In this document: piece after piece, positions 1 through 64,000 of the stretch
How the letters are laid out: each line of letters opens with the position of its first letter
How positions within the stretch are numbered: the stretch's first letter is position 1
From: Centroscyllium fabricii
Lineage: Eukaryota
Length of the DNA stretch: 64,000 nucleotides
NCBI GenBank assembly: GCA_051313645.2
Contig: JBNRSN020000013.1
Location: forward strand, 138,074,001-138,138,000
Direction of reading: 5' to 3'
Translations under genes and position numbers: made by a program
The notes under the pieces: generated by a model
The model's database searches: none
The model's input: the letters and a program-made list of their open reading frames with translations, nothing else
Told to the model about the DNA's origin: nothing

Positions 1-390
1 GTCACGCTCTTCAGGTGGCACTGGAAATCCAGTCCCAGTAAGACTGGGGCGCACAACTGCTGGAGTATGTACAGTTTAAAATTACGGTACAGGCAGTCCC
101 TGACTGTGAGCGTGATGGAGCAGTAGCCGGTAACGTCCGCCATGTGGGACTTTGAAGCAAGGGAGATTTGGTAGTGCATGGGCAGGGTCTGCAGTGCGTA
201 GCGCCGCACTGTGTCGGGGTGAATGAAGCTCTCTGTGCTTCCATTGTTGAACAGGCAGTTGGTGATATGGCCGTTAACTTTAATCCCCATCATAGAATTT
301 GATAGGGTGTGCGGCCTAGCCTGGTCGACCGTGGCTGAGGCCGAAGTATGTGTGTGTGTGTGGGGGCCCTCCGCTAGCTGGGGCCGTGCA

Positions 391-900
391 CAAGATGGCG
401 GCGCCCATGGATTGCAAGCAGCCGACCGTGGTGGACGAGATGGCAGCGTCGGGGGTCGCACATGGCTGGCCGCTGAAGACAAGATGGCGGCACCCATGGT
501 TCGCACGCGGCCGACCGCGGTGGACAAGATGGCGACGCCGGGGGGTCGCACATGGCTGGCCGTTGAACACAAGATGGCGGCGCCGGGGGGTCGCACATGG
601 CTGGCCGCTGAAGACAAGATGGCGGCGCCGGGGAGTCGCACATGGCTGGCCGCTGAAGACAAGATGGCGGCGCCGGGGAGTCGCACGTGCCTGGCCGCTG
701 CAGACAAGGTGGCGGCGCCCGTGATTCGCACGCGGTGGTCCGTGGTGGACGCGATGGCGGTGCCCGTTGTTTGCACGCGGCGTGCCGCGGTGGCCGAGTT
801 GGCAGCGCCCATGATTCGCACGCAGCGGGCCACGCTGGGCGAGGTACCGGCGTTGGGGTGTCGCCCATGGCCGGTTGCGGCCGTCTTTGGCGTGGCGGTG
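391..900. repeat. 45-bp tandem repeat in the gag-protease linker, carrying CAAGATGGCGGC
   Basis: Motif recurs at 391, 436, 480, 525, 570, 615, 660, 705 and decays rightwards. Confidence 0.9.
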
Positions 901-1141
901 CCCGTGCCGTGTGCGTGGCCGGCCTCTGCCGTATCAGGGTGGGAGACGGGGGCGCTTGTAGTCTACCCCCGGACCGCTGCTGGGTCGCGCTGCAACAGCG
1001 GCTTACCTTAGGCCATGGGATGGCTTTGGAGCTCTCACAGGCTGCGCTGTTGTGTCTGGAGCTGGGCGCTGGGGCCGATTTGCAGGCCCTGGCTTAGTGT
1101 CCCTTTTCGCAACATCTCTCACAGGTCGCGGTCCTCGCGGG

Positions 1142-1819
1142 TCATTTTGCTCGCGGATGCAGTCCCTGGCCGCAGAAGTAGCATTTTCTGTCCGACGGCT
1201 TCTGCGCCGTTGCCGCTGCCATTGTGGAGTTCTCGACCTGTCGTGGGGCCACCCAGGAATCGAGGGTGTCATGTGTGGCTTGGCCGCTATACGCCTCTAG
1301 CCTGCGGCGTGCTCCATCCACCGTGTTAGAGATGGAGATCGCCTCCTCCAGCGATAAAGTGTCTTTTTCCAGCAACCGCTGGCGGGTCTGGCTGGACATG
1401 ATCCCCGTCACGTAGGCATCTCGAATGAGGAGATTCGTCTCCTCCTGCGCCATTCGTGGCTGGCAGTCACAGGCCCGGGCGAGGGCTTGAAGCGCCAACA
1501 GATACTGTTCATTAGACTCACCGAGCCATTGTTGTCTGGTCGCCAGCACGTGTCTGGCATAGACCGAGTGGACCGGGCGCACGTAGCATGCCTTCAGTTT
1601 CTCCACGGCCTCTTCATACGTTGTTGCGCCGCGGATGAAGGAGTACACCCGGCTGGTGATCCTGGACGAGAGAACGTGGAGTTTGTTCTCGTCAGTCATC
1701 GCCTTGGCGGCCGCCATGTAGGCCTCAACAAGGCTGAACCAATGTTCAAACGTATTGGAGGTGTCTGGTTCCTGTGGATTGATATCCAGCTTTTCGGGTT
1801 TCACAGCGCCGCTTTCCAT
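1142..1819 (-). pseudogene. gag: Gypsy gag, truncated by a premature TGA inside the zinc knuckle
   Basis: Homologous to gag at 22195 and 28902 (YARHVLATR, LIRDAYVTG, RQRLLE, CYFCG). Confidence 0.88.
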
Positions 1820-1844
1820 TTTGAAAATTTAAAGTGATTAAAAT

Positions 1845-2126
1845 TGACGTATCGTCAATAAGACAAAGACGAGTAGTTACCTTAACTAGAGGGTTTTAAT
1901 CACTTTACAATGGAGCTAGTCTCCAGTCGAACATTGAGTGCAGAATGGATGGGGGCAGGTCAGGCCTCACCTATAAAGGCCCTCACCTGAGGGGAGGAGT
2001 TAGAGGTGTGGCTGACCTGACCTCGCGACAGTGTCATAATACAAACTATATACAAAGCACCCAGCCACTATACATGCTGGTCTGTAGTGTGCTCAACTAT
2101 ATACAATGGTATTCCTGATTACCACA
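1845..2126 (-). repeat. 5' LTR of Gypsy family A (282 bp)
   Basis: Starts TGTGGT, ends ACGTCA; TATA-like TTTATA and ATTAAA; homologous to LTRs at 14388-14627, 18561-18797 and 20380-20669. Confidence 0.92.
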
Positions 2127-3008
2127 GCCCCATGCACTGAATTTGGTAGAAAACACCTTACACACACTTACACAATACAGGTACATGTACTTTGCATGTC
2201 TATATTTACTCAACAACATTTCTATCCACCACCATTCAGTATCCAAGAAAGTAAAATACTCACAACAATCAAAGAACGCTCACATACTCTGCTTTTTCAC
2301 TTACCACTTTACCAATAAAGGTTAAAGTTCACATGCATACTTCGTGTGAATATGAGTATTGAGATCACATGCCCAACGACAGTATCTATTACTCATTTTT
2401 TTATTTATTAAACAGAAATTCAATTAGTCCCTCACATCTGGATTTCCAATTAGCCACATGGGCCTGAGTTAAAATTGCAGTCGGGTCTCAATGATGTCAT
2501 CAGGCCGCAACATGCATAGGTAAAGAAGAACTCTGTTGGCTCCGGGCACCTGTCTTTGCTGCCTGCTCAGGAGAGCAGGTTAAAATTGTAGGTGTTGCGA
2601 TCGTGACGGCTTTCAAACAGGTAAGAGCCAGGCCGATTTTAACTGCCCACCGGCCAGGTTTCTGCTGAGTGAATCGGATTAAACTCACCTGGTGTCCAGT
2701 GGTATTTTACCCAAGTGACCATTCTTTTTCACTGAGCAATCTATACGCCTCTGGAGGGTGGGACATCACATCTAAACTCAATCCTGCCCTCAACCAACAT
2801 CCAGCCATTATTGAGTAGGAATCAGTGATAGCAATTAGGAGTGTGCGTAGGTCAATGCTAGCACCCAACTGATACCTCAGCTGAGATTAGCTTAATTTCG
2901 CACAAACAAGGGCTAGGGCCGGGAACTTTTCTGGTCTGAATGACACAGTACCACACCAGCCAATACATGTAACCACTGAGTCATCAGTGGAACCAGTTGA
3001 AACTCTAA

Positions 3009-3202
3009 CATAAGAACATAAGAACATAAGACGTACGAGCAGGAGTCGGTCATTTGGCCCCTCGAGCCCGCTCCGCCATTCAATAAGATCATGGCTGATC
3101 TGATCTTGGCCTCAACTCCACTTCCCCGCCCGCTCCCCATAACCCTTGACTCCCTTATCATTCAAAAATCTGTCTATCTCCACCTTAAATATATTCAATG
3201 AC
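3009..3202 (-). mobile_element. CR1/HER1 LINE 3' tail fragment
   Basis: (cataagaa)n tail plus the gagcaggagtaggccatt...gatcatggctgatc 3' motif shared with the CR1 copies. Confidence 0.8.
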
Positions 3203-3864
3203 TCAGTCAGTGCTAAATTAAGCTAACCTTGAACACAAGTGATCGCTGCTGATTCACTTTTAATCCTGTGCGACAAAATTGGATTTTTGTCCGAGTTGAA
3301 TTTTTAACTTATATATTCTTAATACTAGAGACAGTACACACGGGGTTAATTGTGGTTTTCCGTGCGCTTGTGTCTGCAAGACAGGGAAAATATGCATTGT
3401 GTTATGGCAGATGAAGGGTCAATGAAGGTTATTTCTGTGAAACAAAATTGTTCCTGTATGTTAATTCAGAGTGTGTGCAGAGATATTTAAAAGCCGATTT
3501 TAACCGTGTGCAGGAGTCATGAGGGGAAGGATCCCAGGCGGACCGCAGGCCATCTGGACCACCGCAGCTTGATGCTCGGCAGATTTTAACCCCCACGCCT
3601 TAAGCGCACACCCAAACCCGGCGGGAAGGGGCAGCTGACCGGGAGGATGAGAGTGGGAGGCCAGGCGGCGGGAGTCCCGAAGGAAGAGTTCCCGGCACTG
3701 AGGTAAGTGGTTTGGAGGGATTTGCCTCCTGATCGGGGTAGGGGAGGGAAGCCCGGGGCCCGGAGGAGCACTCTTACCGTTTTGGGCCATCTTGCCACAA
3801 CAGCTTCCAGTTAAAATGGCAGTCAGGCCCCAGTGACATAATTGGAGCCTGATTGCATAGAATT

Positions 3865-4097
3865 GCACAGAAAGAGGCCATTTGGCCCAACCAGTCTGTG
3901 CCAGTGTTTATGCTCCTCCCACCTTACTTGATCTCACCCTATCAGCATAACCTTCTATTCTTTGTCCCCTCGTGTATTTAGCTAGCTTCCTCCATAAAGG
4001 CATCTAAGCTAGTCGCCTCAACTACCCCATGTGGTAGCGAGTTCCACATTCTAACCACTCTCTGGATAAAGAAGTTTCTCTTGAATTCCATATTGGA
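3865..4097 (-). mobile_element. CR1 LINE 3' fragment
   Basis: Encodes RNFFIQRVVRMWNSLP, the CR1 ORF2 C-terminus. Confidence 0.8.
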
Positions 4098-4120
4098 TGT
4101 ATTATTGGCTATTATATATT

Positions 4121-4884
4121 GGCCCAAAAATTCGGGTCCCAACACGTGAGTATGCACTGGGTACTCACGCGTGGGCCCATCAGATGTGCCGGTCTCTAGC
4201 ATGCACCGCGCATGCGCGTGAAAGCGGCACTTCCGATCCTCTGAAAGAAGGGGTCAGGGATCGGAACGCGTGTGCGTGTGCGTGTGCGTGTGCGTGCGCG
4301 TGCACGCAATGCACTTGCAATTTTTTTTACAGGTTTTTATCCGCGTAAGTATTGGAAAATCATACATCTCCTATTTTCAAAGCGCAAAGACCCCTTTTCA
4401 ACAGGTAAGTGGTGATTTAATTCAATTTAAAACTTTTTTTCCCACAGGTTTTTCATTTTTAAATACTTTAAAGAAAGGTAAGTTGATTTTTAGACCCGTT
4501 AAACACTTTAGTTATTTTTTTCAAAATGTTTAATTTTTGTTTAAAATAGCTAATTTATGTAGTAATTGATAGTTATTTTTAAAAATGTGATTTAAAAAAA
4601 TATATATTTTAAGATTTACTGTGGTTTTGGGGTTGTAGTATTCATAAGTTTGACAGGTCTTCCTGTCAGACTTATGAATGGAGCATTCTGTGCTCCGATT
4701 GGCTCTCCGTGACCCACGTGATCCCATGCGAAGCCTCGCACTATCTTCGCCACTGGGATCCGGGAGCACAGTGCGCCGTCAGTTCAGGAAGGACCAACAT
4801 CGGAAGTCCATGCGGGTGCAATGCTCAACGGCTGGCGTGCTAGGTAAGTGTGGGTTAGAGGCCTCCAACCCGAATTTCTGGGCC
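4121..4884. mobile_element. Non-autonomous DNA transposon (PIF/Harbinger-type MITE)
   Basis: TIRs ggcccaaaaattcggg / cccgaatttctgggcc; 3-bp TSD ATT on both sides. Confidence 0.75.
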
Positions 4885-5509
4885 ATTGAGAGTTTCCTCC
4901 CTCTGTTTGCCCGTTCTTTCTGATTCTCCCAGTGTCCTCTTCTGTTTCGCTCTCTTTCTGCATTTTCATTTCTGATTCTTTCTCTGATCCAATCTTTTCT
5001 CAGTAACAGTAAATAGCCTGTAATTCAGCATAGGAGCAGGAGCAGGCCATTCAGCCCCTCGAGCCTGCATATTTAATGAAGGACCCCAGTGGCTTCTAGC
5101 GGGTGTCCCTCTCGCCTGCGCAGAAGAGGCAGCTAAGTCTGTAACCGGCCAGTAGGCGGGGGGATCTGTGTGGGCAAGGCCCACGGGCTATCTTAACTGC
5201 CCGTCTACCTGGTATCCATTGGACTGGCAGGGTTAAAATTGGCCCTTTAGTTCGTGCTATCACAGATAGATCAAATGGGGGTGGGGGCGTTGAATCAAAC
5301 ATCCTTTCCATTGTAAAAGATTAGTTAAGATTGATTAGGGAAATGCAGCCTTTTGTTTTATTATAACTTCAAAAGTATCTGTGGTTAAACATGGCTGCGG
5401 AGATGGTTGAAAGCTACTGTGGCACAAGGTCAGAGAATCGGCTTGAGATTGTACGTCAAATCCCTGAGAAGGAGACTGATTAGTCAAAACATAAATCAGC
5501 AAATAGTTG

Positions 5510-8230
5510 AAGCATGTAATAAAGGGACTTTAACTTTCATGTCAACTGGGCAAATCAAACTGGGCAGGGTAGACTAGAGGAAGAGTTTATAGAGTGTATT
5601 AGGGATGGGTTCTTAGAACAGTATGTCACTGAACCGACAAGGGGGGAGGCAATCTTGGATCTGGTCCTGTGTAATGAAGCAGGATTAATTAAAAATGTCA
5701 TAGTTAGGGACCCTCTTGGAACGAGTGACCACAATATGGTCGAATTCCATATTCAACTAGAGGGGGAGCAATTCGAAACTAAAACCAGGGTACTTAGTCT
5801 AAACAAGGGAGATTATGAAGGTATGAGAACAGAAGTGATTAAAGTAGATTGGGATAACGGACTAAAGAATAAGACGGTACATGAGCAGTGGTGTACTTTC
5901 AAGGAGTTAGTGTACAACCTTCAAGAAAAATACATTCCACTGAAGAAAAAAAGGGGTATAGGAAAGGACAGCCAACCGTGGCTAAGTAAAGTAATAAAGG
6001 ATAGTATTCGGCTAAAGGCAAGGGTATATAAGGTAGCCAGATACAGTGGGAAGATAGAAGATTGGGAAGCATTTAAAAGTCAGCAAAAAATAACAAAGAG
6101 ATTAATTAAGAAGGGGAAAATAGAGTATGAAAGTAATTTAGCGAAAAACATAAAAACTAATAGCAAGAGTTTTTATAGTTATATAAAAAGAAAAAGGGTG
6201 GCTAAGGTGAATGTTGGTCCATTGGAGGGTGAGACTGGGAATTTGTTGGTGGGGAACATGGAGATGGCAAAAGCATTAAACGAATATTTTGTATCAGTCT
6301 TTACCGTAGAAGACATTAAAAATATTCCAACGCTGGACAAACAGGGGGCTATAGGAATGGAGGAGTTAAACACTATTAAGATCACTAAGGAGATGGTATT
6401 AGGTAAATTAATGGGACTTAAGGCGGATAAATCCCCTGGGCCTGATGGATTACATCCTAGGGTCTTGAGAGAAATAGCGGTGGGGATTGTAGATGCATTG
6501 GTGATAATTTTCCAAAACTCCCTGGAGTCAGGAAGGGTCCCGGTGGATTGGAAAATGGCTAATGTAACACCTATATTTAAAAAGGGAAGTAGACAGAAGG
6601 CTGGTAACTATAGACCGGTTAGTCTAACATCTGTGGTGGGTAAAATGTTAGAGACCATTATTAAAGAAACACTGACTGGGCATTTGGATAAACATAACTT
6701 AATCGGACAGACTCAGCATGGTTTTACGAAGGGGAAGTCATGTTTAACTAATTTGCTCGAATTCTTTGAGGAAGTAACATCTCGGGTGGATAAAGGGGAA
6801 CCGGTGGATGTGGTATACTTGGACTTCCAAAAGGCTTTTGACAAGGTGCCACATAAGAGGCTATTGCTGAAAATAAAAAATTATGGGATTGGGGGAAATA
6901 TAGTAGCATGGGTGGAGGATTGGCTTTCAAACAGGAAGCAGAGAGTGGGGATAAATGGTTCATACTCGGGATGGCAATCGGTGACTAGCGGTGTTCCGCA
7001 GGGGTCGGTGCTGGGACCCCAGCTGTTTACAATCTATATAAATGATTTGGAGGAGGGGACCAAGTGTAATATATCAAAGTTTGCAGATGACACAAAAATG
7101 GGAGGAAAAGCAGGGAGTGAGGAGGACAGAAAAAGCCTGCAAAAGGACATAGATAAGCTAGGTGATTGGGCAGCAATTTGGCAGATGAAATTTAATACTG
7201 ATAAATGTGAGGTTATACATTTTTGAAAAAAAAATCATAGAGCAAGTTATTTTCTAAAGGGGGAGGAGCTGCGTGGTAATACAACGCAAAGGGACTTGGG
7301 GTATTAGTGCATGAATCACAAAAAGTTAGTATGCAGGTGCAGCAAGTGATTAGGAAGGCCAATGGAGTCTTAGCCTTTATTGCTAGGGGGATAGAGTATA
7401 AAAGAAGGGAGGTCTTGCTGCAGCTGTACACAGTATTGGTGAGACCGCATTTGGAATACTGTGTACAGTTTTGGTGTCCATACTTAAGAAAGGATGTACT
7501 TGCCTTGGAGGCAGTGCAGAGAAGGTTTACACGGTTAATTCCAGCGATGAGGGGGTTGACATATGAGGAAAGGTTAAGTAGGTTGGGACTCTACTCTTTA
7601 GAGTTTAGAAGAATGAGAGGCGATCTTATTGAAACGTATAAGATCGTGAGGGGCCTTGATCGGGTGGATGCGCCGAGGATGTTTCCAATGATCGGGGAGA
7701 CTAGAACTAGGGGGCATAGTCTTAGAATAAGGGGGGGCTCTTTTAAAACTGAGATGAGGAGAAACTTCTTCACCCAGAGGGTGGTTAATCTATGGAATTC
7801 ACTGCCTCAGGGAGCTGTGGAAGCGGGAACATTAAATCAATTTAAAACCGAAATAGACTGTTTTTTAGCAGACAAGGGAATTAGGGGTTACGGGGAGCGG
7901 GCAGGGAAGTGGACCTGAGTTATGGTTAGTATAGTAAGACCTGAGTGATCTCCTGGACAAGTTTCGATCGCCTGGATTGGGGTCGGAGAGGAATTTCCCG
8001 GATTTTTTTCCCAAATTGGACCAGGGTTTTAATCCGGTTTTTCGCCTCTCCCAGGAGATCACACGGTTCTTTGGGTGGGAGAAGGGTGATAGTGGTATGA
8101 AGGTTAGGGTAGGATCAGCAATGATCTTGATGGGTGGGGGGGCGGGCTCGGGGGGCCGATTGGCCTACTCCTGCTCCTAGTTCTTGTGTTCCTGTGTTCC
8201 TGTGTTCCTGTGTTCTTGTGTTCTTGTGTT
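5510..8230 (+). mobile_element. CR1 (HER1-like) LINE, 5'-truncated
   Basis: End of the endonuclease domain (SDH), RT domain, 3' UTR and microsatellite tail. Confidence 0.95.
5655..7918 (+). pseudogene. CR1 ORF2 (endonuclease end plus reverse transcriptase), disrupted near 7224-7235
   Basis: Motifs NYRPVSLTS, DFQKAFD, GVPQGSVLGP, FADD, RPHLEYCVQFW, RNFFTQRVVNLWNSLP; split into ORFs 5655-7226 and 7307-7918. Confidence 0.93.
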
Positions 8231-9139
8231 CAGCCATGAGCGTATTGAATGGCGGTGCAGGCTCGACGGACCGAATGGTCTACTCCTGCACCTATTTTCT
8301 ATGTTTCTATGTTTCTATGACTGTTGCCCTCTTTAATAGACAGTTCTGTGGCCAGGGGTGTCTAATTACGGGCTTATATTGGACTTCACCATGTGTGTAG
8401 TTCGAAGGCCAGCCTTCAGCCAACAGCCAGCGTAGAACTGTGTGTTTTGTACTGAACCAGCTGACGAGCTGGGTTAGTTCTGAGGTTGTGATATGTATCA
8501 CGGCACAAGAACACATGTTCACGCACAGGCACGATGGGCCAGCACCGGTACAATGGACCGAATGGCCGCCTTCTGTGCTGCATGATGCGATAGAGCGAAC
8601 GTGACTGGCCTCATTGTTATTATCGTGAAGAGTAGGGACATGTACGATCGAATGCTTTATACTGTTCATTCACCTATCTTATGTAATCAAAACCATTTGT
8701 TGATTCAGGGTTCAAGTCGCAATCTGGTAAGAATGTTTATTCAGTCATCAGTGAACGCAAGATAATATCTAGTGTGAAAACCCAAAAATGTGACACTCTG
8801 CTTGGCTTCAGCTCACAAGAATAAAAGAACAGAATGAGACAAGGCCATTTGGCCCATCAAGTGAATTTCTTCCACAGCTTTGCACAATCTACTCTATCCT
8901 GGACTCCATCCAGTACATTTAATTCCCAGAGTAAAGTTGCTCCCTGTCCCTCTGCGGTAAATTGAATAACATTTCAGCTTACTCATCTAATCTTGTGGCC
9001 TATGTTATTCAACCATAAGCAGTTGTTTTGCTTGGACAGGATACCACTGATATGAACGCCTCATTCGTGGCTACACCATTGCTGGGTTTAATCTTGCTTG
9101 GCTTCATCTGAAAAGTACCCAACACGGCCGCTTTCCGAA

Positions 9140-9505
9140 TGTGCATAGGAACAGGAGGAGGCCATTCAGACTCTTGAGCCAGATCTGCCGTTCAACTGGA
9201 TCACGGCTGATCTGTATCTTACCTCCATCTACCTGCCTTGGTTCTGTAACACAAAAATCTAGCAATCTCAGTTTTGAAATTTTCAATTGACCCCCAGCCT
9301 CAACAGCTTTTTGGGGGAGAGTGTTCCAGATTCCCACTACCCTTTGTGTGAAGACGTGCTTCCTGACATCACCCCTGAACGGCCTGGCTCTAATTTTAAG
9401 GTTATTCCTCCCCTTGTTCCGGACTCCCTCCACCGAAAGGAAATCATTTCTATCTACCCAATCAACTCCTTTCATCATCTTAAACACCTCAATCAGATCC
9501 ACTCC
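9140..9505 (-). mobile_element. Old CR1 LINE 3' fragment
   Basis: DLIEVFKMMKG...KHVFTQRVVGIWNTLP. Confidence 0.8.
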
Positions 9506-9639
9506 TTTCATGAAGCCATATTCTCTGGGAGAGCATATTGCGAGACCACAGCCTTGCTTTCAACAATTATCTGTGCATCGGAGAAGCATGGGCTTTTTTG
9601 CTTTATATATTATACTGCACACCATTTTGCAACCTCTAA

Positions 9640-9955
9640 GCCTACTCCCTCCTCCATTATGTATCCTCTATATCTCACTGTCTCCTCCATTATGTATCCT
9701 CTATATCTCACTGTCTCCTCCATTATGCATTCTCTATATCTTACTTTGCACCATTGTGTATTCTCTAAATATATGCTCTCCTCCATTGTAAATCCTCTAA
9801 ATCCTACTTTCTCCTCCATTGTAAATCCTCTAAATCCTACTTTCTCCTCCATTGTGTATTCTCTAAATCTACTCTCTCCTCCATTGTGTATTCTCTAAAT
9901 CTACTTTCTCGTCCATTGTGTATTCTCTAAATCCTATCTTCTGTTCCATTGTGTA
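9640..9955. repeat. Minisatellite, ~33-bp unit (tctcctccattgtgtattctctaaatcctact-like)
   Basis: About 9-10 diverging tandem copies. Confidence 0.9.
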
Positions 9956-10052
9956 GCCTGCAGATTTTACCCTCTGCTTCATGTTGTGTCTTCCATATTT
10001 TCTTGCCCCCTTCCTGTTAAGTATCCTTTAGATGCAAATAGAGTGAACCTGT

Positions 10053-10325
10053 TATAATGTTACTATCTTAACATTAAATTACTGAGAGCCACACGAGATG
10101 AGATTCACTCCAGTACTTTTAATCAGGTCTGATCTCCTTGCTTGCTCGTGGCACTCTAACCATGTGGCCAAGATGGCTTCCTTTTATACTGAGAGGCTGG
10201 TGTCTTTACTGCAGCAGTAAAGCGTATCCACCAGCCTATCCCGACAGTGCATTACGTCATTACACCTGTGCCCCCAGCAGGGACTGTGCTCAAAGAGAGT
10301 GAAGGTCAGAGGTCAGGCTACAACA
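10053..10325 (-). repeat. Probable solo LTR
   Basis: Ends ...caaca, flanked by a CTGT duplication; TATAAAA and ATTAAA in LTR order on the minus strand. Left end reads TA rather than TG. Confidence 0.5.
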
Positions 10326-11291
10326 CTGTAGCAACAATTCTCCAAATCGCATTCCCTTCGAGCAATGCACATCACTGGGAGCACAAGATCACTGAATTTG
10401 CTCTTGTAGTTCATTGCACTGAATTAGCTATTGCTTACATACTGCTTTTCCTCTGGACCTTCTCCTGTTATTCCTTCAATGGGTGTTTCATATATTTTAT
10501 TCTTAGCTTCCCAAATTCTTGCAGAAACCAGTCGCACATTTTGACTGATTAGGAGTGACATTAAGAGTTCTCAAATGCTGCGTTCAGCTTGAAATATATA
10601 TTCTCAAACACCCACAAGCGCAGCCCATTCATGGAGAGCCACACTTCCAAATTCTCTTACACTCAGCCCATTGATGCACATCTCCATTCTCAAGTACCCT
10701 CATGCTTAACCCTTAAATACACTCACACTTTATTCATTCATAAAAAAGAATTCTCTCGATATCCTCATCTCAGACCTCATTCATAGAGATCGACACTTTC
10801 TAGCAGCTTCACACTCATTCCTTTCATAGATTCTGCTCTTTTTTTGCATGTACAGAAGTCATGTTTGGAAAAAGCCACTGTAATATCTAAATCTCCACCC
10901 AACGCAAACACTCCCACCCATCAAGCTTTTAAAATAGTACTTAACTAGTTCAGGAATGTCTCGGGACAATTGAAAATGCAATACCAATATATGAATTTAT
11001 TAAAATAGAGCAAGCAATATACGGGGAGTGACAACATTACTTGTACTCCTAGCTAAAACACAAACAAATTGAATGGATCACAAACTATGATTTCAGCTCA
11101 TAGGAGTCCATGTTGGTTTACAGCAAGGACAATGGTGCAGTAATGGTATTGTGGGAGGCTACGGTCTTCCGCGTAAAGAAATAGTCAACACAGCGAGCTA
11201 CAAGAAATAGGTCTTTACTCCAACTCTCACAATACAGTACTGAATTCGTAAAGCCCGCGAACCTGTGATGACTCATGGGTTGGTCACCTGC

Positions 11292-14195
11292 GGAGGGCCC
11301 CTACACACACACACACACTTCAGCCTCAGCCATTGTCAACCAGGCTAGGCCGCACACCCTATCAAATTCCATGATGGGGATTAAAGTGGACGGGCACATT
11401 ACTAACTGCCTGTTCGACACCGGAAGCACAGAGAGCTTCATCCACCCCGACACAGTGCGGCGCTACGCACTGCGGACCCTGCCCACGCGCTACCAAATCT
11501 CCCTTGCCTCAAAGTCCCACACAGCGGACGTCACCGACTACTGCTCCGTCACGCTCACGGTCAGGGACTGCGTGTACCGCAACTTTAAGCTGTACATCCT
11601 CCAGCAGTTGTGCGCCCCAGTCTTACTGGGACTGGATTTCCAGTGCCACCTGAAGAGCGTGACAATGGAGTTCGGCGGGACCCTGGCCCCCCTCACCGTC
11701 AGTAGCCGGGACAATCCCTTCCTAAAGTGGAGCCCGACCTGCGGCCTATCCACCCTGAAAGTCGACCCCCCCTCGCTGTTCGCCAACCTCGACCCCAACT
11801 GCAAACCTATTGCTACCAAGAGTCAGTGTTACAGTGCAGGGGACCGGGCATTTATCATGTCGGAAGTCGGGCGTATGCTGCAAGAGGGGATAATTGAGGC
11901 CAGCACTAGCCCCTGGCGGGCCCAGGTCGTAGTGGTTAAGACCGGCGAGAAACTGCGGATGGTCATTGATTACAGCCAGACAATTAACCGCTACACCAGG
12001 CTCGACGCCTACCCGCTTCCCCTCATCTCGGATATGGTTAACCAGATCGCCCAGTATACGGTCTTTTCAACAGTCGACCTTAAGTCGGCATATCACCAAC
12101 TCCCAATCCGGATATCCGACCGCCAGTACACCGCCTTCGAGGCGAACGGTCGGCTCTACCACTTCCTCCGGGTCCCCTTCGGTGTGACCAACGAGGTGTC
12201 CGTATTCCAAAGGGAGATGGACCGTATGGTTGATCAGAACGGGTTGCAGCCCACCTTCCCCTACCTGGACAACTTGACCATCTGCGGCCATGACCAGCAG
12301 GACCACGATGCCAACCTCGCAAAATTTCTCCACACGGCGAAACGGCTAGATCTCACGTACAATAAAGACAAGTGTGTCTTTAGTACAGATCGGCTCGCTA
12401 TCCTCGGATACGTGGTGGAAAACGGGGTCCTCGGCCCCGACCCACAGCGTATGCGTCCCCTACAGGAACTGCCCATACCTCACAACCCCAAAGCCCTGCG
12501 ATGTCTAGGATTTTTTTCCTATTACGCGCAATGGGTTCCCCAATTCGCGGATAAGGCCAGACCGCTCCTCAAGGCTGACGTCTTCCCCCTCTCGGTAGAA
12601 GCCCAAACGGCATTCGCCCGGATTAAGGAAGACATCATCAAGGCGACCATGCACGCCGTTGATGAGTCCATCCCTTTCCAGGTGGAGAGTGACGCTTCGG
12701 ACTTCCCCCATGCCGCCACCCTGAATCAGGCAGGCAGGCCCGTAGCGTTTTTCTCCCGGACCCTACAGGACCCGAAACTCGCCACTCAGCAGTGGAAAAG
12801 GAGGCCCAGGCCATCGTGGAGGCAGTGCGCTACTGGCGTCATTACCTGGCCGGTAAGCATTTTACCCTGCTCACCGACCAACGGTCGGTCGCGTTTATGT
12901 TTAACAATAAACAAAAGGGTAAAATCAAGAATGATAAGATCCTGCAGTGGCGGATCGAACTCTCGACTTACGAGTACGACATTCTTTACCGCCCAGGCAA
13001 ACTCAACGAACCCCCAGACGCACTGTCCAGGGGAACGTGCGCCAGCGCCCAGCTGGACCGGCTGAAGGACCTCCACGATCACCTCTGCCACCCAGGTGTC
13101 ACCAGACTCGCCCATTTCGTAAAATCCCGTAGCCTTCCCTACTCCATCACAGAGATTAAGGCTATGACCAGAGAGTGCCCTGTCTGTGCCGAGTGCAAAC
13201 CCCACTTTTACAGGCCAGACATGGCGCACGTCATCAAGGCCACCCGCCCCTTTGAACGTCTGAGCGTGGACTTCAAAGGTCCCCTCCCCTCCACTGACCG
13301 CAACTCGTACTTCCTCACGGTCGTGGACGAGTTCTCCCGCTTCCCCTTCGCCTTCCCCTGCCCAGATATGACGAGCGCAATGGTGATAAGACACTTCACC
13401 ACGCTGTTCGCCATTTTCGGTCTCCCCAGCTACATCCATAGCGACCGGGGGACGTCGTTCATGAGCGACGAACTGCGTCAATTTCTGCTTCAGAAAGGGG
13501 TTGCCTCAAGCAGAACAACCAGTTACAACCCCCGGGGGAACGGCCAGGTAGACAGGGAGAATGGGATCATCTGGAAGGCGGTCAACCTGGGCCTGAAGTC
13601 CAGAGGCCTTCCAGTTTCCCGTTGGCAGGAAGTCCTCCCAGACGCGCTCCACTCCATCCGCTCTCTGCTGTGTACGGCTACAAATGCTACACCTCACGAC
13701 CTGTTATTTTCCTTCCCCAGGAAGTCGACTGCGGGGACAGCACTCCCACCGTGGCTCACGACGCCGGGGCCGGTCTTACTTAGAAAACATGTCCGCGGCC
13801 ATAAGACCGACCCCCTGGTGGAAAAGGTGCAGCTGCTGCACGCCAACCCGCAGTATGCCTACGTGCAATTCCTGGACGGGCGCGAGGACACAGTTTCGAT
13901 CAGAGACCTGGCGCCCACCGGGAGCACTAGAGCAGAACCCCCGGTCGAGCCTCAGCCCGACCAACCACCATCCTCCGAACACTGGCCTGCATACCAACCA
14001 CCATCCACCGAACACTGGCCTACATACACACACACACCGGGGCCCTCGACGCTATCAGCTGACAACCCGGGGCTGGACACCACGCTGCAGGCACTGTTGC
14101 CGGAGGACCGACCCCGTCACCACAACCGGCACCAGCGCCGCTACCGGAACCCCGGCGGTCGTCAAGGCAGACACGACCACCGGAGAGACTTATAG
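11292..14195 (+). pseudogene. pol: Gypsy pol (protease, RT, RNase H, integrase), frameshifted near 12770
   Basis: LFDTGS protease; YLDN RT; ESDAS/EKEA/TD RNase H; HHCC and DDE integrase (VDFKGP, HSDRG). ORFs 11275-13065 and 12792-14195. Confidence 0.93.
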
Positions 14196-14627
14196 AACAC
14201 TGTTGATACGGACACAAATTTTTTTTTGCACTGTTCTGTTTCATTCACCCCACCAGACTCATTCTCAAAGAAGGGGTGAATGTGGTAATCATATTACCAC
14301 TGTATATAGTTGCATTGTACCATATTACCAATGTATGTAGTTGCTGGGTGTATTGTGTGTAGAACACTGCTTGTAAGGCCAGGTCAGTTACCTTAACTAC
14401 AGGCTTTTATTAACTTAAAGATGGAGCTAGTCTCCAGTTGAACACAAGGCACAGAATGACTGGGGGCAGGGCAGACCTCACCTATAAGCTCCCACCTGAG
14501 TGGAGGAGTTAGAGGTGTGGCTGACCTGGCCTTACAAGCAGTGTTCTACACACAATACACCAAGCAACTATATACATTGGTAATATGGTACAATGCAACT
14601 ATATACAGTGGTAATATGATTACCACA
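11292..14627 (+). mobile_element. Gypsy family A, 5'-truncated copy with rearranged (inverted) 3' LTR
   Basis: pro-RT-RH-IN; PPT AAGAAGGGGTGAA at 14268-14280; partial LTR 14281-14387 then inverted LTR 14388-14627; 22-bp flanking duplication. Confidence 0.92.
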
Positions 14628-15109
14628 GACTCACGGGTTGGTCACCTGCTGGAACCTGATTGGCTTTCCTTCTCTCAGCAGCAGGCAAGTCTGAACATGC
14701 CTTATTCCACTCAGCTTGCAACTGTCTTGCGGGGGGAAGGGGAATACAGCAGTTAAAAGGGGATTATACAGGTTTATCTACGTACACAAAGTGCTTCCCC
14801 AATGTGGCAACGCCACAGTATCATGCCAGCTGGGGAAAGATTTGCTTTATATACAATGCAGGATAAGTTTACTGATCTCATGATCCCAGCGTTCAAAGGG
14901 TCTGCAATTCAGTGATCGGGCGACAGTTCTGAAGCACTGGTGCCCTCACCCAGTGCCCCTTCCAACTCAGTTCCTCACTGGAAGCATGAGATGGGTAAAT
15001 TCACTCTTATGCTCTTTAGAAACTGGCTTAAGATTGTGTTACCCATAGAGCACAGAGCAAATCTTCCCTCTAAATGTTTTTATCATGTTTTAAAAATGTT
15101 CTACAGTAT

Positions 15110-15500
15110 ATAAAAAGACTTTAATTTATAACGTGCCTTTCGCAACCGCAAGACATTCCATAGCACTTTACAGCCAATTAAGTACTTTTGAAATGTAGTC
15201 ATGGTTCAAATGTAATAATGAGCAGATCATCTGTTTTTAGGTGTTGGTTGAGTGAGAGATATTGGCTAGGACACCCCTTCTCTTCAAATTGGCCCCATGG
15301 GATCCATTACATCCACCTGAAAGGACAGACAGAGCTTCGGTTTAACATCTCATTCGAAAGGTGGCACCTCCGACAGAACAGCACTCCCTCAGCACTGCGC
15401 TAGAATGCTGACTAGATTTTTGTGCTCAAGTCCTTTGACTTGAACCCACCACTTTCTGACTCAGAGCCAAGAGTGCTATCCACAGAGCCACAGCTGACAT
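15110..15500 (-). mobile_element. Deu-domain SINE (SacSINE1-like)
   Basis: Reverse complement of the SINE at 59975-60340; tRNA-like head near 15440-15500. Confidence 0.75.
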
Positions 15501-15522
15501 ATGTAACCCAGATAAACAGATA

Positions 15523-16409
15523 GGGGGAGAAATTCGATATCGCCCCGTTTGGGGAGCAATTATCAGCCGGGCGCAAAGTTTAGCACCTGGTTCTAATTAT
15601 CGCCTACGACTGCAAACTTGGCTTCTATCACCCCTGGAGGTGATTTGAGTGCTAAATCAGGCGCTACACACCTCTCTTAAGGCACTAACGCTGAGGAGCG
15701 AGGCGCTACCTCAGAGCGCTGGCGAAGCTCATGTCAGTCAGCAATGGAACACAGATACACTGGCGCCGGCCAATTCTTAAAGGGGAGGATTGTTCGTGCT
15801 CTCCATCCACCCCCTGCTCATTGCAGCTTTGAACCTCGGCCTGGAGAGACAGGTACATCAAATCAGCTGGAAAGAACAATGGAGAGACCCAAGGAAAGAG
15901 CTCCGAGTGCAGCCCCCATAGTCTCTTCTAAATCGATGCAAGAAAGGTCAAATCAAAATGAACCTGCAAAGTGCTGCTCAGTGCCCAGAACTCCTTCACA
16001 CAGCGTTGAATCTCTCCAGAAGTGTCTCGCTCTCTCTCAGAATGCGTGGTACAGAAGTGTCACCGACAAAAAAAGGCAGGTAGCAGTCACCTTTAAATAG
16101 CGCTCCCCCCAGTCCCTTCCCGACTACAAAACGCTCCTCTCAACCTGTCGTTGCTAGCGGCAGGTGGTAAGGCAGAGGTCGCCACTCAATATCCATTCCG
16201 GGGCGCTACAGGGGCACTGCACGCTCGAGCGATGTCACGATCTGCAGGCGCAAGAGATCACGGCAGTAATGTTTCGCGCCGCCGCAAATGTCTGGTCAAT
16301 TGCACGAGCGGCGCAAACGTCGCCGCACCCGGGCGCTAGTTGCTTTGCACCCCATTAGCGCACTCTTAAGATGCTAACGGGAGGCGCAAACTAACCGAAT
16401 TTTTCTCCC
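15523..16409. mobile_element. Non-autonomous Harbinger derivative
   Basis: TIRs gggggagaaattcg / cgaatttttctccc, 3-bp TSD ATA. Internal MERPKERAP resembles the Myb-like ORF start (PRERARRFS) of the Harbinger at 36339. Confidence 0.7.
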
Positions 16410-16823
16410 ATAGACTCTGACATTCTGCGGGGGCCACGGAGGAACTACGATTGCACCAGTCCCCTGTCAACGTTGCAGCAACAGACCAGCAGAACCTCCA
16501 CAGAATTTCAGGGCCATAGCTTCTGGGAAACAGGCTGGCTGTTTCAATCACACCTTCACCCGTCAAACTTTGATTTGATTATCTCCTTGAAGCAGATGAA
16601 CTTTTCAGAACAGCTTCAAAATCCACTTACAATACCAGCACTGAGCGCCAAACTTGTGTCTGTGTTTCATGCACCAGCCTATATATATGGCGTAGGTATC
16701 AGTTTGACATTTTCTGATTGTCTGTCTTTGCCCCTCCTGTCCTCAAAGTGTTGACTCTTGCTAGGCTACAGCTCCAATGCACTGATGGCCCTTTGCTACC
16801 TCAGTGAAATGGCCATTGCCCTC

Positions 16824-16995
16824 ATAGAAACATAGAAGATCGGAGCAGGAGTAGGCCATTCGGCCCTTCGAGCCTGCTCCGCCATTCAATGAGATCATGG
16901 CTGATCATCCAAACCCAGTACCCCGTACCTGCCTTCTCCCCATATCCCTCGATCCCTATCGAGCCTGCACTGACACATATCCCACCCTATCCTCG
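16824..16995 (-). mobile_element. HE1 SINE 3' fragment
   Basis: Matches the tail and body of the full HE1 copies. Confidence 0.85.
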
Positions 16996-17177
16996 TCTTA
17001 GCCTAAACTCTTTGAGGCCATCACAGCCAAGCTTGATTCTGCCCTCACCCAGCATCTACACATACGCATTTGCCGGAGGCATCAGTGAACAACGCTTAAG
17101 CACAGGATTCTAATTTATTTTCTTCTCCAGCCTACAGACACCAAAGTGAATTGCAATTGTCTTAGGGTGCTTTACTG

Positions 17178-17755
17178 CAGCGGTCCCCAACCGCCGGTCC
17201 GCGACCCGGTGCCGGTCCGCGGGACATTTTTACCGGGCCGCGGAAGGGTCTGAACCTCGGCGCATGCGCAGATCACGCGAGCGGTATATCGGAGCCGCGC
17301 ACCCGTTTCCCCATCGGCGCCTGCACAGCAACGGCCTGCAGTGTGGGCTACGCTTTCCTTCAGCTTCGTAGGAGAAGTTCCGTCACTGGATCCGTGCTGA
17401 CCGGGAGGTGGAAGAGAGGATCGCATGGGAGAGGTCAGGAACTTGGGGGGGGGGGGGGCAGAGAGAAAGCACAGACGGAAGACACCCCGCCCCCGGTCAG
17501 TGAAAAAAACTCCGCCAGCACCCCCCCCCCCCAGTCAGTCCAATAAACTCCGCCAGCACCCCGCCCCCACCCCGGTCAGTCCAATAAACTCCGCCAGCAT
17601 CCCCCCCCCCCCGGTCAGACAAAAAAACTCCGCCAGCACTCCCGCCCCCACCCCGGTCAGACAAAAAACTCCGCCAGCACCCCCCCCCCACCGCTCCGCG
17701 AAAAAATTGACAAGGCCAAAATGGGCCGCGGTCCCAAAAAGGTTGGAGACCCCTG
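17178..17755. mobile_element. hAT (Charlie-type) MITE with an internal C-rich tandem repeat
   Basis: TIRs cagcggtccccaacc / ggttggagacccctg; perfect 8-bp TSD CTTTACTG. Confidence 0.9.
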
Positions 17756-18228
17756 CTTTACTGGGTTAAAGGCACTGTTGTTGCTGTTTGATATGGGTCG
17801 AAACTTTGATTCATACAGAGTCTTTGATAAGGACGGTAGATCAGAGTTGGAAGGTCGGAGGTTACAAGCAGAGTTGCAGGGCTGGAGGAGTGTGCAGAGT
17901 GTGCAGTGTGCAGGAAGGAGCAAGACCAGGGAGGGAGTTGTAGACTAGGACGGGATTTTAAAATCAATGTGCAATACCAGGCGGCAAGTCAAAAATCCTC
18001 AATGGAGGTTACGATGACAGGGCTAACTGGTGAACAGGATTCCACACTGAATAGAATTCAAGTAGGAGAGTGCTAGATGGGTTTAAGATTATGTTTCAAT
18101 GGACAGCGAGGAGGGTGTGAATTAAAGCTTATACTCCCCTCCCCTCTTTCTTTTGGTCAACAACAACTTGCATTTATATAGCGCCTTTAACATAGTAAAA
18201 CATCCCAAGGCGCTGCACAGGAGCGTTT

Positions 18229-18519
18229 TGTGACCGAAATAACGACCTCGTGGACGAGTAGTTAGATGGGTGAAACAATACGGCTTTTATTCACTAAATG
18301 GTGGACATGCACCAGGTAGTCGACCATCCCCAGGAATGGCTGGGGGATGGGAGACGGCCGCTTATATACCTCCTCCTGGGAGGGAGGAGTCGCGGGCGGA
18401 GCCAGCCTGGGCATGTCCAGGTAATCGTACAACAGGTTATATACAAACATAGATATAAGCACGATTGCAGAGATACATCATAGGGTGAGTATATACAATG
18501 GAAACAGTGGTTTACCACA
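18229..18519 (-). repeat. Solo LTR (family D), 291 bp
   Basis: TG...CA; 5-bp TSD CGTTT/TGTTT; near-identical to 35148-35437. Confidence 0.9.
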
Positions 18520-18560
18520 TGTTTATCAAATAAAATTTGACCCCGAGCCAATTATTGAGA

Positions 18561-18797
18561 TGTGGTAACCGTGTATTACCATTGTATACAGTTGATGTGC
18601 TCACCTGATATTGTATTGTAGGCCAGGTCAGCCACACCCCTAACTCCTCCCCTCAGGTCGGAGCATATAGGTGAGGGCTGCCCTGCCCCCGCTCACTCTC
18701 GCCTTGAACTCAACAGGAGACCAGCTCCATTGTTAGTTAATAAAAGCCTATAGTTTGGGTAACTACTCGTCTTTTGCGTTTGATTGACGATACGTCA
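18561..18797 (+). repeat. Solo LTR (family A-related), 237 bp
   Basis: TGTGGT...ACGTCA; 5-bp TSD TGAGA. Confidence 0.92.
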
Positions 18798-19906
18798 TGA
18801 GATATTAGGACAGGTGGCCAAAAGCCTGGTCAAGGGGGTAGATTTTAAAGGAGCGTCTTAAAGGAGGAGAGAGAGGCGGAGAGGTTTAGGGAGGCAATTC
18901 AGGAGCTTAGGGTCTAGGCAGCTGAAGGCACGGCCGCCAATGATGCAGCGAAGAGAGTCAGTCCCGAGAGAGGGTCTTGCCTTCCTTCCCTTCCCCAGCC
19001 TGGTGAAGGGACTCTACCTGAAATGCTAACCAGTCTTTTCTCTTTTTGGGGATCCACTGCGTCTTTGCAGAATTTTCTATTTTTGTGTCAGATTTGCAAT
19101 GTCCTTGTTTTGTTTTCTCTTTATCTCCATTGAAGGCTACAAATTTGCTGATTATGAGGAGTTAATAAGAGCACAGGGCTGTTGCAAGAGATTTAGCAGG
19201 AACACTGAGCCAGTGAGGGGGATCAACAGCATACCTTCCAGATGACATCACACCAGCTCTTCCATCCTTGCTTTTTTCTCCCCTTGTGAGTGACCAAAAT
19301 GTTTAAACACAAAGTCCAGATAAATACAACTGAACGCTCATCTTGAATGACAAAAGTATTGTTTTTTTAGTTAGACAAGCAGCAATTTTTCAAACCATTG
19401 TAAGGAGCAGTGTTTTCTATTTCAATGTTGATTAGATTGCCTGGATCATCCATTGGTACTGGACAAGCTGGCAGGATTTCCGTCAAACTGAATGAATGAT
19501 CTCCAACACTTCGAAGAGCCCTTGAAGAAGGTTTACCCTTTCACACAACGAGCTGCCACATTCATTAGCACTTCCAACGCACTTGTCATTCCGACAGCCC
19601 TTTCACGTCATGTCTTCTCAATGTGTTTTAGCGTGGGTGTCAATCGTTTCCCACCACCCCCCCTGAGGCCCTGAGGTTATCTTCAAGCACTGCTGCCCTG
19701 ACAACTTACTGCTGAGAAATTGCAGAGCCTAACGTTTGCTGAAAGACCGCGATGTCATGTAGCTTAGACGTTTTTCAAAGAGCCCACACTCGCACATAAA
19801 GAATGGCCACATTGCAATAACAACAACTTGCGTTTGTGTGGCGCCTTTAACACAGCAAAACATCTTAAGGCGCTTCACAGGAGCGAAAATCAGACATGTG
19901 TTGACA

Positions 19907-20050
19907 CATAGAAACATAGAAGATAGGAGCAGGAGTAGGCCATTCGGCCCCTCGAGCCTGCTCTGCCATTCGATGAGATCATGGCTGATCATCCAAACTC
20001 AGTACCCCGCCCCTGCCTTCTCCCCATATCCCTCGATACCTTTAGCTCTA
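19907..20050 (-). mobile_element. HE1/HER1 3' tail fragment
   Basis: catagaaacatagaagataggagcaggagtaggccattcgg motif. Confidence 0.8.
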
Positions 20051-20379
20051 AGTGATACCTTTAGCTCTAAGAGCCAAAGAAGGAGAAATTAGGAGAGGTG
20101 ACCAAACGCTTGGTCAAAGAGGTAGGTCTTCAGGAGGATAGAGAAGTGGAGAGGCGGCGAGGTACAGGTATAAGTAGGGAGTTTCAAAGCTTATAGGAGA
20201 TTCTCTGGCTACGATTGGATAGTCACGAGTGGAACCAGGTAACGGCAGTCCCACTCAGCTGGACAATGGAGGAGCGGCGGAGGAGGATGAAGGAGAATGG
20301 GGGAGGATGGTGCGGTCGTAGGATGTAGACTGATCGAGAAGGAAGCGGAGGGATAGTTTACCACACACACAGTACGTAG

Positions 20380-20669
20380 TGACGTATCGTCAATCAAGAC
20401 ACGAAAGACGAGTAGTTACCCAAACTACAGGCTTTTATTCACTTATAATGGAGCTAGTCTCCTGTCGAGTTCAAGGCGAGAATGAACGGGGGCAGGGCGG
20501 CCCTCACCTATAAGCTCCCACCTGAGGGGAGGAGTTAGAGGTCTGGCTGACCTGGCCTTGCACATAATGTACAGAGTTGGAGGTGAATACATCCATATAT
20601 ATACACACAATGTACAGAGCTGCCGATGAACACATTCCTATATACATACTGGTAATTACGGTTACCACA
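20380..20669 (-). repeat. Solo LTR (family A-related), 290 bp
   Basis: TG...CA; 5-bp TSD CGTAG. Confidence 0.92.
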
Positions 20670-22194
20670 CGTAGCATGTGATTCATTACTTTGATTAAGG
20701 CCGTCTAAGTGCTTTGGCAGGAGAGGAAACCTGATTGGAGAAGTTCAAACATGGAGTTGAAGGAAAGATGGGCACGGATTTGCTAGTAAGATATCGGAGC
20801 TGGCCATGTACAGCGCTTATAAAACAACATCCCAGTAAGAGTCACCACCTTCAAGAGAGGAAGGGACAAAACTGGAAAAGACTGATGGATTAAAAAAAGG
20901 AGTGCACTTTATTTTTACACTTTATGTAAAGGAATCATTGTGCATGTATATATGTGAGTGGGGGGAAGGGGGTGTGTGGACCTGGGAAACCCCCCTCCCC
21001 CAAAATGGCAGACTGGCACTGGGGTTCTAGGCTGTGTGGATGGGCGGGCACCAGAGATATGCTGGTGGTGGTGCTGGCACCTACTGACCCCATGAATATT
21101 GGAAATTGGGCAAACTAGGATTATATTCCCTAGAGACGATAAAGGGAATTTATAGGGAACAATTCCTTCCTCTAAATGGAAACATCCAAAAGAAGGGTAC
21201 TTCGGGTTAGAAATCAGCATAGAATCATAGAATCATAGAAGATAGGAGCAGGAGTAGACCATTCAGCCCTTCGAGCCTGCTCCGCCATTCAATGAGATCA
21301 TGGCTGATCTTTAGCAAGCTAGTACCCCGTCCCCGCCTTTTCTCCATAACCTTTAATCCCTTTAACTTGAAGAAATATATCCAATTCCCTCTTGAATATG
21401 TTTAATGAACTGACCTCCACCGCCCTCTGTGGCAGGGAATTCCACAGGCCCACCACTCTCTGAGTGAAGAAATTCTTCCTCATGTCTGTCCTAAATGGTT
21501 TACCCCTTATCCTTAGACTGTGGCCCCTGGTTCTGGACTCACCCGCCATTGGAAACATTCTCTCTGAATCTAACCTGTCCAGACCTTTCAGAATTTTATA
21601 CGTCTCAATGAGATCGCCTCTCAATCTTCTAAACTCCAACGAGTACAAGCCCAGACTACACAATCTCTCCTCATAGGTCATTCCTGCCATTCCAGGAATC
21701 AGCCTGGTGAAACGCCGCTGCACTCCTTCCATGGCAAGAACATCCTTCCTCAGGCGAGGCGACCAAAACTGTACACAATACTCGAGGTGTGGTCTCACCA
21801 GTGCCTTGTACAGCTGCAGTAAGGTATCCTTGTTCCGATACTCGAACCCCCTTGATATGAAGTCCAACATACCATTTGCCTTCCTAACCGCCTGCTGCAC
21901 CTGCGTGCTCGCTGTGATAAACCATATATCACTGTATATAACGAATCACCATGTAATACTATGTAATACCTGTACGGGATCCCAGGAGCATACCTGGCGC
22001 CGCCCATGACTCCTCCCCCGCTGGAGGAGGTATATAAGTGACTGCCCCCATCCCCCATGCCATTCCGGGGACAGTCAGCCTCACTGTTGGATACTTGTGT
22101 ATCGTCATCATAGTTAATAAAAGCCTGATTATTCTAACCAACTATTCGACTCCGAAGACGTTATTGACGGTTACAATTTTATTAACTACTGGAA

Positions 22195-24692
22195 ATGGAT
22201 ACTACAATGTTGAAACCATCGGTGTTCGAAGTTGAACCCTGATCTTCTGGAGCATCAAACGCCTTCTCACACTGGCGAAATGTACTTGAAGGGTACATCA
22301 GAGCCAACGCGGCGGTCATACTGACCGAGGAGCAAAAACGGCGACTCCTCCACGCCCGGGTGGGCCCGCAAGTATATTCAATGATAGTGGACGCCCCATC
22401 GTTCCAAGAAGCCCTCAGGACCCTCGAGGCGGAATATAATCGGGCACCAAACAGAGTCCACGCGAGACATATACTCGCCACCCGAAAGCAACAGAATGGA
22501 GAGTCGAGTGTGCAGTTCCTAAGAGCCCTCAGAATTCTGGCACGGGACTGTGACTGCAGAGCGCAAACGGCCCTAGTGCATATGGAGAGCCTCATCAGGG
22601 ATGCCTATGTAACAGGCCTGAAATCGTACTATGCCAGGCAGAGACTGCTGGAACAGAATGGCCAAGACTTACAGGCCACTACAGACTTGGGACACGCGCT
22701 GGATAGCGCCTCTACGGACTTATCATCCTACTCAAGTAACTATACGGGCCCAGCCCCGCAATCTTGGACAGCGCTGGCGCAACGACCGCCAGATGAACTT
22801 CTCACAGCGGCCCACGCTAAAGCGAAATGCTACTTCTGTGGGCAACCACAGCATTCAAGACGCAGCTGCCCTGCTAAAGAAGCGATCTGCTCCAAGTGTG
22901 ACAAAAAGGGACACTATGCGAAGGTTTGCAAAGGCCCTAATGCTAAATCAAAACTGGGCAGCGCTGCGTGTGGAACAGGGGAGCAGCAATATCGGGCTCA
23001 CCCATCCCCCACTCGGCAGCACTCGTGGCAGCAACAGCGGCCATCTTGGACTCAACAGCGCAACACATGGCGGCAGCCATCTTGGGGAGCAGATCTGGAA
23101 GAATCTCCGGATCAAGATAACTACTCTCCGGATCAAGACATCCCGGAGGACCCGGTACTAGCATCCATGAACCTAGACCAGAGGAAGTTTCAGCCACTGG
23201 AGAGGTCGATGATGCCGGTGGAAGTCAATGGTGAAGAGGTGGTGTGCCTGTTCGATAGTGGGAGCACAGTAAGTTTTGTTCACCCAAATACTGTAAAGCG
23301 CCTCTCCCTTAAAATAACCCCTGCGCGCCAAAGAATATCTATGGCGTCCAAATCAGAATCCGCTGACGTCACTGGGCGCTGTATTGTAACGCTTAATGTA
23401 CAGGGCGCAATGTTCGATAATTTTAGCTTTTACGTGCTGCCGCAGCTCTGCGCCCACCTACTACTGGGACTGGATTTTCAGTGCCACCTTCGGAGCGTTA
23501 CCATGGCATTCGGCGGACCCCTTCCCCCTCTCACGGTCACAAACCGCTGCTCAAAGCGGCACCCCCTGTACACTACCTGTGGTCTCTCAACCCTTAAGGT
23601 TGCCCCTCCATCCCTCTTTGCCAACCTCACCCCAGACTGCAAGCCCGTCGCCACCAAGAGTAGGCGCTACAGTGCTGGGGACATGGTATTTATAAAATCT
23701 GAGGTGCAGCGCCTCCTAAAAGAAGGGGTCATAGAGGCCAGTAATAGCCCCTGGAGAGCACAGGTAGTGGTAGTAAAAACCGGAGAAAAGAATAGGATGG
23801 TAGTGGATTATAGCCAGACCATAAACCGGTTCACCCAACTAGATGCCTACCCTCTCCCTCGGATAGCGGACATGGTGAACCAAATTGCACAATTTAAAGT
23901 GTACTCCACTATCGATTTAAAATCTGCCTATCACCAACTCCCCATCCGCTCAGAGGACCGTCCTTATACAGCTTTTGAGGCTGACGGTCGCCTCTATCAC
24001 TTCCTTAGGGTTCCGTTTGGCGTCACAAACGGGGTCTCGGTCTTCCAGAGGGAGATGGACCGAATGGTTGATCAGTACAGGCTGCGAGCGACATTCCCGT
24101 ACCTTGATAATGTAACCATCTGCGGCCATGACCAGCAGGACCATAACGATAATCTCCAAAAATTTCTCCTTACGGCCAAAACCCTGAACCTCACATATAA
24201 CAAGGAGAAATGTGTGTTTAACACCACCCGCCTAGCCATCCTCGGCAGCGTGGTGGAGAATGGAGTCATCGGTCCAGACCCGGACCGCATGCGCCCCCTT
24301 ATGGGGCTTCCCATCCCCCACTCCCCCAAATCTCTTAAACGGATTTTGGGATTCTTTGCCTATTATGCCCAGTGGGTCCCCAATTATGCGGACAAAGCTC
24401 GCCCACTACTTAAAACGACCTCTTTTCCCCTTTCTGCAGAAGCCAACTCGGCATTCTGCAGAATCAAAAACGATATTGCCAAAGCCACGATGCACGCTGT
24501 GGATGAGTCCGTCCCATTCCAAGTGGAAAGCGATGCATCGGACTTTGCACTGGCCGCCACCCTTAATCAGGCGGGCAGACCCGTGGCCTTCTTTTCACGT
24601 ACCCTCCAAGGCCCCGAAACTCGCCATTCCTCAGTCGAAAAGGAGGCCCAGGCCATTGTTGAAGCAGTGCGGCACTGGAAGCACTACCTGGC
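22195..24692 (+). pseudogene. gag-pol: Family B gag-pol, 5' part (Gag, protease, RT, RNase H)
   Basis: ATG at 22195; single TGA at 22240-22242 (likely CGA>TGA); two CCHC knuckles, LFDSGS, YLDN, ESDAS; cut at HYLA by the nested element. Confidence 0.93.
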
Positions 24693-27600
24693 TGATACCA
24701 TCAATTACTCGAGTCTGAGAGCGAGTTAACATAGGCTTTAATAAACTTAGAACAAGCGTAAGGGATCACAGGTATCGTTAGTACAGTACAGTAGAGAGGA
24801 GGTCAGAACCCACGAGTGCTGACCTTTATACCCCCAGGGTCAGAGGCGTGGCCTACCCGAGGTCCTCCAGGTACAGGTCTCCCAAGTCTGGCTGGGCAAG
24901 AGTAGACACGCCCTAAGGCATGTACATACACATAGTTGGTGTTATAGCCAATATCACCACATTCACCCCCTGTTAAAGAATTTCAGTACCAGGGGGGGCA
25001 CAAACAATACCTAACATATGTACAGACAGTATTTACAAAGGTTCCGAGATGTTCCAAAAAAATTGTGGCCGCCTGTTCATGCCAGGTCACATTGTGCAGA
25101 CCAGGCGGTCTGGCTGGCGTCGCACCCTCGACGACCGTCTGAGCTGCTGGTCCTGCCGTTCGGTATCGGTCCCTGGGGAAGCCGAAGGAATATACGTTAG
25201 CAGCGCATCACCAGGGAATACGGCGGTATGGGTCGGTGGGGGGCTGGGCACGGGCTGCGATGTGGTAGGTGCCGGCTGGGCCCACGACGAGAGGAAGGGG
25301 GGTGGGGGCGGAGTTGTGGTCGCAGGGGCGCCTGCGGGCGCCAGGTCTTTAATAGAGACTGTGTCCTTCCTGCCATCAGGGAACTCCACATAGGCGTACT
25401 GCGGGTTAGCATGGAGGAGGAGTACCCTGTCGACCAGTGGGTCGGTCTTATAGTGCCGTACATGGTGCCGCAACAGTACTGGGCCCGGGGAGGCTAGCCA
25501 CGACGGCAGCGACATCCCCGAGACGGACTTCCTGGGGAAGGAAAACATCCGTTCGTGCGGCGTTGCGTTGGTCGCTGTACAAAGAAGCGACCGTACGGCG
25601 TGTAGAGCGTCCGAGAGAACCGCCTGCCAGCGTGAGGCTGGAAGGCCCCGGGACCTGAGTGCCAGGCGGACCGCCTTCCAGACAGTGCCATTCTCGCGCT
25701 CTACTTGGCCATTGCCCCGGGGGTTGTAGCTCGTTGTCCTGCTCGACGAGATTCCTCTCGCGAGTAGGAACTGGCGCAGTTCGTCGCTCATAAAAGCAGA
25801 CCCCCGGTCAGAGTGTATGAATGAGGGGAAGCCGAATATTGCGAATATCGGGGCGAGGGCGTTGATGACTGTGGCAGCAGTCATATCAGTGCAGGGTATC
25901 GCAAATGGGAAACGGGAGTATTCGTCCACGACTGTGAGGAAGTAGACATTCCTGTCGGTGGACGGGAGTGGGCCCTTAAAATCGATACTAAGGCGTTCGA
26001 AGGGCCGAGAGGACTTAATCAGGTGTGCCTTGTCCGGTCGGAAAAACTGCGGCTTGCATTCCGCACAGACCGGACAATCCCTGACTATCTCCCTAACCTC
26101 CGCAATACTATACGGTAGATTGCGGGCTTTGATAAAATGATAGAAGCGGGTGACCCCCGGGTGGCAGAGGTTATTATGCAGAGCCTGCAGTCTGCCCGCC
26201 TGCACGCTGGCGCAGGTCCCACGGGACAGTGCATCGGACGGCTCGTTGAGTCTACCTGGCCTGTACAAAATATCATAATTAAAGGTGGACAATTCGATCC
26301 TCCACCTCAAGATCTTATCGTTCTTAATTTTTCCCCGCTGTGTGTTACTAAACATAAATGCTACCGACCTCTGATCGGTGAGCAGGGTAAATTTTCTACC
26401 GGCCAGGTAGTGTCTCCAGTGGCGCACCGCTTCGATAATGGCTTGGGCCTCTTTTTCCACGGAGGAATGCCGTGCTTCCGAGCCCGAGAGGGTACGGGAA
26501 AAGAAGGCAACGGGTCTGCCTGCTTGGTTCAGGGTCGCCGCCAGGGCGAAGTCGGACGCGTCGCTCTCCACTTGGAAAGGCACGTCCTCATCAATGGCGG
26601 ACATTGCAGCTTTTACTATATCGGCTTTAAGTTGCTTAAAAGCCGTTAGTGCCGCTGCCGACAGGGGAAAAACAGTGGCCCGCATCAGAGGCCGGGCTTT
26701 GTCCGCAAATTTCGGGACCCACTGCGCGTAATACGCGAACAGCCCCATGCACCGCTTTAGAGCTTTGGGTGTCTTGGGAAGGGGATACTCAATCAGCGGG
26801 CGCATTCGGTCAGGGTCCGGGCCGATTAGCCCGTTTTCCACCACACAGCCCAAAATAGCCAGGCGTCTGGTGCGGAAAACACATTTTTCTTTGTTGTAGG
26901 TCAAATTCAGGGATTTGGCTGTTTTCAAAAATTTAGCGAGGTTCTCGTCGTGGTCCTCGTCCGAGTGGCCGCAGATAGTGACGTTATCTAGATAGGGAAA
27001 AGTGGCCCTGAGCCCGTGTTCGTCTACCATTCTATCCATTTCCCTCTGGAAGACGGACACTCCGTTCGTCACTCCGAAGGGAACCCGAAGGAACTGGTAG
27101 AGGCGACCATCCGCTTCGAAAGCGGTGTAGGGGCGCTCCTCTCTGAGGATTGGGACCTGGTGATATGCCGCTTTAAGGTCTATAGTCGAATAGACTTTGT
27201 ATTGGGCAATTTCATTTACCATGTCCGAGATCCGGGGAAGGGGGTACGCATCGAGGAGTGTAAACCGGTTTATGGTCTGACTGTAGTCGACCACCATCCT
27301 GTTCTTCTCCCCCGTCTTTACCACTACTACTTGGGCCCTCCAGGGGCTGCGGCTGGCTTCAATCACCCCCTCTGCCAACAGTCGCTTCACCTCGGTGCCA
27401 ATAAACGCCCGGTCTGCAGCACTATACCGCCTGCTCTTTGAGGCAATCGGTGCGCAGTCCGGCGTGAGGTTCGCGAACAGTTTCGGGGGTGAGATCCGTA
27501 AAGTGGTGAGCCCACAAAGCGGGCGCTCACGGGGGGTACTCGACTCGACCGTCAGGGGTGGGAGAGGGCCGCCGTATGCCAAAGTGACACTCTGCAGGTG

Positions 27601-29205
27601 GCTCTGGAAATCGAGCCCCAATAACATTGGCGCGCACAAGTGGGGTAACACAAACAGTTTAAAATTACAGTATTTTACCCCGCGAACTACAAGTGATACT
27701 ACGCAACACCCCACGGCCTGCGCCGATTCTGAGTCCGCCGCCAAGGCAATGCGTTTTAAACAGGGGCGGATCGACAGGTGAAGACGGTCAACAGTCTCGG
27801 GGGAAATAAAACTATCAGTACTACCCGTATCAAATAAACAGTTACAGTTTTGTCCGTTTACCTGGACGTCCATCATTGATTTCTGCAGTTCATGGGGTTT
27901 TGATTGGTCCAAAATGATGGACGCCAGCACGGTTGGTGAGTCGTCTTCATCCGAATATTCGGGGTCGGAGTCAAGTCGAAGACTCTCAAAATGGCCGCTG
28001 CCTCGTGGTGATGAACTAAAATGGCCGCTCCTCCTAGCTGTGGCCTCAAGATGGCCGCCGCCTCGTGGTGCTCCCTCGCGGTCATCTACCTCCGTGTAGT
28101 AGGAACGTGGTGCCGCTCTCGCTCCGCTGCAGATGGGGGCTGCCTTCTTTTTCTGCCCTGTTGCGCGGCACATCGCGGCATAGTGCCCCTTCTTTCCACA
28201 CTCCGAGCACGTAGCATCTTTGGCTGGGCAGCGCAGTCTAGAGTGCCTAGCTTTTCCGCAAAAGAAACACTTTTGGTTGGTTTCAGGCCTGCTTCTTCCT
28301 GCCGCTGCCGTTAGCGCTGGGGTAGGAGTTGGGGCTGGGGATGCCCACGTAGGCGCGCTTGGTTGGCCATACGTGGTGGATCTCCGATCTGCATTGTCCA
28401 GATTTACAATCAGGGAGGCTGCTTCTTTTAATGTTAGCTCATCCCGTTCTAGCAGTCGGGCCCTGATATATGGGGAGTATACCCCTCTTACCAGAGCGTC
28501 CAGTGCCAGTTCGTTGTAGTGTTCGTCCGCCGTCAGGGGGCCAGGGGCGCAATCTCGGGTCAGCGCACAAATTTCTTTCACGAATTTGGCGCCCGGTTCC
28601 TCGGCGCTCTGGGCTCTCTGAGTCAACACGTGCCTTGAGTGAACAGCGTTGGCTGCTGGCACAAATTGTTCTTTCAGTTTCTTCATGGCCTGTTCGTAAT
28701 CCGACTCCCCTTCGATGAGGTGGTAATGGTCAGCACTGATTCTGCAGTGTAGAATTCGGCTCTTCTGCTGATCAGTTGAAGCAGTCTCTTTCACTTCGTC
28801 GATATAGCTCCTCAGCTGCTGTTCCCAGTGTTTATACCGGCGTTCGGCATCGGGAGCAGTCGCATCAATTTCCAAGATCGGGACAGCCAGAATTCGGTCC
28901 ATTTTGGATTTTAGCGACGATCTAAGTTTATTAAATTGATACCATCAATTACTCGAGTCTGAGAGCGAGTTAACATAGGCTTTAATAAACTTAGAACAAG
29001 CGTAAGGGATCACAGGTATCGTTAGTACAGTACAGTAGAGAGGAGGTCAGAACCCACGAGTGCTGACCTTTATACCCCCAGGGTCAGAGGCGTGGCCTAC
29101 CCGAGGTCCTCCAGGTACAGGTCTCCCAAGTCTGGCTGGGCAAGAGTAGACACGCCCTAAGGCATGTACATACACATAGTTGGTGTTATAGCCAATATCA
29201 CCACA
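24693..29205 (-). mobile_element. Intact full-length Gypsy LTR retrotransposon, family C (4.5 kb), nested in family B
   Basis: 269-bp LTRs 24693-24961 and 28937-29205, identical by eye; 5-bp TSD CTGGC; one uninterrupted ORF. Confidence 0.97.
25087..28902 (-). CDS. gag-pol: Gag-Pol polyprotein, 1271 aa (Gag, two zinc knuckles, protease, RT, RNase H, integrase)
   Basis: CFFCGKARHSRLRC and CSECGKKGHYAAMC; LFDTGS; FPYLDNV; ESDAS; LHNNLCHPG...CPVC; IDFKGP, HSDRG, ERENG. Confidence 0.96.
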   Translation of the reverse strand: MDRILAVPILEIDATAPDAERRYKHWEQQLRSYIDEVKETASTDQQKSRILHCRISADHYHLIEGESDYEQAMKKLKEQFVPAANAVHSRHVLTQRAQSAEEPGAKFVKEICALTRDCAPGPLTADEHYNELALDALVRGVYSPYIRARLLERDELTLKEAASLIVNLDNADRRSTTYGQPSAPTWASPAPTPTPALTAAAGRSRPETNQKCFFCGKARHSRLRCPAKDATCSECGKKGHYAAMCRATGQKKKAAPICSGARAAPRSYYTEVDDREGAPRGGGHLEATARRSGHFSSSPRGSGHFESLRLDSDPEYSDEDDSPTVLASIILDQSKPHELQKSMMDVQVNGQNCNCLFDTGSTDSFISPETVDRLHLSIRPCLKRIALAADSESAQAVGCCVVSLVVRGVKYCNFKLFVLPHLCAPMLLGLDFQSHLQSVTLAYGGPLPPLTVESSTPRERPLCGLTTLRISPPKLFANLTPDCAPIASKSRRYSAADRAFIGTEVKRLLAEGVIEASRSPWRAQVVVVKTGEKNRMVVDYSQTINRFTLLDAYPLPRISDMVNEIAQYKVYSTIDLKAAYHQVPILREERPYTAFEADGRLYQFLRVPFGVTNGVSVFQREMDRMVDEHGLRATFPYLDNVTICGHSDEDHDENLAKFLKTAKSLNLTYNKEKCVFRTRRLAILGCVVENGLIGPDPDRMRPLIEYPLPKTPKALKRCMGLFAYYAQWVPKFADKARPLMRATVFPLSAAALTAFKQLKADIVKAAMSAIDEDVPFQVESDASDFALAATLNQAGRPVAFFSRTLSGSEARHSSVEKEAQAIIEAVRHWRHYLAGRKFTLLTDQRSVAFMFSNTQRGKIKNDKILRWRIELSTFNYDILYRPGRLNEPSDALSRGTCASVQAGRLQALHNNLCHPGVTRFYHFIKARNLPYSIAEVREIVRDCPVCAECKPQFFRPDKAHLIKSSRPFERLSIDFKGPLPSTDRNVYFLTVVDEYSRFPFAIPCTDMTAATVINALAPIFAIFGFPSFIHSDRGSAFMSDELRQFLLARGISSSRTTSYNPRGNGQVERENGTVWKAVRLALRSRGLPASRWQAVLSDALHAVRSLLCTATNATPHERMFSFPRKSVSGMSLPSWLASPGPVLLRHHVRHYKTDPLVDRVLLLHANPQYAYVEFPDGRKDTVSIKDLAPAGAPATTTPPPPPFLSSWAQPAPTTSQPVPSPPPTHTAVFPGDALLTYIPSASPGTDTERQDQQLRRSSRVRRQPDRLVCTM

Positions 29206-29210
29206 CTGGC

Positions 29211-30702
29211 CGGCAAGCGTTTTACCCTGTTGACTGACCAACGCTCAGTCGCTTTTATGTTCAACAACAAAGAGCGGGGTAAGATCAAGAACGACAAGAT
29301 ACTAAGGTGGCGAATTGAACTATCGGCATTCAATTATGATATCTTGTACCGGCCCGGGAAATTTAACGAACCCCCAGACGCCCTATCACGCGGTACCTGT
29401 GCCAGCGCACAGGCTGACCGTCTCCAAACCCTCCACAATGACCTCTGCCACCCGGGGGTCACCAGGTTGGTTCACTTCGTGAAGTCCCGCAACCTCCCCT
29501 ACTCCATCGAGGAGGTCAAGACCATGACCAGCAATTGCCAGGTCTGCGCGGAGTGCAAGCCGCACTTCTACCGGCCAGACCGGGCGCACTTGATCAAAGC
29601 CACTCGCCCCTTTGAACGACTCAGTGTCGATTTTAAAGGGCCCCTTCCCTCAGCCAACAGGAATGTCTATTTCCTCAACGTTATAGATGAGTACTCCCGC
29701 TTCCCTTTCGCCATCCCCTGCCAGGATATGACCTCCGCCACCATCACCAAAGCCCTCAGTAGCATCTTCTCCCTGTTCGGGTACCCGAACTATATCCATA
29801 GTGACCGGGGGGCCTCTTTCATGAGCGACGAGCTGCGTCAGTTTCTGCTAGCGAAAGGCATCGCGACTAGCAGGACTACCAGCTACAACCCCCGGGGGAA
29901 CGGACAGGTAGAGAGAGAGAACGCCACAGTCTGGAAAGCCATCCAGTTAGCCCTAAAGTCCAAAGACCTCCCAGTCACCCGATGGCAAGACGTTCTCCCT
30001 GAAGCGCTCCACTCTATCCGGTCCCTCCTGTGTACTGCCACCAATGACACCCCTCACGAAAGACTTTTTGCCTTCCCCAGGAAGTCAGCTTCCGGGACCT
30101 CGCTACCATCGTGGCTACTATCTCCGGGACCGGTCCTGCTGCGGAAGCATGTGAGGGGACATAAGGCAGATCCCCTAGTCGAACAGGTCCACCTCCTGCA
30201 CGCCAATCCCCAGTACGCTTACATAGCATACCCCGACGGGAGGGAGGACACCGTGTCCATAAAGGACCTAGCCCCAGCAGGAGTCCCAAAACCCAGCCCC
30301 GCCAAGCAACATGATCTCCCAAAAAGCCCCGCCAAGCAGCCCGCGCACCCAAAAAGCCCTGTGACGCTCCCCGCGCCGCCGAGGCTGAAGGACACGCCCC
30401 AACACGTGGGCCCAGTGCCCCAGTATGTCCACAAGGCACCTGCGAGCAGCACGAACGAGCACCAAGCTTGGATCCACAAAGCGCGCCCCCTAGAGTCAGA
30501 GGACGAAGGAGAGACCGTGCCCCCTGCTGCCAGAATCAGGGCACCACCGCCACACAGCAGTGATATAACCACCATCAGTCGACCGGCATCAAGGGAACAA
30601 CCGACACAACCAGCCACTCCACGACAACGAACACCACAGGCACCACCAGCGGTGCGAAGATCAGCGCGGATAACAAAACCGCCTGATAGACTGAATTTAT
30701 AG
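29211..30702 (+). pseudogene. pol: Family B pol, 3' part (RNase H end, integrase, Pro-rich tail)
   Basis: Resumes (A)GKRFTLLTD in frame after the TSD; HHCC and DDE motifs; ends RRSARITKPPDRLNL. Confidence 0.93.
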
Positions 30703-33329
30703 TCATAAGAACTCTGATTGTGTATATATTTTTTCTTGTTGTTGACGAATCATCATGTAATTATTAGTTTTTTTCACCTCGCTGTATCTCCGTGTTTTGT
30801 TCACCCCGCTATACTTTTGTTTTTAAAGAAGGGGTGAATGTGATAAACCATATATCACTGTATATAACGAATCACCATGTAATACTATGTAATACCTGTA
30901 CGGGATCCCAGGAGCATACCTGGCGCCGCCCATGACTCCTCCCCCGCTGGAGGAGGTATATAAGTGACTGCCCCCATCCCCCATGCCATTCCGGGGACAG
31001 TCAGCCTCACTGTTGGATACTTGTGTATCGTCATCGTAGTTAATAAAAGCCTGATTATTCTAACCAACTATTCGACTCCGAAGACGTTATTGACGGTTAC
31101 ACTCGCCTTCAGCGACTGGTGCACAAGAACACCCAGGTCTCTCTGCACCTCCCCATCTCCCAATCTATTGCCATTTAAGTAGTAATCTGCCCTCCTGTTT
31201 TTGCCCCCAAAGTGGATAACCTCACATTTATCCACATTGTAGTGCATCTGCCATCTATCTGCCCAGTCCCCCAACTTATCCAAATCGCCCTGTAACTTCC
31301 TGACACCCTCTTCTGAGCCTGCCTCCCCTCCTAGTTTGGTGTCGTCTGCAAATTTGGAGATATTACATTCAATTCCCTGATCCAGATCATTAATATATAT
31401 TGTAAACAGCTGAGGTCCCAGGACAGACCCCTGCGGTACTCCACTAGTCACCGGCTGCCACCCAGAAAACGAGCCGTTAATTCCAACTCTCTGTTTTCTG
31501 TCTGCCAACCAGTTCTCTATCCACATCAAAACTTTGCCCCCAATCCCATGAGCCTTAATTTTACATGCTAATCTTTTATGTGGAACCTTATCGAAAGCTT
31601 TCTGGAAGTCAAGGTACACCACATCTACTGGCTCTCCCCCATCTATTTTCCGAGTTACTTCCTCAAAGAATTCCAATAGATTAGTTAAACATGATTTACC
31701 TTTTGTAAACCCATGTTGACTCTGTCCGATCTCATCCCTACTTGTCAAATGCTCCGAGATTACATCCTTGATGATGGACTCAAGCATTTTGCCCACTACT
31801 GATGTAAGGCTTACTGGTCTATAATTCCCTGCTTTCTCTCTGCCCCCCTTTTTAAATAGTGGGGTAACATTAGCCACCCTCCAATCCGTGGGTACTGATC
31901 CAGAGTCTATTGAGTTCTGGAAAATGATCCTTAAAGCACCCGCTATTTCCAGGGCTACCTCTTTAAGTACCCTAGGATGTAGATTATCAGGTCCTGGGGA
32001 TTTGTCGGCCTTCAATCCCTTCAACTTCCCCAAAACCATCTCCCTAGAAATAATGATATCTGTCAGCTCCTCCCTTGCCTTGGACCCTATGTTCGCTGCT
32101 ATCCCTGGGAGGTTGCTTGTGTCCTCCTTTGTGAAGACAGTACCAAAATATGAGTTTAGTTGGTCTGCCATTTCTTTATTCCCCATTATATATTGCCCTG
32201 AATCGGACTGCAAGGGACCGACTTGGGATTTTACCATGTTGGGATGAATCCTTGAATGAATAGGCCCGAGACTCATCCACTATTGGGTCTCGGGCCTCAT
32301 TTGTATCAGACACTTGCTGGGCGCCTCAGGCAGTAAACCGTAAAAGAGGATTTGAAGTTGGGGCCGCTATGCCATTGGCAGGGTCTTGTGGGGATGGGGG
32401 CGGGGCGGGGGGGGGAGTGATCGGAAGAGAGAGGGAGGGGGTAACTGGTAGAGAAGGGCAATCAAGGAGTGAGGAAAACTCAGGAGGAAGGTCAAGGTAC
32501 TGATTGGGAGGGGGGACAAAGTCGTGCGCACGGGGGAGGGTGGGACTAAGCGGTGACTGGCAGCGACCCGTGGTTTTAATCTGGGGTCTGGAGATTAGTA
32601 TTTTTTAAAAACCTTTTGGCAGTGGCCCTGTAAGGCCTGGCACCAACTACGTTCATGGAAAATGAATTTGGTAAAGGGACGTCAAACAGGCGCTCGGCCT
32701 CTTATTTGCATATGAAAAAGCACTAAAGCCGTTTCAGGCACAGGCCCTGGACGCCTCTTTTGATACCTGTATCAGTATGGTGGGCAGCGCATTACCAGCT
32801 CAGGATGCGCGCGTACGCGCCCCCCCCCCCCTCCCGCCATATTGGAAGATTTGGAGCTCGTTTTCTGCCTGTAAAATGGGCACGGCATCAACAAATTTCC
32901 AGGCCCTAATCTTGAAACTGGAGCGTAGCTGGTTAAAAGTGAATGCGGAAAGCAAACATCTTGACACAAAGAGGATGTGAATTGCACTCCTCCTGAAGGC
33001 CAACACTGCAGAATCAACGGAGATATTTAAACAGGAGATAGATACTTTCCTGGGTAGTAAGAAATTCTTCCCCAAACAACAAAGCACCTATATTTGGTAC
33101 GACGCATTTCCCAAATTATTCCACCAGATTCAGTGATAGAAACAGGACTGGCTCATTGAGCCTACTCTACAATTTTGATAGTAACAATAGCTGTTTAAGT
33201 TTGAAGTCCCAATTCCCTGCCGTTTCTCAATATCCTTTACTACCCAGGTAAGTATCCTTGTTGGTAAGAAAGCATTGGAAGCAATAGAGAAAATGCAGTC
33301 AGTGTACCTAGTAGGGGCAGGGAATATTG

Positions 33330-33690
33330 ATAATGGCACAGGACAGCATGGGTCAGTTTCATTGCTAGGGTTAGAGAATAGTGGCAATAGCGAGAGAGCG
33401 CATGGGTCAGTATCACCACTAGGGTCCAGCAGGATTGGCAATCACACATGGCAGTGTGGGTCAGTTTCAGCGCTAGGGTTAAAAAGGTTGGAAATAGCAC
33501 AGGAAAGAATCTCTCAGCTTCACTACCAGGATCAGAGCATTGGAAATAGTACAAAGAGGTTGAGTCAGTTTCATTGCTAGGGCGACGGAGCATTGGAAAT
33601 AGCATGGAGACCTCAGATCAGTTTCATTGCTCGGGTAAGAGCGTCTTTCAGTAGCATGGGCCAGTTCCATTATTCGGGTAAGTTCAGTAT
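33330..33690. repeat. Degenerate tandem repeat, ~54-bp unit (gggtcagtttcattgctaggg...ggaaatag)
   Basis: Core motif recurs six to seven times. Confidence 0.7.
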
Positions 33691-33919
33691 GTAGGTACAC
33701 GACACCAGTGACTACACTTCAAAAGCACTTCATTGGCTGTAAAGCGCTTTGGGATGTCTGGTCATCGTGAAAGACGCTAAATAAATGCAAGTCTTTCAAG
33801 GCTTCCTTTTTGCTGAAACTGAAATGGAAGGAAAAGATGTGAAGAAAAGATCAGAATCTCCAATGTAAATCAAGAATTGGCAAGAGAATCTTAGCATTAT
33901 TAAAAACTAGGAAGCAACT

Positions 33920-34830
33920 AAGTTCACGAGGTTGATTCCTGAGATGAGGGGGTTGTCTTATGAAGAAAGGTTGAGCAGGTTGGGCCGATACTCATTGGAG
34001 TTTAGAAGAATGAGAGGGGATCTTATTGGAACATATAAGATTCTGAGGGGGTCGACCGGGTAGATGCTGAGAGGATGTTTCCCCTCGTGGGGGAATCTAG
34101 AATGAGGGGGCATAATTTCAAAATAAGGGGTCGCCCTTTTAAATCAGAAATGAGGAGGAATTTCTTCTCTCAGAGGGTCATGAATCTTTTGAATTTTCTT
34201 CCCCAGAGAGCTGTGGAGACTGGGCCATTGAATATATTTAAGGTGGAGATAGACAGATTTTTGAATGGTTAGAAACATAGAAACATAGAAACATAGAAAC
34301 TAGGAGCAGGAGTAGGCCATTCGGCCCTTCGAGCCTGCTCCGCCATTCAATGAGATCATGGCTGATCATCCAAACCCAGTATCCCGCCCCTGCCCTCTCA
34401 CTATATCCCTCGATCCCTATCGAGCCTGCACCGACACATATCCCACCCTATCCCCGTAACCCCACATATTCAATCCCCCTAACACTAAGGGTCAATTTAT
34501 CCTGGCCAATCAACCTAACCCGCACATCTTTGGACTGTGGGAGGAAACCGGAGCACCCGAAGGAAACCCACACAGACACGGGGAGAATGTGCAAACTCCA
34601 CACAGATAGTACCCGAGGCCGGATTTGAACCCGGGTCTCCAGTGCTGTGAGACAACATTGCTATCCACTGTGCCACCGTGCCGGTGAGCAAGGGAGGCAA
34701 GGGTTATGGGGAGCGGGCAGGGAAATGGAGTTGAGGCCAAGATTAGATCAGCCGTGATCTTATTGAAGGGCGGAGCTGTTTCGAGGGGCCAAATGACTGA
34801 CTCCTGCTCCTACGTCTTATGTTCTTAAGT
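33920..34830 (+). mobile_element. CR1 3' fragment interrupted by an HE1 SINE
   Basis: RRNFFSQRVMNLLNFLP before the SINE; 3' tail resumes at about 34690. Confidence 0.85.
34271..34683 (-). mobile_element. HE1-type V-SINE, full length
   Basis: tRNA-like head (ggcacggtggc...gggttcaaatcc), V-domain (ggagtttgcacattctccccgtg), CR1-derived tail. Confidence 0.9.
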
Positions 34831-35147
34831 TAATCTTCTAGAGTGCAGTTGGCAAAGCATTTTTGTGATTTAACACAGGACAGAGATGATGTGATTTATA
34901 TCCAACTACCATTGCAGTGCTGGCATCAGCAACGTCACATTCATAACAGAGGCCACATTCACCCTCACCCTCGGTATAACATTCCTCCTAAAGGGGGCCC
35001 TGTTTTTGTGACGAAAATGTTCGGCAATTCTGTTTCACTTGGGTTGACAGAAGAACTGGGAAACATTATTTTTTCGCAATGACATATCTGGGAAAATGTT
35101 GAGGTGCTACAGAAATGCAGCTCTTTCTTTTCATTTCAAGTGCTGCC

Positions 35148-35437
35148 TGTGGTAAACCACTGTTTCCATTGTATATACCCACCCCATTATGTATCTCTGT
35201 AATCGTACTTATATTCATGTTGTACATAACCTGTTGTGCGATTACCTGGACATGCCCAGGCTGGCTCCGCCCGCGACTCCTCCCTCCCAAGAGGAGGTAT
35301 ATAAGCGGCCGTCTCCCATCCCCCAGCCATACCTGGGGACGGTCGACTAGCTGGTGCATGTCCACCATTTAGCGAATAAAAGCCGTATTGTTTCACCCTT
35401 CTAACTACTCGTCCACGAGGTCATTATTTCGGTCACA
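35148..35437 (+). repeat. Solo LTR (family D), 290 bp
   Basis: TGTGGT...GTCACA; 5-bp TSD CTGCC; TATATAA and AATAAA. Confidence 0.92.
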
Positions 35438-36834
35438 CTGCCCTGCATTCGCATATTTCTCGTGGACACCAACTCATTTGTTGAAAGCTGTTCGAGAAAT
35501 TCTCCCTGAATTTGGGGCAAAAATGTCCACCATTTTGTTCAAATTCAAAAAAATATATTTTTTCTTCTGCTGACATTATGCAATAAATTAGGGCATCTAG
35601 AGGAATGATAAAAAAGAACTTAATAAATAATAACAGCTAGCAGCTGTCCGCTCAGCCAACCCCTGAGCGTGTTTCCATTTCCGGGCATTCACACTCAATG
35701 GGAAGCTATCCGAGGCCTTGCTATGCCAAAATGCAACAGAATTAACCTCCGTCTGTTAGCTTTTATTGTGAGAGGCCTGTGATGACATTGATAATTGTTG
35801 CTGGGATTCAGAGGTGATTCCCCAAGAATTTGCTTCCGGCACGGTTGCCCAACACCCGCGCAGGCTGCCCATGATTTCCCGTCCATCAGAAAGGAATCTG
35901 CTCACTGTTTTCTGACACACGCAGCCCACGGCTGCTGCTCCCTGCCAGCATTGCCTATGAAGAGTCTAGGTCCCATCATCAAGCAGATAACCAGTGCAAA
36001 CTGCTTCCTAATTAGAGGGAGCCACAGAAACCTTGCTGAGAGGCAAAGCAGACAGATACGAGAACATTGCTACTTGCTAATAAAGTTATTTAATGCTTGC
36101 AATCACTAAAACAATACAAGGTTCATATATACACCAACATGATCCATCATCTGACTGGGTCAGATCCACTAATTCTTACCGGGGGGGGCTGTCTACATTC
36201 ATCGGCATAAGAGCAACTCCCAATTGGCTCCTGATACATATTGCAAGTGCAGGATGTGTTTCTAGGTCAGCTCTGGCCTGTTGGTTCTTGCATTTAAATA
36301 CAGCTTCTTTCTGAGTAAACTAAAAGAAAAGGAGAGAAGGGGGAAGAAATTCAATACCTTAGCGCCCCCAGTTAGTGCCTGGTGGGGGCACTAACGGGGT
36401 ACTGATGTAGTAGCGCCATGAGAAGGTGAATCCAGTGCCACATGCCAAATCCAGCACACCCCCCCCCCCCGCTCATGGTGGCGCCACTATGAGTTAGTGG
36501 CGGGGACTTCAGCAGCAGTCAGATCATGACGTCAGTAAGCGTGCAACGCTCACTGGGTGTCCAATCTGCAAAATTGATTATCGCCCCCTGCCTTAGCGCC
36601 TCACCCTGACAGTGATAGGGAAAGGAGGGGTGAAGCTGGCTCCAGGAGCGCTACTTAAAGGGATCATGAGCAATGAGTTGCAGTTCTCAGGTTAGTGCTT
36701 TCTTGTCAGTTTGACATTGAATTAAACTGTTGCACAGTCATTTAAAGATTGTTTAGTCTCCGGAGTGTTGTGGCTACTAAAAATTAGTTACATTTATTCT
36801 CACAACATATCAAAGTGCTATACTTGGTTACATT

Positions 36835-37945
36835 GATTGGCGCTGTACTGGCAGTTGACCTCACCCTCCAGGATCCAAGGCAAAGGAGTACAGGCAACGT
36901 GTAAGACTGGGACATGAGGGAGGAGGAGGGCCATGAGGGCTCTCAACAGGAAGCCTTACCCTCTGAGGGTATTCTGACAGCACTTCTCATATCTCCAATT
37001 AAGCGAGGAGCAGTGTATTAGAAGGCTTCGCTTCACCAAGGAGGTGGTCACAAAACTCTGCCACCTCCTGCAACCAGACCTTGAGCCTCAGATCAGGACA
37101 ACCATGGCTCTCCCAGTGGCAGTCAAGGTCACTGTTGCCCTAAATTTCTTCAACAGCGAATCCGTCCAGACTGCAACAGGAGACATAGGGAACATCTCGC
37201 AGCTCACCATCTATCGCTGCATCCAGGAGGTCACAGAGGCTCTCTACAGAAGGAGAAGCGACTACATTTCCTTCCCCATCACCAGGGAGAAGCAGGACAA
37301 GCATACATGTGGCTTTGCCAGGATAGCGGGATTTCCTATGGTGCATTGCACCTACGTGGCTTTTCGGGCATCGCATAACAATCCTGACATCTTCCGTAAC
37401 CGCACAGGCTACCAATCACTTAATGTGCAGTTGATGTGGGATAACACACGGCGAATTCTCAAAATGAATGCCCGCTATCCTAGCAGCAGCCACGATGCCT
37501 TAATCCTGTGCCAGCATACTTCTAGCCACCACGTCAAGTTTGTGGTTAGCTGCTCGGACACAAGGGCTATCCACTCTCCACCTAGCTCATAATTCCCCTC
37601 CACAGCCCCAATACTCCTGCCCAGCAATCACATAATGAGAGCCATGCTGTGACCAGGAACATCATCAAGCAGACCATCGGCATACTCAAGTAATGGTTCC
37701 GCTGCCTTAACCGCTCAGGAGGAACCCTCCAGTACTCGGCTGAGAAAGTGTCCCATTTCGTTGTTGTCTGCTGCATACTCCATAACTTGGCCATCATGAG
37801 GGGCCAGCTCAGCCCTTGCTACCAGGGATTGCGGGACCACCTCAGGAGGAGGAAGAGGAAGATGATGAGGAGGAGGGGGAGGAGGAACAGGAGCAAGGGA
37901 GGAGGCAGCCATTCAGTCAGCCTCATCAGACTGCGGTTCCAATAA
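36835..37945 (+). pseudogene. Harbinger (HARBI1-like) DDE transposase
   Basis: ALPVAVKVTVALNFF, GFARIAGFP, NRTGYQSLNVQ, YPSSSHDA, CCILHNLA; multiple frameshifts and stops. Confidence 0.88.
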
Positions 37946-38110
37946 ATTAAACCCCAGATCCCCGTTGCTCACCACATCCCCATCATTCCATCCCTGTCGC
38001 AGGCCATATCACAGCGCAAAGTTGAAATAAGACACACCACAACAGAATCCAAACTGAATTAATAAATGTATCAATAATTAGTGAACACATATTTACAACA
38101 ACAATATTAA

Positions 38111-39930
38111 CTATTCACCCTTGTGCAATCCCTTAGTGCCTGTCGTTACTGTGCCTTTACCTACTCTGGTGCTCCTATGAAGTGTTGGCCCAGTGGCTGC
38201 AGCATGGCTGGTGAAAGCCCGCTGAGTGTCCGTGTGGGAGACTTCAGATGGCCTTGCAGGACACCCTCGACCAGCTCTGGGCCTGGAAAGCCTGGCTGTA
38301 GACTGCACCACCTCAGCATGGGCAACAGCAGTCTGGGCTGGTTGGATGACAGGCAGTGACAAGGGCAATGGCAGAATGGCAGTGGTGGGAGAAGGAATAT
38401 CATCATCCTGAGAGAGGTCAGCAGGTTCCTGCCCCACTGACCCACTGCCACTCCCCTGGGGCAGCCTCTCAGCATCCCTAGCAATCTGTTGGAGCACAGA
38501 TTGCTGGCCTGCTGTGACACCGTGAAAGCCTTTGTCGATGGTGTTATACCCAGCCATTATGGCAGCAGTCAGAGCTTGCGTGGCATGAGAACAGTCTGAG
38601 ATTGGATGCCACCAAGCATAGACTGCATTACAGCACTAAGACGTTGCGTCGCTTCTGCCTGTGCTGCAATGGAAGCTGTCAGATTTCCCATCACACATGG
38701 CATCAGGTCTGAGTCACCACGGTCACTGGGAGTCGACCATCCTTTGCAGATTGGAAATGATCGGCTCCATTGTGTGCGCGAGTCCTCCACGCTCCTTACC
38801 ATTGCTAACAGGCTCTCGGGCACCCTTGCCATTGCACCCATCATCTCCGTGTGCCTGCCATCATGCTTCTTCTAAAGTGCTCCCCATCAAGGTCTTCATC
38901 TAAGTCTTGTGCAGCAGAACTCGCGCGTGAACTCGTCCCTTGGTGAGCAGGCCCTCGAACTACCCTTTCCTCCTGGCCTTGCTGCAGCCTGCTCGCTCCT
39001 GGTGCATTACCAGTGGAGATCCCACTACTATGGTAGCCTCTAATGAACATGCAGTGCCAGCATCTGAGCTGGTGCCTGCGGGTGAGACACGCAGTGACGC
39101 GGTGTGTTCTTCCTCCTCCTCTTCTCCCGCCTCGCTCTCTACGGTGCCCTCAGGGACCGACTGCTCGGGTGCTTGCTAATTACCTGAAAGCATAAAGGCA
39201 CAAGAGTCGGGTTAAGGTGAGGAGAGGGGGCAGGAAGGGAGAAATGCATCATTAGCTGGAAAGTGCGAAAGGCTTTGGGGTGAGCGGGAAGTGCGATGTG
39301 AGAAGAAGGAGTGGGGATGAACACACCGTTATTGTCCCCAAGGGGTTCAATGTCGCTGTTGGACATGGTGCCTACCACCTGGTGCCCAATAATCTGCAGC
39401 ACTCTATTCCCCAGCGCAGACAGTGGTTGGGTGTCGGTTTGTCCCCCACCTGTGCGCTCCTGCTCCCTCCTGTTGTGAGTGAGTGTGGAGCATTCTGTTT
39501 GGGTGTTGTGCCTGCCATAGTTGAATAGCTGTCATTGTGTGCAAGGTGTGAGATGTGAGAGTGAGTGTTGGTAGGTAGAGATTGTTCTTGGGTGAGTGCT
39601 GGGGGTGTGGTGCTTTGGCCAGTGTATGCAGACTATGGTTCAGACAGTGTTATGTAGCATTTGTTGAAGCATTGACTCACCCTGACCACCTGAGTGAGGT
39701 CATTAAAATACTTCCTGCACTGTGTGTGGGTCCTGCGGACCACGGTATTGTTTGAGACATGCTGCGCAACCTCCCTCTCCATGGCACAGAAGACTTGCGG
39801 CAAGGGCCTCCTGCCCCTTGCCGGGTAGAGCACCACCCTCCGTCACTCCACAGCGTACACCAACTCCTCCAATACTTGGTCTGAAAATCTGCGGGCTCTC
39901 TCCCTGGGATGTGGACCTGCCATCATCACA
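38111..39930 (-). pseudogene. Harbinger Myb/SANT-like DNA-binding protein, spliced and decayed
   Basis: RERARRFSDQVLEELV and RRTHTQCRKYFNDL motifs; GTGAGT donor at 39680-39675; convergent with the transposase. Confidence 0.72.
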
Positions 39931-40044
39931 CCTGCTTGAGTGGTCCAGCTCCTTGGGCTTGGCCTGCTCCTGTTTGCTGACACAGGTTTACAGCCAGCAA
40001 TGCTAATAATGAGGTTCTGCAGCATCAATGAACCTCCCCTTTAA

Positions 40045-40645
40045 GGCCCTGTCACACCTTGACGTTTTAGCCAGCGTATGCAAATTTGGCTAAAACGCTG
40101 AACTTTTGACTTTTTTTCAGTTTTGGGCGTATAATAGCGTATTCATAACGTATGCATAACGTATTAGTAACGTACACAGAACGTATCGATAACTTACAGA
40201 TAACTTATACCAACGAATGCTTAGCGTGTTGTCGGCGTTCTCAACTTATGCCCAACGATAGTCTAACGTATGCATAGCGCGCGGCAGCGTATCGCCGACG
40301 TTTTAGATACATTTTGATACGTTGGCATACGCTAGCTTAAATCGTCAAGGTGTGAGGGCATGACAGGGGCACAGGTAAGGTGTGTTCAACGATCGCTTAA
40401 CGTGCCTACAACGTATGGCCAGCGTATGCGGAATGTGTGAATCATACGCTAGATACGTCGAGATTTTTTGTGCATGCTCAAAAATTCCCGACTTACTCGA
40501 AGTACAACGACGTATGCAACGTATGCCCAGCGTATGCCAGCGTTCTCGTAACGTATGCATAACGTACCCATAACGTATCCGACGTAACCCAGCGTTTTAG
40601 CCAAATTTGCATACGCTGGCTAAAACGTCTAGGTGTGACAGGGCC
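40045..40645. mobile_element. Young CpG-rich MITE with 56-bp TIRs, flanked by TTAA
   Basis: ggccctgtcacacc...gctg / cagc...ggtgtgacagggcc with one mismatch; TTAA at 40041-40044 and 40646-40649. Confidence 0.9.
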
Positions 40646-40894
40646 TTAAAGAACTGGAAAGAGTCTGTGGCAATGATGACTTGCGATTAGACTGCACCTG
40701 ATATTGGTCAGCATTTTGATTGTAACGTCACTGAGCTAGGCTGTTAGCACTTAATTTAGCAATCCCATGCTTTTGTTGTGCAATGAGACAAAATTTTACA
40801 TGCAGCACGATTTATGAGCACCTGGTGCTAAATCTCAAACTTTTCTAAAGTTACTGCCCATTTCTGGGCTATAATGAATTTCTCTCCAAAAAAC

Positions 40895-41462
40895 TTTAAT
40901 TTATACATCTCATGACATCCCAAAGCACTTTACAACCAGTGAAGTACTTTTGAAGTGCAGTCACTGTTGTAAAGCAGAGAATGTGCACACAAATAGTAAA
41001 TCTGTTTCAAAGTGATATTGGTTGTGGGATAAATGTTGGCCAGGATAACTCCCCTGCACTTCTTCGAATAGAGCCACAGGATCTTTTACATCCACCTGAG
41101 AGAGCAGACAGGGTCTTGGTTTAACATCTCATCTCAAAGATGACACCTCCAGCAGGGCAGCACTCCCTCAGTACTGCATTTGAGTGTCAGCCTGGATTAT
41201 GCCAATTCATTAAATATATTCAAGACGGAGTTAGATATCGTTCTTAGAGCTAAAGGTATCAAGGGATATGGGGAGAAGGCAGGTGCGGGGTACTGAGTAT
41301 GGATGATCAGCCATGATCTCATTGAATGGCGGAGCAGGCTCGAGGGGCTGAATGGCCTACTCCTGCTCCTATCTTCTATGTTTCTATCTCTCTAGAGTGG
41401 GGCTTGAACCCACAATTTTCTGACTGAGAGGCGAGAGCGCTACCAACTGAACCACAGCTGTC
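40895..41462 (-). mobile_element. Deu-domain SINE (SacSINE1-like) with an inserted CR1 tail (about 41202-41387, + strand)
   Basis: Matches the other Deu-SINE copies; the CR1 tail encodes SLNIFKTELD. Confidence 0.75.
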
Positions 41463-42918
41463 ACTTCCACAAGCAGCAGAAAATTGCTGTAGTAATGTGT
41501 GTTGGGAGAAAAGTTCTGTAAAATGCTCTGTAGCTCATGCAGTGAGTTGTATCTATTATGCTATAAGGACAGTTTGTAAGTTAGCACTCCTGGCACAGAG
41601 TTTCACTTAACAGGCATGCACACTGGGAACCCAACATGGAGGTCAGCACACAGGATTCGCAGTTCATTGAAGGACAAAGAGTCACACGAGCCATGGGTCG
41701 GAAGCATTAACCTCCGTTCCCAAGTTCCCGATACCTGCTGCCAAACACACAAAATTCTGCTAACTTGTAAAATTAACCCTATAATTTCTAGGAATTAGAA
41801 TAGGCCAGTGAGCCCAAAAAGCCTGTCCCTTTTCACTGATCAATTAGCCCTACCTTATCTCTCTCTAGAAATGATACTCCTCACCACCAAAATAATCCAT
41901 TTACAGGAACATGTCATTCAACCCCTTGAGCCTGTTCTGCCAATCAATTAGATCATGGATAATCTGTATCTTAACTTAATTTACCCGCCTTTGTTTCCAT
42001 ATCCCTTAATATTCTTTGCCTGACAAAAATCTATCAACCTTCGTTATGAAAATTTCAGTTGACCCCCAGTCTCAGCAGCTTTTTGGGGAAGCAAGTTCCA
42101 GATTCCCACTGCCCTTTGTGTGAAGAGGTGTTTCCTGACATCACCCCCTGAACGGCCAAGCTCTAATTGTAAGGTTACGTCAAAACCCCAACTGGCATAC
42201 TGTGTGGAATTCTGGCCAATGAATCGCAGAAAGGATATTGTTGCCCGTGAGAGACTAGATGGAGGAGCAACAGAGAGCTTCCCAGGATAAAATGGATTTA
42301 ATTTAGGAGGCAAGGCTATGGAATTCTATCGTTCTAAGATGCCGGTAAAGCACAGCCTGTAATGTGTTCAACTCACAGACACAGACAAAGGATGTATGGG
42401 TTCAACCATTAACCGAGGCTAGCTGTTTATTCTAGTTTCACTTTCTGTTTACCCTCCATTGCCCCCTACTGGGCGGAGGATAACTATCACCACATCTCCC
42501 TTTCTAAACAGACTTTGAATACTATTCCTTTACTATTAACATTTCAAAAAACCTTCTTTCAAATCATTACTTTTTTACGAAATAACAAACTCCAACAAAC
42601 ATAACATCTCTAATGCACAATGTATCTCTTTTTCCTTTTTATTAAATAACACAAATAATGCAAAAAGAGTAAGCTTGGAGGGACAAGGTGACTGCCTGAA
42701 CCCTCCACCAAGTATCTCGGGTATTATTCTGACCCAATGAGGTGTCTTGGTTCTTAAGCTATTCATGTTGCAAAATCCTGGAGGTATGAAGGAGGATTGC
42801 GGACCCTTTCAGGGTATTGTCTGGAACCCAATGGAGGTGAGGTATCACCTGTGGGTGGGGGGGACAGAGGTGGGGTATCCCCTATGTGTGGAGGAGTTCC
42901 AGGACCCGCATCACCATT

Positions 42919-45900
42919 CTAGTCATCGGGAATGGAAGGCTCATCAGCGTCTGGGGGCTGCTGTGTAAGTGCGAGGTGTCTCCGGTTCCTGCGAACAATC
43001 TGGCCCTGGATATCAACCAGATACAATCTTGGGGTGTTGGCCTGTCCTTGCAAAATGCCTCTTTTGTGGGAGTCCTGTATCCACACATAGTCACCCCGAA
43101 GGAGTGGACACAAGGGCTTAGCTCTGTGGCGCCTGTTAAAGTTGGCCTGTTGTCTTAGTTTAGATTGTTTGTCCTTGTCTGTAAAATTCTGGAGGTCGGG
43201 CCAGCCTGGGGTCAGGAGTGATGGCATAGTTGGCACGGTTGTACGAAGTTTCCTGCCTTGTAGCAACTCAGCAGGGCTGAATCCGCTAGAAAGAGGTGTG
43301 GAGCGGTATGCAAGGAATGGGCGGCACGGTGGCATAGTGGTTAGCAATGTTGCCTTACACCACTAGACACCGGGGTTCAAATCCAGCCTCGGGTACTATC
43401 TGTCTGGAGTTTGCACATTCTCCCCGTGTCTGCGTGGATTTCCTCTGGGTGCTCCGGTTTCCTCCCACAGTCCAAAAATGTGCGGGTTAGGTTGATTGGC
43501 CAGGATAAATTGACCCTTAGTGTGAGGGGGATTAAATATGTGGGGTTACGGGCATAGGGTGGGATATGTGTTGGTGCAGGCTCAATAGGGATATGGGGAC
43601 AAGGCAGGGACAGGGTACTGGGTTTGGATGATCAGCCATGATCTCATTGAAATGGCGGAGCAGGCTCGAAGGGCCGAATGGCCTACTCCTGCTCCTATCT
43701 TCTATGTTTCTATGAGTGCCTGGTATGGGTCAGGTGACTTTTTAAAAAGCTGTTTGTCTGTCTGGACAGCGCGCTCGGCAGCCCCATTGCTTTGAAGATA
43801 CAGAGGGCTGGATGTGACATGGGTGAAGTCCCAGCTGTTGGCAAATGAGCGAAAGGTGACCGAGGCAAATTGGGGGCCATTATCTGTTCGGACCAGCAGT
43901 GGGACCCCTAGGTGGGCAAAGCAAGATTTCATACACTCAACAACTGCATGTGTGGTGGTGGAGAAAAGCTTGATAACTTCAATGACCTTAGTGAAGTAGT
44001 CAAACATTACCAGGTAAGTTGTTAACCAAATGAAATAGATCAGCCCCAACCTTCTGCCATGGGCCCTCAGGGGTGTCATCTGTAATTAATGGTTCTAGTG
44101 GTTGTTGTCTCAATTGGGCACAGCTTGGGCACTGTTGTACTTTACGTTGTAGTTGACCACTTAATCCAGGTCACCAGACAGAATATCTGGCTTGTGCTCT
44201 GCATTTTCTGATGCCTTGATGGCCATCATGCAGTTTGTCCAGAATGTCTTTCTGCATTTATGCTGGAATGACCAACCAGCACCCTTGTAGCAGCAATCCT
44301 TGTGCAATAGTGAGGTCACCTGAAAGGTCTAATAGCGTTGTCACATTTCGCATGATCTGGCCAGTCCTCATGGCAGTATGTGAAGACCTGATGAAGTAGT
44401 TCATCTGTTTCCTATTCTTGCGGATGTGCAGCCAGGCGTTTCTCGGTAATGGGCAGTGCAGTGAGTATTGAGTGTACATAATTCTCTATGCACTGCACCT
44501 CAGAGGAAGCATCCCCCGGCGGCTGGTAGGGAGATCTGGAGAGGACGTCGGCAGTTGCTAGGCTCTTCCCTGGCACATGTGATATAGTGAAGTGAAAGTG
44601 CATGAGTCGCATCCGAAAGCGCTGAATGCAGGGGGACAACTCGTCCAGGTTTTTAGATCCCAATAGTGTAAGGAGAGGCTTGTGATCTGTTTTGACCTGG
44701 AATGTCATGCCTATTAGAAAGTCTCGAAAGCGCTCACACGCCCATGTAATGGCCAGGGCCTCTTTTTCAATCTGCGCACAGCACTGCTCGGTTTTTGAAA
44801 GGGCTCGTGAAGCATAAGCTACAGGGCGCACGTCAATGTGGGTCTCTTTTGTAAAAGGATTGCACCCAAGCCAAACTTTAGTGAGTGCATTGGGGTCATA
44901 CAGTGCACGGCCTGGCAGGGTGTTTAGCTCCGTTTTTATCTCAGTGAAAGCTTGGGACTGCTGGGGTCCCCAATACCATGAGGTCTGCCTGTTGAGGAGA
45001 TCCCGGAGTGGCTTGGTTTTATCGGCTAGATGGGGTATGTATTTGCCCAAGTGATTGACCAAGCCCATGAAGCGGCGCGTTTCAGCTACATTCCTTGCCA
45101 TGGCCATATGTGTGAGGGCCTTGACTTTGTCAGGATCTGCTCTGACACCGGTCCCGTCAATGACCTGGCCGAGAAACTTTACCTGTGTTTTGGCGAATTC
45201 ACATTTGGAGTTAAGAGTAAGTGCAGCTTGCTGTAGTCTACTGAGTATTGCCAACAGTCGCTCATCATGCTGTTCTTGGCTTGCACCAAACACCAACACA
45301 TCATCCATTTGGCATAAGACACCATCAAATCCCTCAAGGAGGCGGGACATGCAGCGCTGGAAATGCTCAGGGGCGGAGGATATTCTAAAGGGCAGTCTGT
45401 GGAAACAGTAATGTCCGAATGGCGTGATGAACGTGGCAAGATGTTTTGACTCCTCTGTCAAGGGTAGTTGCCAGAAACCAGATTGAGCGTCAAGCTTTGT
45501 AAAAACCTTTGCATCTTTCAGCTGCCCCAGAGTGTGTTCAACGCAGGGTAAGAGATGCAGCTCTCTACAGACACTTTCATTGAGTTTTGTTAGGTCTACT
45601 CAGATTCTGATTTTTACGTTGGGTTTTGGGACTACAACCATTCCGGAGCACCAGGATGTGGGTTCCTCAACTCTTGCAATTATCCCCAGTTGCTCCATGT
45701 GGGTGAGTTCCTCCTTAACGTTGGTCATAAGGGGGAGCGAGACACGTCGGGGTGTAGAGAGAGCAAAAGGTTTGGCCTCCAGCTTGAGGTGAATGTGATA
45801 CTCCTCCTGCAGTCGCCCAATGCCTTGAAACAGTCTGGGGAACTGCTGTCTGACCTCCCGTTCGAGATCTGTAAATACTGTCTCTGCTACTTGTGGGTCC

Positions 45901-47103
45901 AACCTGGACACCAGACGCAGGGATGGCGGGGCGACTGAGGAACGCTGTCCGTAGATCACATACCACATACACAACCTGCTTTGTAAACCATGGACCACGG
46001 GTCAGGGTAGCTGAAAATTTTCCTCTGATATTCAACGGGACTTGACCAGGCCCCTGAAGAATCTTAGAGGTGCTCTGAAGAGCCTCTAGACCTAGGTCGT
46101 TGTAGAGGCACTCCGGGATGACAGTGACATCAGCCCCTGTATCGATTTTGAATTCAGTCATGTGACCACACAGGCTTAGGGTGATGGTCCACGGCTGCTC
46201 CTGCCTATTTCCAATTGACTCCAAGAATGCTGTCTCATTGTCGTAGACCTCTGATATTTCAGCAACCGCAGGTGTGGATCAGCAAACTGCAGCAAAATGT
46301 CCTTTTTTCTGGCAATACCTGCAGCTAACATCTTTGGCTGGACAGATTTGTCTATTGTGTGTACTCCGGCCACACCATCTGCAACACCACTTTTGTGCTT
46401 GCAAATGTGTTCCAGGTTGAGTTCCAGTGCGAGGCCTCTGTGCACATTCACATGAGTCAGTTTGTCTTGATTTGGTAGAAAAATGTTTTAGGGAACCTGA
46501 TTGTTGGGGGGCACTTATGGTTTCAATGGACCCCTCCTCCTCATTACTACCTTTCTGAAGCATTGATTGCTGTTTCTTTATTGTTTCACTTTGGAAAACC
46601 TGTATTTTTGCTTTGTCAACTGTGCGGTCTGGATCCATCTGTAATTTTCCAGAGAGTTTAAGATCCCTTAGTCCAACAATCAATCTGTCACGAATTAGTT
46701 CATCCCGCATAGCTCCATATTTACAGTGTTCGATGAGCTCAAATAGCGATTTGATGAAGCTATCACTCGATTCCTCCCTCTCCTGCATGCGCCTATGGAA
46801 TCTTGTGCGTTCGAATATCAAATTCCTCCGCAGGATGAAATGATTAAACAACTCTGTTTTAACTGTGTCATAGCTTTTCAGTTGATCAGCCGTAATATTC
46901 CTGCACCGGAAGATTGCTTCAGCCTCCGCTTCCATGTAATATAATAGCATATTGACCTGTTTTTCCTGTGCCAGTTTATCAAAGCCCGAAGCCTGTCTGA
47001 AACGTTCAAATCTGCTGATCCACAACGGCTACTCTTCCGGCCGTGTAAAATCAAATTCGGAGGGGGGAGAAATCTGAAAGAATGCAGGACTTTGAGTGGC
47101 CAT
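42919..47103 (-). pseudogene. gag-pol: gag-pol, multiply frameshifted
   Basis: Gag WISRFERFRQASG; protease KIDTGAD; RT QMDDVLVFG; RNase H EKEALA/TDHKPL; integrase TDNGPQF/SNGAAER. Confidence 0.92.
43318..43714 (+). mobile_element. HE1-type V-SINE inserted in the integrase region
   Basis: Full head, V-domain and tail. Confidence 0.9.
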
Positions 47104-47654
47104 GATAGTAAGCTTAGCAACGTGGGGTAAGTACACTTTTTTTTCTCTCAGTCTCTGTTTATCTCCGTCCTGGCTTAACTAGCTATTGTAAACTTTCACT
47201 CACCGGGAGCTGACTGGTTTCACTGGGGAAGTTAGTTCCACTGTGGGTTCAGATCTCAATTCTGACACCATGTGATGTGTTCAACTCACAGACACAGGAT
47301 GTATAGGTTCAACCATTAACCGAGGCTTGCTGTTTATTTATACTTTCACTTTCTGTTTACCCTCCAGTGCCCCCTACTGGGCGGAGGGTAACTATCACCA
47401 CACAGCCCAGAAGGAACTGCTTTGCTCACCCGTGTGGGGTGTCAGTGTAAATGCATTCATGAAGTTTCCCTCCAATGGCTGGGTTTGAGTTTCTCCAGAG
47501 GTTCGGCTGATTGACCGCTTCAACTTCGGTGGATGGTTCGCGGAAACCAAGGAGAAACTGCGCAAATGATATCCACGCCCTTTTTTCTGTGGACCTCCTT
47601 GCAATGTCACAGCGGACAATCAGGAGACCCCACACAGAGATTCAACCCTGTCAT

Positions 47655-48005
47655 GCTAGAGAAAATAAGGAGAAATTGTTTCCATTAGCAAGAGGGTCGG
47701 TAATGCAGAGGGCATAGATTTAAGATACTTGGCAAAAGAAACAGAGAGAGGGAAGGAGGAGACTTTTATTTTTACGCAGTGAGTTGTTATAATCTGGAAC
47801 GCACTGCCTGTAAGGGTGGAGGAAGTAGATTTAATAATAGCTTTCAAAAGGGAATTGGATAATTACTTGAAGGGGAAAAAATTTGCTGAGCTACGGGGAT
47901 GAGAAAGGGAGTGCGACTAATTGGATAGCTCCACCAAAGAGCCGGCACAGACGTGATGGGCCGAATGGCCTCCTTCTGTGTTGTGTGATTGTTTGATTGT
48001 ATGAT
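47655..48005 (+). mobile_element. CR1 3' fragment
   Basis: Decayed FTQRVV.IWNALP-coding segment and tail. Confidence 0.7.
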
Positions 48006-48261
48006 AACTTGGGCTGGATTTCTTTGGGAAAGATGAGACTTCAGGTGTAACTTAACTAAGGTTTACAAGCTGATGAAAGCAATTTAGGCCAGGCAAACTG
48101 TTCAACTCGAGTGAAGAGTTCGAATATTGAGTGTAGGGGGGACACAAGCTTAAAGTAAGGAAGTTCAGATCAAGGAGGGATATCAGATAGAACTTTTTTC
48201 CCCGAAGGTTAGTAGAGTTGAGGAATCAGTTCTCACCGAAGGCTGCTAAAGCGCTACGTGG

Positions 48262-49637
48262 AAAATGCTAGATTCCATTTTCAAAGATGTAATAGCTGAG
48301 TACTTGGAAAACAGTGACCAGGTCAGACAAAGTCAACATTGATTTACAAAAGGTAAATCATGCTTGACTAATCTACTGGAATTTTTTGAGGATGTAATTG
48401 GTAAAATAGATAAGGGAGAACCAGTGGATGTGGTGTATTTGGATTTTCAGAAGGCTTTCGATAAGGTCCCGCATAAGAGGTTGGCGTGTAAACTTAAGGC
48501 ACATGGGATTGGGGGCAAGGTATTGACTTGGATAGAGATCTGGTTGGCAGACAGAAAGCAAAGAGTTGGAATAAACGGCTCTTTTTCCGAGTGGCACGCA
48601 GTGACTAGTGGGGTAACGCAGGGACCGGTCCTTGGACCCCAGCTATTCACAATATATATTAATGATCTGGACGAGGGAACTAGATGTAATATCTCCAAGT
48701 TTGCAGACAACACAAAGCTGGGTGGGCGTGTGTGCTGTGAGGAGGATGCTGAGAAACTCCAGTATGATTTGGACAGGTTGGGTGATTGGGCAGAAGCATG
48801 GCAGATCTAATATATCGTGGAAAAATGTGAGGTTATCCACTTTGGTGTCAAAAGCAAGAAGGCAGATTATTATCTGAATGGCAAAAGATTGGGAGAAGGG
48901 GAAGTGGAACGACACCTGGGCGTTCTTGTGCGCCAGTCGCTGAAGGTAAGCATGCAGTCGCAGCAGGCGATTAAGAAGGCAAATGGTATATTGGCCTTCG
49001 TAGCGAGAGGGTTTGAGTACAGGAGCAAGGATGTCTTGCTGCAGTTGTACAGGACCTTGGTGAGACCACATCTTGAATATTGTGTGCAGTTTTGGTCGCC
49101 TTATCTGAGGAAGGATGTTCTTGCCATGGAAGGAGTGCAGCGAAGATTCACCAGGCTGATACCTGGGATGGCAGAAATGACGTATGAGGAGAGATTGGGT
49201 CGATTGGGCTTGTACTCACTGGAGTTTAGAAGAATGAGAGGGGGTCTCATTGAAACTTATAAAATTCTAACAGGACCAGACAGACTAGATGCAGGAAGGA
49301 TGTTCCCGATGGCGGGGGAGTCCAGAACCAGGGGTCACAGTCTAAGGATAAGGGGAAAGCCATTTAGGACAGAGATGAGGAGGAATTTCTTCACCCAGAC
49401 AGTGGTGAACCTGTGGAATTCTCTACCACAGAAGGCACTTGAGACCAATTCATTAAATATATTCAAGAAGGAGTTGGATATATTTCTTAAGGCTAAAGAG
49501 ATCAAGGGATATGGGGAGAAAGCAGGGACGGGGTACTGAATTTGGCTGATCAGTCATGATCGCATTGAATGGCGGAGCAGGCTCGAGGGGCCGAATGGCC
49601 TACTCCTGCTCCTATCTTCTATATTTCTATGTTTCTA
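48262..49637 (+). mobile_element. CR1 (HER1-like) LINE, 5'-truncated, RT with stop codons
   Basis: ORFs 48364-48810 and 48817-49539 with RT motifs; standard 3' tail. Confidence 0.93.
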
Positions 49638-50389
49638 TTCCAGAGAGACAATCAGATACCTTTCTGGAGAGAGAAGGGATTGAGGGATATGGTGTGAAGA
49701 TGGGTCAGTGTGAAAGGAATGGGAAAGGCTCCCCTTCTCCGTTCCTGATGAATTCTTCTGTTGACACGTTGACACCCTGGGAACTGATGATCTCATGATA
49801 CGTAGGATTTGCTACTTACATACTTTGGATAGTTGGCTTGCCTCTTAAACATCTGTGTTGGTTGAAGCTGTCACTCAACACGTCACGTACAACTCACTGA
49901 GTGCAAATTGCAGTTCATCCTGTCCTGACCGCACACGGGGTATTTTTAGGAAGCTAGGTGGGGCGACCCGAACTGTGAGCATTGACACAATCAGCAGGCG
50001 GAGGTGTTGGCCGGCTGGTTGTTGCTGGCTTCCTCCTGCGTAGGATGCCGATGATAGCTTTGTGTTTCAGGAGGTTGAGTCAATGACAGGCATTGCTCTG
50101 TGCTCTAATGATCTGGGCCTGGAAGGAAAGAAAACCCACAGTAATCTGGGTGGGAAATCTTTGCAAAGCTCAACGGAGCGCAAGCAAAGGCCATGTAAGG
50201 CAAATAAACAGATCAATAGAGCAGAATCTCTCGGAAGTCTGCATCGCTGTTCGTGCCAAAACGATTGCATAAATAGGCGTGTTTCACTTTCAGTGCAAAT
50301 ATTGAGTGTGGGTCATTATCGGTGTAAGTGCAGTGTATGGGTCACTAACAGTACAAATGTAGTGTGTGACAATCAGTGTAAATCAGCGT

Positions 50390-51840
50390 GACAGTCAGCT
50401 GTGGCTCAGTTGGTAGCACGCTTGCCCACTCCCGGAGACGTGAGCACATAAAGCTAGGCTGATACTCCAGTGCAGCACTGAGGGAGTGCTGCACTGTCGG
50501 AGGTGCCGTCTTTCAGATGAGACAATAAAACCGAGGCTCCGTCTGCTCTCGCAGGTGGACATAAACGATCCCGGGGTACTATTTTGAGTAGGGGAGTTGT
50601 GTCCTGGGCCAATATTTATCCCTCAATCTACAGGACAATGGACCCTGGACTTCCTAACCAACAGACCATAGTCTGTGAAGTTAGGCAACCTCACCTTCCC
50701 CCCCCGCCCTTACCCTGAACACAGGGGCCCCACAAGGCTGTGTGCTGAGCCCCCTCCTCTACTCCCTCTTCACTCACGACTGTGCGGCTGTCCATGGCTC
50801 CAACACGATCATCAAGTTTGCGGACGACATCACGGTCGTTGGCCAGATCACCAACAACGATGAGTCAGCCTACAGGGATGAGATCCAGCACCTTGTGGGA
50901 TGGTGTGCCGACAACAACCTGGCACTGAACACCAAGAAAACTAAGGAGATCATAGTGGACTTCCGGAGGACTGAAAGCAGAAGACACCCCCCCATCTTCA
51001 TCCAAGGGACTGAGGTGGAAAGGGTGTCCAGCTTCAAGTTCCTCGGGGTCCACATCTTGGAAGACCTCTCCTGGTCACTAAACATCTCCTCTCTGGTTAA
51101 GAAGGCGCAACAGCACCTGTACTTCCTAAGGAAGCTGAAGAAAGCCAGGCTGTCATCCGGCATCCTCTCCAACTTCTACCGCTGCACAATCGAAAGCATA
51201 CTGACAAGCTGCATCACAGTCTGGTATGGAAATTGCACCATCTCGGACCAGAAGACCCTACAGCGGGTAATCAAAACTGTCCAACGAATCACCGGTATCC
51301 AGCTGCCGTCAATTGAAAGCATCTACCTCAAACGCTGCCTACGGAGGTCTCTGAACATTATTAAAGACCCCACACACCCCAGCCACAGTCTGTTTGCCCC
51401 CTGCCCTCCGGGAGACGCTACAGAGCAATTTGCACCCGCACGACTAGATTTAAGAACAGCTTCTTCCCCAGGGCTGTCAGCCTCCTGAAATCTAAAATAA
51501 AACTCCGGTACCTGCACACCTGAAAATGTACTTTACTGTATGCAATCTGCATGTAATTTATTTGCACTACTCTCGGGAGCGGCGAGTCTTCATCTCGTTG
51601 TATTGTACTAGTACTCTGCAATGACAATAAAACTTGAATTGAATTGAATTGAATCACTAAAACAGGTTATCTGGTCATTATCATTATTGCTGTTTGTGGG
51701 AGCTTGCTGTGCACAAATTGGCTGCCGCGCTTCCCACATTACAACAGTGACTAGACTTCAAAAAGTACTTCATTGGCTGTAAAGCGCTTGGAGACGTCCG
51801 GTGGTCGTGAAAGACGCTATCTAAATGCAAGTCTTTCTTT
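50390..51840 (+). mobile_element. Deu-domain SINE split by a Rex1 insertion
   Basis: Head 50390-50628, tail 51654-51840. Confidence 0.8.
50630..51654 (+). mobile_element. Rex1/Babar LINE, 5'-truncated (RT C-terminal half)
   Basis: GAPQGCVLSPLLYSLFTHDC, KFADD, NFYRCTIESIL; (TTGAA)n tail. Confidence 0.92.
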
Positions 51841-51965
51841 CCTCATACAGTGTGTGTGAGATTACCAGCACAACTGCAGTGTGTGGGTCGCTATCAGTTC
51901 AGAAATAGTGTTCGAGTCGCTTAGTGCAAATACAATTTTTGCATCCGTACCAGTACACATACATT

Positions 51966-52136
51966 GGGAGTCATTTTGAATTTGTGCGACAGTTCAAAAC
52001 AGGCGACAGTGAGTTGGCGGCCCTTACATTTCTCTCCGATTGAATTCAATGGAAATAAAAACCGGGAGAGATGTAAAACAGGCTGTGGCTCACTGTCTCC
52101 TGTTTTATATTATCACACAAAGTCAAAATTACCCCC
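51966..52136. mobile_element. Short palindromic MITE
   Basis: Imperfect TIRs gggagtcattttga / tcaaaattacccc with internal inverted symmetry. Confidence 0.55.
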
Positions 52137-52369
52137 ATCGTGTGGGCGCCTGTTGTACAGATACAATGTATGGGTCACCATCAGTGGAAATACCTCGGTG
52201 TGAATACAGGCACTGCAATGCTGTAAGCAGAAAATGGGCACTTTCCACATTGTCAATCTCCATGGGTTTCCGCGAGGGTAGCGTTCAGGCAGGTCTAGGA
52301 TCAGGGCCAGGCAGCTGGCTTTCGTGCAGTCAAAAGACTGCCTTTCGAGCAGCGCCCTTGGAAAGTGGT

Positions 52370-53240
52370 CGGAGGTGGCAAGGGGAGGTGATGGTGGCGA
52401 AGAGGGTTGGGGTGGTGGGGAGAGAGCGGGGGCAGGTCTGGGGTTAGGGGTAGGGTAGCGGGAGGCGTCAGGGGGGGACGGTGGGGAGGAGGGGGGGTGG
52501 CGGGGAGAGAGCAGGGGTGGGTCTGGGGTTAGGGGTAGGGTAGCGGGAGGCATCAGGGGGGCACGGTGGGGAGGTGGGTGGGGTGGCGGGGAGAGAGCGG
52601 GGGTGGGTCTGGGGTTAGGGGTAGGTTAGCGGGAGGAGGGGGGAGGGGATGGTGGTGAGGAGGGTGGGGTGGCGGGGAGAGGGCGGGGGCAGGGCTGGGG
52701 TTGGGGGTAGGTTAGCGGGAGGAGGGGGAGGGGATGGTGGTGAGGAGGGTGGGGTGGCGGGGAGAGGGCGGTGGCGGGGCTGGGGTTGGGGATAGGTTAG
52801 CGGGAGGAGGGGTACATGTGCAAGTAGTCAGGATGCAAGACTCAGGGGTATAAGGGGAGCGGCTGGAGGGAGGGAGCAAGGGGAGGGGGTGTGTGATTGC
52901 GAGGGCAGGGGAGGGGCTGGGGTGTGGGGGAGGTGACGGTGGCGAGGAGGGTAGGGGTGGCATGGGAGAGTGCGGGGGCGGGGCCAGGGTTGGAGAGTGG
53001 GGTAGCGGGAGGCGGGGTGCGTGTGCGAGTGGTGGGGAGGTGAGGCTCGGGGTGTAAGGGGAGAGGCTGGAGGGAGGGAGCGGGGGTGGAGTGCTTGTGC
53101 GAGGGCAGAGGAGGGGCTGGAGGGTGGGAGCAGGGGAGGGGTGTGGGATTGCGAGTGGTGGGGAGGGGCTGGAGGGAGGGAGCGGGGGGTGGGGTATGGG
53201 ATTGCAAGTGTTGGGGAGAGGCTGGTGGGGGTTAGGGCAG
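52370..53240. repeat. G-rich minisatellite / low-complexity tract containing TTAGGG-like units
   Basis: Repeated ggggttaggggtagggtagcgggagg units. Confidence 0.85.
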
Positions 53241-53916
53241 CACATTCCAACTAATTGATCAGAATTTTTCTGCAACTGGAACTCAGAGGCCTGGAGGGAG
53301 CGGGTTGGAGTCTTCGGTGAATATGCTGAAGGGACAATTATTAACAGCCCTAGGTTCACATGAAGCATTGCACATTCAATCTTGTTTCTGCAACATAGTG
53401 GGGACCACCAAGGTAGCTCTCCTTTATGGGAGGGGACCCGGATGGGTGGAAGGTGTGGGGTCTGTCTTATTGAAACTTTAGCTTCTCACTGGCTATAAAT
53501 TGTGGCCTCTTCTCGAACCAGGGTTAAGGTTTGTTTTAAAAAGCTTCTGCAATCGGTGCTTGTAATCAGGAGCTTGGCTTGTAGTGACTACAATTCTCTT
53601 TTTAATTGCTCTTTTTGCCCGGTAATCCTCTCCGCCTCTCTCTACCTCTTTGATGAAGCTTTTTGGTCACCTGTCCTAATACCTCATGTATCCCAATGGC
53701 AAATGTTGTCCGCTAACGCTACAGTGAAGCACCTTGGGACATTTTACTACATTAACGGCGCTATATAAATGCAATTGATAAACCCCATCAATATGCTGCT
53801 AGGCTGAGGAGGGTGGGATGTAGTGAATGGAGTGGGAGGAGGCTCATGTGGAACATCAACACAGGTTGGGCTGAATGGCCTGTTTCTGTGCTGTACGTTC
53901 CATGTAATTGGGCTGA

Positions 53917-54337
53917 TCTTGGACCGGAAGGCCCTGCAGCGGGTAGTCAAAACTGCCCAACGAATCACCGGCACCCAGCTACCGTCAATGGAAAGCATCT
54001 ACCTCAAACGCTGCTTACGGAGGTCTCTGAACATTATTAAAGACCCCACACACCCCAGCCACAGTCTGTTCGCCCCCCTGCCCTCCGGGAGACGCTACAG
54101 ATCAATTCGCACCCGCACGACTAGATTTAAGAACAGCTTCTTCCCCAGGGCTGTTAGCCTCCTGAACTCTAAAAAATAAACTCCGGTACCTGCACGCCTG
54201 AAAATGTACTTTACTGTATGCAATTTGCATGTAATTTATTTGCACTACTCTCGGGAGCGTCGAGTCTTCGTCTCGTTGTATTGTACTAGTACTCTGCAAT
54301 GACAATAAAACTTGAATTGAATTGAATTGAATTGAAT
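53917..54337 (+). mobile_element. Rex1 LINE 3' fragment
   Basis: Near-identical to 51245-51654; (TTGAA)n tail. Confidence 0.9.
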
Positions 54338-54338
54338 A

Positions 54339-54942
54339 AGTGGTGGGGTCACCATTGACCAGAAATTTAACTGGACCAACCACATAAATACTGTGGCAAC
54401 AAGAGCAGGTCAGAGGCTGGGTAGTCTGCGGCGAGTGTCTCACCTCCTGACTCCCCAAAACCTTTCTACCATCTGTCAGGAGTGTGATGGAATACTCTCC
54501 ACTTGCCTGGATGAGTGCAGCTCCAACAACACTCAAGAAGCTCGACACTCATCCACCACCTTAAACATTCACTCCCTACACCACCGGCGCACTGTGGCTG
54601 CAGTGTGTACCATCTACAAGATGCACTGCAGCAACTCACCAAAGCTTCTTCGGCAGCACCTCCCAAACCCGCAGCCGCGACCACCTAGAAGGACAAGGGC
54701 AGCAGGCGCATGGGAACACCACCATCTCCAAGTTCCCCTCCAAGTCACACACTATTCTGACATGGAAATATATCGGCCATTCCTTCATCGTTGCTGGGTC
54801 AAAATCCTGGAACTCCCTTACAGCACTGTGGGAGTACCTTCACCACATGGATTGCAGCGGTTCAAGAAGGCGGCTCAGCACCACCTTCTCGAGGGCAATT
54901 AGGGATAGGCAATAAATGCTGGGCCTTGCCAGCATCGCCCAA
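54339..54942 (+). mobile_element. Old non-LTR retrotransposon 3' end (CR1/L2 group)
   Basis: SLHHRRTVAAVCTIYKMHC-type ORF2 C-terminus; gggcaataaatgctgg tail. Confidence 0.65.
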
Positions 54943-54944
54943 TT

Positions 54945-55740
54945 CATAGAGTCATACAGTCAAACGGCACAGAAGGAGGTAATTCGGCTCATCAAGTCCA
55001 TGTCGGCTCTCTGTAGAGCAATCCAGTCAGTCCCATTCCCTCGCTCTATCCCTGTAGCCTCGCAAGTTTATTTCCCTCCAGTGCCGATCCAGTCTCCCCT
55101 TGAAAACATTGAGTGTCTCCGTTTCCACCACTTCCGTCAGCAGCGAGTTCCAGGTCCTCACCACTCGCTGGTGTATAAAGGTTTTTCCTCACACCTCCTC
55201 TGTATCTCTTTCCTAAAACCTTAACTCTGTGTCCCCTAGTCCTTCTCCCATCAACTAGTGGGAACAGGCTTTCCCCGTCTTGCCTATCCAAACCCGTCAT
55301 AATCTTGTACACCTCTACCAAATCACCCCTCAACCTCTTTTGCTCTAATGAAAACAAATCCAGCTTCTCCAACCTATCCTTGTAGCTAAGATCCCCCATC
55401 CCCGGAACCATTCTGGTAAATCTCCTCTGCACCCACTCAAGGAACTTCATATCCTTCCTAAAGTGTGGTGACCAGAACTGCACGCAATAATCCAGCTGTG
55501 GCCTAACCAGAGCTTTATAAAGATTCAGCAGAACTTTTCTACTTTTGTACTCAATCCCTCTATTTATGAAGTCCAAGATCCCATATGCTTTGCTAACCAC
55601 CCTCTCAATATGTCCCGCCACCTTCAGGGACCTATGCACATTAACTCCCAGGTCCCTCTGTCCCTGCACACTCTTTAAAACTGAGCCATTAAGTGTATAT
55701 TGCCTCTCCCTGTTCCTCCTGCAGTATGCATCATCTCACA
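54945..55740 (-). mobile_element. CR1 LINE 3' fragment
   Basis: ORF 55669-55046: LVRPQLDYCVQFWSP, RLRGDLVEVYKI. Confidence 0.9.
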
Positions 55741-55974
55741 AATTTTTAAAAAGTTCCATGTAATCAATGCAAGTTGTTGTTGCTCAATGTCCTGATAGTA
55801 CTGAGCTAAGGCTGAGGCGAGATCTGCATTTACGTTTAGTGTTTCTGCTCTCGGCCGTATCCATTCCATCCGTGCTGCGGTTATGGACGAATCCCGCAAT
55901 CGTAACAACATTCCCAAAGGGAAAAATGGAGAGACAGCTGCAGAGGAGTGAAATTGGGGGATTGGATGATCTAA

Positions 55975-56335
55975 GAAGAGCGGGAAGGGGTGGATGGGGA
56001 GGGGGAATGGGAAGAGGAGGGGGGAGAGATGGGGTAGGGGAGGGGGAGAGGGAGGTGAGGAGGAGGGGAGAGAGATGGGGTAGGGGAGGGGGAGAGGGAG
56101 GTGAAGAGGGGGGGAGAGATGGGGTAGGGGGAGGGGGAGAGGGAGATATGGTGTAGGGGAGGGGGAGAGGGAGGTGAGGAGGAGGGGGAGAGATGGGTTA
56201 GGGGAGGGGGAGAGGGAGGTGAGGAGGGGGAGAGATGGGGTAGGGGAGTGGGGAGAGGTAGGTGAGGAGGAGGGGAGAGATGGGGTAGGGGAGGGGGAGA
56301 GGGAGGCGAGGAGGAGGGGCGAGAGATGGGGTAGG
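55975..56335. repeat. Purine-rich minisatellite (ggggagagatggggtaggggagggggagagggaggtgagga)
   Basis: About eight tandem units. Confidence 0.9.
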
Positions 56336-56842
56336 CGCTTTATAAATGCAAGTTATATCTTTCTTTCAGAGCTGAAGTTGGGATTCTTGGTTCGTGTGTT
56401 GGAAATGAAGGGCCAGCCTCAGCCGCGGCCGCACTCACACTGTTTCGCCATTCGTTTCAAGTCACACTTTCAGATTCTAGCCCCCCGCTGCCCTGCCCCC
56501 CCATCCCCCCAAACGGCCCACAAAACAAGCAGAGCATCCCACCCAACAGGCCGCCTCTACAGTTGTTATTCTGAACTTGTCTTAGGTTTCATTGTAATCC
56601 AAGACTAAATGGAAAAAGGAGTCACCTTATTAAGGTTTAACACAACACAATACGAAGCAGCCTTCAGCACCTGATCCTCGACTTATCCCAGCTTCCAAAC
56701 ACCTGGCTAAAGTAGGCTGAATTCAACCGGTCACCCTCCTCGAGCCAATGTCAGCAACTGACTGGTAAGGGAGCGTCCCTAAATTACTTATTCAAGCCAA
56801 TATGAACGATTACAGAAACGTTCTAATGTGCATGACATCTAA

Positions 56843-57250
56843 AGGACGACACGGTGGCGCAGTGGTTAGCACTGCTGCCTCGCAATAAGGAGTTCCTGGG
56901 TTCGAATAGTGCTTGGCCCGGGTCCTCTCTGCGTGGAGTTTGCACGTTCTCCCCGTGTCTGCGTGGGTTTCCTCCGGGTGCTCCGGTTTCCTCCCACAGT
57001 CCAAGATGTGCGGGTTAGGTTGATTGGCCAGGATAAATTGACCCTTAGTGTTAGGGGGATTGAATATGTGGGGTTACGGGGATACGGTGGGATATGTGTT
57101 GATGCAGGCTCGATAGGGATTGAGGGATATAGGGAGAGAGCAGGGGCGGGGTACTGGGTTTGGATGATCAGCCATGATCTCATTGAATGGCGGAGCAGGC
57201 TCGAAGGGCAGAATGGCCTACTCCTGCTCCTAGTTTCTATGTTTCTATAT
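56843..57250 (+). mobile_element. HE1-type V-SINE
   Basis: Full head, V-domain and tail. Confidence 0.92.
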
Positions 57251-57259
57251 TTCTGTGTT

Positions 57260-57652
57260 AGAACCATAGAACCATAGAAGATAGGAGCAGGAGTAGGCCA
57301 TTCTGCCCTTTGAGCCTGCTCCGCCATTCAATGAGATCATGGCTGATCATCCAAACCCCGCCCCTGCCCTCTCCCCATATCCCTATCGAGCCTATACCGA
57401 CACATATCCCAACCTATCCCCGTAACCCCACATATTCAATCCCCCTAACACTAAGGGTCAATTTATCATGGCCAATCAACCTAACCTGCACATCTTTGGA
57501 CTGTGGGAGGAAACCGGAGCACCCGGAGGAAACCCACGCAGACACGGGGAGAATGTGCAAACTCCACACAGATAGTACCCGAGGCTGGATTTGAACCCGG
57601 GTCTCCAGAGCTGTGAGGCAACAGTGCTAACCACTGTGCCACCATGCCGCCC
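57260..57652 (-). mobile_element. HE1-type V-SINE
   Basis: Full copy, tail-to-tail with the previous one. Confidence 0.92.
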
Positions 57653-58799
57653 GAAGGAACAATAAGATAAAGATGAAAGGAACAAAGTAATGGACAATGA
57701 ACCATGGTGGGAGAGCTAGGATTGATTTATCTGGAAATTAGGGTTTTGACAAGGGTTTTGAAATTGAAGATGAGTGGGGTGGTGGGTCTTTTTTAGGAAA
57801 GGAACTTTAAATGGGGGGAAGGCGGTGTTGGACGTACCAAAGACCAGAGTCGGAGAACCGATGTGAAGTTTCAAAAGGGATCAAGGATAAAGCGTGGAGC
57901 GAGGCCGTGTAGGACTTTCAAGACATAAAGAACTTTAAAATTGAAGGAGTTGGGCAGCAGGGAGGCAGTGTAGATGAAACAGGATGGGACTGATGAGCAA
58001 GCGGTACTTCATGTAGGATAGGATTTGGCGAGAGGTTGCAGTTGCCGATGTTAGCAAACGGTCAACAGGGGCTGGTTTGGCTTTGTGCAGACGTGGCGGG
58101 CGTGTGGCGGGCGGTTTGATCGTGCCCACCACCTGGTGCCCACCACCCGGTGCCCTTAGCCGTGTTGAGGGCCGAACCCTCAGCTGCTGTAACTGGTGGC
58201 ACCAGGGTTTTCAGTGCCCTGTTCTCGCCTGGCGGAGGCCCACAAAATGGCCTCCGACCCGTCGCTACGGCGATTGTTCGTCTACCATTTAAAAAATCAA
58301 CATCTTAACTCCCTGTGATAAAATAGACGGCGGAATGTCCTAATATCTGTGGTTCGGTGGCGATTTTTTGTCTGATTTACGAGCCTGTGAAACGCCTGGG
58401 ACATTTGTACTACGTTAAAGGTGCTATATAAATGCAATGTTGTTGGGTGAGGCGCCTTGTCAGGGCAGTCTGTAAGGTTCTTTTTTGAACTTGTTTCTGG
58501 GTTCTGTGTAATCCAAAATTTTAATAGACGCCAGCATTCAGCACCTAACGCTCCGTAATACAGGATACGAAAGCCGAGTGGGTGTAGTACTAAGACAAGC
58601 AATCCAGAGGTCGTGAGTTCAAATCCCACAAACAGTGAATTCAATAAATCTAGTAACTGGTAGACAGACTTGTGCCTGAAAATGGCCATAAAAGATGTCA
58701 GGTTGTTGTAATAATGTGGAGGTGCCGGTGTTGGACTGGGGTGGACAAATGCAAGAAGTCACACAACACCAGATTATAGTCCAACAGTTTTATTTTAAA

Positions 58800-58837
58800 T
58801 CACAAGCTTTCAGAGCTTCTGCCCCTTCGTCAGATGA
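58800..58837 (-). ncRNA. Minimal type I hammerhead ribozyme motif (inverted copy)
   Basis: tcat-CTGACGA-aggggcagaagctct-GAAA-gcttgtga on the minus strand. Confidence 0.7.
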
Positions 58838-59297
58838 AAGAGAGACTGACTTAAAGAATGCACATATGGGAGGAAGAGAGAAATCTGATATCTCCCACAT
58901 CTCACCTCCGTAGAGCTAGACACACAAAGGCTTATTAACATATTTTAAGTGTTTCATTTAAACATAGCATATATAGAGAGATTTTAAGTAAGAAAAATCC
59001 TGGTTTTTAAAAAATCATGATGTGGGATTTAAAGCAGACTAACATTTGACCCTTTGTGACTGCAACCTTTGATATGTTGGAAAACCTTTGACTGCTTTGA
59101 TGTCCCTCAGCTGAGGTGTGATGTGAAACAACTGGAGAGACCACATTGTTATCTCTCTCTATATATGCTATGTTTAAATGAAACACTTAAAATATGTTAA
59201 TAAGCCTCTGTGTGTCTAGCTCTACGGAGGTGAGATGTGGGAGATATCAGATTTCTCTCTTCATCACACATGTGCGTTCTTTAAGTCAGTCTCTCTT

Positions 59298-59335
59298 TCA
59301 TCTGACGAAGGGGCAGAAGCTCCGAAAGCTTGTGA
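59298..59335 (+). ncRNA. Minimal type I hammerhead ribozyme motif
   Basis: tcat-CTGACGA-a-ggggc agaa gctcc-GAAA-gctt-gtga: core, stem II, palindromic AAGCTT stem III and short stem I. Confidence 0.75.
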
Positions 59336-59974
59336 TTTAAAATAAAACTTTTGGACTATAATCTGGTGTTGTGTGACTTCTTGCAGGTTGTTGTAAAACC
59401 TTGGCCTACACGTGACTCCATTCCCACTCTATGTGACTGACTCTTATCACCCTCAAAGCAAACTCTGGTTGAGCAATAAAGATGTGACACCATTATCAGT
59501 CGTGACACCATTATCCCAAAGCAAATGACAGCCTCTAGACTCCTGGTTAATTAGATGAGTTGCTCAACTGATGCAATATCTCATACTACACATTAAGGGA
59601 CTGTCTAAATTACATAATCAAGCTGATTTGAAACAATCGCTAAGAAATTGTTGTTGATCAGTGGACAAATTCTGACAACGTTCCTATTTCTGCTACTTCA
59701 CTTTTACCACCAGGACCCAGGTTCAGCTACGTAGAGGCTGAATGTCTGCTGTCTCTGCTGCTGGTAAGGTTCCAATAAAAAAAAAGAGAGTTTGGTCTGT
59801 TTTAACCCAGTTCCCAAGCCAGCCAGCAGCAAAAAGCTTCCCTAGGTTTGGCAATGAAAATGCCCAGCTCAGCCACCAGTCACATGATGGGGCTAATATT
59901 TCAGCTTCACCAGCTGGGGGTGGTTCACCCGGCCAGTGTAGAAACTGGCGGACTTTGTTCCATTGGAATCGGAA

Positions 59975-60340
59975 TAGTGCGGTACTGAGGGAGCGCTGCA
60001 CTGTTGGAGGTGCCGCCTTTCGGCTGAGTCATTAAACCGAGGGCCCCCATCTGCCCTCTCAGGTGGACGTAAAAGATCCCACGGCACTATTTTGAAGAAG
60101 AGCAGGGGAGTTATCCCTGTTGTCCTGCCCAATATCTATCCCTCAACCAACACCACTAAAACAGATTATCTGGTCGTTATCACAGTGCTGTTTGTGGGAT
60201 CTTGCTGTGCGCAAATTGGCCGCCGCGTTTCCTACATTACAACAGTGACTACACTCCAAAAAGTACTTCATTGGCCGTGAAGTGCTTTGGGACGTCCAGT
60301 GGGCGTGAAAGGCGCTATAGAAATGCAAGTCTTTCTTTCT
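59975..60340 (+). mobile_element. Deu-domain SINE (SacSINE1-like)
   Basis: ttaaaccgaggcccc...aaagatccca.ggcact Deu core and gcgctatagaaatgcaagtctttc tail. Confidence 0.85.
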
Positions 60341-60533
60341 GGTGCCAGCGGACAAGGGTGAGTTATGATCCAGGAGAGGGCGCTGCCCTCAGTTTGTGGC
60401 TGAGGTATATTGTTGGGGCGAGTGGAGCCAACTTTATATTTCATTGCTTTCTGCCTGCCCTGTGACCCTTGGATGCTGGCACTGAGAACCGTTTGCCGAT
60501 GCTAACAATCCTCCACCTTGGAAAATTCTCCTT

Positions 60534-62337
60534 GGTGGCAGCCGTGACTCAGTTGGTTCAACTCTTGTCTTGGGAGTCCGAAGTTTGTGTGGTTCAGGAA
60601 CCCGAGCATAAAATCGAGGCCGACACTCCAGTGCAGTGCTGAGGGAGTGCTGCACTGTCGGAGTTGCTGTCTTTCAGCTGAGACGTTAAACCGAGTTCCT
60701 GTCTGCAGATCCGGTGACCCCAATGTGTTATTTATGATAAGAGCCGGTGAGTTAACCCCAGCATCCTGGGGCTAATATTTATCTCTCAACCCACACCACT
60801 AGCGCTGTGCTCCGAGAAGAACAGTCGCCATGAAGGCGAGCTGTCTCAAAAAGTGACAGTTAGACCTACAATTCGGCGCCACCAGACCTCAAGAAAATCG
60901 GGAGGGTGTCCAGTGGATGGTCTAGATGTCGGGATGCGGGAAGTTGCTCGATCGCTGTCGGGCGGGGTTCGATGGATTCGGGAAGCCTATTTGTCGTCGG
61001 GCCGTGAGGTAGGCCGCAGGCCTCCGAACTTAGCTCGAGGAGTACGGGAGTTCAGAGGAATCGGGGGAGAAAACATGGCGTTGTGCAGTGAGGCAGTCCC
61101 TGAGACATCGATCACCGATACCGGAGGTGTGGTGTACGGGAGATATTGGGGGTGCCGGTATGGCGTGGTGCCGAGATGGAGACCCCCCAGGATATCTGAC
61201 ATCACTTCGGGAATTCGTTAGTTCGGGAGGTTTCGGGGTGCCAGCACGGCGTAGGGCCGTGAGGCAGCCCCCACTCGAGCCGTCGGACACCGCGCTTCGC
61301 ATCTTCGATGTTTGTCAACACTGGACTGAGCGTCGAATTGTAGTGTATGGAATGGAAGGAAGAGAAGGATAACATCATACTGAGAGGCCGGAGCTGCAGC
61401 GGACCCACGATGATGGCGCCGGAGTATGGCAGACGTTTTGCGGGATCCGTGCGTCGGAAGATCTCTCCTGGTCACTAAACACCTCCTCTCTGGTTAAGAA
61501 GGCCCAACAGCGCCTGTACTTCCTAAGGAAGCTGAAGAAAGCCAGGCTGTCATCCGGCATCCTCTCCAACTTCTACCGCTGCACAATAGAAAGCATACTG
61601 ACAAGCTGCATCACAGTCTGGTATGGAAATTGCACTATCTCGGACCGGAAAACCCTGCAGCGGGTAGTCAAAACTGCCCAACGAATTACCGGTACACAGC
61701 TACCGTCAATGGAAAGCATCTACCTCAAACGCTGCTTACGGAGGTCTCTGAACATTATTAAAGACCCCACACACCCCAGCCACAGTCTGTTCGCCCCCCT
61801 GCCCTCCGGGAGATGCTACAGAGCAATTTGCACCCGCACGACCAGATTTCAGAACAGCTTCTTCCCCAGGGCTGTCAGCCTCCTGAACTCTAAAAAGAAA
61901 CTCCGGTACCTGCACGCCTGATAATGTACTTTACTGTATGCAATTTGCATGTAATTTATTTATTTTATTTGCACTACTCTCGGGAGAGTCGAGTCTTCGT
62001 CTCGTTGTATTGTACTAGTACTCTGCAATGACAATAAAACTTGAATTGAATTGAATTGAATTGCCGTGCATCTTAGTGTTCTTGTTGTTGTTGTTGTATG
62101 GTGCGTGCGGATAGCAAAAATGCATTTTACTGTCTAGATTTCTGATTTAATGCATGTCACAATAAAATTTGAACTTGAACGGGAACTTGCTGTTTGTGGG
62201 ATCTTGCTGTGCGCAAATTGGCCGCCTCGTTTCCTACATTACAACAGTGACTACACTTCAAAAGTGCTTTGTTGGCTGTAAAGCGCTTTGGTACAGCCTG
62301 AGGTCGAGAAAGGTGCTGTATTGACGCGAATCTTTCT
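60534..62337 (+). mobile_element. Deu-domain SINE split by nested insertions
   Basis: Head 60534-60801; resumes at about 62187. Confidence 0.75.
61456..62063 (+). mobile_element. Rex1 LINE 3' fragment
   Basis: Near-identical to 51059-51654; (TTGAA)n tail; 9-bp TSD CCGTGCGTC/CCGTGCATC. Confidence 0.92.
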
Positions 62338-63015
62338 GCAAACGGTCCCTCTTCACATTACGAAAGTCGCTGCTAATTTGTACAGTGAAGGTGGGTTTAA
62401 AAATGACTGTGCCGCTCCCCTGCTGGCTGGGTTGGTAAATTCAATCTGAGAAGGAGTCAGATTCAATCACTGGCCTGTGCTGAGTTATCTGACCTCAGAT
62501 CAGCTTCAACGAAGGAGTGGTAATTTCAGGCGGTGCGTTGCTCCCGACCGCTATCCAGTGACCCCTGCTGGATAGCGCATGGGTGTGAAGAGCAGATGTG
62601 AGCAGTCAGTCTCCACATACCAGAGGACAGTTAGTGCTTCAGCTCAGACACTGGGGAACAACAGCAAACAGCCAGTGCTGGTGGAATCTCAACCCAGTGA
62701 CAGACATTGTCTTCAGGAGTTGTGAAAATTATGTTAAAAAAATACAAATGGGTAAATTGCATTCAAATAGCAGACCACTTCCAGATAATACCTCAATTCC
62801 TCACTAGAGGGCAATAAAGTCCAGTTAAAGATCTCTCCCAAGTTCAGACCGAGGTAGATTTTTACTGTATCAACAGCAGATGGCGCCAGGAGCTTACACT
62901 GGGCCTGATCTTCACCAAGACCAACAGATCAGGTTCCAGAAATAACAACAGAAAATGCTGGAAAAACTCAGCAGTTCAGGCAACATCCGTAAGAGAGAAA
63001 TAAGAGTCAACGTAT

Positions 63016-63502
63016 CATAGAAACATAGAAGATAGTAGCAGGAGTAGGCCATTCGGCCCTTCGAGCCTGCTCCGCCATTCAATGAGATCATGGCTGATCA
63101 TCCAAACCCAGTACCTTGTCCCTGCCCAGTCCCCATATCCCTCGATCACTATCGAGCCTACACCGACACATAGCCCACCCGATCCCCGTAACCCCACATA
63201 TTCAATCCCCCTAACACTAAGGGTCAATTTATCCTGGCCAATCAACCTAGCCCGCACATCTTTGGACTGTGGGAGGAAACCGGAGCACCCGGAGGAAACC
63301 CACGCAGACACGGGGAGAATAGAAGATAGGAGCAGGAGTAGGCCATTCGGCCCTTCGATCCTGCTCCGCCATTCAATGAGATCATGGCTGATCACACAGA
63401 ATGTGCAAACTCCACACAGATAGTCACCCGAGGCTGGATTTGAACCCGGGTCTCTAGTGCTGTGAGGCAACAGTGCTAACCACTATGCCACCATGCCGCC
63501 CA
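63016..63502 (-). mobile_element. HE1-type V-SINE with an extra nested tail fragment (about 63320-63397)
   Basis: Full SINE; internal duplicate tail flanked by AGAAT. Confidence 0.88.
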
Positions 63503-64000
63503 AATTAATTCTCCGCTCCACTCCCACTCTGATCTCTCTGTCTTTGGCCTATTACATTGTCCCACGGAAGCTCAGTGTAAGCTCCAGGAACAGCACCTCA
63601 TCTTCCCACTTCTCATCCCTTGTTCTCTCAGGTCAGGTTGGGACCCTTTATTGAGACTGAAATGAAACAGGATAGTAGGATAGAAGAGGGCTGTGAAGAT
63701 GAGGTGCTGTTCCTGGAGCTTACGCTGAGTTTCAGTGGAACAATGTAATAGGCCAAAGACAGAGAGATCAGAGTGGGAGTGAAGCGGAGAATTAAAGTGA
63801 CAGGCGACTGGAAACTCAGGGTCACCCTTGCGGACTGAACGGAGGTGTTCCGCAAAGCAGTCACCCAATCTGCATTTGGTCTCCCCAATGTAGAGGAGAC
63901 CACATCGTGAGCAGCGAATACAGTATACTAGATTGCAAGAAGTACAAGTAAATTGCTGCTTCACCTGGAAGGGATGTTTTGGGCCCTGGACAGTGGGAAG
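63503..64000 (-). pseudogene. Penelope-like element GIY-YIG endonuclease fragment with an inverted duplication
   Basis: FTCTSCNLVYCIRCSRCGLLYIGETKCRLGDCFAEHLRSV...PVACHF; 63503-63605 is an inverted copy of about 63696-63797. Confidence 0.88.

Follow-up and report, generated by a model that had tools for sequence, protein, structure and literature searches.

Can a reverse transcriptase (RT) that carries asparagine at the second aspartate of its YxDD motif still copy its own element? In the window, by which we mean the whole 64-kb stretch of DNA analyzed here, codons read from the sequence give YLDN at all three RT sites, as the original prediction had claimed: TAC CTG GAC AAC in element A (12262–12273, plus strand), TAC CTT GAT AAT in element B (24100–24111, plus strand) and TAT CTA GAT AAC in element C (26994–26983, minus strand), with AAC, AAT and AAC, respectively, as the Asn codon. 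The three motifs share the context TFPYLDN(L/V)TICGH-xxx-DH, in which three residues, rather than the two originally described, precede DH.

What the second YxDD aspartate does has long been an open point in RT chemistry. Retroviral RTs require it, and to that extent the original view that both aspartates are catalytic holds; in Ty1 and Ty3, however, it is dispensable in vitro and essential in vivo. The Ty1 D211N enzyme is reported to keep polymerase activity in vitro, with kpol reduced 223-fold and a preference for Mn, while transposition is lost; suppressors in RNase H give partial rescue (PMC2148107). For Ty3, D214N is described as active in vitro with low processivity and lethal in vivo, and D151N and D213N as giving no polymerization in vitro (PMC5371799). 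There are also natural precedents. The BEL/Pao elements Cer7–Cer12 and Atlas contain YVDN, their activity being described as "to be determined" (PMC554778, PMC9094657), and the RNA-dependent RNA polymerases (RdRps) of Mononegavirales (GDN) and birnaviruses, which are natural active polymerases, have Asn for the second motif C Asp (PMC4634563). The window elements are a new instance of this known substitution, not new chemistry, and the original prediction overrated how surprising YLDN is.

An intact Ty3/Gypsy element with an incomplete aspartate triad

Element C, which reads on the minus strand, has all the parts of a complete LTR retrotransposon. Its 5′ LTR (28937–29205; TG...CA) and 3′ LTR (24693–24961), each 269 bp, are identical (0 mismatches), the 5-bp target-site duplication (TSD) CTGGC lies at 24688–24692 and 29206–29210, and a polypurine tract occupies 24962–24971. 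One open frame (25087–28944, first Met at 28902) encodes gag-PR-RT-RH-IN, with Pfam matches to protease, RT, RNase H and integrase in that order and, across the scanned ORF (all but its last 13 residues; E 0.001), no chromodomain or env match. The claim of an intact ORF with identical LTRs is thus borne out, and the LTRs, TSD, polypurine tract and PR-RT-RH-IN order make element C a Ty3/Gypsy LTR retrotransposon. On the question of BEL/Pao versus Gypsy, the only models to match are RVT_1 and those of Gypsy-type RNase H and protease, and we rejected BEL/Pao membership since the RT motifs match Cigr1 and not the Dan-clade BEL rows.

By sequence, the best solved relative of element C is Ty3 RT (E 3e-50), in which the catalytic YLDD aligns with the YLDN of the window RT. 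Counting residues from 28944, the motif A aspartate is D589 (STIDLKAAYHQ; 27178–27180, minus strand), the first motif C aspartate is D653 (26988–26986) and the Asn is N654 (26985–26983), leaving the canonical three-Asp site incomplete only at its last member. In RNase H (26233–26562, minus strand), D795, E832, D857 and D904 are intact, as judged from the Pfam match and alignment. An AlphaFold model of the RT, computed for the protein alone without metals or nucleic acid, has a normal RT fold (pLDDT 92.9), closest in structure to the CaMV, Ty3 and MMLV RTs; YLDN is predicted to lie at the β-hairpin turn between strands 179–182 and 185–190 of the model.

Element C interrupts element B, a member of the same clade, within RNase H (24688–29210). 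Element B (21913–31101, plus strand) has 263-bp LTRs at 21913–22175 and 30839–31101 that differ by 1 mismatch, and the TSD CTCGC, so that both nested elements have young LTR pairs. The pol of element A is split over two plus-strand frames (11272–13065 and 12693–14195), and no 5′ LTR could be assigned to it in the window.

Sequencing runs labeled as six different organisms, together with unlabeled and fish-gut runs, contain 0.4–0.8 of the words sampled from element C (window 24600–29300), which could reflect close relatives or transfer between species.

YxDN is common in a Cigr-1-like clade

With the RT-RNase H region as query, 1474 homologs passed among 8000 scored candidates. The 120 best homologs listed comprise 94 with YxDN, 25 with YxDD and 1 with YLNK, and because YxDN makes up 94 of 120, these sequences indicate that the recurrence of YLDN is far beyond chance. 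Named homologs come from sharks and rays, a sea anemone (cnidarian), a damselfly (insect), a whipworm (nematode) and a tunicate, and the host of the window elements is itself probably a shark or ray. A search of representative proteins returned 150, of which 148 gave 198 alignments covering the motif; at 45% identity or above the motif ended in DN in 48, DD in 43 and other residues in 3, and below 45% in DD in 103, with 1 gap and no N. Among 90 DNA loci, fed in part by a search from which the best 80 of 500 were taken, 58 had DN, 17 DD and 2 other residues, and 13 lacked coverage of the motif.

For trees we used 266 rows: those 263 of 270 proteins that had an ungapped motif and 200 or more aligned residues, and the 3 window rows. 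The last two motif C residues in the 221 ingroup rows are DN in 141, DD in 76 and other in 4, with neither E nor S ever at position 654; all 45 outgroup RTs have D there. The predominance of YLDD that the original prediction had set against itself is not what this clade shows.

Which clade is this? The Cigr1 reference RT row combines PWRAQ, DYS-QT, DLRSAYHQ, PFGVTNG and PDPER with YLDD (PMC8220671, supplement file 4). Among the 221 ingroup rows PWRAQ is found in 175, DYS-QT in 186 and PFGVTNG in 166 (range for all five, 107–186), and none of the five occurs in any of the 45 outgroup rows; three of them (PWRAQ, DYS-QT and PFGVTNG) have exact matches in element C. We accordingly assign the window elements and their homologs to the Cigr-1 clade of Ty3/Gypsy, an assignment made on motifs, the trees having been built without Cigr1. 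A first guess, the Mag clade, on whose LTRs and tRNA primer-binding sites (PBSs) PMC3601003 and PMC3286476 provide background, was dropped once the Cigr1 row was compared. The Cigr1 element of Ciona intestinalis shares PWRAQ, DYS-QT, PFGVTNG and DxxSAYHQ with the ingroup but is itself YLDD, whereas most relatives examined here are YxDN (PMC8220671). The clade has been published as small, formerly a single Ciona element to which about 15 mollusc families were added (PMC6238403); the 1474 homologs found here among the 8000 scored candidates span several animal groups.

The substitution recurs elsewhere in Gypsy as well. Among the strings of PMC8220671 supplement 4 are 5 YLDN versus 62 YLDD, and the tubeworm Gypsy rows LLGY63, LLGY64 and LLGY108, which lie outside the Cigr-1-like clade, show YLDN. 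In the literature we found no report of YxDN in Gypsy or the Cigr-1 clade, nor of self-priming in the latter; the original Cigr-1 paper and the repeat databases GyDB and Repbase may already note either. Scans of viral contigs gave no relatives of the elements, and the ESM Atlas gave generic RT/RNase H clusters only. Retrotransposons of this clade, of animal type, also occur in contigs filed as bacterial MAGs (L081–L090; P0012, P0042), where they are likely host contamination.

Asp and Asn have switched repeatedly

On the RT trees, D and N rows are interleaved. Parsimony requires 23 changes among D/N rows, or 26 if the four odd motifs are counted as non-N, and the starred branches force at least 14 switches (shuffled mean, 88). 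Monophyly of N was rejected (p-AU 8e-5, random subset of 34 rows). Rooted on D, parsimony gives 3–5 gains of N and 18–20 N-to-D reversions, counts that rest on the FastTree topology and on sampling around an N query; the excess of reversions may mean that D is mildly favored or may come from that sampling.

Elements A, B and C fall within one all-N subclade (15 rows with support 100* in one tree; 17 rows, 17/17 N, in another) whose named members come from sharks and rays. The three window copies therefore represent one origin of N, not three. The original prediction had drawn them from divergent families; they are indeed divergent, with saturated synonymous sites (pS 0.72–0.83), but they do not sample separate origins.

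The original prediction also allowed for compensation elsewhere in the enzyme. In 915 column-state tests over 13 independent pairs, a comparison of low power, no residue co-switched with D/N; the best test (0.2 versus 4.4, for V640/I) was not significant. N806 and T587, candidates on raw association, were not upheld in the phylogenetically paired tests. The closest D/N sisters are 84–88% identical over the RT core and have no common second change in the motif regions. Since no residue co-switches, whatever compensation there is probably spans the clade and predates the D/N switches. Differences fixed in the ingroup in or near RT motifs are Q538, S555, T557, T626, G628, V629, A593 and T656, which include DYSQT for DYRxL (S555/T557) and NGV for NAP (T626/G628/V629). 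These residues are candidates for a permissive background and as such are clade markers only; BEL/Pao and some further Gypsy rows show YxDN but lack these residues.

RTs with Asn are under constraint

Is YLDN a step in decay? Of 214 ingroup rows, 212 retain the motif A Asp, and the four RNase H DEDD positions are conserved in 180/182, 174/176, 166/167 and 156/158 rows. Because 654 is DN in 141 and DD in 76 of 221 rows, with 4 exceptions, and the other catalytic residues are kept, the position is not free: it is Asp or Asn and almost never anything else. The Asn codon itself alternates between AAT and AAC among N loci. Purifying selection on the RT core was strong in eight N-N locus pairs (dN/dS 0.034–0.091) and between A and C (0.069; A-B and B-C are saturated); three D-D pairs gave 0.08–0.22, and two N-N pairs were higher, at 0.33 (L064/L075) and 0.42 (L084/L085). 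In three metagenome N pairs the RT, with pN of 0.026–0.05 versus 0.037–0.073 for integrase, is at least as conserved as integrase, and conservation of the two is similar in the window pairs.

N stands at the motif position in each of the 24 loci retrieved from one other assembly; five of these (L006, L007, L012, L015 and L016) combine open frames of more than 1200 codons with LTRs of at least 99% identity. The 1944 contigs of run X11 yielded no listed variant at position 26985 (threshold, at least 2%), a weak point since contigs drop rare variants and show presence, not absence. The codon at 26985 is covered by one contig each in runs X1 and X15, and run X16 gave no coverage. Because of the purifying selection, the intact young N copies, the 24/24 loci and, weakly, the lack of a listed variant, these data argue against decay and against mobilization in trans. 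The original reading of a naturally variant active site agrees with them.

A self-complementary PBS accompanies both Asp and Asn

In Tf1, Tj1 and sushi, the PBS is complementary to a site in the element's own LTR (PMC4600332, PMC6317226). The same is true here. In element C, the PBS-position sequence at 28921–28935 (minus strand), the predicted self-priming site, is complementary at 15/15 positions to 28981–28995 (minus strand) inside the LTR, an arm ending in the polyA-like hexamer ATTAAA (fold z = −4.1). The corresponding sequence of element B (22177–22188, plus strand) is complementary at 12/12 positions to LTR 22111–22122, with a fold z of only −1.6. The region is covered in 56 of 92 elements; when PBS-LTR pairing was scored in these against 20 shuffles, it beat all 20 in 49: 40 of 44 with N, 7 of 10 with D and both of those with an unscored motif. 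In the window and in loci L001–L088 the self-complementary PBS begins about 1 nt beyond the CA that closes the LTR, and the LTR arm usually ends in an AATAAA/ATTAAA-like hexamer. The PBS and arm sequences differ between families, with pairing preserved. There are no tRNA genes in the 64-kb window.

Because it accompanies both N (40/44) and D (7/10), the self-complementary PBS is a clade trait independent of D/N. We predict that these elements prime their own reverse transcription, as Tf1 does. This would extend predicted self-priming to a non-chromovirus animal Gypsy clade. Tf1 and sushi differ from these elements in being chromoviruses, and Tf1 has YMDD (alignment of PMC8220671); element C lacks a chromodomain match and its arm ends in the polyA-like hexamer. 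The PBS may be a more interesting feature than YLDN.

Discussion

We consider it probable that the YLDN RT is a conserved functional variant, in which two aspartates serve catalysis and a third, accessory position switches back and forth between Asp and Asn within a lineage that permits either. Such an enzyme is likely active and likely copies its own element. D589 and D653 would hold the two metals, and position 654 would be an accessory site at which shape and hydrogen bonding, but not charge, matter, with only Asp or the isosteric Asn tolerated. The tolerance in vivo, absent in Ty1 and Ty3, would probably come from a clade-wide background fixed before the switches, for which the ingroup-fixed residues listed above are candidates; within it, D and N would be near-interchangeable, and the self-primed start of reverse transcription would not depend on which is present. 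Against an active enzyme stand the block to Ty1 and Ty3 transposition by the same change and the 223-fold fall in Ty1 kpol (PMC2148107, PMC5371799), as well as the two N-N pairs with dN/dS of 0.33 and 0.42.

It is also possible, though improbable, that Asn is an adaptive tuning, one that slows the polymerase or shifts its metal use and so keeps it in step with RNase H or restrains its activity in the host, as proposed for birnavirus RdRp. The persistence of N across saturated synonymous divergence fits such a role, as do the mapping of Ty1 D211N suppressors to RNase H (PMC2148107), the greater efficiency of the birnavirus enzyme when its Asn is changed to Asp (PMC4634563) and the enrichment of RNase H N806 in N rows (0.85 versus 0.16). 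However, the N806 association is mostly gone in independent pairs (most of the 13 show no difference, and it lies outside the top 22 of 915 tests), and reversions to D are frequent, some founding multi-member clades. Far less credible is the originally proposed tie between Asn and priming, for example to accept the self-primer end. Among the matches found, N occurs only in the clade where self-complementary PBSs are the rule, but D elements have the same PBS, self-priming Tf1 is YMDD, and YxDN is present in BEL/Pao and in the tubeworm rows outside the clade, so that an obligatory link is largely refuted.

Could the YLDN RT instead be dead and its copies mobilized in trans by YLDD helpers? The lethality of D-to-N for Ty1 and Ty3 transposition and the existence of D members in the clade would allow this, yet N RTs and integrase are under equal purifying selection, the shark and ray subclade is all N (17/17), and the run X11 contigs, which show presence and not absence, list no D-restoring variant at 26985 at 2% or above; we regard helper-dependent copies as very improbable. 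We give hardly any credence to recurrent mutation (CpG decay of GAC-GAY) as the source of Asn, or to its recoding back to Asp on the RNA by A-to-I editing. D and N are one transition apart, 10 of 16 D loci have GAC-GAY codons, and editing would explain the excess of N-to-D changes. Nonetheless, entire clades inherit N, with AAT and AAC codons both in use, and edited genomic RNA would be expected to yield D progeny, quickly erasing N.

The conserved functional variant that we favor can be set beside known systems. BEL/Pao elements with YVDN (Cer7–Cer12, Atlas and the Dan clade) share a natural Asp-to-Asn change at the same position in intact elements (FYVDN rows; PMC554778, PMC9094657), but they belong to another superfamily, so their Asn has an independent origin, and interchange of D and N among close relatives is a Cigr-1-like feature. 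Ty1 D211N and Ty3 D214N have the same substitution and cannot transpose, whereas N is here the common wild type with signs of recent insertion. The viral RdRps are RNA-dependent RNA polymerases in which Asn is fixed (and required in Mononegavirales) rather than toggling. For annotation, YxDN should not be taken for a dead RT. The clade also offers a natural experiment: with its many independent D/N switches and its sister enzymes of 85–88% RT-core identity, one can ask why some RTs need the third carboxylate in vivo and others do not.

More speculatively, and we think it rather doubtful, a remodeled template/primer grip evolved in the Cigr-1 lineage (DYSQT, NGV, Q538, T656) may have made the third carboxylate dispensable in vivo, yielding a two-aspartate RT that arose alongside an independent origin of Tf1-like self-priming, with D/N switching as a reversible control on the speed of transposition. 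If so, comparing natural sister enzymes would reveal how evolution got around the block to transposition seen in Ty1 D211N and Ty3 D214N.

Other features of the window

A fourth, partial copy at 1–2200 (minus strand) is related to element A (91% over 374 nt) and contains a gag with a frame change, an LTR and, on inspection by eye, a sequence at the PBS position that can pair with a site in the LTR. The Gypsy element at 44412–47028 (minus strand) is broken, is unrelated to the others and has QMDD in place of YxDD. The ORF at 36978–37592 (minus strand) appears to resemble a Harbinger/PIF-type nuclease.
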